Positions 1 through 64,000 of a stretch of 64,000 nt of DNA are shown one piece after another. Source of the stretch: Marsupella aquatica (lineage: Eukaryota > Plantae > Marchantiophyta); contig OZ316893.1 of assembly GCA_973895155.1 (NCBI GenBank), positions 27,164,110-27,228,109 on the forward strand, written 5' to 3'. The notes beneath the pieces are model-generated. The model did not search any database and was not told where the DNA came from. It saw only the letters and a list, made by a program, of their open reading frames with translations. How positions within the stretch are numbered: the stretch's first letter is position 1; every line of letters begins with the position of its first letter. The position numbers and the translations under genes are program-made.

Positions 1-90
1 CACAAATTATCAAGGAGAGAAAAAATGCCAAGGGTGAGAAAAAATGTCAAGTGAGAATAAAATATAGTGGTAAGATAAAGATGTCAAATT
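1..90 (+). repeat. End of another array of the same ~21-bp degenerate minisatellite
   Basis: ATGCCAAGGGTGAGAAAAAATGTCAAGTGAGAA matches the units at 47430-48390. Confidence 0.65.
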
Positions 91-359
91 AGTTCACACT
101 TTTTTATTAAGGATAGGGTATTATAGTGGTAAAAAATAATAGAGGGAGTAACACTTCATGTAGGGATGGCTTACTATGCATGGATGGTACCAAAAGGACT
201 CTAGTTGACAGCCCACTTTTTTTGCTTGGAAAAGAGCACCACCTTTTCCCTTCACACTAAATGTAATTAAATTTTTGTCTATTCCTTCTCTTTGTCAGCC
301 CCTGCAAATGCAAATGACCATCACTCTATAAAACAGCAGGGCGTTGTATTATAGTTCTT

Positions 360-800
360 GATAACTAATCTTGATGAAAAGCTAATCCTTATGAAAAGCT
401 GGAATTGGGGTCTACTGTAGGTGTTTAGAGTGAAACCTCTAGACACACCTCTAGACACTACTATCTATATAACTAATCTTGATGAGAAACTAAAGTGAAA
501 GCTTCTAGAGTGAAACCTCATATAAGATAATCTTGATGAGAAACAAAAGTGAAAGTTTCTAGAGTGAAGCCTCTAGACAAAGACTCTAGGGGCCATCCAA
601 ATTTATGCAGATGGAAAAATAGAAAGATGTCATATATGTCAAATTGATATCATGCATGATGAGTTTTTATCATGATTTTTTTTGACATGATAAATTATAT
701 GCATCAAAATGATGATCATATTTTTGACATGATAAATTATATGCATCAAAATGATGATCATATTGACATGAGATATTATGTATGTCAAAATGCTCGTGTC
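360..800. repeat. Composite short-repeat region, probably part of a non-autonomous element family
   Basis: Repeated TAATCTTGATGAGAAAC and CTAGAGTGAAACCTCTAGA motifs, plus a duplicated TGACATGATAAATTATATGCATCAAAATGATGATCATA. A related motif appears inverted at 53807-53836. Confidence 0.6.
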
Positions 801-2059
801 AATAGAGGTGAAGATCTTAATTTAGGGGTAGGAGAATCTCTATAATCAATTGTAATTTATTCATGATTCATGATCGCGGTTCTTTGTAGATATACTTCAA
901 GTAGATATGATCCATAAGGCTTTTGAATAAATAATCAATAGTCACTGCTCCATTGTGGAAAGTGAAACGATCTTGCAAGGGGGGCTCGATCCGCTCATTT
1001 GTTTCATCGCCTCTCGAAGTGCAGCGTGCAGCTATTTATGACATTTTGAGTAAGCAATGAAGAGTATGATTTAGTATAGATGTTAAATGAATTTTAAAAC
1101 ATTCACGAAGATGTATTGGTCAGATTGCAAAAGCTGTTGCCTCAAGGTTTTCATATGTTGGGTTGGACCAAACGGATGAAATACCGAAAAATGTCAATAC
1201 TACTGACCGATTAGATGGCGCTTGCAGCTGTTTGCCATGTTGCCTCTCCTGAGGCACATCACAATATCATTCCACTATGACAGCAATGAAATTCCATACC
1301 TAGCCAGAAGTTTGAAGTAACATGGTGGGGTAGGGTTAAACCCTAAACCCCAAACTCTTGCATAAGAAACTGGACCACCAGGCTTTGAAAAGCTCCAGGC
1401 GCATACTTATGACATTGAGACAGTACGTACCCTTAGTGCTTGAATCACACATCTTCAGATTCTTTGCCAATTACAACGTGAGGGGACTAGGAGGGCGAAT
1501 CGAAAATACTCTAAAACTAAAACGTTTCCCACACTTGAGCCTTCACAAGAAACACTAATCTCGATTTCGTAGTAACTGTCTTAAACTTATTACGAGACAT
1601 ATCGAAAAATTGTTCAATGGCGAAGGTTTCAGTAATGCTAGTCCCGCACCATTCTGAACACCAACAGAACATATATCAGGATTAGTTAGTTGGCCCGAGT
1701 ACTGTTTACCAGCTGTACAATTCAGTTTTAAAGATGAAAGAAATAATATCCCCACGAATGCATCCATCAGAATGTTCTGAGAAGGCAGTTGGGCAGCACA
1801 TCACTTCCGCATCAGCTCCAAATACAAGAAGGGAAAGTAACTGCAGTTTTATCAAAGTTGACTAAGCAACGGTGATTACCTTGAAAAACATGAAGTTTAT
1901 TTGGTGTGCCCATCCCAGAACTCGATCGTTGACACGCTAAACAGTGAGAGCAATTGTGGCTTGTACCAACTTCTCCAGACTTTGCAGTACACAAAATCTC
2001 ACTTCTGTCAAAAGATCAGAAGGCCCATAAACTCGTACCCGGAATTTTTCAGAAATCTT

Positions 2060-4053
2060 TTACGTAGCCGCAGCTACCTCTGGAACCTTTTGAGGCTTTC
2101 TATTCAGGTAACGAATGACAGCATCCTCCACCCTGCACAAAAAGGATTCCGACCATGACATGAATGTTACAACTCAAACGCAATCAGCTGATAAACAACA
2201 CGAGAGAAAACGAGCTAATTGTAAAACGGCAGTCTCATTCATTCACAAGGGAGAAGTAGAAATGATGAGAGGTCATATCGACCACAACTTTTCAGCAACT
2301 ATACACTTGACCGGACCGACTAGGAAACTAGTGTAGTCCTCTGTAAATTCCCTTAAGGTCTAACAAACGATGAATTAATGCCCGGGAAAGCTGCGGCAAG
2401 GACTTGCTTCCACGAACAGACACAGCATTGAATTGACGTGATTTTAGATCCAACTGACTGTAATGGGCCAGGAGACACACACAGTGTGGCAGCGGTTAAT
2501 AGAGAAACCAAAAGCCAACCCTGAAGTACCAACGGAGAGAGAAGAAGAGGATACCAAGGTTGATTGTAAAAGTCGGAGCGGCGCTCCTTTTCAGCATTCC
2601 GGCTCCCTTGACCGGCAACCATCTTGAGATCCCGGCTTTGAGACGCAATGAGTCCGTTGATGAAATCAACTGGGGAGTGACTGAAGCCCAGGAAGAAGGC
2701 TCGTCGCTTCCGATGCTCGTTTATCTTGGCAATGGAACTACATATGGACTCGTCGTACATGTCGATGTCACGGTGCTTCTCGACATTCTGCAGAAATGCG
2801 TTCATTTCTTTTTGAAGGGGGGCAGGGATGTCGACCTGGACGTCATAGCACGCATTGCCGACAGGCATCTTACCAGACAATTTGACGGTGTGCTCAAGCA
2901 CTATCGGTGGAGGGGGTGACAAATGGTGATGGAGCTTCTGCGAAACGAATGAAAACTTTATCCTGTCTTCGCCTAAGATTTTGTGGAGAGTAGGATCACA
3001 ATTGATGATCGTAGGATCCGACGGGTTCTGCAGCTTCTTGGCTTTGATATATTGCCACAGAGCTGCGATAATTCTGGGCCTCGTATCCACTTCAATACCC
3101 AGCATCTCAGACAGAGATGCAGAAAGTTTGTACCTCTCCGGTGAGTAGTTCATTTCAAGCCGGATGTAGACCTTGAACTCTTGGTCCCCTTTCCTCTTTA
3201 TCTCGAACCCTTCCACGTGTGACTGTGCCCTTGCCACATCCCAGACTATGGTCTGATTGTCTGGATACAAATTGCGATCTAGTTGGAATGTAATTCTTTT
3301 GAAAAACGACGAGAACTTGGGGGTATTCGATGGCTGGAGAAGCTGCTGCTGCGGCTGCTGAATTGCCGCTCCATGGAGCGCTTCCGACTCTGCGTCGTCC
3401 TCCAGAATCTTGCCCATGATACGGAGAGTCCAAGATGGTGGGTCCGCCATGTATTGTTGCAAATGCTGGGCTTGCTGGGCGGACATCTCCTTGTGGATTT
3501 GATTGTTGTAGGTGTTGAAAACATATATCCGCAGAGTCTTTAACAGCCGAGCTGGCGCACGAACAGCATCCTGAATGTCGAGCTTTTTCCTTTGCAAGGC
3601 TGCGTCCACCCTTTTCTCGAACTCCAGCAGCTGCGTGTACAGAGCTGACTCGGGGAGCAGCGCTGCAACCCTGTCCGGTATCTGCTTCTCGGGTGCCTTT
3701 CGCTTCTTTCTGCGGGCCGATGGGGCGGCTTCACCGATCTTGTATGAAGAGCCTCCAACTCCACCGATACTCCCACCACCACTTCCTCCTCCTCCTCCTC
3801 CTCCGGAATTTGGTACTGGCCTCCCTCTCCCTCGCTTCCCCACTCCGCCTCCTCCACTTCCTCCTCCACTTCCAGGAGTACCTATACTAGCTGCCACTGC
3901 TGCGGCTCCTACAGCACTAGGCCCTCCCGCTCCAATCGCTCCTCCCGGTCCCCCACCTGCTGGGCTCATAAACTGTGCTCCCACGCCATCCCCTCTTCCC
4001 CCTCCTATTACACCACCTCCTCCAGGTCCACTACCTCCCCCTCCTCCTTGCAT
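2060..4053 (-). CDS. SWP73: SWI/SNF chromatin-remodelling complex subunit SWP73/BAF60 (SNF12 homolog, SWIB domain); exons 4053-2555 and 2132-2060
   Basis: The ORF has RRKKRK..EKQIPDRVAALLPESALYTQLLEFE, the SWIB domain (TRPRIIAALWQYIKAKKLQNPSDP) and RRAFFLGFS..F..LIASQSRDL. The ORF-track tail after FYNQPW is intron (TG|GTAT donor at 2554). The true last exon starts after TGCAG at 2132 and reads VEDAVIRYLNRKPQKVPEVAAAT*. The N-terminus is Gly-rich. Confidence 0.95.
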
Positions 4054-5115
4054 CCCTCTATCCTGACTGACTGCCCTACAAACCCTAATGTACTATTCGC
4101 TCGATAGAGTCGAAGCAGGCCCGCTCGTAAGGTCAAATCGCAAGACCTCAGCAGGCTAAACACCGTAACCCACCGATAAAACGACCACCGCGCAAGCCTC
4201 CAAACTCAATCACACTACGATTCCCCAACCAGCGCGTCGACGGATAGGGATTCAACAATGTCAAAAACCACACACACTCAACCTCCGCCCATGCGACACC
4301 GAACCACCCAACGGCACCCGAACGCATCAAGCAATCAATCGCATGCCGCCGATAACCTCAGGAGCACGAACCGGTGAATTTCCGCGTCAGGCGATATATA
4401 TGTCACGACAACGCCTTGCCCAGCCTCACCAGGCCTCGGCGAAAATGACGATGATGGACAGCATTGTACGAGAAAACAGCACACAACAGCAAAAATACCA
4501 CAACCCCAACAAGCACCACCACTGAAATCAATCGCCTCAAAACCCTTCCGATGCTTGATTCGGCATTTCGTTCTATTCCTCCTTCTCCGCCACTTCTTCT
4601 TCCCTGCCACCACGTCCCTAAAGCCTTTTCTTGATGACTTTCTCGAGACAATCTCCACCTCTCCGGCCTCACTCACTCTCGAATACTCATATCACACGTC
4701 CAAGTTCTTCGAGCTTCGAGACAAACACAGGTCCAAGCTCTTCGAGCTTCGAGACAAAGGATACTACTACTCTGCCTCGCCCTTCGTGCTTCGATGTTAT
4801 TATTAGCCGCTCCCTCGATGTTGGACGCGACCAAGCCACCCCGAGGCGGTTCACCCTAATTAGCCTTATCTCCTAATTAGTTTAAGTCTCTAATTGATGT
4901 TGGTAGTCCTAGAGTGAGAATTTGAATAAAAATAACATTAAGTGCGGTAGGTTTATAGGCTAAGATTATTCAGGGTTAGAATGCCCTCAACTTTGTTGCC
5001 CCACTCTTGATTTGTGTTTACTTTTCTGGCAAATATTGTAGTCCTCTTGAAGCTACTTTCCCTATTTTTTTACACTATTGATCTTGGGTGTATGAAAGAC
5101 GCTTTGTTCTCTATG

Positions 5116-5474
5116 TGTCAGACATTTATTCTTAGGGTTAGAGTTACGATTGCAACCATAATTAGGCTAACCTCAGCTGCAAACTAGGTTAAGTTAGTTG
5201 TGTTGCACACTAAATAGACAAGCAAGTTGTTGCTTTTGAGAAAGGACTCAGGCTCGTTGTTATCAAGTAAGTTTAGAGATAGGGATAACTTGTATTGTGG
5301 AGACTAGATATACCCAATGGGCCTAGAATGCAGTGCAGCTCTTGTCGGTTCATGTGAATGTAACCTTAGCTGAAGTGAACCCCATATTTCTCCGTGTCGA
5401 CTATTTGTTCATTGAACGTTCATGGGCATATCGTTGTGAATGTTGTACTTGGTCGTTCGAGTCCCTAGCTGTCA
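5116..5474 (+). mobile_element. Old LTR-like remnant related to 47926-48268
   Basis: Shared blocks GTTACGAT..AACCATA.TTAGGCTAACC, TGCACACTA, GTTCATGTG and AAGTGAACC. The right boundary is uncertain. Confidence 0.55.
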
Positions 5475-8248
5475 AAGGTGAGAGAGCAATGCCTTTCCAA
5501 ATGTGCAATAGAACCCTCTTACTATTGCTTGTATGAAGTAGTAGTCTTTGGAAAGTGATCTCCTAATAGTTCTATGTACAGGTGGAATTAGTAGTATCCT
5601 TACTCTCCAAATAGTGTTATGCACAAAGAAAATTAGTTTTACATTAATGTTACTTAATGTATGCACTATTAGTGTTAGTCCATATTAACATTGGTAATGG
5701 TAATTGAAGAGTAAACCCAAAAATGTTAGGTTACATAAATAGGGTTACCAAGACTAATTGAAGTGAAGAGTGTAGAGCTCTAATTGCACAGTGGAGAGCT
5801 CTGGACAGATTGCAAAGTTTGCAGGGGCTGTATATTCAGTTAGACGGGCTGGGTGTAAGGGCATTGCGGGTACACATTATTCAATTGGGGGGATAAATGT
5901 ATACAAGGACCTGGGATATTCCTTATTAATGGGATAAGAAATGCCTCCCAATGATACGGTCTCCTTGCGCAAGAGTATATTTGTGAGGGCCTCCCCATGT
6001 ACGTGGGGAGACAAACATGTTATTGTGAGTCCAAGGCCAGGGATGGATCGTATATGTCAGTGGAGAGGGGAGCAATAACGAAAATAGTTTTAAATTGAGT
6101 CTTTGTCATCACGACAAGCAAGCAAACAAAAATCACAATCTTTTTCGTCCCCTCCTTTGTCTGGTGTTACATATGTATCTCATGTTGGAGTTTGGGAACT
6201 TGGTGATGTGATATTGTGATAGTTTGGGGCTGACTTCTACTAGGCTCTTCAGTTTACAGATAAATAGGGTTTAGGGTTTTGTTTCTTTGGCTTTTCTTGC
6301 CTTGGGCTTCTGCCCTGGTCTTTCTGGATTTTTGGCCTTTTTCATATTTGTCCCTTGATTGAGGTGTTTTGCTTCTGGGATCATGTCTCCCGGATGGGAG
6401 CTTTTTGTTTCTCGGCAGTTCGATAGATACATAGATTCACAGCATAAAAAACATTCAACAGAAATCCTCACTCAGAATCATTGAGAAATCATCCCATACA
6501 ATCACATTATTGGAATTGTCTCGTGGCATGCTGGTGACCAATTCGATCAGCATACACAGTTGTGTAGGATGGAATTCTGAATTTCAGTTTTCCCTTTAAG
6601 ATACTCTAATTTCAAGTGTGCAGTGACACAAGAGGCATATCTGTTTTCTTTCCACACATGGTAAGACTCAGGCTAGGCAATGGTGAGTTCAGCTTCGTTT
6701 GTTATGTTAGCATGCATGCAAGGTAGAGGTGACGAAGTCTTCCACCCATCTTCAACTCTCACATCGTTGAGGGAGAACTTTGGTCAACATGCAACAAGGC
6801 CCTGGCTGGGAGGAAACGAACAAGGTCAGGCAAGCCGAAGATGATCTTTAGGGCTCTAGTGGGATGCACCTGCGGTTGTAGCACTTGCTGTTTGCGGAGA
6901 AAATCATGCACCTCTTAAGATCCGGGGAGCAGCATACTGTCATGGAGATTCACTAATTGACCAACCGACCTTGCAGCAGAGAGATGAAAAAATGCAGAAT
7001 TCCTCAACAACTGTACCAAATGGAGCATCGGGTGGCACGCACACTCCACAACACCAGTTCGTAACAAAATTGGAAAGGAATTGAACAGAAAGCAAAATCA
7101 AACGAACAGAACCGCACTGGGGCAGACGTTTCATTTCTGGAATCCCAACATTGCGCAATGTAGATCCACAAGCTAGATCAAAAGTAAACACGATATCCAC
7201 AATTTTATCCATTGACATGACCGCACATTATATTTTGGTAACTAAAGTAACTAAACCAAATATCTCGTTGACACCATTAGTTTGTCGTGATTATCCACGA
7301 CAAACTAAATTCTTCACAGTTAATTATAGTTATTGGGCTAGTTTACAACTCCACTAACTTTGGTTGGGGGACCCTTTGTCGACTACTGTAGTTAGTCCAG
7401 GCAATCTTCTTTTAACAGAGTCAATTGGTAATGTAAAATGTAAGATTAATATCGAAATTAAGGCAGAGGGGGCTGAAACCATTCAAGGAAAGGGAAGGCC
7501 CCAGGACCACGCAATTGAACAAACATCTGAATGACACCCAATAACCAACTACAGACTGGAAAGCAGCTGCTTGGATATAAGCTCATGCTGCCTTAGTCGT
7601 TGCCCACCAGTGGCTCATCCGCATCCAAGAGACTTCAGGAAAGAGAATTTCTGGGAAAGCCCTACATGTGCCCTTTTTGAGATATTTCGTTCCCGTCCAT
7701 GATTGGTCGAAAGCTCCTTATAGTGGTGTTCAAGAAAGCATTGGGAAGGAAATTTCTACTATCCACGGTTGCTCTAATAACATTTTATCTGCTGGCAACC
7801 TGTAAATGGCCTGTGCGAAAATTGTACCTCTCACCTCACGTTACGACAAAAAAACCCGAGTCGAGGATTCCAGATGCAATGTTTTCCGTTGACACTTAAA
7901 ATTCTGCTCAATTTTAAATTGTCTCCAGTAATCGACCAGAAAGGTATATGAGGTAGCAAACCCAGCCTTGACTCAGTTGGCAAATGATTACAGGCAGTTT
8001 TTTATATTTGAGGATGGCTGGAATAGGAGTGTGTAGTAAGCTCTCTATCTTTTTCAAAGAAACTCCCGTGCAAACTGATCTCTGCCGCTTTTCAACCAAC
8101 ACCTTGACCGGAACATTCTGTGAGCATAACGTGGCACATGCCTGGATCAGGCCTTACTCTCACAGTAGAATGTTTGACTGTAATGCGTATTCAAACATTC
8201 TTGATATTGCAAAACTGAAGTGACAATTCACACATTGTCTACTCAACC

Positions 8249-11200
8249 TTAGTCAACCTGCTCAAAACCATAGGAGATCACCTCTTCCTCAATGTTCAAA
8301 ATCTCCTCTACTTCTACTTCTTCAGCCTCATAATCTTCCTCCTCGTCGCTGGGCTCACCGTCCCTCAACTCTTGGCGGTAAGGTTTCTCCTCCTCGTGCA
8401 GGGCCTTCCACTGGTTCGTCCAGCTCTTCCATTCATCCATCAATTTCCGCCTATTTTCCAAGTCTTGTGCCCCTTGGTAGTTCGACATTTCCTGATCTTC
8501 GACCTCGTACTTCTTGCTGTATTTTCTCAAGTTCTTGGCAATCTCAGCGTCCTCCTCAGCGCTGAGCAGTGAAGGCGGCCGCGGGCGCCACAAAAACTGC
8601 CAAAAAAACGCACTCAGTACATTTGTAGGTATTCGATGTGCCAGAAGGTTCAAGAAGAACATCTGATACAATGTTTACAATGTCAGTATTTGAAATCAAA
8701 AGTTCTCGGTCAATGTAAGTTCATAGTGTTACCTGGAAAAAACGCTCCCTTGGTAGCCGGTACAAGAGCTTCCCATTGAATGACCAGATGTTGAACCCAT
8801 TTTCCATCTGGTGCACTGAGGTCACGGATGTAGAAACAAATCTGCGCAAATCAAAAGCTTCAGGTCAGTCTAAAATGAAGTTTTCCGTGTAAGCGGAATC
8901 TTGCAAAACGATAGGGGGAAAGAAGACAGAAGCATTTCCATTCCAACCGTGCTACAAAGGCATCAAACCAGAAAGTAACTTGCCTGCCAGTGGGATCCCA
9001 GTCAACATCTGTAGCCATGAAGTGCTCAGCAGTTGCCATGGTCTCCAGCTCGTCGACATTGTAAAACTCAAGCTGTCCATTGTAAGCTTTCAAGCCAGCT
9101 AGAACAATGAATCTGCCAATAGGAGACCAATACAGAGCATTGGCCTGCTTGCCCTTGAGGGTAGTTAGCTTAGTCACCCGCCCAACATTATTAGGACTTC
9201 TCATAGAGTAAAAGCTGATGTCGGGTCGTGGACCGTCCCCATGAATGATCGCGAATCTGTGTCCCTTCGGCTCCCAAGAGAAAGCGACAATCTTGTCATT
9301 CTTGTTCTCAAGTTCTAATACCTCAATTGGGATATCCCTTTCTTTGATATGGAACAACTCGAAACCAGTGTACGTGCTCTTCTTGGTTTTGGTGTAACGA
9401 TCGACCTTGACTGCAAGGTAATCGCCATTGCTTTGCCAGTACATCTTGCAGTCACTAACAGAGAACAGATTTTTCTGCCTGAGCTCTTCCCTGCTTGGGA
9501 TCGAGACTAAACTAACCTGTTACAGATACAAACAGAAAATAAGAACGTTGATTGCAGTGAAGATTGATAGATGGTTACGAGGGTTAGATGAATATCTGCA
9601 CCCAAGACAGGACTTCCTGCAGTTGTGTCAGCGCGTCGAGGCTGAAGGGCCTCTCAATGTGTAATGGCTTACTCAAAACCACTCGTACAAATTCCACATA
9701 CTTCTCTCTCGATGAGATTGAACCAATTCCCGACAAAACTACAATCACGAGGGGAACAAATAAGCAAAAAATCAAAACTACCCTTATCACGATATGAAAT
9801 GCACAGCTTACCCTAGCAGGCTGATTTCCACCACCGCCCTCAGGGACAAAGAGAGACAAGAGAGGGTCTGTAGGAGACCACTGGAAATCAAGAACATTGT
9901 CAACCTTGAGACTCTTCTTCTCAAGTAGCCCCATTGTTTCGGTCTCGTAGACACTGATAGCATTCTTTCCAATTCGAGCGAAGTACTTGTCCTCACGACC
10001 CCCAGCCCATCTGCAAAGTCACGCAAGCATCAGGAGTTGCACAATTTAACCTTGAAATTAATCTCTTGAAAATCTAAATCAAAAACCCTCCACCCCAACA
10101 GTTCAGAATTCCTGTGATCAAGGGCAGATCCAGCAAATAACTTGACTGGAGAAGAAGATGTTCGACAGAAGATTCGAAAGATGCCCCAACATCACAACAG
10201 GATTGGAAACCAACCTAAAGACGGGCCAAGACACTCCTGCCGCACCACCAGTTCCACCTGTGGCAAAATCATCCGCACTTCCCTTGAACTCTCTGAGAAC
10301 CTTTCCACTTCGGACATCAAAGATATTCAAGGTCACCCTCTGCAATGAGATTCACAGTTTAAATCTCAGATACAATTCTCTCCAATGTCAAAACCTCCAT
10401 CACGCCCCGTTCAGTAACAGAGCTCAAATTCATCACTCTCGCAACCATCATCGTGCTAATCAACTCATACTTCCTTTAAAGCCCTAATTTGAAGGAGTGC
10501 CTCGTGACTTCCACCTTCGAGTAAAGTTCAACCGCGTAAGTGAGGAGGACTAAACTAAGTACCTGGGTGTCTCTAGGATTACTGGGTTCGTGACTGCTGT
10601 ACGTGACCATATATTTCTCTCCAGGAGAAAAATCGATCAATTTCACCTGCCGATAATTGCAACGTTAATATCCAACCTCAAAATCGTAAGCCAAAACCTA
10701 GATAACAATTTTGGCCATAATGCTCGGTGCATTGATGCATCACAGATGGGTGTAAATAGACAGTACAGACACTAGAGCCCCGGATTAGTACTTCAGAGCT
10801 TCAATTAACCCTTGCAATGACGATGATTGATTTCCGATCGCTTGACTGATTTAGAGCAGGACAGACGTCTTTCTTTCTTGTCTTGTGAGGTGTTCTCGAA
10901 GCTCACACTGACACACATGCTGACATACATTGTAACAACTGTAGACAAAAACATCAAATAGGTGGGAGAGTGCGCCAAAAATGTAATGCAGACCTGGGGA
11001 TGAATGTATCGCATGAGTCGGTTAAAAGTTTGCGCACCTCCCCACACGGCAGCTCCCTGCCTATGAATAGTAGCCAAGTAGGTACCCAAGGGTGACCACT
11101 GGACAAAGCTTTCCGTCCAAAACTGCATAAAAGAGAACATTGAATCAAGACCCAAACGAAGGGGAAATGGAATCAGCTTGTAGGTATTTCACAAGATCAG

Positions 11201-12755
11201 CAAGATTACCAGAAACACAGGAAATTATCCCATGCAGGGGCACACGTGATGCTCTACAAATGAAAGAAGCCACTGGGTGAGGCCAATATGCAGACAATGC
11301 ACACAGATCCCTCGTCGCTTTACGTTCACCCAGCTCGAACAAAGTCCACGCGCAATTTTGATAAAGAACAGCCATCACTCTTCTGCCTGGCACCCAAAAC
11401 AGAGATCCGAGGACAGAAGGTAACTGCAACCGAAACAAAGAGGCCTAAGTTACCTGGCGCTGGTACACAGGGTCAGGTTTTCCCTGACGATGATCATTCC
11501 AGTACACCTCGGTATCGGATCCGAAACGGACAACGAACTGATCGCGACCACGGTCGTCGGTAAGCCATGCCAGCATATTTTCCTGTCCATAGTATCGAAG
11601 TAATATTGTGCGTCAGAATCGACAACTCTCTCCTCTTGTCAAGCAATGACAACTCTGAACATCGGCAGTTCAAGGCGTAATTGGAGGGAGCTCATTGGAA
11701 ACGAGAGATAACGAGAGACAACCAGACGTGCCACTGGGAGCTGAATATTTGCTTACCCCTGGCGCGTAAGGCTTGCTCTCTGGGGGAACCCATACATCAG
11801 GGACTCTCATGTACTTGTCAAAGTCGTCAAACATGTTCACACCGAACACGTGCGCCTTATCAAGCTTGTAGCCATTGGTCTGCTCTCGGGCAGTCTGAGC
11901 CTCCTGGGGAGTTGTATACTCGATGAAAGCGTAACCTTTCGTTGTCCCATTTCCATCGTCTTCCCTGGGCATCCACAGCCCATGCTCTCGGATGACGCCT
12001 ATCTGACCAAAAATTTTGCGGATAACGCCTTCTAATTTCTCAAACTTCTCCGGTGCCACCACGGGTAGATTGTCCACCACGATGACATTACCAAATCCGG
12101 TGTTCGTCTCCAAGATTTCCTCCTCGAAGTCGTCATCGTCACTGACATCCAGGAAACCCACATCTCAAGCTTGGCACGAGAGCCCAGAACTGACAGAGAG
12201 ACACCCTAATGAAAAAATCGAATGACAGGGGGGTACTGAGAACAGCCAGGGAGGAAACCCTGGATATTGAACGGAAGACACCTCAATAAGTAAAACGAGG
12301 GGATCTACAGAACCAGGGCGGACGAGAGGAACAAATGCAATACGCTAAACAACTGCAGATTGACCGGAGCCACCCAATGGCCAAATCAAGAGGATGTTGA
12401 AATTTCCGTAAGGGGAGGAAAGTAACACCAGGCCACAAACTCCTCGTCGATCTTGGGGAGTCTGTAACGCAGAGGCCACCGACGCCGATCACGACATAAG
12501 CTACCCTCACCTCATCCCAGGACAGAGGGTACGAGCTCAATGGAACACGATGAGAACAAATACCGTAAAAAATAGAAAAACCCTAATTGAACACCTACCT
12601 TACCTCTTGATGCCGAAGTCTTCTCCCTCCGGCACCTCGATGGAATCCAAATCCACCTGCGACCAGTCGATGTTCACTTGCACTCTGGGCTCCTCGCGCA
12701 TGTCCGGGGCGAGGAGATTGTGCGGCGCCACAGGCGCCTCGGCCACATCCGCCAT
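8249..12755 (-). CDS. eIF3b: Eukaryotic translation initiation factor 3 subunit B (RRM + WD40 propeller); exons 12755-12604, 12141-11757, 11582-11454, 11122-10994, 10646-10563, 10339-10215, 10010-9812, 9516-8984, 8841-8733, 8596-8249
   Basis: Motifs: RRM (VIVVDNLPVV..EKFEKL; TKGYAFIEY), WTESFVQWSPLGTYLAT, YWQSNGDYLAVKVDR, WDPTGR, QFLWRPRPPSLL..IAKNLRKYSKKY. All ten exons join in frame using the splice sites I read. Confidence 0.96.
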
Positions 12756-13077
12756 GTTTGCAAAATCTCTTCCTCCTAGGAAGAAAAACTCGGGACGAAA
12801 ATCAGCACTCGACGCAACAGCAGCTGCGGCATAGAAATTCCCGAGTGAAGTCTCTCCCGGACATACGCAAGGAGTCTTCCAGTCCAGAGGTGACTCAATT
12901 TTTCGCACTGTGTCCAGTTGAATGAAATGCTCAATTTGTTCAATTCATGATCAATCTCCACACATTGTACTGAAGGTGTGAGAGCCCTTCTGTTGTAAGG
13001 AATGTAATTGCTTTCGTGCCCGGAGACTGTGTACGAATGAATTGTTGGAACGCTACTCACTCACACTAGAGAAGGCT

Positions 13078-13300
13078 CTTTCTCTATACTACATTCTTTG
13101 CATTCTTTACAGTATTTAGTCTCACTTCTCTATACTACACTCTTTAGAGTAGTCTCACACACTCTAATTACTGTTTAGTCTCACTTCTCTATACTAGAAT
13201 AGTCTCACTCTTTAGAGTAGTCTCACACACTCTAATTACTGTTTAGTCTCAATTCTCTATACTACACTCTTTAGAGTAGTCTCACACACTCTAATTACTC
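13078..13300. repeat. About 60-bp tandem repeat, roughly 3 copies, upstream of eIF3b
   Basis: Unit TTTAGTCTCACTTCTCTATACTACACTCTTTAGAGTAGTCTCACACACTCTAATTACTG. Confidence 0.85.
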
Positions 13301-13814
13301 TGACACGTTATATTTGAGGTAAGTGACGGTAATTAGGGTGTGTGACACTAATATAGTATGACACTCATTCTGGTCACAATACAAATAGTGTCACATACAC
13401 TTAAGTTAAAAAATATATAATGAACAATTCTAGTCAAAATTTGCTTATATTTTTTTTTTTAATATGCACAATATTTAATTATAGTTTACAAAATTTACTA
13501 CTCAAACATTGAGAAAACTTCAGAAACTGATAATTCCTTCCATATACTACCCAAACATTGAGCAAACTTCAAAAATTTATAACTCCTTCTCACATAACAC
13601 AAAATTGCAGTTCGGGTATTCACCCACACCGAGCAAACAAGATTTGTTTGATTCATTTCTATCAACTACAAATAACATATGCTATCTCACATAAGCTACA
13701 AACTAACATCCTTTTTACTCTCTTATAACCTGTCCCTTGTGTCTCATCCTTGCAAGACGGCATATAGCCCCAAGAGAAGCGGGTTGAGTTGGCTCTTCAC
13801 CTGGTTCACCAACA

Positions 13815-14042
13815 TCAAGGAATCCACGTTACACAAGCGGAGCTCACAGCCACCATAGCCACACTCGAGCTTCTCTCTCTCCAAGGCTCAACATCAAAAG
13901 ATGACCTTTTGATGCCTCATAAGGGAGAACTACTCTCCCACACAAACCTAATGGAACCCTATCGGCTCCAATAGCACACATACAAAATGTACATACTCAA
14001 CTAGCACTATATACTACAACAACATCTAGAATGGTGTGACAG
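13815..14042 (-). repeat. Inverted, diverged copy of the inter-LTR segment 21007-21232
   Basis: The reverse complement reads CTGTCACACCATTCTAG...GAGGCATCAAAAGGTCATCTTT...GAGCTCCGCTTGTGTAACGTGGATTCCTTGA, colinear with 21007-21232. Confidence 0.8.
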
Positions 14043-15049
14043 GCAGCCTTGCCTCACTCCCCTTTCCAACTGAATGGGTTCTGTTCACCCGACTTTTGTG
14101 TTCCGCTTTAGCCTCTTCCCTAGTTCTGTCCTCAATCCTGCCAAGCTCGCCTAACTGAGACTTAGATGGATTATCCCCCAACTCAGTTCTAAGCTGGTTT
14201 GGCGCATCCCTAGATGCACAATGTTCCTATTTGTCGCTCTCTTTTGCTTCTCCCCAATAAATATCACTTCTATAAATCATAGCAGGCTCAGCACCAAGCC
14301 CTGCAAAATGCCTTTGTCACCTATGACCTGACCGGAAGTAGGATCCTTGTAACCCACACGGAGAGCCTAGCAATATACACACTAGTACAATTTTCAATCA
14401 CTCATTTTTTGCGACTCCTTAGCAATGTTAATTGGGGAGTTCAAGGTTGTCCATGCACCTTGTAAGTGGATGTGCTGCAAACATCCCATCATAAGTAAAA
14501 GGGCTTGTCCACTATCCAAGTTGAATGTCTTAGTGCTAAGTTACATTAGGTGCCCCTTCATGTCCACCATGATGACATTGAGCCACGTTCAAACCTCACA
14601 TGTCTTCCCCTTGCCAAATGTGATAGCCCCTTACATGTGTGACACACCAAGTCACCACTGCCCCTTCCCAAAGCTAAAGAGCCCCTTAGATGTGACACAT
14701 TCAGGACTAATTGTACACTGCCTAACATTCACTAGACCATGTACCAATCGATTAGGCCTTATGAGCGAGAAGAATGAAAAGGGAATGGATGGGGTATGAC
14801 ATGCATGACAGTAAACAGGAAACAGGTTTCTGGTACCAGCAAAAATTTACTGTTACCAGAAAAATGACAATGTAAAAATGTTTCCTAAAAAATCACATTT
14901 ATAAAATAAAAAATTGTCGACAACTTTTTTTGGCTAGCTTTGGGCGTTAGCAAAAAAATATTTTCGACCAAAAAGAAAAAAATTCAAAAAAAATTCAAAA
15001 AAAATTCAAAAAAAATTATCACTCATTTTCCTGTTACCAGTTTTTGTTT

Positions 15050-15256
15050 CCTGTTAATGTTTGCTATTTCCTGTCGTTTGTAAATATCATAAATACCCCA
15101 AATGGATGTCTTGTGCCTTACACTCACAATATGCACAACAACACTCACAATCCCCATCGTCATTGTTTGCTGTTTCCTGTCGTTTATAAATACCCCAAAT
15201 GGATGTCTTGTGCCTTACACTCACAATGTGCACAACAACACTCACAATCCCCATGG
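15050..15256. repeat. Two-copy ~97-bp tandem duplication
   Basis: TAAATACCCCAAATGGATGTCTTGTGCCTTACACTCACAAT..CACAATCCCCAT occurs twice. Confidence 0.85.
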
Positions 15257-16482
15257 TCGCATGGTCTGTAACTTTGTGTCTTTCATGGGCAAAGGTTTAG
15301 GGTGCTACTTCATTGCAACAACATTGGAGCGACCAAGGTTGTGAGCGTTTAAGGAAGTGGGTGTGACCAAGGCTGTTTGAGCTGCGATGCTTGAGCGCCA
15401 ATTCTTGTTCAGTCTCATTCGTGCTAGTTCTTGTTCAGTCTCATTCTTGCTAGTTCTCGTTCAGTCTTGTTCATTGAGAGTTGTAACGCATTGTTCTTTC
15501 TTGGGCGGAGGTGTGTTGCAATACTAGAGCGGGCGACATTGGATGGTCTTGACTCTTCTCAACTGAAGTGCGGGGTTTAGGGTGTCAACTCCTCTCAACT
15601 GATCTTTGGGCGGTGGGGGGTGCGGCTGGTGTTGACTCATCGGTGTGAGAGTCCCATGCAATGCTGTGTGGTGCTTCATTGTGCTTCATAGTGTCTCTTT
15701 GGCACTTCAGGTAGGACTATAAGTGCCATCGTAAGTACTTTGAATTCTCACTGTTATTGTAAAGGGCAACATCGCTCCTCTTGCGATGATCCCCAGCCCC
15801 CTAAGCACTTTAGGGCTTTTCTGTAAGGCCAACCTCTTTATATGCTTCCCATCCTCTGAGGATGATTGAATGTTGGTTCAGTAGAATAGGCTCATAGTTT
15901 GGCTCTCTTGCTCAATTATCTCCTTGTTGTCACTTGCTCTTTGTGTCTCTCTCCAATTTGTTTATACTTTGTTTGTTCATCTTAACTCTCCATCTTCTCT
16001 CTCCTGCTCAATGCTTTCCTCAGCTCTGTTGGTCTCTCTGCCTCTCCTCTCTTCAAGAGTTCACTATTTGGTCGTCCTATTCTCCTCTCTTGCTCAATTC
16101 TCTCCTTTCTCTCTCTCGCTCTGTGTGTCTCACTCCGTCTTGCTCTTCCATCGTCTCCGCTCTCCATTGTCCTCTCTCTTGCACAATTCTCTCTCTCGCT
16201 CCTCAAGTACAAAAATCTCTCCCTCTCGTATGCATGCCCATTGATCACTATAGCAATCTCAGGTCGGGCCGGGATCGAACTTGGATTTCACTATGGAAGT
16301 GTAGATGGGATCATAGTATATTGTTGGCGCTTACATTCTACTTTGGTTGTGAAGCTTCAATTGCTCTAATGCTATACACTAGTATTCTAGTCTATGGAAG
16401 TGTTGTGCAAACTAAGGTGGGGTGCGGGGGGTTTTTCTTTGCCTCTAGTGAGCTGCAATTTCAATTGTAGAGTGCTTATTTT

Positions 16483-17394
16483 CTTCAGGCAGAAATTCCT
16501 GTGCGTCGTTATTTGTATGTGGAGACAGATGAGACAGCACGGAGGGTCTCATTGCGACATGTGGCTATGTTGGTGGATAGATATCCACAATTGCTGCTAG
16601 TGGATGTTGTTTGTGGTTATCAGCATGCACTACCTGTTGATATTTCATTGTTGGGGGCGGATCATCTACATCGTGTTGGCCCCATTGATTTGGTGATTGC
16701 TGGTTGACCATGTCAGGGCCAATCTAGAGCTGGCGTTGGGCATGGACTTCATGATCCACGCTCTGCATTATTTTGGGAGATGTTATGGGTGCTGCGTCAT
16801 CTCTAGCTACATCAGACACAGTCTCCAACATACATTTTGGAGAATGTGCCATTGTTAGGTGATGATCGTAGTCGGATTGTTGCCAGTGTTCACCAGGTGA
16901 GGTCTTGGATTGGACCTGCTATGTTATTGGATACTACATGTGTGGATTCTCGTGCACATCGTCCACGCTTGTGGTGGACTAATTTGATCCCATGTGAGGT
17001 GCTGAAGCGCGCATTTGACAGCATTCCACGCTCACCCGCCTTAGTGGTGGATGCTATTTTGGATCTAGGGCGTCGTGCATAGGGTGTGACCCAACCTGAT
17101 AGACCTCCATTGGCAATGGTCAATGCAGTTGGGCGCCCACGTTGTGCATTACCCACTCTTGTAAGCCACTCTACTTCATATGCATTCAGAGCAGGTGGCC
17201 CTGGACTTGTGTGGGACACAGCTCTCCAGCAGTTAGTGGAACCTACTGCTGATGAGAGAGAGCGTGCTATGGGATTTTTGACTGGCACCACTGTAGTTGC
17301 CTCTGTGTCAGAGGGTTTGCGGCGCCAGGTTCTTGGTCAAGCAATGGATCTGAATTGTTTGACTTGGATTATCAGCTTGGGAGTAGCTGAATAG
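16483..17394 (+). pseudogene. DNMT3-like C5 cytosine DNA methyltransferase domain inside the gypsy pol frame
   Basis: One reading frame gives VRRYLYVETD (motif II), DIS (III), PIDLVIAG*PCQGQSRAG (IV, catalytic PC at 16708-16713), DPRSALFWE (V), YILENVP (VI), AHRPRLWWTNL (VIII), ERERAMGF (IX) and LGQAMD (X). Motif I (FxGxG) was not found and appears lost with the truncation. Confidence 0.88.
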
Positions 17395-20300
17395 TTGCGG
17401 ATGCGCTCTGCTGGAATTACTGATTGTCCCTTGGTGAGCTTGCGGTCCACTGAGACAGTACTGACCACAGTTGGGGGCGAGCAGATAGTCCATGGACCTA
17501 TGGCAGGATTGGCCAAGGCTGGACAGATTGTTGAGCAGGAAGGGACTGCTCAATCTACTACTAAATAGCAATCATTGGCTATCTCTTCTACCCTACAAAG
17601 AGATATTAGGGATTTGGTGGAGAGTTGGGAACCATAGCTTGGCCTTAAGTTGACAGGGGAGGAGAGACGTTGCATGCATCGATTCCCGAAGAGTTACTGG
17701 AATTGTTTTGCATTTAGCATGAAGGATTTGGGGACATTAAAGGGTCCTGGTATTCAGATTGAATTGGCTAGTGATGCGCCAATCTTTCGTAGGCCATATC
17801 ATTACAGTGACATGGAAAAGAGCTTTGATTCAAAGCATAACTCAAGATTTGTTGGAGGCTGGATTGGTGGAGATTTCATATGGGGAGTATGCATCTACCA
17901 CAGTGATGCCAGCCAAGAAGGATGTGCATGGCAATTACACAGATAGGCGCATGTGTGGTGATTACAAACCCATTAATCGCCAGACAAAATCTGATAGATA
18001 TGCCATGCCCACACCTGAGGAGATCTTTGATGCTGTGGGACATGCAAAGGTTTTCAGTTCATTGGATCTGAGGGTAGGGTACCATCAGCTTCCAATTAGG
18101 CATGCTGACTGGTCCAAGATAGTATTCTGGGGGATTGATTCTTATGGCAAAGATCGTTTGTATCAGTGGTATTCTTACCATTTGGGTTGAAGAATGCACC
18201 AGCTGAGTTCCAGAGAGTCATGGATCGAATCCTTGTAGGTTTGGATTTTGTCAGATGTTATATTGATGATATTTTGGTTTATTCTTCTATTGTGGAAGAA
18301 CATCAGCAGCACTTGTAGATTGTGTTGGAGAGATTGAGAGCACATGGGTTGAAGCTCCATCCTAGCAAGTGTAAGTTCTTCCAAGACCAAATTGAGTATT
18401 TGGGCCACGCTATATACCCAGGGGGATTGGGTGTACAGCAGACTAAAGTGGAGGCCATTACACAGATTCCTTGTCCTACTGATGTGAGTAGAGTTCATGC
18501 ATTCTTGGGATTGGCGAGCTACTAAAGGAGGTATGTTAAAGGATTTAGCCAGCTTGCTAAACCTTTGACCATACTCACTAAGTTGGATCAGGAATGGATT
18601 TGGGATGATGACCAAGAGCATGCCTTTCAGGAGTTGAAGCAAAGGTTGGCACCATCCCCTATTTTGAGAAGACCCATTTCAGGCAGACCATTTCAACTAC
18701 ACACTGATTGGAGTGGAGTAGGACTTGGAGCAGTGCTGACTCAGAAGGATGATGAGGGGAATGAGTTTGTTGTGGCTTATGCCAGTAGATCAAACAATTC
18801 AGCAGAGGCTAAGTATAGCTCTTATGAGGGAGAGTGTTTGGCAGCAGTGACTGTGGGCTGTTGCACATTTTCGTTGCTACTTGTTTGGTAACCCCTTCAC
18901 CTTGATCATTGATCATCAACCTCTTAAGTGGTTAATGGAGTTTGACAAGCTTACAGGGAAGCTTGCACGATGGGCGTTGTTACAGGAGTATGATTTCCAG
19001 GTGGTGCATAGGCCTGGAAAAGTGAACTTGGATGCAGATGGATTAAACCGCAATCCATGTACCAGTCAGCAAGATGAGACTGGAGCCAGATGGCATGATG
19101 AGTCAGATAAGGAGATGGTGCCAGGATGGCATGCATCTGCCTTTCTTTGTTGGGTGCCAGCATATAGTGGATCCGTGGACTCTACCTCATTGGATGGAGT
19201 GAATGAGGAGTCTTCAGATGTGGATGTTGGTGAGGTAACTTCTGGACAACAAGATATTCACAATGATGTGAGAGTGTTGGAATATCTGCGTAGTGGTTCT
19301 ATTGTTGGCAGTGTTGATGCCAAAGAACGTGACAGGGTCCTACAGAGAGCCAAGAGGTTTCGATGGGAGGGAAACCATCTTTTGAGAGTATTGCATGATG
19401 GTAGGGTGTTGGTGGTACCAAAACCATCACAACAAGTACATTTGGTGCGACATGCACACGAGGAGTTGGGGCACTTTGGTGTGAAGCACACTTATAGCTT
19501 GCTACAGACACAGTATTGGTGGCATGGTATGCACATTCATGTCCAGCAGTTGATAGCTAAGTGTGTGGTATGTGATAGAGTGAGAGCATCATTTAATGCT
19601 CCCACTCCCCAGTTGCACCCGTTGCCGATCATGGGTTTGGGATATCATTGGAGTTTGGATTTTGCTGGTCCATTACCTCTTACCCAACGTCATAATCGGT
19701 ATGTTTTGGTCATGGTGGAGCACTTCTCCAAATGGATTGAGCTAGTGGGATTACCCGATAAAGCTAGTGGAGGAGTTGCTACTACATTTTTGGATTGTGT
19801 ACTCAGTCATTTTGGAGCACCAGCTGAGGTGTTGACTGATCAGGGAACTGAGTTCCGTGGAGAGTTTGAGAGTTTGTGTGAACAAGCTCTGATTGATCAT
19901 CGTACTACCTCTCGTGATCATCCTGAGGCAGATGGATTAGCTGAGAGAGTTGTGCAAACTGTGAAGAGAGGATTGCGTAAGTATGGCTTGCAGGTTAGTC
20001 ATTTGGGAGATTGAGATCTCGAGCTACATTGGTTAGCTATGGGCTACCATTTCAGTCGGCAAGCATCACTTGCATCCTTCTCACCTTACTTTTTGCTCTA
20101 TGGTAGAGAGCTAGATTTGCCAGCAGCTATTCGTCGTGATGCTGCACCAGTTGTGAACTTGGATGATCTTGATGTTTGGATCAAGGTGTGTTCAGAGAGA
20201 GCACGGGTATTTCAGAGAGTGATGCCCATGGATTTTGACAACCTTGCCATTGCCCAACATCATGATACTTTGAGGTATGCCACTATTCGTGGAGGAGGTT

Positions 20301-20554
20301 ACCGTGCAAGCATTCGACAATTTCATCCTGGTGATTATGTTTATTTGCAGCAGACAGCACCCACAACACTTGATGTGACCGCAGGCCAGACAATCTTACG
20401 TGTCCGTGAAGTGTTGCCTTCTGGTGTCTTGATGTTGGAGGGACGCGATGGTATGGTTTGGAAGGATCATGTGCGCAATTGTGCACCATGTCACCTTCCC
20501 AACATTGATGGTACAGTAGAGCCAAGCTTGGCACATGTTCGTGTTGGCTTGAAA

Positions 20555-20694
20555 TGTATATTGTGTGGATTTGCTCAGGGAGCAGCTACTATGTTGATTT
20601 GTGATAAGTGTTCTTGAGGATGGCACATGTCGTGTTTGACACCACCATGCAGGTGATTCCTAGTGGATCATGGTTGTGTCCTCAGTGTCGGTGA
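20555..20694 (+). pseudogene. PHD finger at the C-terminus of the gypsy integrase
   Basis: CILC..MLICDKCS*GWHMSCLTPP, then after a 1-nt frameshift QVIPSGSWLCPQCR*. This is the C4-H-C3 pattern with the conserved Trp. Confidence 0.85.
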
Positions 20695-20869
20695 AGCCGA
20701 CTAGTTATCATTTGTGTTCTCTTGGCAGATATGGATTGCAGGTAGGTGATCAATGGGGCTCACTTGCACCCGGCCCCCTGATCTTCACACCTAAAAAGGT
20801 GTATATCAACCTTGTAGAACTCACGGCTAGCTAGAGTTAGGGGACCTTACTCCCAGCTAGGGGGGCAAT

Positions 20870-21005
20870 TGTGGGTTTTGGACATGTGTGGACATGAGTT
20901 CCACTTTTATTCCATTCTCTTGTGTTTGTGATTTGGCAGTGTGACTATGTCTGGATGTATGTGACAAGCGATGTATGTTGTGTAGCGATGTGTATGCGCA
21001 CGACA
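20870..21005 (+). repeat. Short LTR (136 bp, TGT...ACA) of the methyltransferase-carrying gypsy element
   Basis: Follows the PPT, starts TGTGGGTTTTGG and ends GCGCACGACA. A near-identical second copy lies at 21338-21473. Confidence 0.85.
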
Positions 21006-21337
21006 GCTGTCACACCATTCTAGGTAGTGTTAGAGTGTATCGTACTATCTAGATCCGTATGTTTGGTATGTGTGCTCTATGAGCCAATAAGGTTCCGTCC
21101 GGTTTGTGTGAGAGGGTACTTCTCACTTGTGAGGCATTGAAAGGTCATCTTTCAATGTTGAGGCTTGGAGAGAGAGGAGCTTGAGTGGCTATGGTGGCTA
21201 TGAGCTCCGCTTGTGTAACGTGCATTCCTTGAGTAGTGCAAGGTGCATTGGCTTGACATACGTGTGTGATCGGATTGGTGCGAGATCGATGGGGTATTGT
21301 TGACCGGGATCGTTGTGCCGATTGTTGAGGAGATTAT

Positions 21338-21473
21338 TGTGGGTTTTGGACATGTGTGGACATGAGTTCCACTTTTATTCCATTCTCTTGTGTTTGTGAT
21401 GTGGCAGTGTGACTATGTCTGGATGTATGTGACAAGCAATGTATGTTGTGTAGTGATGTGTATGCGCACGACA
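21338..21473 (+). repeat. Second copy of the 136-bp LTR
   Basis: Direct repeat of 20870-21005 with only a few substitutions. Confidence 0.85.
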
Positions 21474-21632
21474 ACATCCATATAGTGAGACCCCTAAGTG
21501 TTTTCCCTAGCTCTTTTGGCTTCCACCATGGCAAACAAGAATTTTGATGGCTCATCCCCCTATCCAAGCTAATTAATCCTAGCAATACTCTTATTATGAT
21601 GAGCTTCTTCTAGTTCCCTTTCTCTTACATTC

Positions 21633-24600
21633 TGTGACGTCGCCGGTACGGTGGCTAATAAATGATTCGGCCTAACCACGCTTAACACGCGCAGTAGAGG
21701 TATCTTAGGCCGTAATTATTAGCATAACGACAGTATTTAGGTAGCCATTATGAGTAGAAAATCATTAGTCAATAAGGGGCATTCATGTTCGGGCTGGTGG
21801 CGGGTTGCCATTCGCATGCCCGGGTTGCGAGCGTGTAATGGGCCCTCCCCTTTCCCCCTCGGGTCTGTATAACAAACTTTGGGAGGTGGCCACTGACACG
21901 CGCTGACCCAGACTGGTGGAGTGGCCGGTACACTGCAAGCGTGAAAGGCTCGGCATATAAGCGATGAGGAAGCGACGGGCGATCAATGAGCTCTCAGGGT
22001 ATAAAAAGGGGGTCGATCCTTTGCAGTGCACCAATTCTTCAGTCCACGCGCCAGCTTCGACCCTAGTTCTCTCGCTTATCTTTAGTCGCCTTCCATCTCC
22101 TTTGAATGTCGCACACGATCCTTTCCAGTTTGGCCATATGATTCTGGACGCAGTTCCTGTCTATTGGAGGGCACTTGGCCGACTCGTTGAAACACGCCAA
22201 CCCGTGACAATACGAGATTGAACGCGAGTACAAGAGAGCCATCCGCCTAGCAGGCCTCCATCACTATCTCCTTAACTTTGATTACCCGTCCCAGAGCGAG
22301 CTTTACCAACCCGAAGAAATATCAGGGTACTTCTTCAACGGAGGCAAATATATCGGCTTCTGGGAGACATTGCTTTGGCTCCCGGACAAGGTCTTCAATA
22401 TCCCGGGCACGATCGACTTACAACGGCACCACTTTGACCATATCCCCGCTCGGGTCCAAGACATCATCAACAGCAAGTCCAGTGCTACCCGATCTACAAG
22501 GGCGTCTACACTTGCATCAGAAAACCTCTACCGGCACCTACAAAATTTCATGGCAACTACACCATCGATCACCGGTGCCAGCCCAGCCATGCTCGTACCC
22601 GCACCAGTCCAGGCTCAGGCTCAGTCTCAGCCTCAACCTCAACCTCAACCTAGCCGATCCCCACCGCCGGTCGCCCCGCCAGTACAAGTACACTTCGTCG
22701 TCAACGTTGTGGACCTCAACGACGATGAAGACGATACCTTGCCCCTGCTCAGGCAGCCTAGAGGAGCAAGCACCCAGGGAGCCGGCACTACATTGGCCCT
22801 TCCCCAGACCCGGACTCGAGTAGCAGCTCCAGCGGATAACACGGTGACCGTAGCCTCCCCGGCCCCAATACTAACGGCGGTGGCACTACCCATACCCGAT
22901 TGGGAGGATGGGGAGGTGTCACCCTCCCCAAGCCATCACGGGAGCCAATCTCGGGGAAAGAAGAGGAAGGAACCCGCAGCTGTATCCGGGCTACCCATGG
23001 CCACGGTAGCCGCGGCCAAGGTAACAATGCACCGCATGGGGGAAAACGTGCATAAGAACATCCTCCACCCAAACATGCGGTGTACTTGAAGACTCGGGGG
23101 TTCGAGCACCTCGCCTCTCTCCCCTGGAACACCTACAGATACTATAGGGAGGACATGACAAAGTTCATCAAGAATTATGACGACGTCCGTCAACATACTC
23201 GGCTGCGGGGAAGGAATATGTCCCTCATAGAGGAGCGGCTCAAGATGATCTTTGGGCTACCCGAGGGCGATCACCGAGTCGAATCACGGGCTCTCGGGGG
23301 CAAGGGAGCCAAGTACCAATCATTGAGTTTTCCCTCTGAGGGGTCAGTGGACAACGGGTTCGTGATGAGGACCTGCCTCATCCTCGAGATAGCTGAGCGG
23401 CTGGAGTTCCAGAGGTATGCCCTCCACATGATGGAACCCCGGGGCGAGATCTCCGCTGCCCAGGTTATCTAGGTTGAGACCTATCAACCTAGGAAGTGGG
23501 CTTTGTACTTCGCTAAGAAGTTCCATGAAGAGATGGAGCGGAAAAGGAAGTCGCTATACATCGGCAGGAAGACGTATTTCGCGAGCCACATCGAGATCAT
23601 TCTCGAGTGGTACACCCGGTTTGATCAACAAACCCTTCCCCAGGTCAACGTAACTAAGTTGGTCCCGACTAAGTGGATCTTCCCGGCCTTGGAGAGACGG
23701 CCTCAACCCGAGGCCCAAAGTTTGGCGGCAACGCAAGCCCCACCCATCCAACCTCCACAGGTAGCGATAGTCATGGCCGAAGAAGTACCAGAAGAGGCAG
23801 TGATCGCAACCTTAGACGCGATCAACCAGGTCAGGCCTGGTGCAGAAGTCGGGGCGGTGGAGGCCTTGCCCGAGCCTGAGGGTCCAGAAGACCCACTAGT
23901 GGCTATTCCACAGGACAGGCCGATGGTGGAGGAGGACACTCCAACCCCTTCCAACACTACATCCCCAGGGCTGGATGTCACTACCCCGGCTCCCACGCGA
24001 GTTAACGTCTGCCCGTGCCCAACTCCAGACGGGCATAACCTGGACCACTCGGAACTCTTCGTACCGGGTACATTTCTAAATGGGCTTTTGGGAGATTTCT
24101 CCCAACAAATAGCCTGGGATACCGAGGAGTCCATGGCTCGGAAGGTAGCCTACTTCTTCAATCAAGAGTTGGTTACCGCAGTAAAGGCAGATCAGGCTCA
24201 ATCGGAGGCCCTTCAGCGGATAGAGCGGTACTGGGTTGAGTCCGTGTACCTAAAGGATGAAGTTGCGGCTCAAGAGGCGGAGCTTCTGCAACTACGACCC
24301 AAGGTTGCAGCCGCCGATGAGTTGTTAGCAAATGCGCATGCCCTTACCGCCTTAGCCGAATAGGCCAAAGCCGGGAAGGAGGCCAAGATTGCACGGCTTC
24401 GGACCCAGGTTGACGTACAATTTGAAGAACCAAACTGTCATCTGGCACAAAGACCTAGAGGAGGCCAAAGAGCGGGCCCAGCGTGACACTGCAGAGATTG
24501 CCACTTTGCAGGCCGAAGTGGCATGGCTTCAAGCCGAAGCCGAGAAACAGACCCAGGTGGTGGATAAGCTGAAGAGCAACGCCCAGCAACTGGAAGAGGC

Positions 24601-25639
24601 ATACCAGGAGGCAGCTGAGGAGACGGACGCGGCAAAGCAAGAAAATGAATCTCTGCTGGACCAAGTCCAGCTCCTCAAGGCGGCAACGATAGACTCCGTA
24701 GGCAACGGGATGGCTGCTCCCACTCGGACGGCTCTGGCAAGCGCACCAGATATTAGCGGAGGGTTAGGCTTAAAATACACTTAGGAGTAGCTAAAACAGG
24801 CTGGTAGGACAAGTGCCGGCCAAAAGATAGCGGCGCTGACACATTAGCCAGCCTGTGTAGAATAGGTTAGACTAATAGGACAAGCAGGCACCAGCTTAGC
24901 AAGGATATAAGTTAGCGTAGATTCTGGCACGAGGCCAGATCGGTCCTCAGCCCTTAGTATTTTGCGGCCCCCCAGTAGAGGTTAGGGAAGGGGAATTTTA
25001 GACTCAGAGGTTGGCCATTCGCAGTACGCGCGGGGAGTCCCAAACTCGGTGAAGTATCGGAGTGCCAAGAGGAGGGTATACGACTAAGCTCGTTGGGCAA
25101 GTGCGGAGCTGGGCTCCGTTGTAGTGTATACTCCTTGGCCTTGGGCCCGTTCGTTCATGAGGTGTCGGGTCAACCAATCGTAAAGTGTATGATCATAAAT
25201 GAATGAAATCCTTTCTCCTTAATTCCTTCGTGTAAATCAAGATTTTTGTTATGTATGAATGCATGTATGAGTCTCGTGTGCAAGTATCAACGTCGGGCCG
25301 AACACGTTATGCCAACCGTGCACGGGGTGCCGGATACGGGTATGGGGTTGCGAGCCCGGGTTGAGCCCTTGTACTAATGGATCCGGATCGAAGGCGATAA
25401 CATGAAGGCTTAGAAGTCTGTGAGCCGGGATCGACCCCATGTCGACTAAGGTACGTTCCGGCAGCGGAACACAAACTATACCTAGGAGGTGTCTATACAT
25501 AATAGTAAGCGCACTTAGCGCTAGTTTACGTGAGTTAGGAGCATTCTATGCGTCCCTCCCTACCCGAACCCTCATATTTATGAAAATTGTGCCTGTCTAA
25601 GCCAAAGCCCGGGGTAAGGCCTAGGCAGACGACGTGACA
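21633..25639 (+). mobile_element. About 4.0-kb solo LTR-like insertion containing a long degenerate ORF
   Basis: Termini TGTGACGTCG...CGACGTGACA form a 9/10 inverted match. The flanks CATTC and CATTT are a 5-bp TSD with one mismatch. LINE ORF2 sequence resumes on both sides. TATA-like TATAAAAAGGGG at about 22000. Confidence 0.8.
22106..24784 (+). pseudogene. Degenerate ~890-codon ORF of unknown function inside the solo LTR (Pro/Gln-rich segments, C-terminal coiled coil)
   Basis: The ATG at 22106 is in frame with ORF 22370-23089 across two TGA codons. ORFs 23080-23472 and 23503-24363 share a frame across a TAG. Frameshifts lie near 23080 and about 24430. The tail EIATLQAEVAWLQAEAEKQTQVVDKLKSNAQQLEE is heptad-like. 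Confidence 0.7.
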
Positions 25640-28000
25640 CATTTTGTTCAGTGAGGTGAAATCTTGAATTGTGTCTTCAAAATAATCTTCCATGATAGCA
25701 ATCTTCAAAAGAAAAAGTTTAGTCCTTAGCCTAATCATCTCTTCATCCTAGGGTACCGGGGAGTATTGGAGTTCCATGTAGCACCGTCAAAGTCTTTGGA
25801 CAACATCTGCAAATCTCAAATGAGGATCAATCGATCCACCACTTCCAACTTTCCAAGCTTCTGGCAATGAATTGATATTTGCTTTGTTCCTAAGAATAGC
25901 CAAGTTTGCCTTGAAGTAGTTAGCTCTACGTACATCTATAGCAGTAGTGCTTCAAGGAGTCATCCAAAAGAGATAATGATAGGTCCATGATCCGATAGAG
26001 CTGAGGATCCATCGTGTTTGAGGTCCATCACCTCCGCCATCCATTGCCCCTTTTCACTTAGGTAAAAGCAGTCTAATCGGGACTGAACCAATTTGCCATT
26101 TCTTACCATTCGCCATGTGAAATGTGATCCGGTAACCTGTCCCAAAATTTTTGGGCATCTTGTAAGTTGAATCATAGTTTTGGTAAATGCCAAATGTCTA
26201 GCTTCCTTCCACGAATTTTGGGAAATAGGCTAGTAGAATCTTCTTGTTTTTCCGTCATATTAAAGTCACCACTTATTATTCATTTCCCCTGGGTAAAGTG
26301 TTCAGCAAATCATTCCACAATAGGGTACGTTCACTCATTGAGTTAGGTGCATAGATGCTAATCAATCCATATATTTCATTATCTGATTGTAATGTAATCC
26401 AAACATCTTGTTCTTTATCTAGAATGTGTTAGACTCTACCCATTGACCGGACCAACCGGTCACCCGGCACACCTATATGTACCATGACCCTACTCATTCT
26501 ATTGACAGTTACTATTCATTATCCTATCATACGTTATCAGCACGACTCACCCAGCTTAGAGCACAGGAGAGCGAAAAGCTATGGCAGGAGAGAGAAGAGA
26601 AATACCAATGACAGAAAAAAGGGAGCACCGAGCCAGGTCCGTCAAAGTTGGCTCACCAAGGAGATGTCCAGTTTTTATCCTCCGACAATGAATTTCAGGA
26701 ACTGAGGAAGGTGAATTAAGATTGAGGTGACTGGATTAAATTCATTATGAAGATTCAAAGCAATTTGTTACAATCACGGACTCTCCACTGTCCAACTCGA
26801 GATTCGGTTATCCAGGGCGATGTACAAAGAGTTTGCTGGTGAAATGAGAAATCTACAACAAAGTTATCATTCTACCGCATATGGAGAGTCACCAATGGAC
26901 AGACTCTTTCAATCAGACTGCAGACCATCAGAAGACGATTCCTCCCAAGAACCAATCAATCAAACAGAAGAAACGATCAATCAATCGAGTTTGAGAGCAA
27001 ATCGAGTTTGTAAGCAATTGAGAAGTAGACTCAAAACATAGAAGAAGTAGACCTATTGAAACAAGAACCAGAGAACGCGGCTCAGATGGACGAAGATACG
27101 CAAATAGAGAGGAAATTGACCACTCAAGCAAAATTGAACCAGATATCCGGATGACATTGAGCTTTTCCTCATCGGAGTGTAGCTCGTGAGATCAACAATT
27201 GATAAGGACATAGAGAACACAAAGAACAAGAGAGCAGAAAAGAAAGGATCGGTTAGACAAGGGATCCGAGGCTGCTTGATGAGAAGGATCCCTATGCATA
27301 TTTCGTTGTTGAAAAGGGCTGCATGAACAAAACTTGAGATCTTGTCGAAGAAGACTGAGAGAAATAGAAGCAGATAGGAAGCAAATTGCAAATAGAAGCA
27401 CAAAAAGCAAGTTGAAGAATCGAAGGAGAGCCAATTGACCGAGATTCGAAACAACACCTGAAGGACGAGGTAAGGAGGCGAGAACGGGGCTGTTCGAAGG
27501 GAAAGAACAACATTGCTGAACACCCATTGACAAAATGTCGAGATAAAGCCCCTAACCACTTCACCCTCCTTAAGTGCAAATTTCAACAAGGCAATCTTGT
27601 TTTCCGTGTATTCATGTGCACTTAACAACTTAAGTGCATCCCTTCATAACTGCACACCATAAAAAGGAAACTTAACTTACAAAGCCGCACGTGCACTTAA
27701 CCAGGGTATGAGTAACTAATCACCCATAATTGCACAAACTGAAAAAATCCATTACTGCACAATATAACAAAGGAAACAACACATACAAAGAAAACTTTGC
27801 AATTAACCAAATAACAAGGAAAACCTAAATCCTAAGTGCAAACCCTAAAACTGAATTCCAAATTTGCATGCTCTCTGCACCAAGTCCCACTTTGCATGCC
27901 GCATAAATGTGCTTTGTCGACTTTTACTTATGGCTATTACTCTATAAGCCCTAATTACTATCAAAAACGAGCTTAGAAAATAGTGCCATAGCAACCCTAA

Positions 28001-31000
28001 ATGGCCAACCTGGAGAAATTGACTTTCCCACCTTTAGAAATTGATGGTAACAATTACCTCGAGTGGTCCATGAACCTCAAGGAGAACCTGACCTCTTTAA
28101 CCCTACTCCCAGCTATAGGGATAGCTCAACCCATACTAGACCCGTTAACCAAGGTCAATGAATCAAAGGCCCTAGTATTTCTCCGACGTCATATCCATAG
28201 GTTCTTGCAAAGACAATACATGCACCTAACCACCCCTCGCAAGCTATGGACAACGCTTAAGACCCGATTTGACCACCAGAAATTGGTCGAACTACATAGA
28301 GCCCACCAAGAATGGCTAAACTTACGGGTCCAGGATTTTACATCCATCTCAACCTACAATAGTGAGCTATTCAGAATCACCTCAACCCTTGCACTCTGTG
28401 GCGAGCCAGTCATAGACAAGGACTTGCTAGAAAAAACCTTGTCCACGTTCCACTCTTCAAACGTACTACTATCAACCCAGTACCGGAATATGAAGTTCGG
28501 ACAATACTCAGAGCTCATCGCCCACCTCCTAGTAACAGAAAGGAACCAAGAGCTCCTTTTAGTTAACTCTAGGAAACGTCCTACGAGCACACTACCCCCA
28601 AGACCAGAGAGAGAAACCCATCACATCGACAACGCTGGACCCTCTCATCAAGGCAGGATGACAAGCGCGCCAAGAATGGTAATAGGAGAAACACCCTCAA
28701 CAGGGGAGTTTCTTCAACCAACACCAACAACGCGGCGCCTTTCGACGGGCCTTTTGAGGTTGCCCAAACGGGCACCCACAACAACAGAGTTTTTGAAACA
28801 ACTTCACACACGGCCGAGGACGCGGACAAGGTCGAAGGAGATACCAGAATGACCGCCAAAGTGATCGGCCTCAACCTCGACCACAGCGAGAATGACCAAG
28901 ATGCCACGAATGTGGCATGACCAACCATCTGGACCGCAACTATAGGATTCCACAATACCTTAGAGATTTATACCAACAATCCCTACAAGATGGCCAAAAC
29001 CCTAGGGCACCACCCCGTGAGACCCACGGGGCGTTTATGGAATCCAGAGACTTATTTCAAGATTTTTCAGACACACCTACGCAACTTGAGGCACATTTAG
29101 TGGCGAGTAGCTCCACAACCCCAGACCTAAATAGTCCTAGCACATGCATTATTGGTAGCACGACTACTCATACTATCCTTCGAGATAGAACTCTTTTCCA
29201 CAAGATCACACCTTCAAGTAGATCACTGACCACTATCAATGGTCCTAGCCAGATAGAAGAGGGCTTTGGCCCAACTTCTATTTGACTTCCATAGGGTACA
29301 GAAATCCAGATAGAATCAGCTATTTTTGCCCCGAATGCAACCCGTAATGTCCTAAGCTTTAGGGATATACGAGCAAATGGACTCCACGTCCAAATAGAGG
29401 ATACAAAAGATCATGAAGTAATCTATTTGGTTGAAAATACCCCTATGGGGAAAATCATTAAAGAGACTCTTTTCTCGTACCCATGCGGGTTTTACGTAAC
29501 TCAAATTGAATGTTTGCATAACAATGCACAACCAAGTGAATTGCCCACGCTTTGGCATGCACGCCTTGGCCACCCTGGCAAACTAATAACAAGGCCCACG
29601 ACATCAAAATTGCCAACCAAGATACCAAAATTCTTGGACATCATACATGCGGATGTCTGCGGGCCAATTAACCCACCGAGCGAACCATTCTGCTACTTTA
29701 TGGTATTGATCGATGCATCAACCAAATGGTCAAATGTGACCTTGCTTTCGACGCGGAACATGGTTATGCCTCGCATCTTGGCGCAAATCTTGCGCGTGAA
29801 CGCACAATTTCCCGATCACCCCATTAAGACACTAAGGGTGGACAATGCAGGGGAATTCACATCTGAAACATTTTGACGATTTCTGGACACCACTAGGTAT
29901 CGATGTACAGTATCTTGTACCCCATGTGCATTTCCAGAATGGATTAGCTGAAGCTGTCATTAAACACCTTCAGCTAATTGCACACCCACTACTAATGCAA
30001 TCAAAACTCCCCGTCTCACCATGGGGACATGCCATATTACAGGCTAACGCATTAATTCAATACCGCCCATCAGCTTTTAATACTTATAGCCCATACCAAA
30101 TTGCTAACGGTATCAAACCCGATCTATCCCACCTTTGTTCATTTGGATGTCAAGTGATGGTCCCCATTACTCCACCCAAACGAACCAAGATGGGACCCCA
30201 ACGACAGTTGGGGATATACATCGAATTTGACTCACCGTCCATAATCAGATATATGGAGCCTACAACAGGCGACGTTTTTAAAGTCAATTTTTTAGATTGC
30301 CATTTTGATGAGCATATTTATCCACCATTAATAACCCCTGAACACCCACTACCACCTTTGGAGTGGGAGAGACATTCGTCATTTTGGCAAGACCTTAGAA
30401 CAAATCAGGGGGAGAAAGAAGTTCAACGAATTTTGCAACTCCACAAGATTGTGGAAGAATTTCCCGACACTTTTGTCGATACATCACAAGTTACCCACTC
30501 ACATATTCCAGCTGCGAGAGCATCCGCTCGCATCGAATTATCAAGAGAGCCAGCAAGTACATCCCAACCTCGTGCCAAACATGGCAGACCCTTGGGATCA
30601 AAAGATAAACAACCAAGAAGGCATGGTTCATCTATCCCTCCTTCACCTGACGTAGATCATACTGACTCCATAACTCATGAAGAGATCTCTATCCACTACG
30701 CACACACCGGTGCGATGTGGGATGGAATTACTACTTCAATAGATGATGCTTTTGCATTAATGGTGGCAACACATATCAATGATGATACACTTGAACCAAT
30801 TTCCATATTAGAATGCCAAAACAGACCAGATTGGCCTGAATGGCAAAAAGCTATCAATGGCAAATTAGATTTCCTACTAAGCAGACATACTTTTGGCCCA
30901 GTTGAGCCAACACCAAGAGACGTACACCTCATTGGCTACAAGTGGACCTTTGTCCGCAAAAAAATTGATAAAGGCCAGGTTGTACGCTACAAAGCACGTC

Positions 31001-32540
31001 TGGTAGGGAAAGGATTCACCCAACAATCGAGAATCCATTATGATGAAATTTACTCACTGGTTATGGACAGCACAACATTTCGATACCTTATCGGATTTGT
31101 CATTTTCCATAAACTTAAGATGCGACAACTGGATGTCGCAACCGCATATCTATATGGAACTTTAGACACTTGTCTATACATGCGATCACCTCCCAAGTTG
31201 GAGGAACGTCGTCAAGCTTTAGCTCAAGGCGCTACATTGCATATTCCATATTTACATAAGATTATCAACCGAACACATCAAGTTACACCTCATATGTCAT
31301 CTACACATGTAACTCATCAAAATGATACCCCTGTGTCAGCCATACGGCATACTCGCTATCTGCGTGTTGAAGGCATTATATGGCCTGAAACAAAGTGGCA
31401 GAGTATGACATCAAAGATTCACTGATGAGATGATTTCCATGAGTTTTTCCCGTGATGTAATTACTCCATGTTTATTTATTAAACATGTGGATGATGAATA
31501 TGTCATCGTCTCTATTTATGTTGACGACTTAAACATATTTGGGACACCCCAAATTACAAAAGATACTATTACCCATCTCAAAACAACATTTGAGATGAAA
31601 GACCTTGGTCATACAAACTTTTGTTTAGGTTTACAATTGGAGATCTTGCCTACTGGCATGATGCTCCATCAGACAACACAAACTGAAAAGATCCTAAAAC
31701 AGTTCAATATGAACTTAGCACACCCATTAACGTCTCCAATGGTGGTACGTTCATTAGAAAACACTACTGATATTTTTCGTAAGCGCAAAGAACACAAACC
31801 ACTATTAGTACCGGAAACTCCATATCTTTCTGCGATAGGAGCATTAATGTATTTAGCAAATCAGACCCGACCAGACATTGCATTTGCAGTTAACTTACTA
31901 GCTAGGCACAGTGCAACTCTCACAGCCAGACACTGGAACGGAGTTAAGCACGTATTTAGGTACCTGCGTGGCACCACTGATACCGGGTTATTTTACCCAT
32001 TCGGTGCAAACCACGAACTCACAAGATATGCGGATGCCGGATATCTTTCCGACATTGACACCGCAAAATCCCAAATCGGATATATTTTTACTATAGGGGG
32101 TACCACTTTTTCTTGGAAAAGCGTGAAACAGACCCTAACAGCAACCTCATCGAATCACTCAGAGATTTTAGCTCTACATGAGGCTAGTCGCGAAGCCGTT
32201 TGGTTATGATTTTTTATAAATCACATCAATACTAAATGCGGCCTACCAACACTAACGAAGCCTACTAATATCTTTGAATGAGGATAACGCAGCATGTATA
32301 CAACAGATCACGAAAGGATTCATCAAAGGCGATCGAGTGAAGCACATAGCTCCAAAGTTCTTCTACATCCATGAGTTATATGGAACAAAGATCAACATTT
32401 TACAGATTTTAAGTGCAGACAACTGTGCAGATCTCTTCACCAAATCACTATCGCCGGTCATTCATCACCGACACTGCCAGGCGATTGGACTACGGAGCGT
32501 ACGATGCATGATGACCATGAAGGATGCTGCTACACCATGA
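28001..32540 (+). pseudogene. Copia gag-pol polyprotein, frameshifted and with stops
   Basis: Gag MANLEKLTFPPLEIDGNNYLEW; protease-like CIIGSTTTHTIL; integrase WHARLGHP, IHADVCGP, RVDNAGEF, QNGLAE; RT YKARLVGKGFTQ, QLDVATAYLYG, IYVDDL; RNase H YADAGY, EDNAAC, DNCADLFTK. Confidence 0.93.
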
Positions 32541-32751
32541 CTGATGATACTGACGACTTACTGTTGAGACAAATGTTGAAACTAGATTTACTATAGCATC
32601 TGACTTTATATAATATTGATACTTATTACGATGAGGACTGTTAGGGTGCACTCTTTTTCCTTTAGCACTCAAACTTTTTCTCTGCTACACCTGTAGAGTT
32701 TTTATTTAACTAGAGTTGATAAAGGTTTTTTAACGAGGTAGTCTACCTCAC

Positions 32752-32896
32752 TTGTACTCATATCATGTATACTCTATTAACATGGTATGATAGGTCTAGT
32801 CTATATTGTCTACATAGTTGTCAATTGTACTCATATCATGTATACTCTATTAACATGGTATGATAGGTCTAGTCTATATTGTCTACATAGTTGTCA
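32752..32896 (+). repeat. Two-copy 73-bp tandem duplication just upstream of the copia PPT
   Basis: TTGTACTCATATCATG...CTACATAGTTGTCA starts at 32752 and again at 32825. Confidence 0.9.
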
Positions 32897-35302
32897 CTAT
32901 ATAGACAAGGGGGAGTGTTAGACTCTACCCATTGACCGGACCAACCAGTCACCCGGCACACCTATATGTATCATGACCTTACTCATTCTATTGACAGTTA
33001 CTATGAATCATTATCCTATCATAAAATGTTGGTTTTCAGTATCACAAAAGACGGGTGGATTCAAATTGCAGTGCCTCCCCTTCCATCATTTGGAGGCGAA
33101 TAGAAATACTAAAAGGATGGTAAAATAGCTCAAAGAGCATTTTCAAGTCTAAAGGCATCTACTTTAACCTCTTGTAAAGCCATATAAGCAATGGGTAGGT
33201 GAATTGAAGCTGTCATTTGAGGACAACATTTTGGTGGTCAGGGTCATGATGCAAATTGCAAAATTTTAATTGCTTGCCAATATTACTCAGCCCATTCCCC
33301 CCCTTCTTGATGGGGCCACTTTCAAATATCACATCATAGTGCGTTGTCTTGGACAATCTCTGGACTCCTCATTTCAAGATTCAACACCGGGTCATTCAGA
33401 CTTGCCAAAGGTGGATCATCCTTCCAATCCTTTTGAAGCACTTTGCTATTCTCCTTTGTGCTTCTTGTCTAACGTAGACCATCCCTCTGCATCCTGCATC
33501 TTAGCATTCAAAGAAAAATGTAAGGAATGTTGATTTTGTGCTTTCTTTTTCATCTTTTCCTTCTTTTTTTCCTTAGGGGAGATCTTCTAGCTAGCTTCTG
33601 AGCACCTTCTCTCTTGAGTTCTATTCTTGCAATATACCCTTTGAATTTAGACAATTATATGTCAAAATGGGGTTTAGAGATAGAGATTCACTCTTTGTCT
33701 CCATCCTTCGATGTTAAAACCGGTTCAATTGCAATGTTTCATTTGGAGTTTGTGTTGCACGGATATGTGATCCGGTAGGTCATTGCCTCCTTCTATCGTA
33801 GCAATAAAGGGGAGTACTACTGTCTCTTGAAAATTGCGTATTACCTTGGGGATCACATCATCATGTGAAAGAACAAAGGATGAGTGGTCCCTGACCTCTA
33901 CTGACCTTGCTAAATTGCCCATTCTCTGCCAGTGGTCATCGGGTGGGTATTCACCTCATTCACCGGAGAGACGTACTGCCCAAACATGATCTGTGGTTCA
34001 ATCCCACCAGCAACTGGAATGGCGTCTCCTTAGGTAGGAGTGGCACCACACTGATTTCCAAGACATGTGTATTCTCTCCATCCAAAATAATGGCCGCTAG
34101 CGGAACCTGAGGTGCCATGTTGTCAACAATAGGGGCCACCATGATATCTGGCTAAGTGTATTATCTGCTGTAGTTTGAGGAGGTACTATCACCTCCGAGT
34201 CCTCAATTGTACTGCAAACTCAAGCCAAATGCCCCTTCTTACCACACCTAAAGTAGTGAAATGGTATGTTTTTAAACATCATCGGTTGCCATATCGATAG
34301 TCCTTCCTGAATTTCCACTTTTACAATCAGTGGCACCTCCCTCTAAGTATCCCAAAGGATACAAGCATGATCATGCGGGTAAGAGCTTAGATCATCTCCC
34401 TGAATGTAATAAAGAGTATCTCCTAAGGAGGTAGCTAACTTCCTCTGACAGGGTTCAAGAATCAAAGCTCTAAGTAGAATTTCTATCCATATTGGAAACA
34501 TTATATAGGATTTACTCCTAATGTCAAAGAAGGGGTCCCATGGGAATGTGAAGATGAATTTTGATCCAAAAACCAAGGGGCACTTGCTAATGCAAAGTCC
34601 CTGTGCACAGGATCCTTGAAGGTGAGCAAACTCTACCCCACAAGTTTCACCTAAGTCACTGGCCAATTCATTTTGTGCACAAAAGTCTTGTTCACCCAAA
34701 ATTTGAAGATAGGCAACATTGGAGTCCTGTCAGCGAAGTAGCACATCATTGTGTAGTTAAAATGCTTTGTTATCGTCTCAACCGCTTCTTTCAGGGACCA
34801 CTAGATCTTGTGTGAAGTTCCAAAGGCCATTCTTGAATAGAGAGGTCGGAAATTCTTTTGAGAATTGGAATACAGGCAACAATTTCCTTCTCAACTTACA
34901 CTCGATCAGATCTCAGGTTATTGTTATTCTCAGTAGACCTGGCCTCAAACTTGCTTCTATCCCCGATGTCATCCTTGAAGTGTTCCAAGGTAGGCTCACT
35001 TGAAGCGAGACTCAACACTATGCAACAAAGAGAACAAGGGAGAAAAATGATATATTTTCATAGACACACGTCGCAAAGTCCTCCCTAATGTTCCAAGTTC
35101 AAAGGCATCTTTCCAATTTCAATCATTTCTCTCCACTGAGCCGAGCTGGACCTTGCAATTGTGCAAATCTTCTGTTGGAAGCATTTGAAGGCTTTCATGT
35201 GTAAAGCCTTTGGCGAGCAAGATGAGGGAGGGCCGTAATGTTGCAAGGCATGACGCAAGAGAGAAGTCAAGAAGAGGTAGTTGGGTATATTTTGGTCATA
35301 CA

Positions 35303-35578
35303 CTCGGGGGGTTGACTATAAAAAATCTTAGGAACCACGTGCAATCCAAAATAGGTATTTTTGGCAAATTTTATCTAAATTTTTAAAAAGCGTAGGAGGC
35401 AAAAGAAGGTATTATAAACTCATGTTTATAGAATTTTCTTTAATATATACCCTTTATAAAGTAAAATAGGTTATTAACATTGAAAATAGAGAATATTCTC
35501 TTTATAAAATATGTCTATTTTTATTAGGCTAGGATCGCACGTGGTACCCCAAAATATACACTTAGTTAACCCCCCGAG
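35303..35578. mobile_element. 276-bp MITE with 16-bp TIR and perfect 8-bp TSD (hAT-like)
   Basis: TIRs are CTCGGGGGGTTGACTA and TAGTTAACCCCCCGAG. GTCATACA flanks both sides (35295-35302, 35579-35586). Inverted subterminal CCACGTGC motifs surround an AT-rich core. Confidence 0.9.
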
Positions 35579-38143
35579 GTCATACAAAGGAAGGGAAGGA
35601 AGGGCAGGCCTGAGGGCAGCCAATCCGTGCCAAAGACAACAAACTCAGGGATAGCCAAGTGCGAGATCAAGGGCAACACACACTCTTTGATGGTGAATGG
35701 GGCACAGGGATGACACTAGATGTGTCAAGTAGATCATAACATATGTCTCTTTTCTTAATTCACCCAAAAATAGGTGATAAAGTGATAAATAAAATTAATA
35801 GGGTAAAGATGTATGTACATAGTATGGATAAGAGAGGAACATTCTAGTCATTTATCCAATAGTGTTAAGATTGTGTTTTATTTGCCCCACTTTCAGGCCC
35901 ACCCCCATTTTGCACCTCACTCCAATATATATTGTTGGAGCAAATCACAGTCATTTGTGACTTTGGGGGTCACCCTTCAATAAGTGTTGCAATCAAAAGA
36001 TAGATTAAGCTTTTCTATTTGAATTTTCAGCCCCTTCTAACCGATACAGGTAGTTTCATCAAGAATCTTGACAAATATCTCTTTCTTATATATTCTTTGC
36101 TGTCTACCACTAATGAGCTTTATTTTTTGTGGGGCGACAAAATCTCTCAACACTCAGATTCAAGAATGATAGAACCAAAAGAAAAACTTTGATATCATGC
36201 ATAATACGTTTGCAAGACTCCAAAAATCAATCGCATTGATAGTTGGGCTTTGTTGAGAGAAGACATATATTTTGTCTTTGATACTTGATTGGTTTCGCCA
36301 AGTATTTTTGTTGATCAAGATGTCAAACAAGTTAGCTCTAGGGTGATTCTAGTATGCGCTGAAATTTTACAATCAGATATTTGAGGAGGTGCTAAATTTG
36401 CAAGGTTGGAGTGAATGATCGGATGCAATCCTCTTATGGTTAATTTTTGTCCTTTGAAATGTACATTAATAGATTTTTTCACACCTTGAGTTAATACTAA
36501 TCGATAGCTTAGCAACACAACAGCAAACGCACTTTGTTCATGGGGAAGTATAAACATGACTAGTCCATTGTAAAGCAGCGCAAACACACTCAATATGAGG
36601 AAGATTGGAGCAAACTTGGCTGGAACCATGGTTCTATCCTTGAGAAATATTTTGGATATTTTTGTCTCAGCTTAAAACTAGCCCAACACTTTCAAACTTG
36701 AACCCAACAAAGAGATTCACACTAGTAGGATGTAAAACACTCAACCATCTGCCTTGATAAAGATACAAAGCTCATGAGCTGCAACCATCTTGGAAACAGT
36801 CCCACCTTTTGTTTTCACATACATCTTTTTTGGGATGAATCACCTGGACTATGTTTGGATAGAATTAGTTTAGGGTTTAGGCCTTCACAACAACAAGAAA
36901 TTCCCATGGGTTCCTTGTGCATGTTACATTCCATGTACTCATTCTCATTTCCTCAATGTATCAACCTGGAAGCTCAAACAGGGTTAGAGTGAACATTCAT
37001 AATTAGTCACTGTAGCAATTTTCAATATTAAACTAAAGAAAGCCCAAAGTTATTTAAGTATGCTACCTTGGGGAAGGGTCACTATATGAAGGGCCATACA
37101 TTGTGAGCAACATTTAGGGTTTGACCCCTTAACTTATAAGTGAAATTTTTTGCAACACCCTTTCATTCTTGAAATTTTGCCACTTTTTACTTAAAAGCCC
37201 CTAAAAGTTGTAATAAATTATTTTTACAATTAAATAGACCTATTTTTCTTTAAACCTGACCAATCAATAAAACATGGCCTATTTATTATTCCCCAAAACC
37301 CTGGAAGTCTTTAGCCACACCCATTTAAATGGGCCTATACTTTGTCACACGTGACATGCCACTTTCGTGAAAGTGACCCCCCGAGTTACTACCTGTGATG
37401 TGGCAAGATAGGAACATAGTTGTTGGGGCAATTCACAAAAGACATCATCCAATAAATGCAATTTCTTAGCAATAGAATGAAATGAAATCAATGAATTATT
37501 CTATGAAAACCATGGAGCTTGATAAGGCCTTAAACAGGCTGACACAACTATGATATTATAGATTAGCTAAAAAAAAGTGATCAATTTGGAAGATGACCCC
37601 TTGTAGCATAATTTTCACAAAACATTATCTTTGCTTGAGAACTCAATGCAGTCAAAATCATTGCACAAGGATAAAACCATAAAAGTAAACCCAAGTCCAA
37701 CAAACTCTTGACTCGCACAAAGGTGGGGTTTAGGGTTTACCCTAAACCCATGAAATACATCCCGATGACAAGAACAGTGGCCAACTTGCTACTTGTCGAC
37801 CCATTGAAACATTTTAGAGACGCAACAGACCCATGTAATCCTAATACAAAACAATGATTAGTATATCTCTGAATGAGCAAAGTTTAATTCCTAAATAAGT
37901 TGTATCTCTATTGGCTCTGGTGCAAGCTCTGGTGAGGTTCCTCCCAATCATTTATATACTTTTTCTCATTGATTCCATTGGGCATTAATTTCCCTCTACA
38001 AAGATTCATTCTCAATGTGTGTTTTTATTTCATTTGTGAACCCTAGTTGTTTGTAATTTCACTCTCCAAAGAGTGCTCCAAAAACTTCTTCCAACAAACA
38101 CTAGCACAAATGTCACTATTAATGCCCAAAGAGTCATGACTTT

Positions 38144-38255
38144 GTGGTAGCTCACCTGAGTAGAGATTGATAGGTCTTTGGTTCAACTATTGAGGTTGAC
38201 TCTTCCCTTTCTGTGAGGTTTCACAGATTTTCCCTGAAAAATTAAAAAAAATAAT
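38144..38255 (+). mobile_element. Possible degenerate tRNA-derived SINE
   Basis: Box-A-like TAGCTCACCTGAG, box-B-like GGTTCAACT and an A-rich tail at about 38236-38255. No full cloverleaf or clear TSD. Confidence 0.3.
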
Positions 38256-40578
38256 ATAAAAATATCACTGTTAATGTGAAACAAAGACTCCATTGATCTT
38301 CTAGCTTTTCTTCAAAAAGGCACTTGAGACTAACCGTAAATTGAACCATGTATTGTGCATGGACATATCTACAAGAACACAAGTAAAATCCTTCTATGCG
38401 TACTCAAAATCATTTAGAGTAGAAGACCATGACGCAATTGAGAATTACTGCACAAAAAACTCTCAAGTAGAACAATGGGACGCAATTGAGAACTAGTGCA
38501 CAAAAAAATCTGAAGAGTCTTCCAAAATTGCATGATACATGAAATCTGCGCAGTCACATTATGAGATCCACATGAACAACAAAACACTATCATGGAAAAA
38601 CACAACATTTGACTCCAAGCACAAGCAACACATTTTTTGTGAAGTAGAATAAAATTGTGTCCAATAAAACGGAGTGAACTGTTTGGCCTTAGAACCCTAG
38701 ACGTGATCATAGAAAATAAACCTACAGTAGAATTAATGCTCAATTGGGGTTGGAACTCCTGTTGGAAATTTCAAGACAGAAATACAAGGAGCATTTAACT
38801 CAAGATTTGTGCTAAACGCTAGCCTTGGTCTCTCAACTAAAGGTGAATCACATCTATATGATTGCTCAACTTGAGATCTGTAGAATTTATGGACTCATGC
38901 ACTCAATTAAATAAGAAAGAGATATAGCAAAGAAGGCCGTGGGGACTACAAATGTAGCAAATCGAGAGGCTCATTCCAAGAAGGATATGACAGAGAAATG
39001 CAGTGCAGGCCATGGGGTCGTTTTGCTGCTGAGATTTGTCATCCAAATATGCCTTGCTCACGACTACTCTGGCTTGTGTCTCTATCTCCAAAATTTCACC
39101 AATCAAACCAATAATTTCTTGTCTTCAGAACATACACTGGCACTGAGCAACAGAACTCTGCATGAGGGAACGAAGTACAAAGGCCCAAAGTCTTGGCCCA
39201 GTTGAGAAAAGCGAGAAGGTGCCGGTGTATCCCGAGTGACCCTCGTGTGGAGTCGGTATACCCTGACCTCAAAACCTGCTTTAGGGGGGGTGTATGAGTA
39301 ATGAAGATGGAACCCAAAGGTATTAAAAGGGTGGGATCGCCAAGCATGGGGAGTACAAAGGGGGTTTGGCATGCTCAAAGGCGAATGGAACACATCACTC
39401 ATAAACCCAAACAAAAGGCCAATATCGTTTTCTGGGATTTTATTGGGGGGAGACGCTAAGGTAGTACACTAGTACCCCCTTTCCAAAAACTGTAGATGAT
39501 GAAAGCCCAAATGTGCGGACACTTCGTCCCCAAGAACTGCCGTCCCACCTTCACAATGATGACCACTTTGGCTCTCCATAAATGCGCTTCATAGCTTCAT
39601 AGCGTGGACATAGAGTGCCCAATCATTTCAGTCTAGGCAGAGAACACGTGTTGGCTTTCTGAATGCGTCCTGTGATTCTTCCGAGGCTTTTTTGCGATTA
39701 TCTGTTCGGGACTTCGGGGTGTGTACAGTGCTTGGCCCAAGAAAAATCGGGGGAGGGACTTGTTTGCGTTCCTGCTACTGTACTTCGTCAGACTATCCGT
39801 TTCCATTCTTCAGAATGATGCGATGCTCCTAGGTTCTAGCACTTTTGCACTTCTCCTAAGCGCTCGAGATGGGTCGGGGCATGCGTGTCAATCTGTGCAT
39901 GTGCTGCATTGTTTCTGCCTCCGCTTTCGACTCACCCACGTGTGCTTGATTTGATTTGGTTTCGATTCAAATCATCGACGGACTTCCTGTAGTTGGCGGA
40001 GTGAGGTCAGCGAGGGAGCGAAATCATGTGACAGGCTTGGCTTCGACTGGGAACACAAGCACTCTAGCAGCGGGTGACTGGACAAAGAGAGAGTGTTTGA
40101 ACACGGGAAGACAGAAAGATCCTAGAAACGGCGTTGCAAGGGAGCTGGTAGTGTGGGAGTGATTTATCAGACGGGTTGAATTCGAATGCGGAAAAAAAGG
40201 AGCAGCGAGGCCGCACCGCTAGCAATTACGGCGGGACTGTGTCCTAGACACGTTGGAGAAAACTGTACCTCACTTTGAGGTCAGGGAATACAGGGAATTA
40301 TTGAGATTTGTGGGCACGAAGGTCAGACTTGGTGATGTGTTGTTGCGAATCTAGCTAGGGTCAGGGATACTGAGCAAATTTGGAGTGGAAAGAGGAGAGG
40401 GAAGTTTACTGACCCTAAACCTGCCGCCGTCATAGAACCTTTGCTTGCTTTTCCAGCTAGAGGGGCAATGGTAGCTTCTGTCCAAATCTAAAATTGCTTG
40501 GAATTGAATCCAAGCAAGAGGACAACAGGACGGAGAGGAGGAGCAGAAGAGCGTGTGGTATCGAGGAGAGCAGTAGCC

Positions 40579-43500
40579 ATGGTGTTGGCAGCCCAATTTC
40601 GGGCGGCTCAATGTGGGCACGGAGGAGTAGCAGCAGAATTTGTAGCAGCTGTGCCCTCCAATTCTTCTTTTTCCTCCTGTGTGTCCCCCAAACGATTCCA
40701 TGGCGGCAGGGCGCAATATCCATCTGCGCGAATATTATCCACCTGCCATGATGGTAATCACGCATTGCAACTCATATGAATTTTGTCGTAGTAGGGCACA
40801 CAAATGCTTGCATGCGTTTTATTGAATATTCTTTGCTTTTCCCAGGTTGAAGTCTCCTGAGCATTCTGGAAATCTTAGGCCTGAGTCAAAACTCATGACT
40901 GGAATTTTGTATGTCGATAGTGTTGTCCAGGTCGTGCAGGCCCATCAATCGCTTGAAAGCTCTCTGTATGAGGGAAACTGGGAGCGACGAAGGTAGAGTT
41001 TCAGGTATGTAGGAGTTTACAGATTGACTACAACTTCTCGGCACAAGCGTTTTCGAGAAGAATCCTTCAATACGTTGAAATGATTTTAGAGATCGTAGCA
41101 AAGCATCATTTACGTAAATAGGACCTCTGTGAAAGATGGAAGTTCGGAAATAATAATTTAAATCCTCTGCATCCATATATTAACCACATGAAAGGTAGTT
41201 GCCTATTCGATTTCAGTTTCAACCGAGGATGACAGAAATGTGAAAGATGAAGAGGCGGTATCACAGCTTAATGGACGCAGTGGAGGCTTGATGCATGACC
41301 CGCAAGAGAACACCAAGGCGGATAGCTATTTAGACTTTGGACACGACGAGAATGAGTCTTCGCAAAATGTAGAAAACTCCAGTAACGGGGGGATTGTTGT
41401 CGAGGAAACATTATCACAGCTTGAAGAGACATTAGGTGCCGCCGTGGCGGAGGCAACAGTAAAGGTCGTAGAGGTTGCAAGCTCAAGTATTGAAGTTGTT
41501 GCTGAGACAGTGGACGTGGCAGCACGAACCGTCTCTAATGTTGGTGAGATTGAACCTCCATTACTGACTGAAGAACAGTCTGTCGTGGATAAAGCTGCTG
41601 CCCTGAAGACAGTGGCTTTTTGGGTAAGCACATGAGCGAAAGGATACTCATCACAGCTGACAAAAACGTTTTACATGTGATGCTCCCAAAATTTCAAGCT
41701 TAAGATTGTGATAATCAGGTGAAATTTGAATTTTAAAGGTGTCAATGTGGAGGAATGAAAGTTCAAGTCTGACAATGTCACTGTGGAGTATTTAACCGTA
41801 CCCTCTTTCTTGTCAATTCCAAAATGTGCCCCTGGAATAATTAAATTAAGTTCTCTAAAGTCCGTATTGTTGCCATGTTTCAAGGCGTTCTTGTGTCACC
41901 ACAGTAAAAAACCAAACTGGGACCCTGTCCAAGGCATGATAGACTTATTTTCTCTAAAAGATTTGAACTCTAACCAGTGGCACCGTCGACGGCTTCAAGT
42001 CTGAGAACGAAATGGCGTTTAAACAAATGAAAGCATGGCACTTCCGGAGATTTTCCTGGAAGGCTGATCACTGAAAACTCCAAAATTTGAGAACTCATTT
42101 CTCCCTTCATGGGTGTAGGTAGGTGCAGCTGTGACATTTGGAGGTCTGGTGGGATTTAGAGAAGGGACTGGCAAGGCATCTGAATTTTTCGCTGGGTAAG
42201 TTCGATCCTCATCGTTTTCTCGTCCAATTCTCGTCTAGTTTACGTTCAGAACCGTTGAAAGTGCTTTATGAAGCATTGATTTTTGCCTTTGACAGTCTTT
42301 GTTGATGTGGAGTTGTTTTAATTGCAGATATCTCCTTGAGCAAAGTTTATCGGTAGACAATCTGTTTGTTTTCGTACTTATCTTCAACTACTTCAAAGTC
42401 CCTTCTCCATACCAGGTTTTATCTTCTTTCCCTTTCCCAACGACTTTTGGAAGAGAACTTTGCAATTGTCCATAAGTGTTACCCTGTTGACACTTCAAAG
42501 TTTTTAGTCGAGTGCGACGGAGACAATCTTAATTTTTTTACTGCATACACATTAAAGCGAGCTGAATGCTCTGGCTGATTTGTAAAATATACGCAGAGTC
42601 GAGTGCTTACATACGGAATCGCTGGAGCAGTTGTGTTCCGGGCTGTGATGATTGGCCTTGGTATTGCATCCCTCCAGGTGTGTCTCATTTCTCTCAAACT
42701 TGGAAAACGCGTGTCTTTTTGGTCTCTTGGTAGTAAGCCTATTCGTTTCAAAAGTTGTCTTGGCATTCGTCTGTTAAACCTTGCCGTGAGAGAGTGTCTG
42801 GAAAGCCTTTTCACAGTTAGCTTCTTAATTATTATGCAACGAGGGTATCTCAAGGGTATACTCTTTTCTTGCACCGGTTCTGTGTCGTTCCCAGTTGTCA
42901 ATTTGAGGATGGCATCTGACCGATTTTCTCCTTACCCTTTTGTCTTGTTGCAGAAATTCGAAGGGTTAAATCTAATCTTTGCAGCTATCTTAGTTTTTTC
43001 ATCGTTTAAGGTAAAATTTCCTTTTTCTCACAAACATATAGCCACCTAGTTTAAGTGTCAGCTCGATCTTTACATAAATCTTTGGAAGGGTAGCATATTC
43101 ACTTGAAAAACATCAGCCACAGAAATCGTCGTTGGTCCGTCTTCTTCATTTTCTCGAGGTTCATTTAAGCAGACAAGAGAAGTGACTGGGACTGAATAGT
43201 CCTTTGACATAGCTGTCACATTTTGTTTTAAGAGTATGTCACCTAATTTGGTAATTCAAGGTCTGCTGAGGATGTGGGAAGCAATAGATGACCCGCGTAC
43301 AGACACCCTCGTGGATAATCAAAAAGAATTTTGTGAGCAAACTATTATATACAACTGAATTGGACGACTAATAATACTAGTGGGCTGTGGTTTTCTCTGC
43401 AGCTTGTTTCTGGAGATGGTGATGGAGAAGAGGATCTGTCAGACAACTTTATTGTCAACCTGTGTCGAAAATTCATTCCAGTGACCTGTAAATTATTTTG

Positions 43501-46265
43501 ACCGTCTTATTGAATTCGTGATGTCTAAAGTTCAAACAGAAATTCTCCCAGCGGGACTCAAAGTTTGGTACATCTATTTTGCGCATGCTTATGTCTCTTT
43601 AGTATAGACTTCTAGACAACCAATCAATTAAACTTATCGGAAATCTTGTGGTAGTCCCCTTGCTTTGCTTCAAATGGGGGGTCTGTGTGCATTATATGGA
43701 AGCATTGTACGTATGAAGAAGTTAATGATACGGTTAAAGGTACCCTGAAGGTGTTAATGTAATGGAGAGCCTGTTTATGTGTCTTGCAGCAACTTATGAT
43801 GGTAGTAATTTCCTGACAACTGTTGGTGGTGTGAAAAAGGTGAGCCTCCAAAGTTTTGAGGTTTTGGGGGTTTTCTAATGTGGACAGTTTTTCATCCAGT
43901 TTTACCAACAACGTGAGCAGCAAATAGGAATCTTATGCCAGATTTCTTTATTTCCGTTGAGTGATAAATTTATGGATCCTTCTGACACTCTAAATCAGCT
44001 TACTGTTTGTGTTTTGTGGGATATCTTAGAACTAGGTCTCTATTAGTTTATGCAAATGATTTAGCTAGCAAACTATCGCACAAATTTGACGAAGATTGGT
44101 CCCGTTTTCCAGGCAACACCGTTGCTCCTCACTCTTGTCGTCGTTGAACTCAGTGACATTGCATTTGCGGTAAAAAACTCTCACCCTCTCTTATGGGATT
44201 TGTTCCCTTGGGGACCTCTTCCCTGCACCTCTTCTATTCCCGTAGTGGTCATAAATGAGTATTTCAAGTCCACCAGAGAGAAGAAAAAACCCCAAAAGTT
44301 GGAGCTGCTCTTGTTTCCGAAATGGAAAGTAACTGTAGAGATTGTTTTTTTTTTGTTTTCGGTTTTCAAACGGTTCTGGTTTTGGGGGGACCGTGATGGG
44401 CGTTTCACACTTGGCTCAGCTTTCAGGCCGGGTTGATTCTGTTTGTCAGTGCTAGAAAGCAGCTACGATCAGTGAAACTAGTGGATTTATAGGAAATTGC
44501 CACAATTCAGGTTTTCTTTTCTGACATGCAAATTCTCAGGCGTCTTTAGTACACATGTCATTGCAATTTGGGAAAAAAGTTGGCTTGGTATGGAGACTAT
44601 CTGAAAAGTTTGGTGACATTGGCAATGCCACTTCTCTCCACTTTAATGAAGAATTTAAACTTTCATGCTGCACTTGTTTGTTTCAGGTGGATTCCATTCC
44701 TGCTGTTTTCGGAGTGACCAGGGATCCTTTGATTGTGTACTCTTCAAATATTTTTGCTATTCTCGGTAAGCCAGGATCACTTTCGAATGAATATCAGATT
44801 GTTTCCTCGCATGATCATAGCTTTTTCTATCTGAATAGAGAGGAATGATTCACTGCACCTGTGTTTGCCCTTTTTTGTGCAGGTCTTAGGTCTCTATACA
44901 CATTAATTTCTGGGAATATGGGTGAGCTCGAGTATTTGCAGGTATTTAATAGTTCTTGTACATGTGCTCTCTGCCTTGTCATATATGGTTTATCTTGGAC
45001 TCTGTTAAAAATGAGATTGGATTTCATGTATATACAATTTCTGGTGAATATTGTTCTGCCGCAGTGATAAAGTGCTTTGTGAAGAAAAGTGCTAGAGTCT
45101 GTGTCGTGCTCAAGAACATTACACTAAACTTGGGCTGAGATGTTCGGTCATAGCGTAAACAGTCTCGAATGTAAATATAAACAGTATTCTACATTTAGAA
45201 GAATAATGCTCATAAGCAGTATGGCTTTGTCGGCACTTGGTTTTGGTGATTACAATAAGTTCTTGGGTAATGAAATGCATTTGAATTCTTGATTTGTTAG
45301 CCAAATGTAATTGTCGCCTCTACAGTTTTAGATCAATTCCAACGCCGTTTGTCGTCTATGTGGTCTAGTTACAGTGAAATTTCACCACCATATTGTGTTT
45401 GATGGAAGCTTCCCTTTCAATATCAACTCCAGAAATTTTATGGATAGCAGTGAAAGGAAAAATCCGGCGGGGTAGGAATGAATGCCTTCACAAGTCGCAT
45501 AGTTCGTGATATGTGTCTTTCTTTTCCCAAGCCATTCTGTAATTCACACATGTTTTAAAGTGTCCAACTTTGAAACATGGAGCGTTAGAATTGGCCTCAT
45601 GTTGCAATGAGCTGTACTTAGAGTTGAGTTCAATCTCTACTTGTCGAAGGATGGATTGTCACGCTGGAACAGAAAAATACTTGAAAAAGGCTGTACGTCG
45701 TTGGAAACTAACGGCCGTTTATTTACATGTTGGAATGGAACAGCCATCTGTAGGTATCGTATTGGGCTTCATTGGCGCTAAAATGATTGGAGAATTTTTC
45801 GGTAAGGAATACTTTTCTGTTATTGAGGTTTATGAGCTTAGTCTTCGAAGAAATTTAAGCAGACGAGCATGTTCTCAGGCTATGCTAATGGTACATATGA
45901 TCAGATAAGGATCTTGTAGAATGCGAGAAGTTGAGGTCTATCCTTAGGATGGAGGTCAATTGTCAATTGTCAGTTTTTAAGTCTTTTTGTTCTTTAGTGT
46001 CTCTGTGTCACAACCTGGAGCACAAGCCAGGATATGATTTTCTAGCTCTCATTTAAGAGACCTACTAGTTTTGCGTTGAGATACATCCATTGTTCTTGTA
46101 TGCTTATTCTTCCATTTGCAATACTCATGACAGATTTTTGTTGTGTGTGTGCAATGGACAGGTTTTCATGTACCAACCGAGGTTTCATTAGGTGTGGTAG
46201 CTGTAGTCCTTGGTACTGGTGTAGGTTTGAGTCTTTTGCAACGGTCCAAGAACAGGAAAGACTAA
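40579..46265 (+). CDS. TERC: Thylakoid membrane protein TerC (chloroplast); exons 40579-40753, 40921-41004, 41217-41623, 42119-42195, 42328-42415, 42597-42677, 42954-43010, 43403-43487, 43790-43839, 44113-44169, 44687-44765, 44883-44941, 45744-45801, 46162-46265
   Basis: TerC signatures: [98 protein letters not shown] boundaries keep the frame throughout. The first two exons (transit-peptide region) are less certain. Confidence 0.92.
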
Positions 46266-47429
46266 AGAATATTAGAACTATACTAGTGGTCTTTCCCATT
46301 GGGGTGACAAAGCACCATAACACCTTCAACCATGGGGACAAGAAGCAGACCTTGTATAGTAACTCCAAATACGGACTCATCACAGGTCCAGCGCATCCCT
46401 TTTGGTAGTTGATTTGTTCCCCTCGTGATCCATATCTTAGTTTAGAAGGATTTATGTGCAACAGATGATGGATTGATCGGATGAGAAAGTGAGACACTGG
46501 AGGTGTTGCCTTGCTATTCACACTGTGCAGCTACCAGCTTCAGGTGGTATTTTGCAGGCTTGTGTATACATATCAGTCCTATCAGATTGCAATAATTCAG
46601 TGCACTGTACGACGTTTCCGGAAGTTAATATGGGAGTTGCACTCGCAAGAAATCTAGCTCCAAGCAGCTTTGTCTTTTGCTTTGGAAGTAAGGAGAACTT
46701 TTCAGTTTACATCTGTTTTGGTCGAGGCTGTTGATCTTGAAATTCAAATGTATAAGTGAGTGAAGTAGAGTTTCATGTAGTAGGAGAATCTATACAACTT
46801 TTTCACGGATCTTGAGTCCCTTTTCCCTCATCGTGTCTAGGGCCTAGGCTATTATGTCTTGCTTACTCTTTCCCCCTTTGCCTTCTATCCAGATGCTTTG
46901 AATTAACATTTGATTTCTCAATATCCAGTTCCATTTGGCTCGTTTTGCAATTAGTTTGGGGTATTGGCAAATAGAACATCACATATCGCAAATAGAAGGT
47001 CGCGCAATGCTTCAGCTTTCATTTGTCCTGAGTTAGAGGATGAAAATAAATTTCATCCCAAATTGATGTATAAACTATCTGTTCATGAAGAGCTCGACAT
47101 TTTCATCTTGTCTCCATTTGCAATTATACCAATTGGCATCCATTTGATGCCGTAATTGCCTCCTTCCCTTTGCCCTTCAGTTGAGATGCTTTGAGTTGGC
47201 AGTTGGTCCCCTAATGCAATTCCTTTTGGCTCCTTAGTCCTGGTGATTCCTGTTGATTCCTTTTTGAGTCGTTTTGGAACTAGCCCTTGTGATGTGGGTG
47301 TGTTGGTCCAGGTGTTCCAAAAATGGAAACATACCAGTAGGTTTGTCACTACTGGTTGTATCTTGTGGCTTCATTCGTCAACTCTTTATCCATTCATTAG
47401 CCTGATGCCTGTGCGTTGCACAAAAGATA

Positions 47430-48390
47430 TTGAGATGAGGAAAAAATGTTGAGATGAAAAAAGATGTTGATGAGAGAAAAAAATATAGAGGTGAGAAAAA
47501 GTGTTGAGATCAAAAAAGTTGTCGATGAGAAAAAAAAATGTTGAGGTAAGTGTTGAGATCAAAAAATGTCAAGATGAGAAAAAGATGGTGATATAAGAAA
47601 AAGATAAGTCATCAAGGTGAAAAAATGATGTCAAGGTGAGGAAAAGGTGTAGAGATGTTAAAAGATGTCAAGGTGAGAAAAAGAAATAAAGGTGAGAAAA
47701 AGAAGTCAAGACGAGGAAAAGATGTTGAGGAAAGAAAAAAATGTCAAGGGTGAAGAAAAAATGTAGTGGTGAGAAAAAGACATCAAGGTGAGAAAGAAAT
47801 GATGATATTAAAAAAATGTTGAGGTGAGGAAAAGATGTCAAGGTGAGAAAAGGTCTCGAGGAGAGAAGAAGATGTCGAGGGGAAAAAAAATATCAAGTGA
47901 GGAAAAATGTCATGTTGAGGTAAATTGTTAAGTATTTACTCAAGGTCTAGGGTTACGATATGTAACCATAGTTAGGCTAACCATAGTCAAGGACATGGTT
48001 AGGTTAACTAGGATGCACACTATATGTCAAATGATGTTTGCTTGGATAAATGGAACTAAGACTCATTGTTACAAAGTCACTTGAGAGGTGAAGAGAACTT
48101 ACACTTTGGAGATTTGGTATGGCTGATTAACTTAGAGTTCAGTAAAATTCTCTTGTGTGTTCATGTGGAAGTAGTTTCGAGAAAGTGAACCATATATTTT
48201 TTGTATTGAGTACTTGCGTGTTGGATGCGTCATGTGCTTACCGTTTCGATTGTCGTCTATGTTCAACATAAAGATGTGAATGTGAGAAAAAGATGGAAAA
48301 ATGAGAAGAAAATGTCAAGGCAAGGAAAAGATGCTTACGAACAATAAACATGTGAAGATGAGAAAATTAAAGATGCTAAGGTGAGGCATA
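47430..48390 (+). repeat. Degenerate ~21-bp purine-rich minisatellite (consensus near AAAGATGTCAAGGTGAGAAAA)
   Basis: Dozens of imperfect units, split by the solo LTR. The same unit occurs at positions 1-90. Confidence 0.8.
47926..48268 (+). mobile_element. Solo LTR (343 bp) inserted into a degenerate tandem repeat
   Basis: TGTTA...CAACA termini and TSD TAAAT/TAAAG. It is colinear with the LTR-like segment at 5116-5474. Confidence 0.72.
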
Positions 48391-49580
48391 TAAAAGAGTT
48401 TTGCCATGTAGTTGTCGAGGTATGTTGTGTGCGATCTGACCATATAGTTGTTGTGGCAGTGTTTGTTGTGGTTGTGTTCTGTAACTCGTGTTGCACATAA
48501 AAATTGGAGACGTAAGATAATGGCCACCGCTCATAGAGTCTAACCGAGTGACAGGAAAAAATATGTTTTCTTTAAGTTTTAAATTTTCAAAGAAAATTCT
48601 ATTAAAAAAATATCAGAGTTTTTCCCCCATTTTTCTAAATATAAATACAGTTGACTATTTAAAATTAAGTTTGCATCTTGGGCAGGCTAAAATTGTAGCT
48701 TGGGTACATATTTATTTTAAATGGTGTGTATGGATAGATCTTACATATAAAAAATAATGTTTTGATAAAAGTCTAAGATCGATTCACATTTTTTATGAGT
48801 TTGGAAAAGAACAATCTTTTTGGTGGGATAGGGTATTATATGGGAGACACTCCTTCCCCCCTTTCATTACCTCAAAGATACATTGAAAGGAAAATCAAAT
48901 TCTAGCTTTTAGAGAAAGAATAAAAAACAAAACTATAGAAATTCTCTTTCCATTGGTAAATATATTGTTCAAAATTATATACACCCATTTTATTTGGAGA
49001 GTATTACTAAATATACATCTACTTCTTTCCAATAATAGAAACGCCTTTAGCATGTAATGATTGAGTACCCTATTCAATATTCATTTGTGACAAACATATT
49101 CTGATGTTCCTTAACTTGTACAAGCTAGGTGCTCACTCCCAATTATTATCAGCTGGGTACCATTTAGGTACCTTATTGTCTTGTTTCCTTTGGATACACT
49201 CATTTATAACTCAAAGGTGTGAATACATAAATAAATTAAAACATAAATCCAATGGTAAGCCACCAAATCTCATTTTGTAAACATACTTTTGTTGTTCATT
49301 TATTCATCACGTTCCAGGAGAGCCTGACCATGACAACTTTGGCAGTTAAAAAATGTACTTTATACGGGGGATGGAGTTCCCAATTATTCAGGCTAGAGTA
49401 CAGTGTCTGCGCCCATGGGCCTTGCTGTGATCCATTTTGATCTCTGCACTCTTTTGGCCCTTGCTTTTCAGGGGAAGATAAGACGGTGGGGCACCCACAA
49501 AAGTCCAGCCCTGTCTCTTTGCCGTTTGGAGGACAGGACATCGTTGTAATGAAGTTGAAGTAGAAGTAGAAGTGTGGAGA

Positions 49581-51833
49581 ATGCAACGCAGCGCAATTCC
49601 GAGGACTCTGCATCGGTGCACCCACTTTCTTCACGGCTATTCATTCCAGTCGTCGGATGTTCCCATGTTTCCAGCATTTAGCCTTCTGCAAAGAAGCTCG
49701 AAATGGGTCGGTGGCGTCACCTTCGAATCGGAATCATTTTCCGTTCGTAGCACAGCCCCATTGCTCTTCTCTCGTGAAAACCAACGATTCTGTCCAACAA
49801 GTGAAAGCTCGCTTCCTCTCGTCAAGGAAGAAGGTTTCCCCAAAGATTGCAGCCAACGACGACCGCCCCCGAAGCCTACCAACCGCACTCTTACATTAGA
49901 GAGTGAGTTGTGCTTATCGAGTCAAGCGCCCTCGAGAAGATGCGCTCCCGTTTTCTTCGCAACAAAGGATGCGGGGGTAGAAGTGATTGGAACCCCATGT
50001 CAAGGATCACTGGTGTTTGAGCTTGAGAAGCGCTATTATTCCATGGACCTGATTCGACCTGCATCACCCTCAGCGGCAGTAGCAGTAGCAGAAGCGGTGG
50101 CGAAGGCGGAGCCTGCAACTGAGCTTGCTAGATGGTTCTGGGAAGGGACTCAGAAGGAGGCTTATTGCGCTCTCTACGATCCATTCGTGGTGGCTCTCGC
50201 AGCGGGAACTCTGCACATCAGCGCCTTCAAGAGGTACATTGGGCAAGACATCTACTTTTTGGCAGCTTTTGCTGAGGCTTATGGACTAGCAATTGAGAAC
50301 ACTGACGATCCGGAAGCCAAGGCTGTTCTGCAAGTACTGAAGCTCGGTGTCCAGGATGAGCTCAATCAAGTGCACTCGTCTGTAGTCTCTTTAGGGGAGG
50401 CTGTGACAGAAATCCATCCTAATGCTGCCACTTCTGCCTATACGGATTTTCTGTTTGGGGTCGCAAGTGGGAATGACGATGATACAAAGTTTGAGGTTAA
50501 CAAGGGGGGTCGTGCTGATGAAACTGCTGCTCTTCAATGGAGAAGAAGGAGAGCAGCCTGCACAATTGCTGCCATGACTCCTTGCAATCGGTTGTACGCA
50601 TTCTTAGGGCAGGAGATTAAAAAAGCTCTCAAGGGAGACACGAGTTCGAGTGCTTATGCTCAGTGGATTGACACATATGCATCCACGGATTTTCGATCCA
50701 CTGCTATTCGGAGTGAGCAGCTGGTGCATGGACTTGCCATGCCATTCCCTGGGGAAATTGACGTGGCCGCCATGGAGAGGCTGTATCGTCGTGCGATGGA
50801 CCTGGAAGTGGGGTTTTTTGCTGCCCAGGAACAGCCTCCCCTATCTCCTGTCTTTGTCCCAATATTTCGTAGAGGGCTGGCTTCCAATTCTCATTTCGTC
50901 CTCATGTCAGACTTCGATTCAACATGCACGGTGTCCGATTCGTGTCCAGTATTGGCAGATTTATCCGTAGCCACCAGAGAAAAGGAGATTGCGACTGGAG
51001 GAGGAGTAGCAATTTCTTCTGCAGAGTCCTTAAGGAGTCGGTGGGATTCATTAGTTGGTTTGTACACACAAGAATTCACCGAGTTGCTTGACCTTTTACT
51101 GTCTGACAAGGAGCTCGGCCCTCGAGGGTCACAGCAGGAAAGGGCTTACAATCCAGGGACAGCACGGCAGGTTTTAGAGGCACTTGCAGAGTTTGAGATC
51201 GCTGCCAATAAAAGGGTGGTAGATGCCAGTGTCCTGTCGGGCCTGAGTATAGAAGATGTGAAACAGGCGGGAGGGAGCATTCCACTCCGTGAAGGGTGCC
51301 GTGATTTGCTGAAGCGAATTTCTGGAGACAGTTTGCCAATAGATTTTCAAATATTGTCCGTCTGTTGGAGCCGTTCCATTATCGAAGGCTCTTTTTCTGG
51401 GAATGGCCTACAATTCGGCGAAGTTCATTCTAACGAGCTCGAGTTTGATAACAAGGGCGTAAGTACGGGAAATATGTTGAGAACAGTTCAAACAGCTGTG
51501 GACAAGGAGAACTGCTTCATCGAGATTATGAATCGAACTAGAGAAAAGCTGGAAGGCAAATTGAGTTCGAAAACTCCCTTCGCCGTATACGTCGGAGACA
51601 GCCTCACGGATCTCCTTTGTTTGCTGAGGGCCGACATTGGAATTGTAGTAGGTGACAGCAGTAGCCTTAAAAGGGTGGCCGAGGCAGCTGGAATCACCCT
51701 CCTTCCTCTCTACAGTGGGTTATTGCAACAGCAGGAAGAAGCTACCCAGGTTGATACTTGGACAAAAGTGAATGGAGTCTTGTATCGAATCTCTAATTGG
51801 CATGAATTGCATGCTTTCCTGCTAGGCAGTTGA
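49581..51833 (+). CDS. TH2: Bifunctional TH2-type protein: TenA/thiaminase-II-like domain fused to a HAD thiamine-monophosphate phosphatase; single exon
   Basis: TenA part: PFVVALAAGTL..FKRYIGQDIYFL.AFAEAY, AAMTPCNRLY (conserved Cys), YAQWIDTY. HAD part: SDFDSTCT, ILSVCWS, YVGDSLTDLLCLLRADIGIV. First ATG is at 49581, with a second in-frame ATG at 50043 just before the TenA domain. Confidence 0.92.
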   Translation: MQRSAIPRTLHRCTHFLHGYSFQSSDVPMFPAFSLLQRSSKWVGGVTFESESFSVRSTAPLLFSRENQRFCPTSESSLPLVKEEGFPKDCSQRRPPPKPTNRTLTLESELCLSSQAPSRRCAPVFFATKDAGVEVIGTPCQGSLVFELEKRYYSMDLIRPASPSAAVAVAEAVAKAEPATELARWFWEGTQKEAYCALYDPFVVALAAGTLHISAFKRYIGQDIYFLAAFAEAYGLAIENTDDPEAKAVLQVLKLGVQDELNQVHSSVVSLGEAVTEIHPNAATSAYTDFLFGVASGNDDDTKFEVNKGGRADETAALQWRRRRAACTIAAMTPCNRLYAFLGQEIKKALKGDTSSSAYAQWIDTYASTDFRSTAIRSEQLVHGLAMPFPGEIDVAAMERLYRRAMDLEVGFFAAQEQPPLSPVFVPIFRRGLASNSHFVLMSDFDSTCTVSDSCPVLADLSVATREKEIATGGGVAISSAESLRSRWDSLVGLYTQEFTELLDLLLSDKELGPRGSQQERAYNPGTARQVLEALAEFEIAANKRVVDASVLSGLSIEDVKQAGGSIPLREGCRDLLKRISGDSLPIDFQILSVCWSRSIIEGSFSGNGLQFGEVHSNELEFDNKGVSTGNMLRTVQTAVDKENCFIEIMNRTREKLEGKLSSKTPFAVYVGDSLTDLLCLLRADIGIVVGDSSSLKRVAEAAGITLLPLYSGLLQQQEEATQVDTWTKVNGVLYRISNWHELHAFLLGS

Positions 51834-54800
51834 TTGTGCCCCCTCGTCGGCCTTCTACCTGGCTCTCCGCCCTTACTCCGGTGTAATTCCAGCAAGCAGA
51901 CATACCTTGCTCGTGCATGACTGCAGGCTAGAAAAAAAATCAGGTTGCCTTCCATTCCGTTCTTGCCTGGAAATTTGCAGCAACTGGGAAATCAGCTGCT
52001 CGTTTGAGGTTGTCAATTTTAACATTGCAGAAAACCTTGGGTTGAAGAACGTAAAAGCTATGTAATTATGAACTCATTAAGCGTCAGTCTTGATGGTACC
52101 ATCTTACATATGTATCTTGATGGTTCAGATTCGCCAGGATAAGGTTACTACCAAGTTATGCTATAAATGATAAAATCAAATGAATGATGTCTCTCACAGT
52201 GAAAAAACCCTTTCAAACATTAAATCCCTTACAAGATACACAAAAGGTACAAATTCGTCCCATCCAAGGCACGAAGATTGACAGAGAACGAACAGCAGGT
52301 CACAGAACAAATTGACTAAAATATTTACAGTGACAAGACGACGTTGCCATGATAAGACAAGAAGGCAAATACTGTGGAACCTGTAGTGCATTGCCAAATC
52401 TAGTATTGTATACATTCCCTACGGCAGGGCTCACTCCCACCGATTTCAAGCTTCACGGGAGCTTGGTATCTTTATCTGGTTTATTATTTTTACAGGTGTA
52501 AAAGCATGGGGGGTTGAATACTTTGAGTGAGGAAGTCATGATCCCCACCTGTACTTTCAATGCCTCAGTTAGAGATCAGGGAAGCAAAAAAAGAAGACTT
52601 ATACCAAGATGTCCCTTGAAGCAAAATCTGATTGCTTAGAGCACCCTAAGATTCAAGCCTTCAGTTTCCAATCACAAATGATTCCGATAAATGTAAGTTA
52701 TTTGCTAAGCAGGTAAATATGTTAGCAACAGATGCTGTGATTGGATTCTGACTGAAAGAAACCCTCGACTAGACCTTGAGACTTTGGACAGGAGCACCTC
52801 ATTTGCAGCTTCCAACTACAGTCGATCACGTCACCTGGCACTTTTCTACAGGAGTTACAATTACAAGGACACTCTTACATCTTGCGTTATCAATGTGCCC
52901 AGTTTATGGAGAAACTGATGCAACTAGGACCTCTGGAAGTACACACCCAACACATTGAGGAAGAGTTTCTGGAGGACCTTCGCGAAACACCCTCATATAA
53001 CAAACTGTCGAGGTCCGCAGATAAGAACAGCCTGCCAGGTTAAGTCACGAGGTTGAGGCACGAGCTTCGACTGAGGACTCGGCCACTGACAGAGATTTTA
53101 GAAAATCCAGCCGAACCCTGACCAGACAGTCCATAGCGCAGAGTTTGATTGGTTTCCTTTGATAGTTGGACTATAGATAGAAAAGAAATGATCGGTTACA
53201 TACTTCAATAGTCAATTGTTTCACTTCCGTCAACCAGTCAATAATGCCACTCCTCCCCTGGAGCATGTCCTAGTGCCTTGGTACATTCTACCTCTGGAAT
53301 CAAAGCAAACATCTTTAGTGGCAAAGAAATTAAAACCTGATTTACACAATGTTGTCTTCGTAATGCCATACCGTATTCTTTCAAGCTATGTTTCAGCTTG
53401 TCATAGTTACACCCGAGCTGCTGAATTTGTTTCATTGTGACATTTCTTTATGTAATACTATCCCCGACTATCCGTTCTTTGAACGTGAATAGCGGGGGAG
53501 TACAATAAAAATGTCGCCAAAATGTATTCATTATTCACATATTTTGAAGGTTAATGAAATGATAAAAAAAATTATCATGCATATCATCATTTTAATAATC
53601 AGACATAACATACCATAGTACTCTTTTCTATGCACATCCCTAATTTTTCTATCCTAGATCACACTTATGCACATATAATATGGTGGGGCCATAGAGATCA
53701 ATTTTTAATATAAATAGAAATCATAACAAAAGGCAGTTATGATTATCATTTGACATGACATATATCATAGACATCAGTTTTCTCATCATTCCACATGATG
53801 AGTCATGGAGTTACGGTCTAGAGTCTTCACTTTAGAAGCCTAGGTCCCAACTCTAGCTTGTAGTTGCAGATTTATAAGTAAGATGTTAATCAAATCAGAA
53901 TCATCATGTTTTCCTTAAATTTGCAGCTAATAGCTCACAACAGCAAAGAAGGCAAACTCATCAACGATTGTCAAGTGAGGTAGCAAAAGATGGTTAATGA
54001 TAGAGAAAACAGAGCTATTTGAATCACTGAACATTAAGAAACAACTCAGATGCCCTCTCCGTGGGGTTCAAGCTGAATAAATAAAAATTTAAAAAGAAAA
54101 AAAGAAAAAAGAAAAAGAAACAACTCAGATAAGCTTTGTCTGACCTTCCACTTGTGTCCAAATATATGCAAAAGTAGGGCATATCTTTTTTGGTTCAGGT
54201 ACAACCAGGCCAGTGACCAAAGCTATGTGGTCACAATATCTTGAGGCTGCTAGTTTTAGTGCATGTAGGCAAATCCTCTTTGTGAACCTGCTAGGGAGTT
54301 AACTTGGGAGCTCTACCTTGGGAATACAACAATATACATTGGGTAAATAGGCAAGCCCTAGGCACAAACACAGTAGCACACATCAGACGTAACACAATGT
54401 GTAGTCAAGCACATATTATATGTAGCACAATGTGTAGTCAATGAGCATTTGCTTTTTCCCCCTATCTTACTATAAAAGCACAAACTGAAGTCTACTCTTA
54501 AGGGCCTAGGTCAGTAGGACTGGTCTAGAGTGAAGACTCTAGACAGTAACTCCCAATACAGACAAAGCTGATAATGAGTTTCAATAAAGTCAAAATTTTA
54601 AATGATTATAGACAAAAGTGACATTTACTTTAAATAAAAACTAAACTAAAATGAGGATGGACAAAAAACAAGGATAAGTCAAACACCAACCAAAATAACA
54701 TATAAATTGCATTGTGCAAGATTTCACTTCATATCTATTTACATTCAATGACAGGTCATGGAACTAGTTTACCTAAAATCGCGAGGGCAGAGGGCCAAAT

Positions 54801-54842
54801 TCTTGAGGGCTCCCCACATACAAAGCCGGCTCTAAAAGTTGG

Positions 54843-55145
54843 CCCCAAACCAGTCCAAGGCAAAGTTGTGCTATATACCATGGGGCCATATTTCTACTTG
54901 TGATGACGAATAGGTCTTGTCCATGACTAGATTTGATAAAAGTTTACCCTAAACCAGTCCAGGGCAAAGTTGTGCTATATACAATGGGGCCATATTTCTA
55001 CTTGTGATGACGAATAGGTCTTGTGCATGACTAGACTTGATAAAAGTTTACCCTAAACCAGTCCAGGGCAAAGTTGTGCTATATACAATGGGGCCATATT
55101 TCTACTTGCGATGACGAAGAAGTCTTGTGCCTGACTAGATTTGAT
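54843..55145. repeat. 104-bp tandem repeat, about 3 copies
   Basis: Units start at 54843, 54947 and 55051 (CCCTAAACCAGTCCAGGGCAAAGTTGTGCTATATAC...). Confidence 0.92.
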
Positions 55146-56059
55146 GCTCCACAGCCAACGCGATCCCGTATTGTGGTATTCTCCTCCGGTAGAATACGGT
55201 TCAAACACAATGTACTGTACCGTAATCTGAACGGAAAAGTCTTGACTGCGTTGACCTCGAACTACGAGCGCCGTTCCCGAGCTCAGAGCGCTCGCCACGC
55301 GGCGATCTCAGCCGGAGTCTGGCTGACGCTCACGACGACTTTGGTCACCGGTCGACCCGCATGGGGCCCGCCATTCTTGTCCTCTTGCGCTCTGGATAGG
55401 ATGACCGGGCAGAACAGGACTGGACTGGGCCGGGTCGAACTTTTCTTCCAGGTCTAGTGAAGAAAATAAATTATGGAACAAGCGTGGATTTGAAGGCTTT
55501 GCCTTTTTTCGCGAGTGTGGCGAATGTCCTCTAGTGTATCGTGGGAAAGAGAAGACGCTACGAAGATTTCTAATCTACTTTTTGTAGATTAATTGGGAAG
55601 GAGACGATGCTACTTATGGTTGTCAAGTCTCCTTAGATTTAATTAACGTGACTGGTGTATTCCTGATAATGGGATCCGTTGGTAGGTGACCAACTGATTA
55701 ATTAATGGTGACAGAAAATCTAACACATTGTTGTAAAAAATGCCTAATTCTTTTTTTAGCGAGGTGGAATCTAGAGAAGTTTTGTCACGAAGGAAAAACT
55801 GTATGGAACTCCAGTGTAACCTTTCCCCTTGTTTCGCAAATGAAATGGAGGCACAACTGGACATAAAGGTTGTCCCTGCCCATCCCCGTGGTTGGCATAA
55901 AATCATCAGCCATATTACACTAAAAAAATTGGCTACATTTTGGATGAAATTTTGGAAATTACTTGTCATTTTGTGAAGGACAGCCTTAGTAAGTTGGGTC
56001 TGAGCAATGAATCTTCACTTTTGTGACAGACACCTTGAGTACATTGGACTTGAGCAATG

Positions 56060-56490
56060 AAGGACTCTTTTGGCAGCTCGGCTCAAGGAGGAGACCTATG
56101 CGATTCGTTACCCAGGGATCTTTTTTACCCCTTTGCCCTTGAGATCTTTGGTGCTCTCCACCCTTGTTTTGACCACTTCCTTTGGGTTTGCATTGTGTTT
56201 TGTATTGAGCGGAGACCTTTCCGCCCTGTTTCTGTCGTCATGGCTTTCTTTCGATAGAGGGTTTCAGTGGCACTTCAGAGGGCCTAGACTTTCATTATTC
56301 TTCGTAAGGTTGAGGCAGTAGGTTTTAGGGCCTCTAGGCAGATTCCCCTCCGTGACCCTCCTATGCGCTTTACTCCTGAGCTCTACCAGGTTTTTCAGTT
56401 TATTGTTTTTTGTTTGATTGTTTGCTTCTTAGTCTTTTGGTTTTTCTGGGTTACTCCTTGACTTGTTGGGCCTCGCGTGATATATATATA
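56060..56490 (+). mobile_element. 5'-truncated, decayed fragment of a related CRE-like element (endonuclease C-terminus and 3' UTR)
   Basis: AARLKEETY..FYPFALEIFGALHPCFDHFL..FFR*RVSVALQRA aligns with AAQTKEAKY..FLPLALEIFGRLHHQFDGLL..HFRQRISVTLQRA of the large ORF. A T-rich tail ends in (TA)n. Confidence 0.8.
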
Positions 56491-56825
56491 TTTTGTCATT
56501 GTCATTTTGTTGCCTGAGACCAATGCAAGATGCAATTCTGTAGCAAGGGCTGCCGTAGACATGCTGTACAACAACATCATTAACGTTTGTTCTGACAAAG
56601 ATTGAGATAAGGCAAAAGTGTCCTGCTCGAGCACCTACTGTACAATTGACACTACAGAAAACCAGGCAACCTAAATGAAAACAGTCTGACTGGTTGATTT
56701 TTAAATTAATTTATTTCCAGTAAAAGGGGCCGATTTACTGGAAAAGGGCCAAATGAAGTACCAAGGAGTTAAAGCAAAAGAACGTCAGAGGGACAAACAC
56801 CCACTAGATCGCCTTTTGATGAGAA

Positions 56826-57830
56826 TACCCTGAGTTAAATCTACGTCAAGTTAATGCTCCCCCACTTTCCCGGGGCGCCGTACACTGCCCGTCCCAATCC
56901 CCGATGCTGCTGCCCGCTCCGGCCCAAGTTTGGCAGAACATAAACCAATACTCTACGATTTAACGCATGCGTTCCGGTCCGATCGACTATGCGCCATCGA
57001 CTTTGGGTTTATGTTTTGGCACCCATCACTTTTTGTCGGCCGCTCCAGCCCGGTCGACTTTGTGTCGTCAGCTTTTTGGAAATAAGTGTTGCCAAGACAT
57101 AAACCACAACTCCATAGAGAATAAGTACTTGGCATAACATAAACCAAGAGTCTAACAATCATGACTCTCAACCAAAATATTAGGCTCCCCTTGAACACTT
57201 AGATTCTATTACAAAATAGGTATGACTCCATCGGAAAGAAGTGTTGCCAGAACATAAACCATGACTCCATCGAGAAGAAGCATTTGGAAAAACATCAACC
57301 AAGACTCTAGAATCATGACTCTTAACCAAAATACTAGGTTGTGCCTAAATGCTTAGACCTGTCTTACTAAACAAACATCACTCCCTTGGAAAGAAGTGTT
57401 GCCAAAACATTAATCACAAGTCCATAGAGGATAAGTATTTGGCACAACATAAACCAAGACTCTATAAATCATGACTCTTAACCAAAGTACTAAGCTTGCC
57501 TTGAACACTTAGACTCTCTTACAAAGAAAATATAACTCTGTTGGAAAGAAGAGTTGCCAGAACATAAACCACGACTCCACAAGGAAGAAGTCGATGACAC
57601 AAACTTAAGTCGTTTGGGCTGGAGCGAGCGAATGTGCCAAAACATAAACCCGCAGTCGATGGCGCAAAGTCGATCGGGTCGGAGCGCATGCGTTAAATCT
57701 TAGAGTATTGGTTTATGTTCTGCCAAACTTGGGCCGGAGCGGGCAGCAGCATTGGGGATTGGGACGGGCAGTGTACGGCGCCCCGGGAAAGTGGGGGAGC
57801 ATTAACTTGATGTAGATTTAACTCAGGGTG
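56826..57830. mobile_element. Non-autonomous foldback-type DNA transposon with ~240-bp TIRs, internal 155-bp tandem repeats and a 7-bp TSD
   Basis: 56826 to about 57070 is the reverse complement of about 57592-57830. Internal units start at 57084, 57239, 57394 and 57549 (last one partial). ATGAGAA flanks both sides (56819-56825, 57831-57837). Confidence 0.9.
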
Positions 57831-58993
57831 ATGAGAACCCTACCTGTCAAACTTCTTAGGTGTTTTTATTTTTCTACTAACTTAATGTTCATGCGTTGCA
57901 CTATTTTGATAGTAAATAATGTTTTAATGTTGTCGAGATCATAGAGATGGCCAGGTAAACTGACATGGGGGTGATTAGGCAAGTCTGTCATTTGACTATA
58001 GTGACTTTTCCGTGTCCAACTTGCCACTCTCCCCGTAGCTCACACACTTTTTGAAATCTAGTCTATTTTCAATTTGTTGTCCCTTATTTTGAATTAGTTG
58101 TTGGATATCAGGGATTATTATTTGTATGCAGAATCTTTCCCTTTATTTGTACTTTGTTTTCCCTGATTTATAAATTCTGATGCGCCTTTCGTCTTTGTAA
58201 ATTTTGCTCAAAATTTTACTGGAAATATTTTGTTTTTGGTTTGGATTAAAATTAACCCTCAGAAATAACTAAATATTTATAAGCTTATATGTCATTGTAT
58301 AGTATAGTGTTTACATGCATAAGCTGGTATGGGTGGGCCCAACTCATTTGTGTTTCATTCTATTTTTATACTACACACTCCATTTTCCATGAATAAAATA
58401 TTTCAATGGTTCTGGGTAAGTTAGAGATGTGATTAACTTTGACACAAATAAAACATTTCTTAAATTGTGAGGTAGCATTGTTTTGTGATAACCCATGCAA
58501 ACATTGAAGGTTGCCAACTTGAATAGAGCACCCAAAGTGAAACATTACTCCTTAAATAAACACACATAGGTCACGACCGATTGTCTTTGATGCAACCACT
58601 CCCCAACCACTCCAAATCTTTTCAGGAGAAAAATCTCATCTCCCAGGCTAGTACGTTGTCTAGATAGAGGTGACATGCATGAATGTATTCCAGGACAACA
58701 ACACATAAATGAGAGGCAAGAACCCTAAGCCAAATACTACTGTTATTTGTTTTAATTGACTGAGCAACGTGCAACAGATTGTTGGTACTTACTATACCTT
58801 GTTTCCAGCTAGGACCCTAAACCCTAAACAAGGTTTTTAATATTCAACACTAAGTCTTAGGGGTCCAGGCCTATGGCCCATCCTATGTGGATCCTACTGG
58901 CTAGTGTATCAGATATTTGAATATTAAAAAGAAAATGTAGGATTTACTCCTCAACCCGGTTGCAAGACTTGAGGTTTCCCTTTTATAGCTGCA

Positions 58994-59284
58994 TGTTGAG
59001 TATTGCTCTTACTCTTGTGACTCTAAAGCTAACCACAGTTTGGCTAACTCAAGTTAGGACTTAGCTGAGGTTAGCAGTGATGCATGCTGTATATAACCAG
59101 GGCTGATGTCAGCCCCTGGTAGATCTTCAGTTCTTTGTTGGAGTGGGCAAGAGAGAAGTAAAGGTCTCTTGTTTTCCCGTGGACGTAGCCTCAGTCGTGA
59201 GGTGAACTACGTACTCGCTGTGTCGACTACTTTGTATAGTGTTCACATGTGCATGGTGTCTCGGGATAGGGATTATCCCCAACA
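58994..59284 (+). mobile_element. Solo LTR (291 bp), copia-like
   Basis: TGTTG...CAACA termini, TSD CTGCA/TTGCA, TATATAA near 59088 and a U5-like CCCGTGGACGTAG..GGTGAACTACGTA motif. Confidence 0.8.
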
Positions 59285-59688
59285 TTGCAAACCTTGAAAC
59301 AAGTAAAGGAAAAAGTACCAATTATCAACTTAGGCCAAACAAAGTACAAAGAAATAAAAGCAAAAGAGGTCCAGAGAGGACAAACACCAACTCATGAGAC
59401 CAGGGCAAGTGCAGACCACAAAAAATCTAAAACAGGTGAAAATTAAGAGAGAATATACACATACTTTATATAGAAAAAGGCCAAATAGAGTACAAAAGAA
59501 TAAACAAGAGAGGTCCCAAGTGGACAAAACCAAACGCAAAAGAAGTGAGCAAAAGGAAACCCTAAAGACCAAGAAAGAGGAACTAAAAGAAGTGAGCAAA
59601 AGGAAACCCCTAAAAACCAAGAAAGAGTAACTAAAACTACCGCAAATGGACCGAGGTCCTCATCATACCTAGCAAATGTGGCTACAAG

Positions 59689-62600
59689 CTAGTGGTCTAC
59701 ATCAAGTGTCGAAACTAGATCGGCAAGTGGGACAGGAATGTCCTCTAGGGGGGCTAGCCGCTGCGGAGTCACACTAGCACCCACTGTCAGAGATCGACGA
59801 TAGACGGCCCGAGCTTGAGCACGCTGTAAGGTGACTGAAATGCGTTGGCGAAAGTGCGTGGTCAAAACAGATAGCGGGGGCCCGGTGGGACCCATCCGGC
59901 CGTGAACATCCCGAGCAGCTTGGCGAAGAAGCCCGTCGAACTGATGATGAAGACGCCCAAATATCTCAAGAGCAAGGGGCAGGAAGCTATCAGATGAAGC
60001 TCGTGCAGCATATTTGGCCTCCTTCGTTTGTGCTGCTCGTGATGCTGCTGCCCCTGCCGTTGTTGCCGCTGTCCCAATGATGTCTTGGCGCAATGGGTTT
60101 GCCACCACTACATCTGCCAAAGTACGGTGACCGTCACGGACCATGGTAAGATCCACCCGTAACCGCTGTGATGGAGGACCAGGTAACTCGAGCACCACCT
60201 CCCGCCGCGCGCAGACCAAAGAGCCAGAGAGAACCTGAGCAGTCGCATCTCTCACAGCGTCGTGAACAAAAATGGTTTCGCCGCCCAAACTGCATCGAAG
60301 AAGATGGACACCTGTGGCATCACAAGGCTTCCCACAAGTGCAAGTTGGAGGTAAACCAGCAAGAAGTGGGTGGGGCAAGCCCATACGAAGACGCATGGCT
60401 GTCGCAAACTCCGCTGAAGACATCCGCAGGTGAGGAATGACTGGATTGGCCTGAAGCCAGCCTCCTGCGCCCTTCCCTCCGGAAGAAAGAATCCGAGATC
60501 GGTCCGTGTCAGGTGCCTCGGTGAGGATGCTGGAGAGGGTGAAAGCGTGCATACGCCCAGCAAGGTCTGCCTGAAGACGGACGGGGTCCAAGGATAAAAA
60601 CTCCTGGAATGAAGGTAACGCAGCTCGAACAGGATCGGGTAATGATGACCGAGCCGTGCGCAAATGAACCTGAAATGGGAGGGAACCCTCCTCGACCTCC
60701 ATGAGAGATGAAAGTAAAAAAGGTCGATCCTCAGTAAGGAAACGATCTGCCAACAATGAGAAGGCGGCCGCCCACGCGCCCAAGAAGGCCAAAGGTGCAA
60801 GGCGCTCAGTGGAAGTAAGCCCAAAACCACCATGAGAAATAGGAAGACTGAGCTGTCGATGAAGCCACGGAGATGAGAGTAAAGTACCTGGCCCTAAAAG
60901 AGAGGCCAAAGTCTCACGAATGGAGACATCAAACGCTCGGAGGTGTAGAGAAAGATCCTCGGTAGGGGGATGTGTCCGAGCCAAATAGGACGCACGAGGG
61001 TGGATGCATCTCAATAACAACCCAAATGCTGCCTGAGAGTCTGCTAACTTAGGGAGCATAGGAGTAGGGGCTAAGGCATCCTGGAGAGCGTCAGCAATGA
61101 AAGATGAGCAAAAGGAGGCGGTACCGACTGGGGAGCCAAGGACCCGAAGACCGTCGGCAGGACGTAAGAACCCAGGGGGAAGCGCAAGATCAGAGGGTAA
61201 CCCAGCTGGACTCCATGCACGACTCTTGACCGGCTGTACTCGTAAACCGAGGCCCAACAAATGGGTGGAAAGGGTGGCGAGGGCAGAAGTAACAGCAAAA
61301 GGTGGACCAATGATGTGGGTGTCATCTGAAAGGGAGGGGAAGATACACTGGGGGTGGGCCGCGGAGGCTTCTCGTAAAGCAGTAAAATGGGCAATGGCAA
61401 AAAGAGGCCCACCCAAAGGGTCACCCTGACGTGTACCTTCTGCAGAAGAAAGAGTGGTATACACTCCTGTAGAGGTGTGATGACTATAGAAGAGGGGGGC
61501 CTCACACCCATAAAAACAACGGACAAAGGGGATAAGGGACTGGATGTCTGGATCCGCTGCCCTCAAAGCACGAAAAATTGTTGCCCGAGAAACCGTATTG
61601 AAAGCATTGGAGACATCAACCTGGAGGACAACCCAATCAGGGTGGAGGTCCAAGGTAGTACGAATACCCGCAATAACTGTCTCACAACCGCCAGGAACGC
61701 CCACTGCAAACTGATGTGGAGAGAGATGATCCGATAGTGCAGAGCGATACTGCGATGAAAGTGCGCGAGACACCAGACGAAGAAAGACCTCTCCAATAGC
61801 TATGGGCCGAACACCCGGTGAAGACTTAGCCATGGCCAATAAACGAGAAGCACTCAAAAGCCGAGAGACGGGAGGAGGCAAACGGCCGGCAGCAATACAC
61901 TGGCAAAAGGAGAAGAAAACTGGAAAACCAGACTGAGGATCCTCAGGGGGGAATAAATCACGAAAATGCTCAAAGACATAGCCAGAGGGGCCACCAGCCG
62001 CGCAACGCGGAGCATGGAGGAAAGCATAGGTGAAGTGGTCCCTACTAAACTGAAGATCCTCCTCAGGCTCAAAATCCTCCACGAACAAAGGGAGCTGATC
62101 ATAGGGCTGCGGATGGAGATCCTGAAGGGCCGTCAAGGTGACCTCGCCAGGGGGGGCTGGTGTGGTGGGAGAAAGGGCCTGGACCGCACGACGATATTCA
62201 CCAGCCTGGGCCAAACGACAAGAGCGACGAAGGCGTCTGTGCTCTGGAGGATGAGAGTGGCGAGCTGGGTCAGACAAAGCACGGGTAGTAAAGGAACGGG
62301 CTCGAAGAAAGTACTCTTCCTGAAGCTGTTCCCAATCTCCCCGCAGAAAACGATGGATACGAGAGGCAGTCTCACGATGACCCATGCGACCACCGTGACT
62401 AGGGAGGGTAAGAGTCCACTGTGGAAAAAGCATGAGTAAAGACCAATAGGAGACCTCGATAGGATGCGCCAAGATAAGCTGCATGAGTTGCAACAAGGAT
62501 GACCGAACTAATGGGCGCAACGCTAGTGGGATGTGGTTATAAAGGCGAGGTCTAATGTACCCTGGATGGTAGGCTGGAAGGGGGTCTAGAGAGCGAACCC

Positions 62601-63083
62601 AACTCCATGCCTGCTCGGAAGCCTCCAAGGAAGGAGGGGCAGAGCTAACTGGGTCAAGAGGGGGCTGGGGCTGGGATTGGGCTTGCTGGCGACGTTGGCA
62701 CCGGCCCCGCCCGCGGTGATGAGGAAGGGAGAGGCCAACCCAGCCACACTCAGGACAAGTATGCAGGGGACGCTCGTCTGGGGAGGGAGCAGGGACCGAC
62801 TGGACAGGAGGTGGGGGGGGAACCGACGTGGATGAAGAGGCCGGAGGGGATGCTGGAGGGGTGGAGGGGGAATGGGCTGGGGAGAGGAGCCAGGGCGTCG
62901 ATGGGGTGGGCAGTAGACTGGGGGGACTGGCAGAACATCGGGCATGGGGTCATCACGAAGATGAGAGAGATCCAATGAAGAAGAGCAAACACGAAGGCGA
63001 CCACGAGGCGGGGGGGAGGAGGGGGGAGAACTGTGTGGGGGGGCTGGGCGCTTGCCCCGCGCCAACACTCTCAACGTAGACAT
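59689..63083 (-). mobile_element. CRE-clade-like non-LTR retrotransposon ORF (Zn finger, RT, CCHC, restriction-like endonuclease), with one frameshift near the 5' end
   Basis: RT: VRPIAIGE, HQFAVG, DVSNAFNTVSR, GTRQGDPLG, SLSDDTHI, LRVLGSPVG. CCHC: CTCGKPCDATGVHLLRC. Endonuclease: HDAVRD..RVDL..ADVVV..TKEAKY..PLALEIFG. The frame stays open upstream to 62949 and includes CPECGWVGLSLPHHRGRGRC. The ATG at 63083 is in another frame. A T-rich 3' UTR follows below 59688. Confidence 0.92.
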
Positions 63084-64000
63084 GACAGGTCGCAACCCGA
63101 TAAAAGCAAAAGCGCATCAAGAAGCGACAAAAGGCCCAACCAAGACATGTGAAAAGAAAGAGAAGGCTATGGAGAGAGCCCACCGCGTCAAAATCCGAGA
63201 AGCGGCGCCCCCGCTAGCCTAGAAAACCGTTGAGCACGTGCAGGCACAGCCAGGAACAAAGCTGGAGCTCTCATCGATGTGTCCGTTGAGGAGTCGATGC
63301 GAGTGAATATCTCTCCGCTGATTTGAGCGTGCTGCTACAGCTCCCAAAGATGGTGGAATGCAAACTGGTCCACTAAACTTGGCAAAAACCACCTTGTCAG
63401 AACTGAAGAAGAAAGGCAACCACCAATCGGAGGAGAAACGTGGCAAGACAGGAATGCTCCAAAGCTGATCAAGGGAAACCGTCACCAAAAATGGAGGTGT
63501 AAATCAGAATCGTAATCGGAGCCGAAAGTGGTTGATATGTCACCAAAAGGACCGCGGTAGGGATAGATGTTGCACTCCCGGACAAGAGCTGGCCAAATCA
63601 CATGAGAATGCCGGATTCCGTGAACGAGGAACTGCTACAGGACCCTAAAGCTAATTGAAAGTGAGAACGGTGGAAATTGAAGAAAAAACGTGAGAGCTAA
63701 TCAAAGTCCAATCGGGGCAATAGGAGACCAATTGGACCGCCCTTGGGATCAATCTGATACTCCCGGAGAAGAGCTATACAAAGCACTTGAGAAATCTGAA
63801 ATCCGTGAAAGATTGATCGAGATATGACCGTCGAAAGGAAGACGAAAATCGCAGAAAAATGACTGAAAAACGGCGAAAACGAATGTGACCATAAGTATGT
63901 TGATACGGCACCGTTTTGGACGTGTTTTATATCGATTTGATGCGCCTCGGCAAGAGCAAGCTAATGCAACTGAGAAAACTGGATTCCGAGAAAAACTGAG

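Follow-up and report, generated by a model that had tools for sequence, protein, structure and literature searches.

Why should a transposon retain an enzyme that its hosts use to silence it? This question has been asked since 2018 and has stayed open because the known cases come from algae without easy genetics and because the sole Gypsy enzyme tested gave no signal. It is raised again by a locus in the liverwort Marsupella aquatica where, within the 64,000-nucleotide stretch of DNA analysed here (the window), a cytosine methyltransferase domain precedes a reverse transcriptase. Positions 16481-21473 are a dead, 5'-truncated copy of a high-copy Ty3/gypsy retrotransposon family. Gag, protease and most of motif I of the methyltransferase are missing; alignment of relatives to the window begins only at about 16474-16483, and contigs of other copies continue upstream of 16481 into an apparent motif I (14, 23 and 3 contigs in three of four runs). 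An earlier note, made from the letters of the sequence, had called the copy dead and devoid of motif I, gag and protease, which is correct except that a remnant of motif I survives.

The methyltransferase domain spans 16481-17390 (+ strand, as do all features of this copy) and is cut inside motif I at 16481. A single frame holds motif IV, DLVIAG*PCQG (16702-16722, with a stop at 16705 and the cysteine at 16711), motif VI, ENV (16840), motif VIII, HRPRLWWTN (16957), motif IX, ERERAMGF (17254), and motif X, LGQAMD (17332); the ordered series of C5-methyltransferase motifs reported earlier was recovered in full, each motif in its place. When its six stops are read as X, the region 16471-17640 matches the Pfam DNA_methylase model with an E value of 1.4e-8 and 35 bits at a cut-off of 22 bits. 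The closest PDB sequences are DNMT3A, DNMT3C and DNMT3B, and a 22-sequence profile ranks DNMT3A (1e-25) ahead of DRM2 (2e-14) and of DNMT2 and HhaI (1e-9). An AlphaFold model of the same domain from a relative (L011, pLDDT 90) aligns end to end with DNMT3A (Z 27.6, rmsd 2.6 Å, 263 residues). As judged by profile and modelled fold, the enzyme is of the DNMT3 type, with unpermuted motif order and no introns. A DRM-type identity was rejected, because motifs I to X stand in ordinary order and the alignment with DRM2 is limited to residues 1-134. Of the resemblance to DNMT3/DRM domains described earlier, the DNMT3 part thus remains, while the DRM part falls. Five of the six stops, among them those at 16705, 16804, 17080 and 17392, are specific to this copy (93-100% of the covering depth differs, two runs) and agree with the decay that had been read into them. 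The stop at 17566 does not, as it is common to the family.

Downstream of the methyltransferase, Pfam matches follow the canonical Ty3/gypsy order of reverse transcriptase (17575-18438, YIDD at 18259, stops at 17635 and 18316, frameshifts near 17820 and 18170), RNase H (18553-18997, frameshift near 18850) and an H2C2 zinc finger with DDE (rve) integrase and C-terminal extension (19412-20500, stop at 20012). These are followed by a PHD finger (20555-20688) that is broken by a stop at 20615 and a frameshift at about 20647; the PHD finger of relatives is intact. The methyltransferase frame enters the N-terminal part of the reverse transcriptase unshifted, as had been claimed: 17626-17826 aligns to a Marchantia reverse transcriptase and the first frameshift lies at about 17820. 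DIRS/Ngaro membership was rejected on account of the rve integrase and 4-bp target duplications, as opposed to a tyrosine recombinase without duplication. Unlike Tcn1/Tf1-type chromoviruses, which have a chromodomain after the integrase, the element has a PHD finger there, and the open pol frame of the relative L022 gave no match to Chromo.

Could the methyltransferase nevertheless be host sequence, a single stray piece of a DNMT3 or DRM gene that happens to lie beside a retrotransposon? The truncation of the window copy, and nothing else, speaks for this reading, the probability of which is close to nil. The methyltransferase domain is covered by thousands of contigs at the same density as reverse transcriptase and integrase in two runs, it lacks introns, and host DNMT3 has an additional domain while DRM is permuted (PMC6453930). 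Relatives with the arrangement gag-PR-DNMT-RT-RH-INT-PHD exist in Calypogeia, Marchantia and Sphagnum, the order gag-knuckle-PR-DNMT-RT-RH-INT(-PHD) was found in seven loci (L005, L006, L008, L011, L017, L022 and L032), every long related locus has the same domain order, and the DNMT-bearing order recurs in liverworts, mosses and algae. Tree distances for DNMT and reverse transcriptase agree (a Mantel correlation of 0.97 among the 16 elements with this order and of 0.62 among all 72). Comparisons of the window copy with its relatives yielded dN/dS values of 0.12-0.18 for the methyltransferase in 21 of 22 pairs, the remaining pair being saturated, and of 0.04-0.12 for the reverse transcriptase, with dS close to saturation and the pairs non-independent. 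Among young copies the ratio for the methyltransferase is higher (0.45-0.52) and similar to that for reverse transcriptase and integrase (0.31-0.58), because of decay after insertion. On these ratios, the methyltransferase evolves under purifying selection. Contig coverage, recurrent order and selection refute the host-fragment reading, and by recurrent order, selection and concordant trees the methyltransferase belongs to the retrotransposon. The earlier assertion that it is a domain of the polyprotein and not a neighbouring gene therefore stands insofar as it is part of the element; a simple pol domain it is not, since a conserved stop precedes the reverse transcriptase.

This stop, an in-frame TAG followed by CAATCA (17566-17574), terminates the tail of the gag-PR-DNMT frame (17391-17565), which aligns to the end of protein P0002 (79% identical); the latter terminates at the same place. 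A stop occupies this linker position in 23 of 25 loci (20 of 22 once re-assemblies are merged), is TAA instead of TAG in four of the 23, and is followed by CAR in 22 of them and by a complete CARYYA in six; loci of the peat-moss type have CAACCY instead. In L022, open frames of 1369 and 1047 codons lie in the same frame and are separated by the conserved stop only. In this clade, gag-PR-DNMT is split from RT-RH-INT-PHD by a conserved in-frame stop. The context resembles the type I (tobamovirus) readthrough motif UAG-CAR-YYA (PMC3542737), likewise an in-frame stop between two frames, and the TAG at 17566, of the sort that the earlier note had read as a probable CAG, is likely a programmed readthrough signal rather than a product of decay. 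Readthrough of a gag/pol stop is a rare layout among retrotransposons (PMC3441728); in the liverwort family the stop comes after protease and methyltransferase instead of between gag and pol. As the methyltransferase closes the Gag-protease frame, it is predicted to be made at Gag levels, while production of reverse transcriptase and integrase would depend on readthrough.

The termini are unusual, too. A polypurine tract (20859-20867) stands immediately 5' of a first copy of repeat B (20868-21005, ending in CA), and the same motif precedes B in eight related loci. A two-base spacer (21006-21007) forms a CA-NN-TG junction with repeat A (21008-21335, starting with TGTCA), and a second copy of B (21336-21473, 98% identical, ending in CA) forms the right end of the element, past which the flanks vary (23, 16 and 2 contigs in three runs). 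The family is laid out as A-coding-B-A-B or A-coding-B with 4-bp target duplications. B-A-B is present in the window, L016 and L041, and L011 has a 5' A and a 3' B-A; the window copy has lost its own 5' A. Left ends begin at the start of A, that is, with the relatives' own A copy, in six of six cases, and right ends stop at the end of B in eight loci; a left end starting with B (0/6) or a right end stopping at A was not encountered among those compared, nor were two like LTRs at both ends, the left being A only and the right B or B-A-B. All three relatives with both ends have TG...CA termini with target duplications (two exact, one matching at three of four positions). CA-NN-TG occurs at five of five B|A junctions compared and also in L043, and probably represents joined integrase attachment sites. 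Outside the insertion, a lone 228-bp A-repeat fragment of a related subfamily (13815-14042, - strand, 82% identical) also begins at the start of A.

Priming looks like self-priming, on the evidence of base pairing. A pairing of 10 out of 11 at A position 167-169 was found in three of six loci, compared with 2 of 1139 background words, and in these loci it lies about 35 bases downstream of a TATA-like motif. In the other three, two with deletions in A and one rearranged, it is absent or weaker. The family of the host has 12 of 12 pairs with a different sequence; the 3' arm of the hairpin within repeat A (21147-21158) is the likely self-primer, and the window copy has no clear TATA box at the expected place. 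Taken together, split termini, a polypurine tract before B, CA-NN-TG and apparent self-priming point to integration via an internal circle junction, on which a retroviral-type integrase would act.

We favour, with some reserve, a single explanation that combines a Gag-side DNMT3, a leaky stop, methylation of the cDNA, circularisation and integration at the CA-NN-TG junction. Readthrough would very probably yield many Gag-PR-DNMT chains per full polyprotein, and the particle would take up the enzyme in large amounts, alongside the capsid protein. The transcript probably begins within A and would prime itself just past the 5' A, like Tf1/Tcn1 elements, with the polypurine tract starting the plus strand at B, which would give a cDNA of the form (B-A)-coding-(B-A). 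The A2|B2 joint corresponds to the two predicted cDNA ends. With slightly less assurance, we propose that these ends are joined and that integrase acts at the B|A junction: A-coding-B-A-B, the re-replicable form seen in the window, would come from a two-repeat circle, and A-coding-B, a dead end, from a one-repeat circle or a linear form. The enzyme, freed by the protease, may methylate the cDNA, mainly at CG, and thereby mark each new copy like host chromatin before it arrives, a step to which we give a chance somewhat better than even. Host silencing and then decay would have followed insertion of the window copy.

A linear cDNA formed by an unusual strand transfer, without any circle, is possible but doubtful. 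Ty3 DDE integrases normally act on linear ends, the B-A unit, which follows the polypurine tract, has TG at its start and, in the peat-moss type, CA at its end, and the short A-coding-B forms could stem from B-B recombination after insertion. Left ends starting with B and right ends stopping at A are however missing, the internal deletions in L019 and L020 join precisely at the start of B, and it is the start of A and the end of B that are flanked by target duplications.

A different question is what the enzyme acts on. Cytosine methyltransferase activity is predicted for the liverwort element. The CpG observed/expected ratio of the window element is 0.35 (0.26-0.44) as compared with 0.68-0.73 for three other elements in the window, a contrast of one copy with three elements whose ages may differ and a depletion that can have other causes; among relatives it is uneven (0.28 in L006, 0.58 in L011, 0.55 in L022). 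Inherited depletion in the coding region suits action on the element itself, and the Gag fusion places the enzyme in the particle beside naked cDNA, but neither point is decisive against action chiefly in trans or after integration, in which the enzyme would enter the nucleus and methylate insertion site, other copies or host loci, be it for self-restraint or for suppression of competitors or defence genes. For this, which we deem unlikely, speak a Gag-level dose far exceeding the need of one cDNA, a PHD finger on the integrase that hints at chromatin targeting, and a moss host DNMT3b with de novo activity on CG and CHH in heterochromatin (PMC6453930). Even less probable is that the domain is kept for RNA methylation or a non-catalytic role such as nucleic-acid binding in the particle or shielding of cDNA or circle junction. 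The Klebsormidium enzyme was inactive in yeast (PMC5890265) and the residue ahead of the catalytic cysteine is altered in some algal relatives; against this, motifs I, IV, VI, VIII, IX and X are retained throughout the family, the cysteine is kept in 36 of 37 loci read in frame, the fold is nearest to DNA-acting DNMT3 and not to DNMT2, and DIRS-borne Dnmt3 enzymes methylated CG in yeast (PMC5890265).

Methylation of the element's own cDNA remains our preferred reading, and the conserved stop constrains its mechanism: the enzyme would be dosed with the capsid rather than with reverse transcriptase. Now that the element is known from Marchantia, Calypogeia and Sphagnum, the 2018 question can be put to the test in a model plant that has methylation mutants. 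LTR finders that require two like LTRs would miss the family because of its split termini. What annotation lists in Marchantia as "hypothetical proteins" or "methyltransferases" is, in several gene models, ORF1 of such an element, with consequences for counts of plant DNMT3 genes. Only tentatively do we suggest a wider view, in which the family is an unrecognised Ty3 branch at least as old as land plants that primes itself, carries joined attachment sites within a permuted terminal repeat and integrates from a circle by DDE chemistry; in bryophytes a captured DNMT3 would have been shifted to lie on the Gag side of the leaky stop, giving hundreds of enzymes per particle and pre-methylated copies, and the elements, at high copy number, would add de novo methylation to liverworts and mosses that has so far gone unaccounted for.

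Among known systems, Tcn1 and Tf1/Sushi chromoviruses include moss and club-moss Ty3 elements predicted to self-prime but differ in their chromodomain and ordinary LTRs; in the available text of that survey, neither methyltransferase nor PHD nor Marchantia is mentioned (Neumann et al. 2019, PMC6317226). The Chlamydomonas elements Gypsy-7a_cRei and REM1 are likewise Ty3 elements of the green lineage whose polyprotein has a PHD finger and whose LTRs consist of subparts; for Gypsy-7a, however, the figure legend names no methyltransferase and the two LTRs differ by only 8 bp (PMC9940879). DAM-LTRs and EpiLTRs (Fernandez-Moreno et al. 2026, bioRxiv 10.64898/2026.05.21.726589) are also Ty3 elements with DNA methyltransferases and a chromatin reader, but theirs are an adenine methyltransferase, a DNMT4-related enzyme and a chromodomain; the accessible part of that preprint sets them apart from "streptophyte Gypsy-DNMT3", for which it cites the 2018 work only. 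The dinoflagellate elements SymbioDIRS-Dnmt3 and SymbioLINE-Dnmt likewise carry a C5 methyltransferase, the former with split repeats and an enzyme that methylates CG de novo in yeast, and use a tyrosine recombinase or a LINE endonuclease (PMC5890265), unlike the liverwort element with its DDE integrase and 4-bp target duplications. Such retrotransposons had been named in the earlier note for dinoflagellates and Klebsormidium, in line with the literature. The nearest likeness is KnitGypsy-Dnmt3 of Klebsormidium nitens (de Mendoza et al. 2018, PMC5890265), a Ty3/gypsy element with an intronless, unpermuted DNMT3-like domain under purifying selection and DIRS-like A-coding-B-A-B repeats. Its enzyme did not methylate yeast DNA, a result that its authors considered inconclusive; human DNMT3B was likewise without effect. 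The K. nitens protein KFL_000540020 (P0422), presumably one of these copies, is homologous (40% identity over 64% of the domain; unrooted tree without resolved deep branches), and its methyltransferase precedes the reverse transcriptase with no stop in between. The host of the liverwort element is, by contrast, a land plant, and where the KnitGypsy-Dnmt3 methyltransferase sits in the Pol ORF (PMC5890265), that of the liverwort clade ends ORF1 before the stop; the element is therefore placed beside KnitGypsy-Dnmt3 as a related variant, outside that family. For KnitGypsy-Dnmt3, the available text of the report (PMC5890265) describes neither readthrough nor self-priming, neither short A-coding-B forms nor integration at the junction. 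The Gypsy-DNMT3 kind as such has been known from Klebsormidium since 2018; new are the position of the conserved stop, with the enzyme on its Gag side, and the picture of split termini, junction and self-priming.

The Ty3/gypsy copy at 16481-21473 on the forward strand carries its methyltransferase (16481-17390) in a single forward frame that runs from 16471 to about 17820 and contains motifs IV (DLVIAG*PCQG), VI (ENV), VIII (HRPRLWWTN), IX and X (LGQAMD), in agreement with an earlier note on this DNA. That note had also reported that no frameshift separates the enzyme from the reverse transcriptase (RT), and the frame indeed continues into the N-terminal part of RT, to about 17820. When X was placed at the six stops, the frame matched the Pfam DNA_methylase model (E 1.4e-8), with DNMT3A as the top match among solved structures. 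RT, RNase H, an H2C2 plus rve integrase and a broken PHD domain follow in this order, and frameshifts are present near 17820, 18170, 18850 and 20647. The copy was described as truncated, and this holds: gag, protease (PR) and most of motif I are missing from it, and gag, protease and motif I were not found across the rest of the 64-kb window either. Contigs of other copies extend upstream past 16481 into an apparent motif I (three of four runs), so the window copy is cut at this point. Upstream of the break, 15500-16480 is a different repeat of lower depth, and the junction at about 16480 resembles a splice acceptor (pyrimidines, then CAG).

The family profile (22 members) matched DNMT3A/B/C at 1e-19 to 1e-25 and DRM2 at 2e-14 to 2e-11; DNMT2 and bacterial enzymes did not score better than 1e-9. 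A structure was predicted for the stop-free domain of the related locus L011 (pLDDT 90). This model aligned with DNMT3A from end to end (Z 27.6, rmsd 2.6 Å, 263 residues) and scored Z 27.2 with DNMT3B, 24.2 with M.MpeI and 18.5 with DNMT1, and its alignment with DRM2 was confined to residues 1-134. Of the mixed DNMT3/DRM style originally ascribed to the motifs, profile and model thus bear out the DNMT3 part, and the DRM part falls away. An origin from DRM is ruled out by the ordinary motif order together with the limited DRM2 alignment, and as judged from the model the enzyme is an unpermuted DNMT3-type methyltransferase. Several algal-type copies whose frames are open (L035, L038, L040) have WEC in place of WPC in motif IV.

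Database searches yielded 57 longer proteins, 48 loci and 401 proteins of similar length (120 listed), as well as 1914 representatives at E 0.001 (150 listed), among which ordinary DNMTs will be included. Named hosts among the matches listed are Calypogeia, Marchantia (15 proteins), two Sphagnum species, Closterium, Klebsormidium and Haematococcus. Vascular-plant names did not occur among the 57 longer proteins or the 120 listed of the 401, which does not establish absence from vascular plants because only about 8000 candidates were scored in each search. Relatives were found neither in the viral contigs scanned nor in a first metagenome scan with a single protein as query. In sequencing runs of two organisms, the methyltransferase is covered by thousands of contigs at a density equal to that of RT and integrase. 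The family is therefore high-copy; summed contig depth on the element is about 1e5, which is not a copy number. Public annotations of Marchantia, Calypogeia and Sphagnum include gene models that are ORF1 (the gag-PR-DNMT frame) or fragments of these elements (the Marchantia proteins P0004, P0005, P0007 and 11 others; P0003; P0347 and P0390), and some of them are labelled DNA (cytosine-5)-methyltransferase. The polyprotein P0040 belongs to the family and is filed under a bacterial metagenome bin; it is probably algal DNA within the bin.

A methyltransferase beside RT could in principle be a host pseudogene that merely neighbours a retrotransposon. All long related loci of the close type share one layout, in which gag is followed by a zinc knuckle, protease, methyltransferase, RT, RNase H, integrase and PHD. 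These loci are likely peat-moss DNA, because the L011 domain is 90% identical to a Sphagnum protein. In a tree built from 52 of 99 rows, one group of 17 rows with an SH-aLRT of 100 consists of the window, a protein 79% identical to it, and the sequences from Calypogeia, Marchantia and Sphagnum; fragments below 200 aa (DNMT) or 130 aa (RT) were left out of the trees, and the deep DNMT tree is unrooted and does not include host DNMT3 sequences. DNMT and RT distances correlate at 0.97 over 16 elements of gag-PR-DNMT-RT order, which speaks for co-inheritance and not for function, since kin share both domains. Between the window and its relatives, dN/dS of the methyltransferase was 0.12-0.18 (21/22 pairs, with dS near saturation and pairs not independent); RT gave 0.04-0.12 (15/19 pairs) and integrase 0.06-0.13 (7/10 pairs). 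Among the 37 loci that were read in frame (the frameshifted L041 and L042 being left out), 36 retain the catalytic cysteine. Shared domain order, co-inheritance with RT, low dN/dS and the retained cysteine exclude the host pseudogene, and we conclude that the methyltransferase is a genuine, conserved feature of the element.

The isolated stops had been taken as decay. This is correct for five of them (16705, 16804, 17080, 17392 and 17635), which are private to the copy, as 93-100% of depth differs there in two runs. It is not correct for the TAG at 17566, which is family-wide: it is not among the copy-private differences although positions on either side are covered. A stop lies 17-24 codons before the RT anchor in 23 of 25 methyltransferase-RT linkers (20/22 with re-assemblies merged), TAG in 19 cases and TAA in 4; the two linkers without it are those of L020, which is decayed, and L043, which is distant. 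CAR directly follows the stop in 22/23, with the full CARYYA in the window and in L006, L022, L023, L029 and L030, and mostly CAACCC in the peat-moss type. UAG-CAR-YYA is described in the available text of PMC3542737 as the type I readthrough motif of plant viruses, and readthrough between gag and pol is, according to the portion of PMC3441728 consulted, a rare but known retrotransposon layout. In L022, the conserved stop is the sole break within one reading frame, with 1369 open codons before it (covering protease and methyltransferase) and 1047 after it (covering RT, RNase H, integrase and PHD). Many database proteins terminate at the stop site, and this accounts for the 35 that consist of gag-PR-DNMT or PR-DNMT and nothing further; the Klebsormidium protein P0422 (KFL_000540020) and several others run from the methyltransferase into RT with no stop. 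We infer from these sequence patterns that the stop at 17566 is a readthrough signal. The enzyme had been described as a domain of the polyprotein, and it does share the frame of RT, but in this clade it closes ORF1 ahead of the conserved stop. As the last ORF1 domain before that stop, it would be made at Gag levels.

The right terminus of the window element consists of a repeat B (20868-21005), two bases, a repeat A (21008-21335) and a second B (21336-21473). Left ends in relatives coincide with the A start (TGTCA) in 6/6 cases, with B neither before nor after it; on the right, eight loci, the window counted, stop where B stops. The form A-coding-B-A-B is present in the window, L016 and L041, with L011 and L022 reaching B-A at the contig end; the form A-coding-B occurs in L008, L017, L019, L020 and L032. 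Each of the three copies in which both ends are present is flanked by 4-bp target duplications, exact in two of them and matching at 3/4 positions in the third. CA-NN-TG is found where B meets A in 5/5 junctions and also in L043, and a polypurine tract precedes B. L019 and L020 have internal sequence fused exactly to the start of B. B-A-B could be viewed as a single LTR with an inner repeat, a reading rejected on the grounds that B is found at 0/6 left ends. Membership in the DIRS group was likewise rejected, given the rve integrase and the 4-bp target duplications.

Neither tRNA genes in the 64-kb window nor a tRNA-type primer site after the 5' A were found, and the sequence start is unlike such a site. 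Instead, the 11 bases after the 5' A pair 10/11 with A positions 167-169 in 3/6 loci (background 2/1139), about 35 bases 3' of a TATA-like motif; two other loci, with deletions in A, pair 9/11 elsewhere and one is rearranged. In the host family, six contigs exit A at 21325 into different sequence, which pairs 12/12 with window 21147-21158. Tf1/Sushi elements are known to prime themselves, and moss Tcn1 elements are predicted to do so, as stated in the accessible text of PMC6317226. In both subfamilies, the A/B joint of the long form equals a blunt join of the two predicted cDNA ends. L043, whose ends overlap by 133 nt, is a circular assembly of about 11.9 kb with a single CA-GC-TG junction and may represent either a genuine circle or a collapsed repeat. 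The L043/L044 type is a distant, GC-rich relative with the methyltransferase in the pol frame together with RT and an overlapping ORF1 of 2027 codons. One contig of run X1, which is possibly the source of the window DNA and hence not independent, joins the flank after the element (21474-21494) to another A start (21008); in that sample the family may have inserted a second time, about 25 bases away.

We propose a cycle in which the transcript would begin in A and finish in the second A. On the right, self-priming would make the cDNA stop where A stops; on the left, the polypurine tract would make it begin with B. The resulting molecule would be (B-A)-coding-(B-A), and in each repeat the CA and TG attachment sites would be joined mid-repeat. 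The two cDNA ends would then join bluntly, as in a two-LTR circle, and an integrase cut at the B/A junction of the circle would yield A-coding-B-A-B. Circle junctions are used by IS3-type transposases. A one-repeat circle, or cuts at both inner junctions, would give A-coding-B, which has no second A and could not replicate again. Inside the particle, the protease would free many methyltransferase molecules alongside naked cDNA. CpG observed/expected is 0.35 (0.26-0.44) in the coding region compared with 0.68-0.73 in three other elements of the window, and 0.28-0.58 in relatives; these values are compatible with CG methylation in each cycle but do not prove it. Of the copy-private changes, 24/26 are cytosine deaminations (CHG 14/127, CG 4/68, CHH 6/428), and decay after insertion looks like host silencing.

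A larger second group of Ty3 polyproteins, including proteins P0031-P0052 and loci L035, L038 and L040, carries the methyltransferase between RNase H and integrase (RT-RH-DNMT-INT-PHD). Among 315 proteins, the domain lies between RNase H and integrase in 98 and before RT in 54, with 163 uninformative. The single, partial match from the chlorophyte Haematococcus falls in this second group. Both orders are mostly separate in the DNMT and RT trees, so the domain either changed place a single time or was acquired on two occasions.

The element shares the window with further repeats and host genes. About 150 bases after its end starts a high-depth repeat (21630-24800, +) with ORFs at 22208-23086, 23056-23469, 23473-24360 and 24356-24781; the two ORFs that were searched against Pfam gave no match. 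A Ty1/copia element in decay (26426-33023, +) retains parts of gag and RT between direct repeats of 97-109 bp, and a non-LTR-type reverse transcriptase has an open frame of 1086 codons (59692-62949, -). Host genes comprise a single-exon SWIB/BAF60 gene (2356-4092, -), an intron-rich gene with a Pfam eIF2A match that we take to be eIF3b-like (about 8250-12760, -) and a TenA-phosphatase fusion (49482-51830, +). BAF60 shares 89% identity with Calypogeia fissa and 75-76% with Marchantia paleacea and Riccia; other named plants reach at most 71%, with one low-identity outlier ranked second. A jungermanniid liverwort is the likely host.

The closest known system is KnitGypsy-Dnmt3 of Klebsormidium, for which the available text of PMC5890265 describes a Dnmt3 within the Gypsy Pol ORF, DIRS-like repeats and purifying selection; expression in yeast gave no activity and was inconclusive, and methylation of cDNA was proposed. 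Marchantia is absent from that text and from three of its supplements searched. The accessible parts of a 2025 paper (PMC12344493) and of a 2026 preprint (bioRxiv 10.64898/2026.05.21.726589) speak only of 'streptophytes' and cite the 2018 work. Our literature search found no land-plant report, though subscription journals and supplementary trees could include bryophyte copies, and nothing relevant on split termini or the stop, on which subscription journals may hold a report; the RT-RH-DNMT-INT-PHD order was not found in the portions of the literature examined. The liverwort element works like KnitGypsy-Dnmt3 but lacks one of its defining traits, enzyme and RT in one uninterrupted ORF. To this known kind it adds a land-plant range, predicted dosing on the Gag side behind a likely leaky stop and a putative split-end life cycle.
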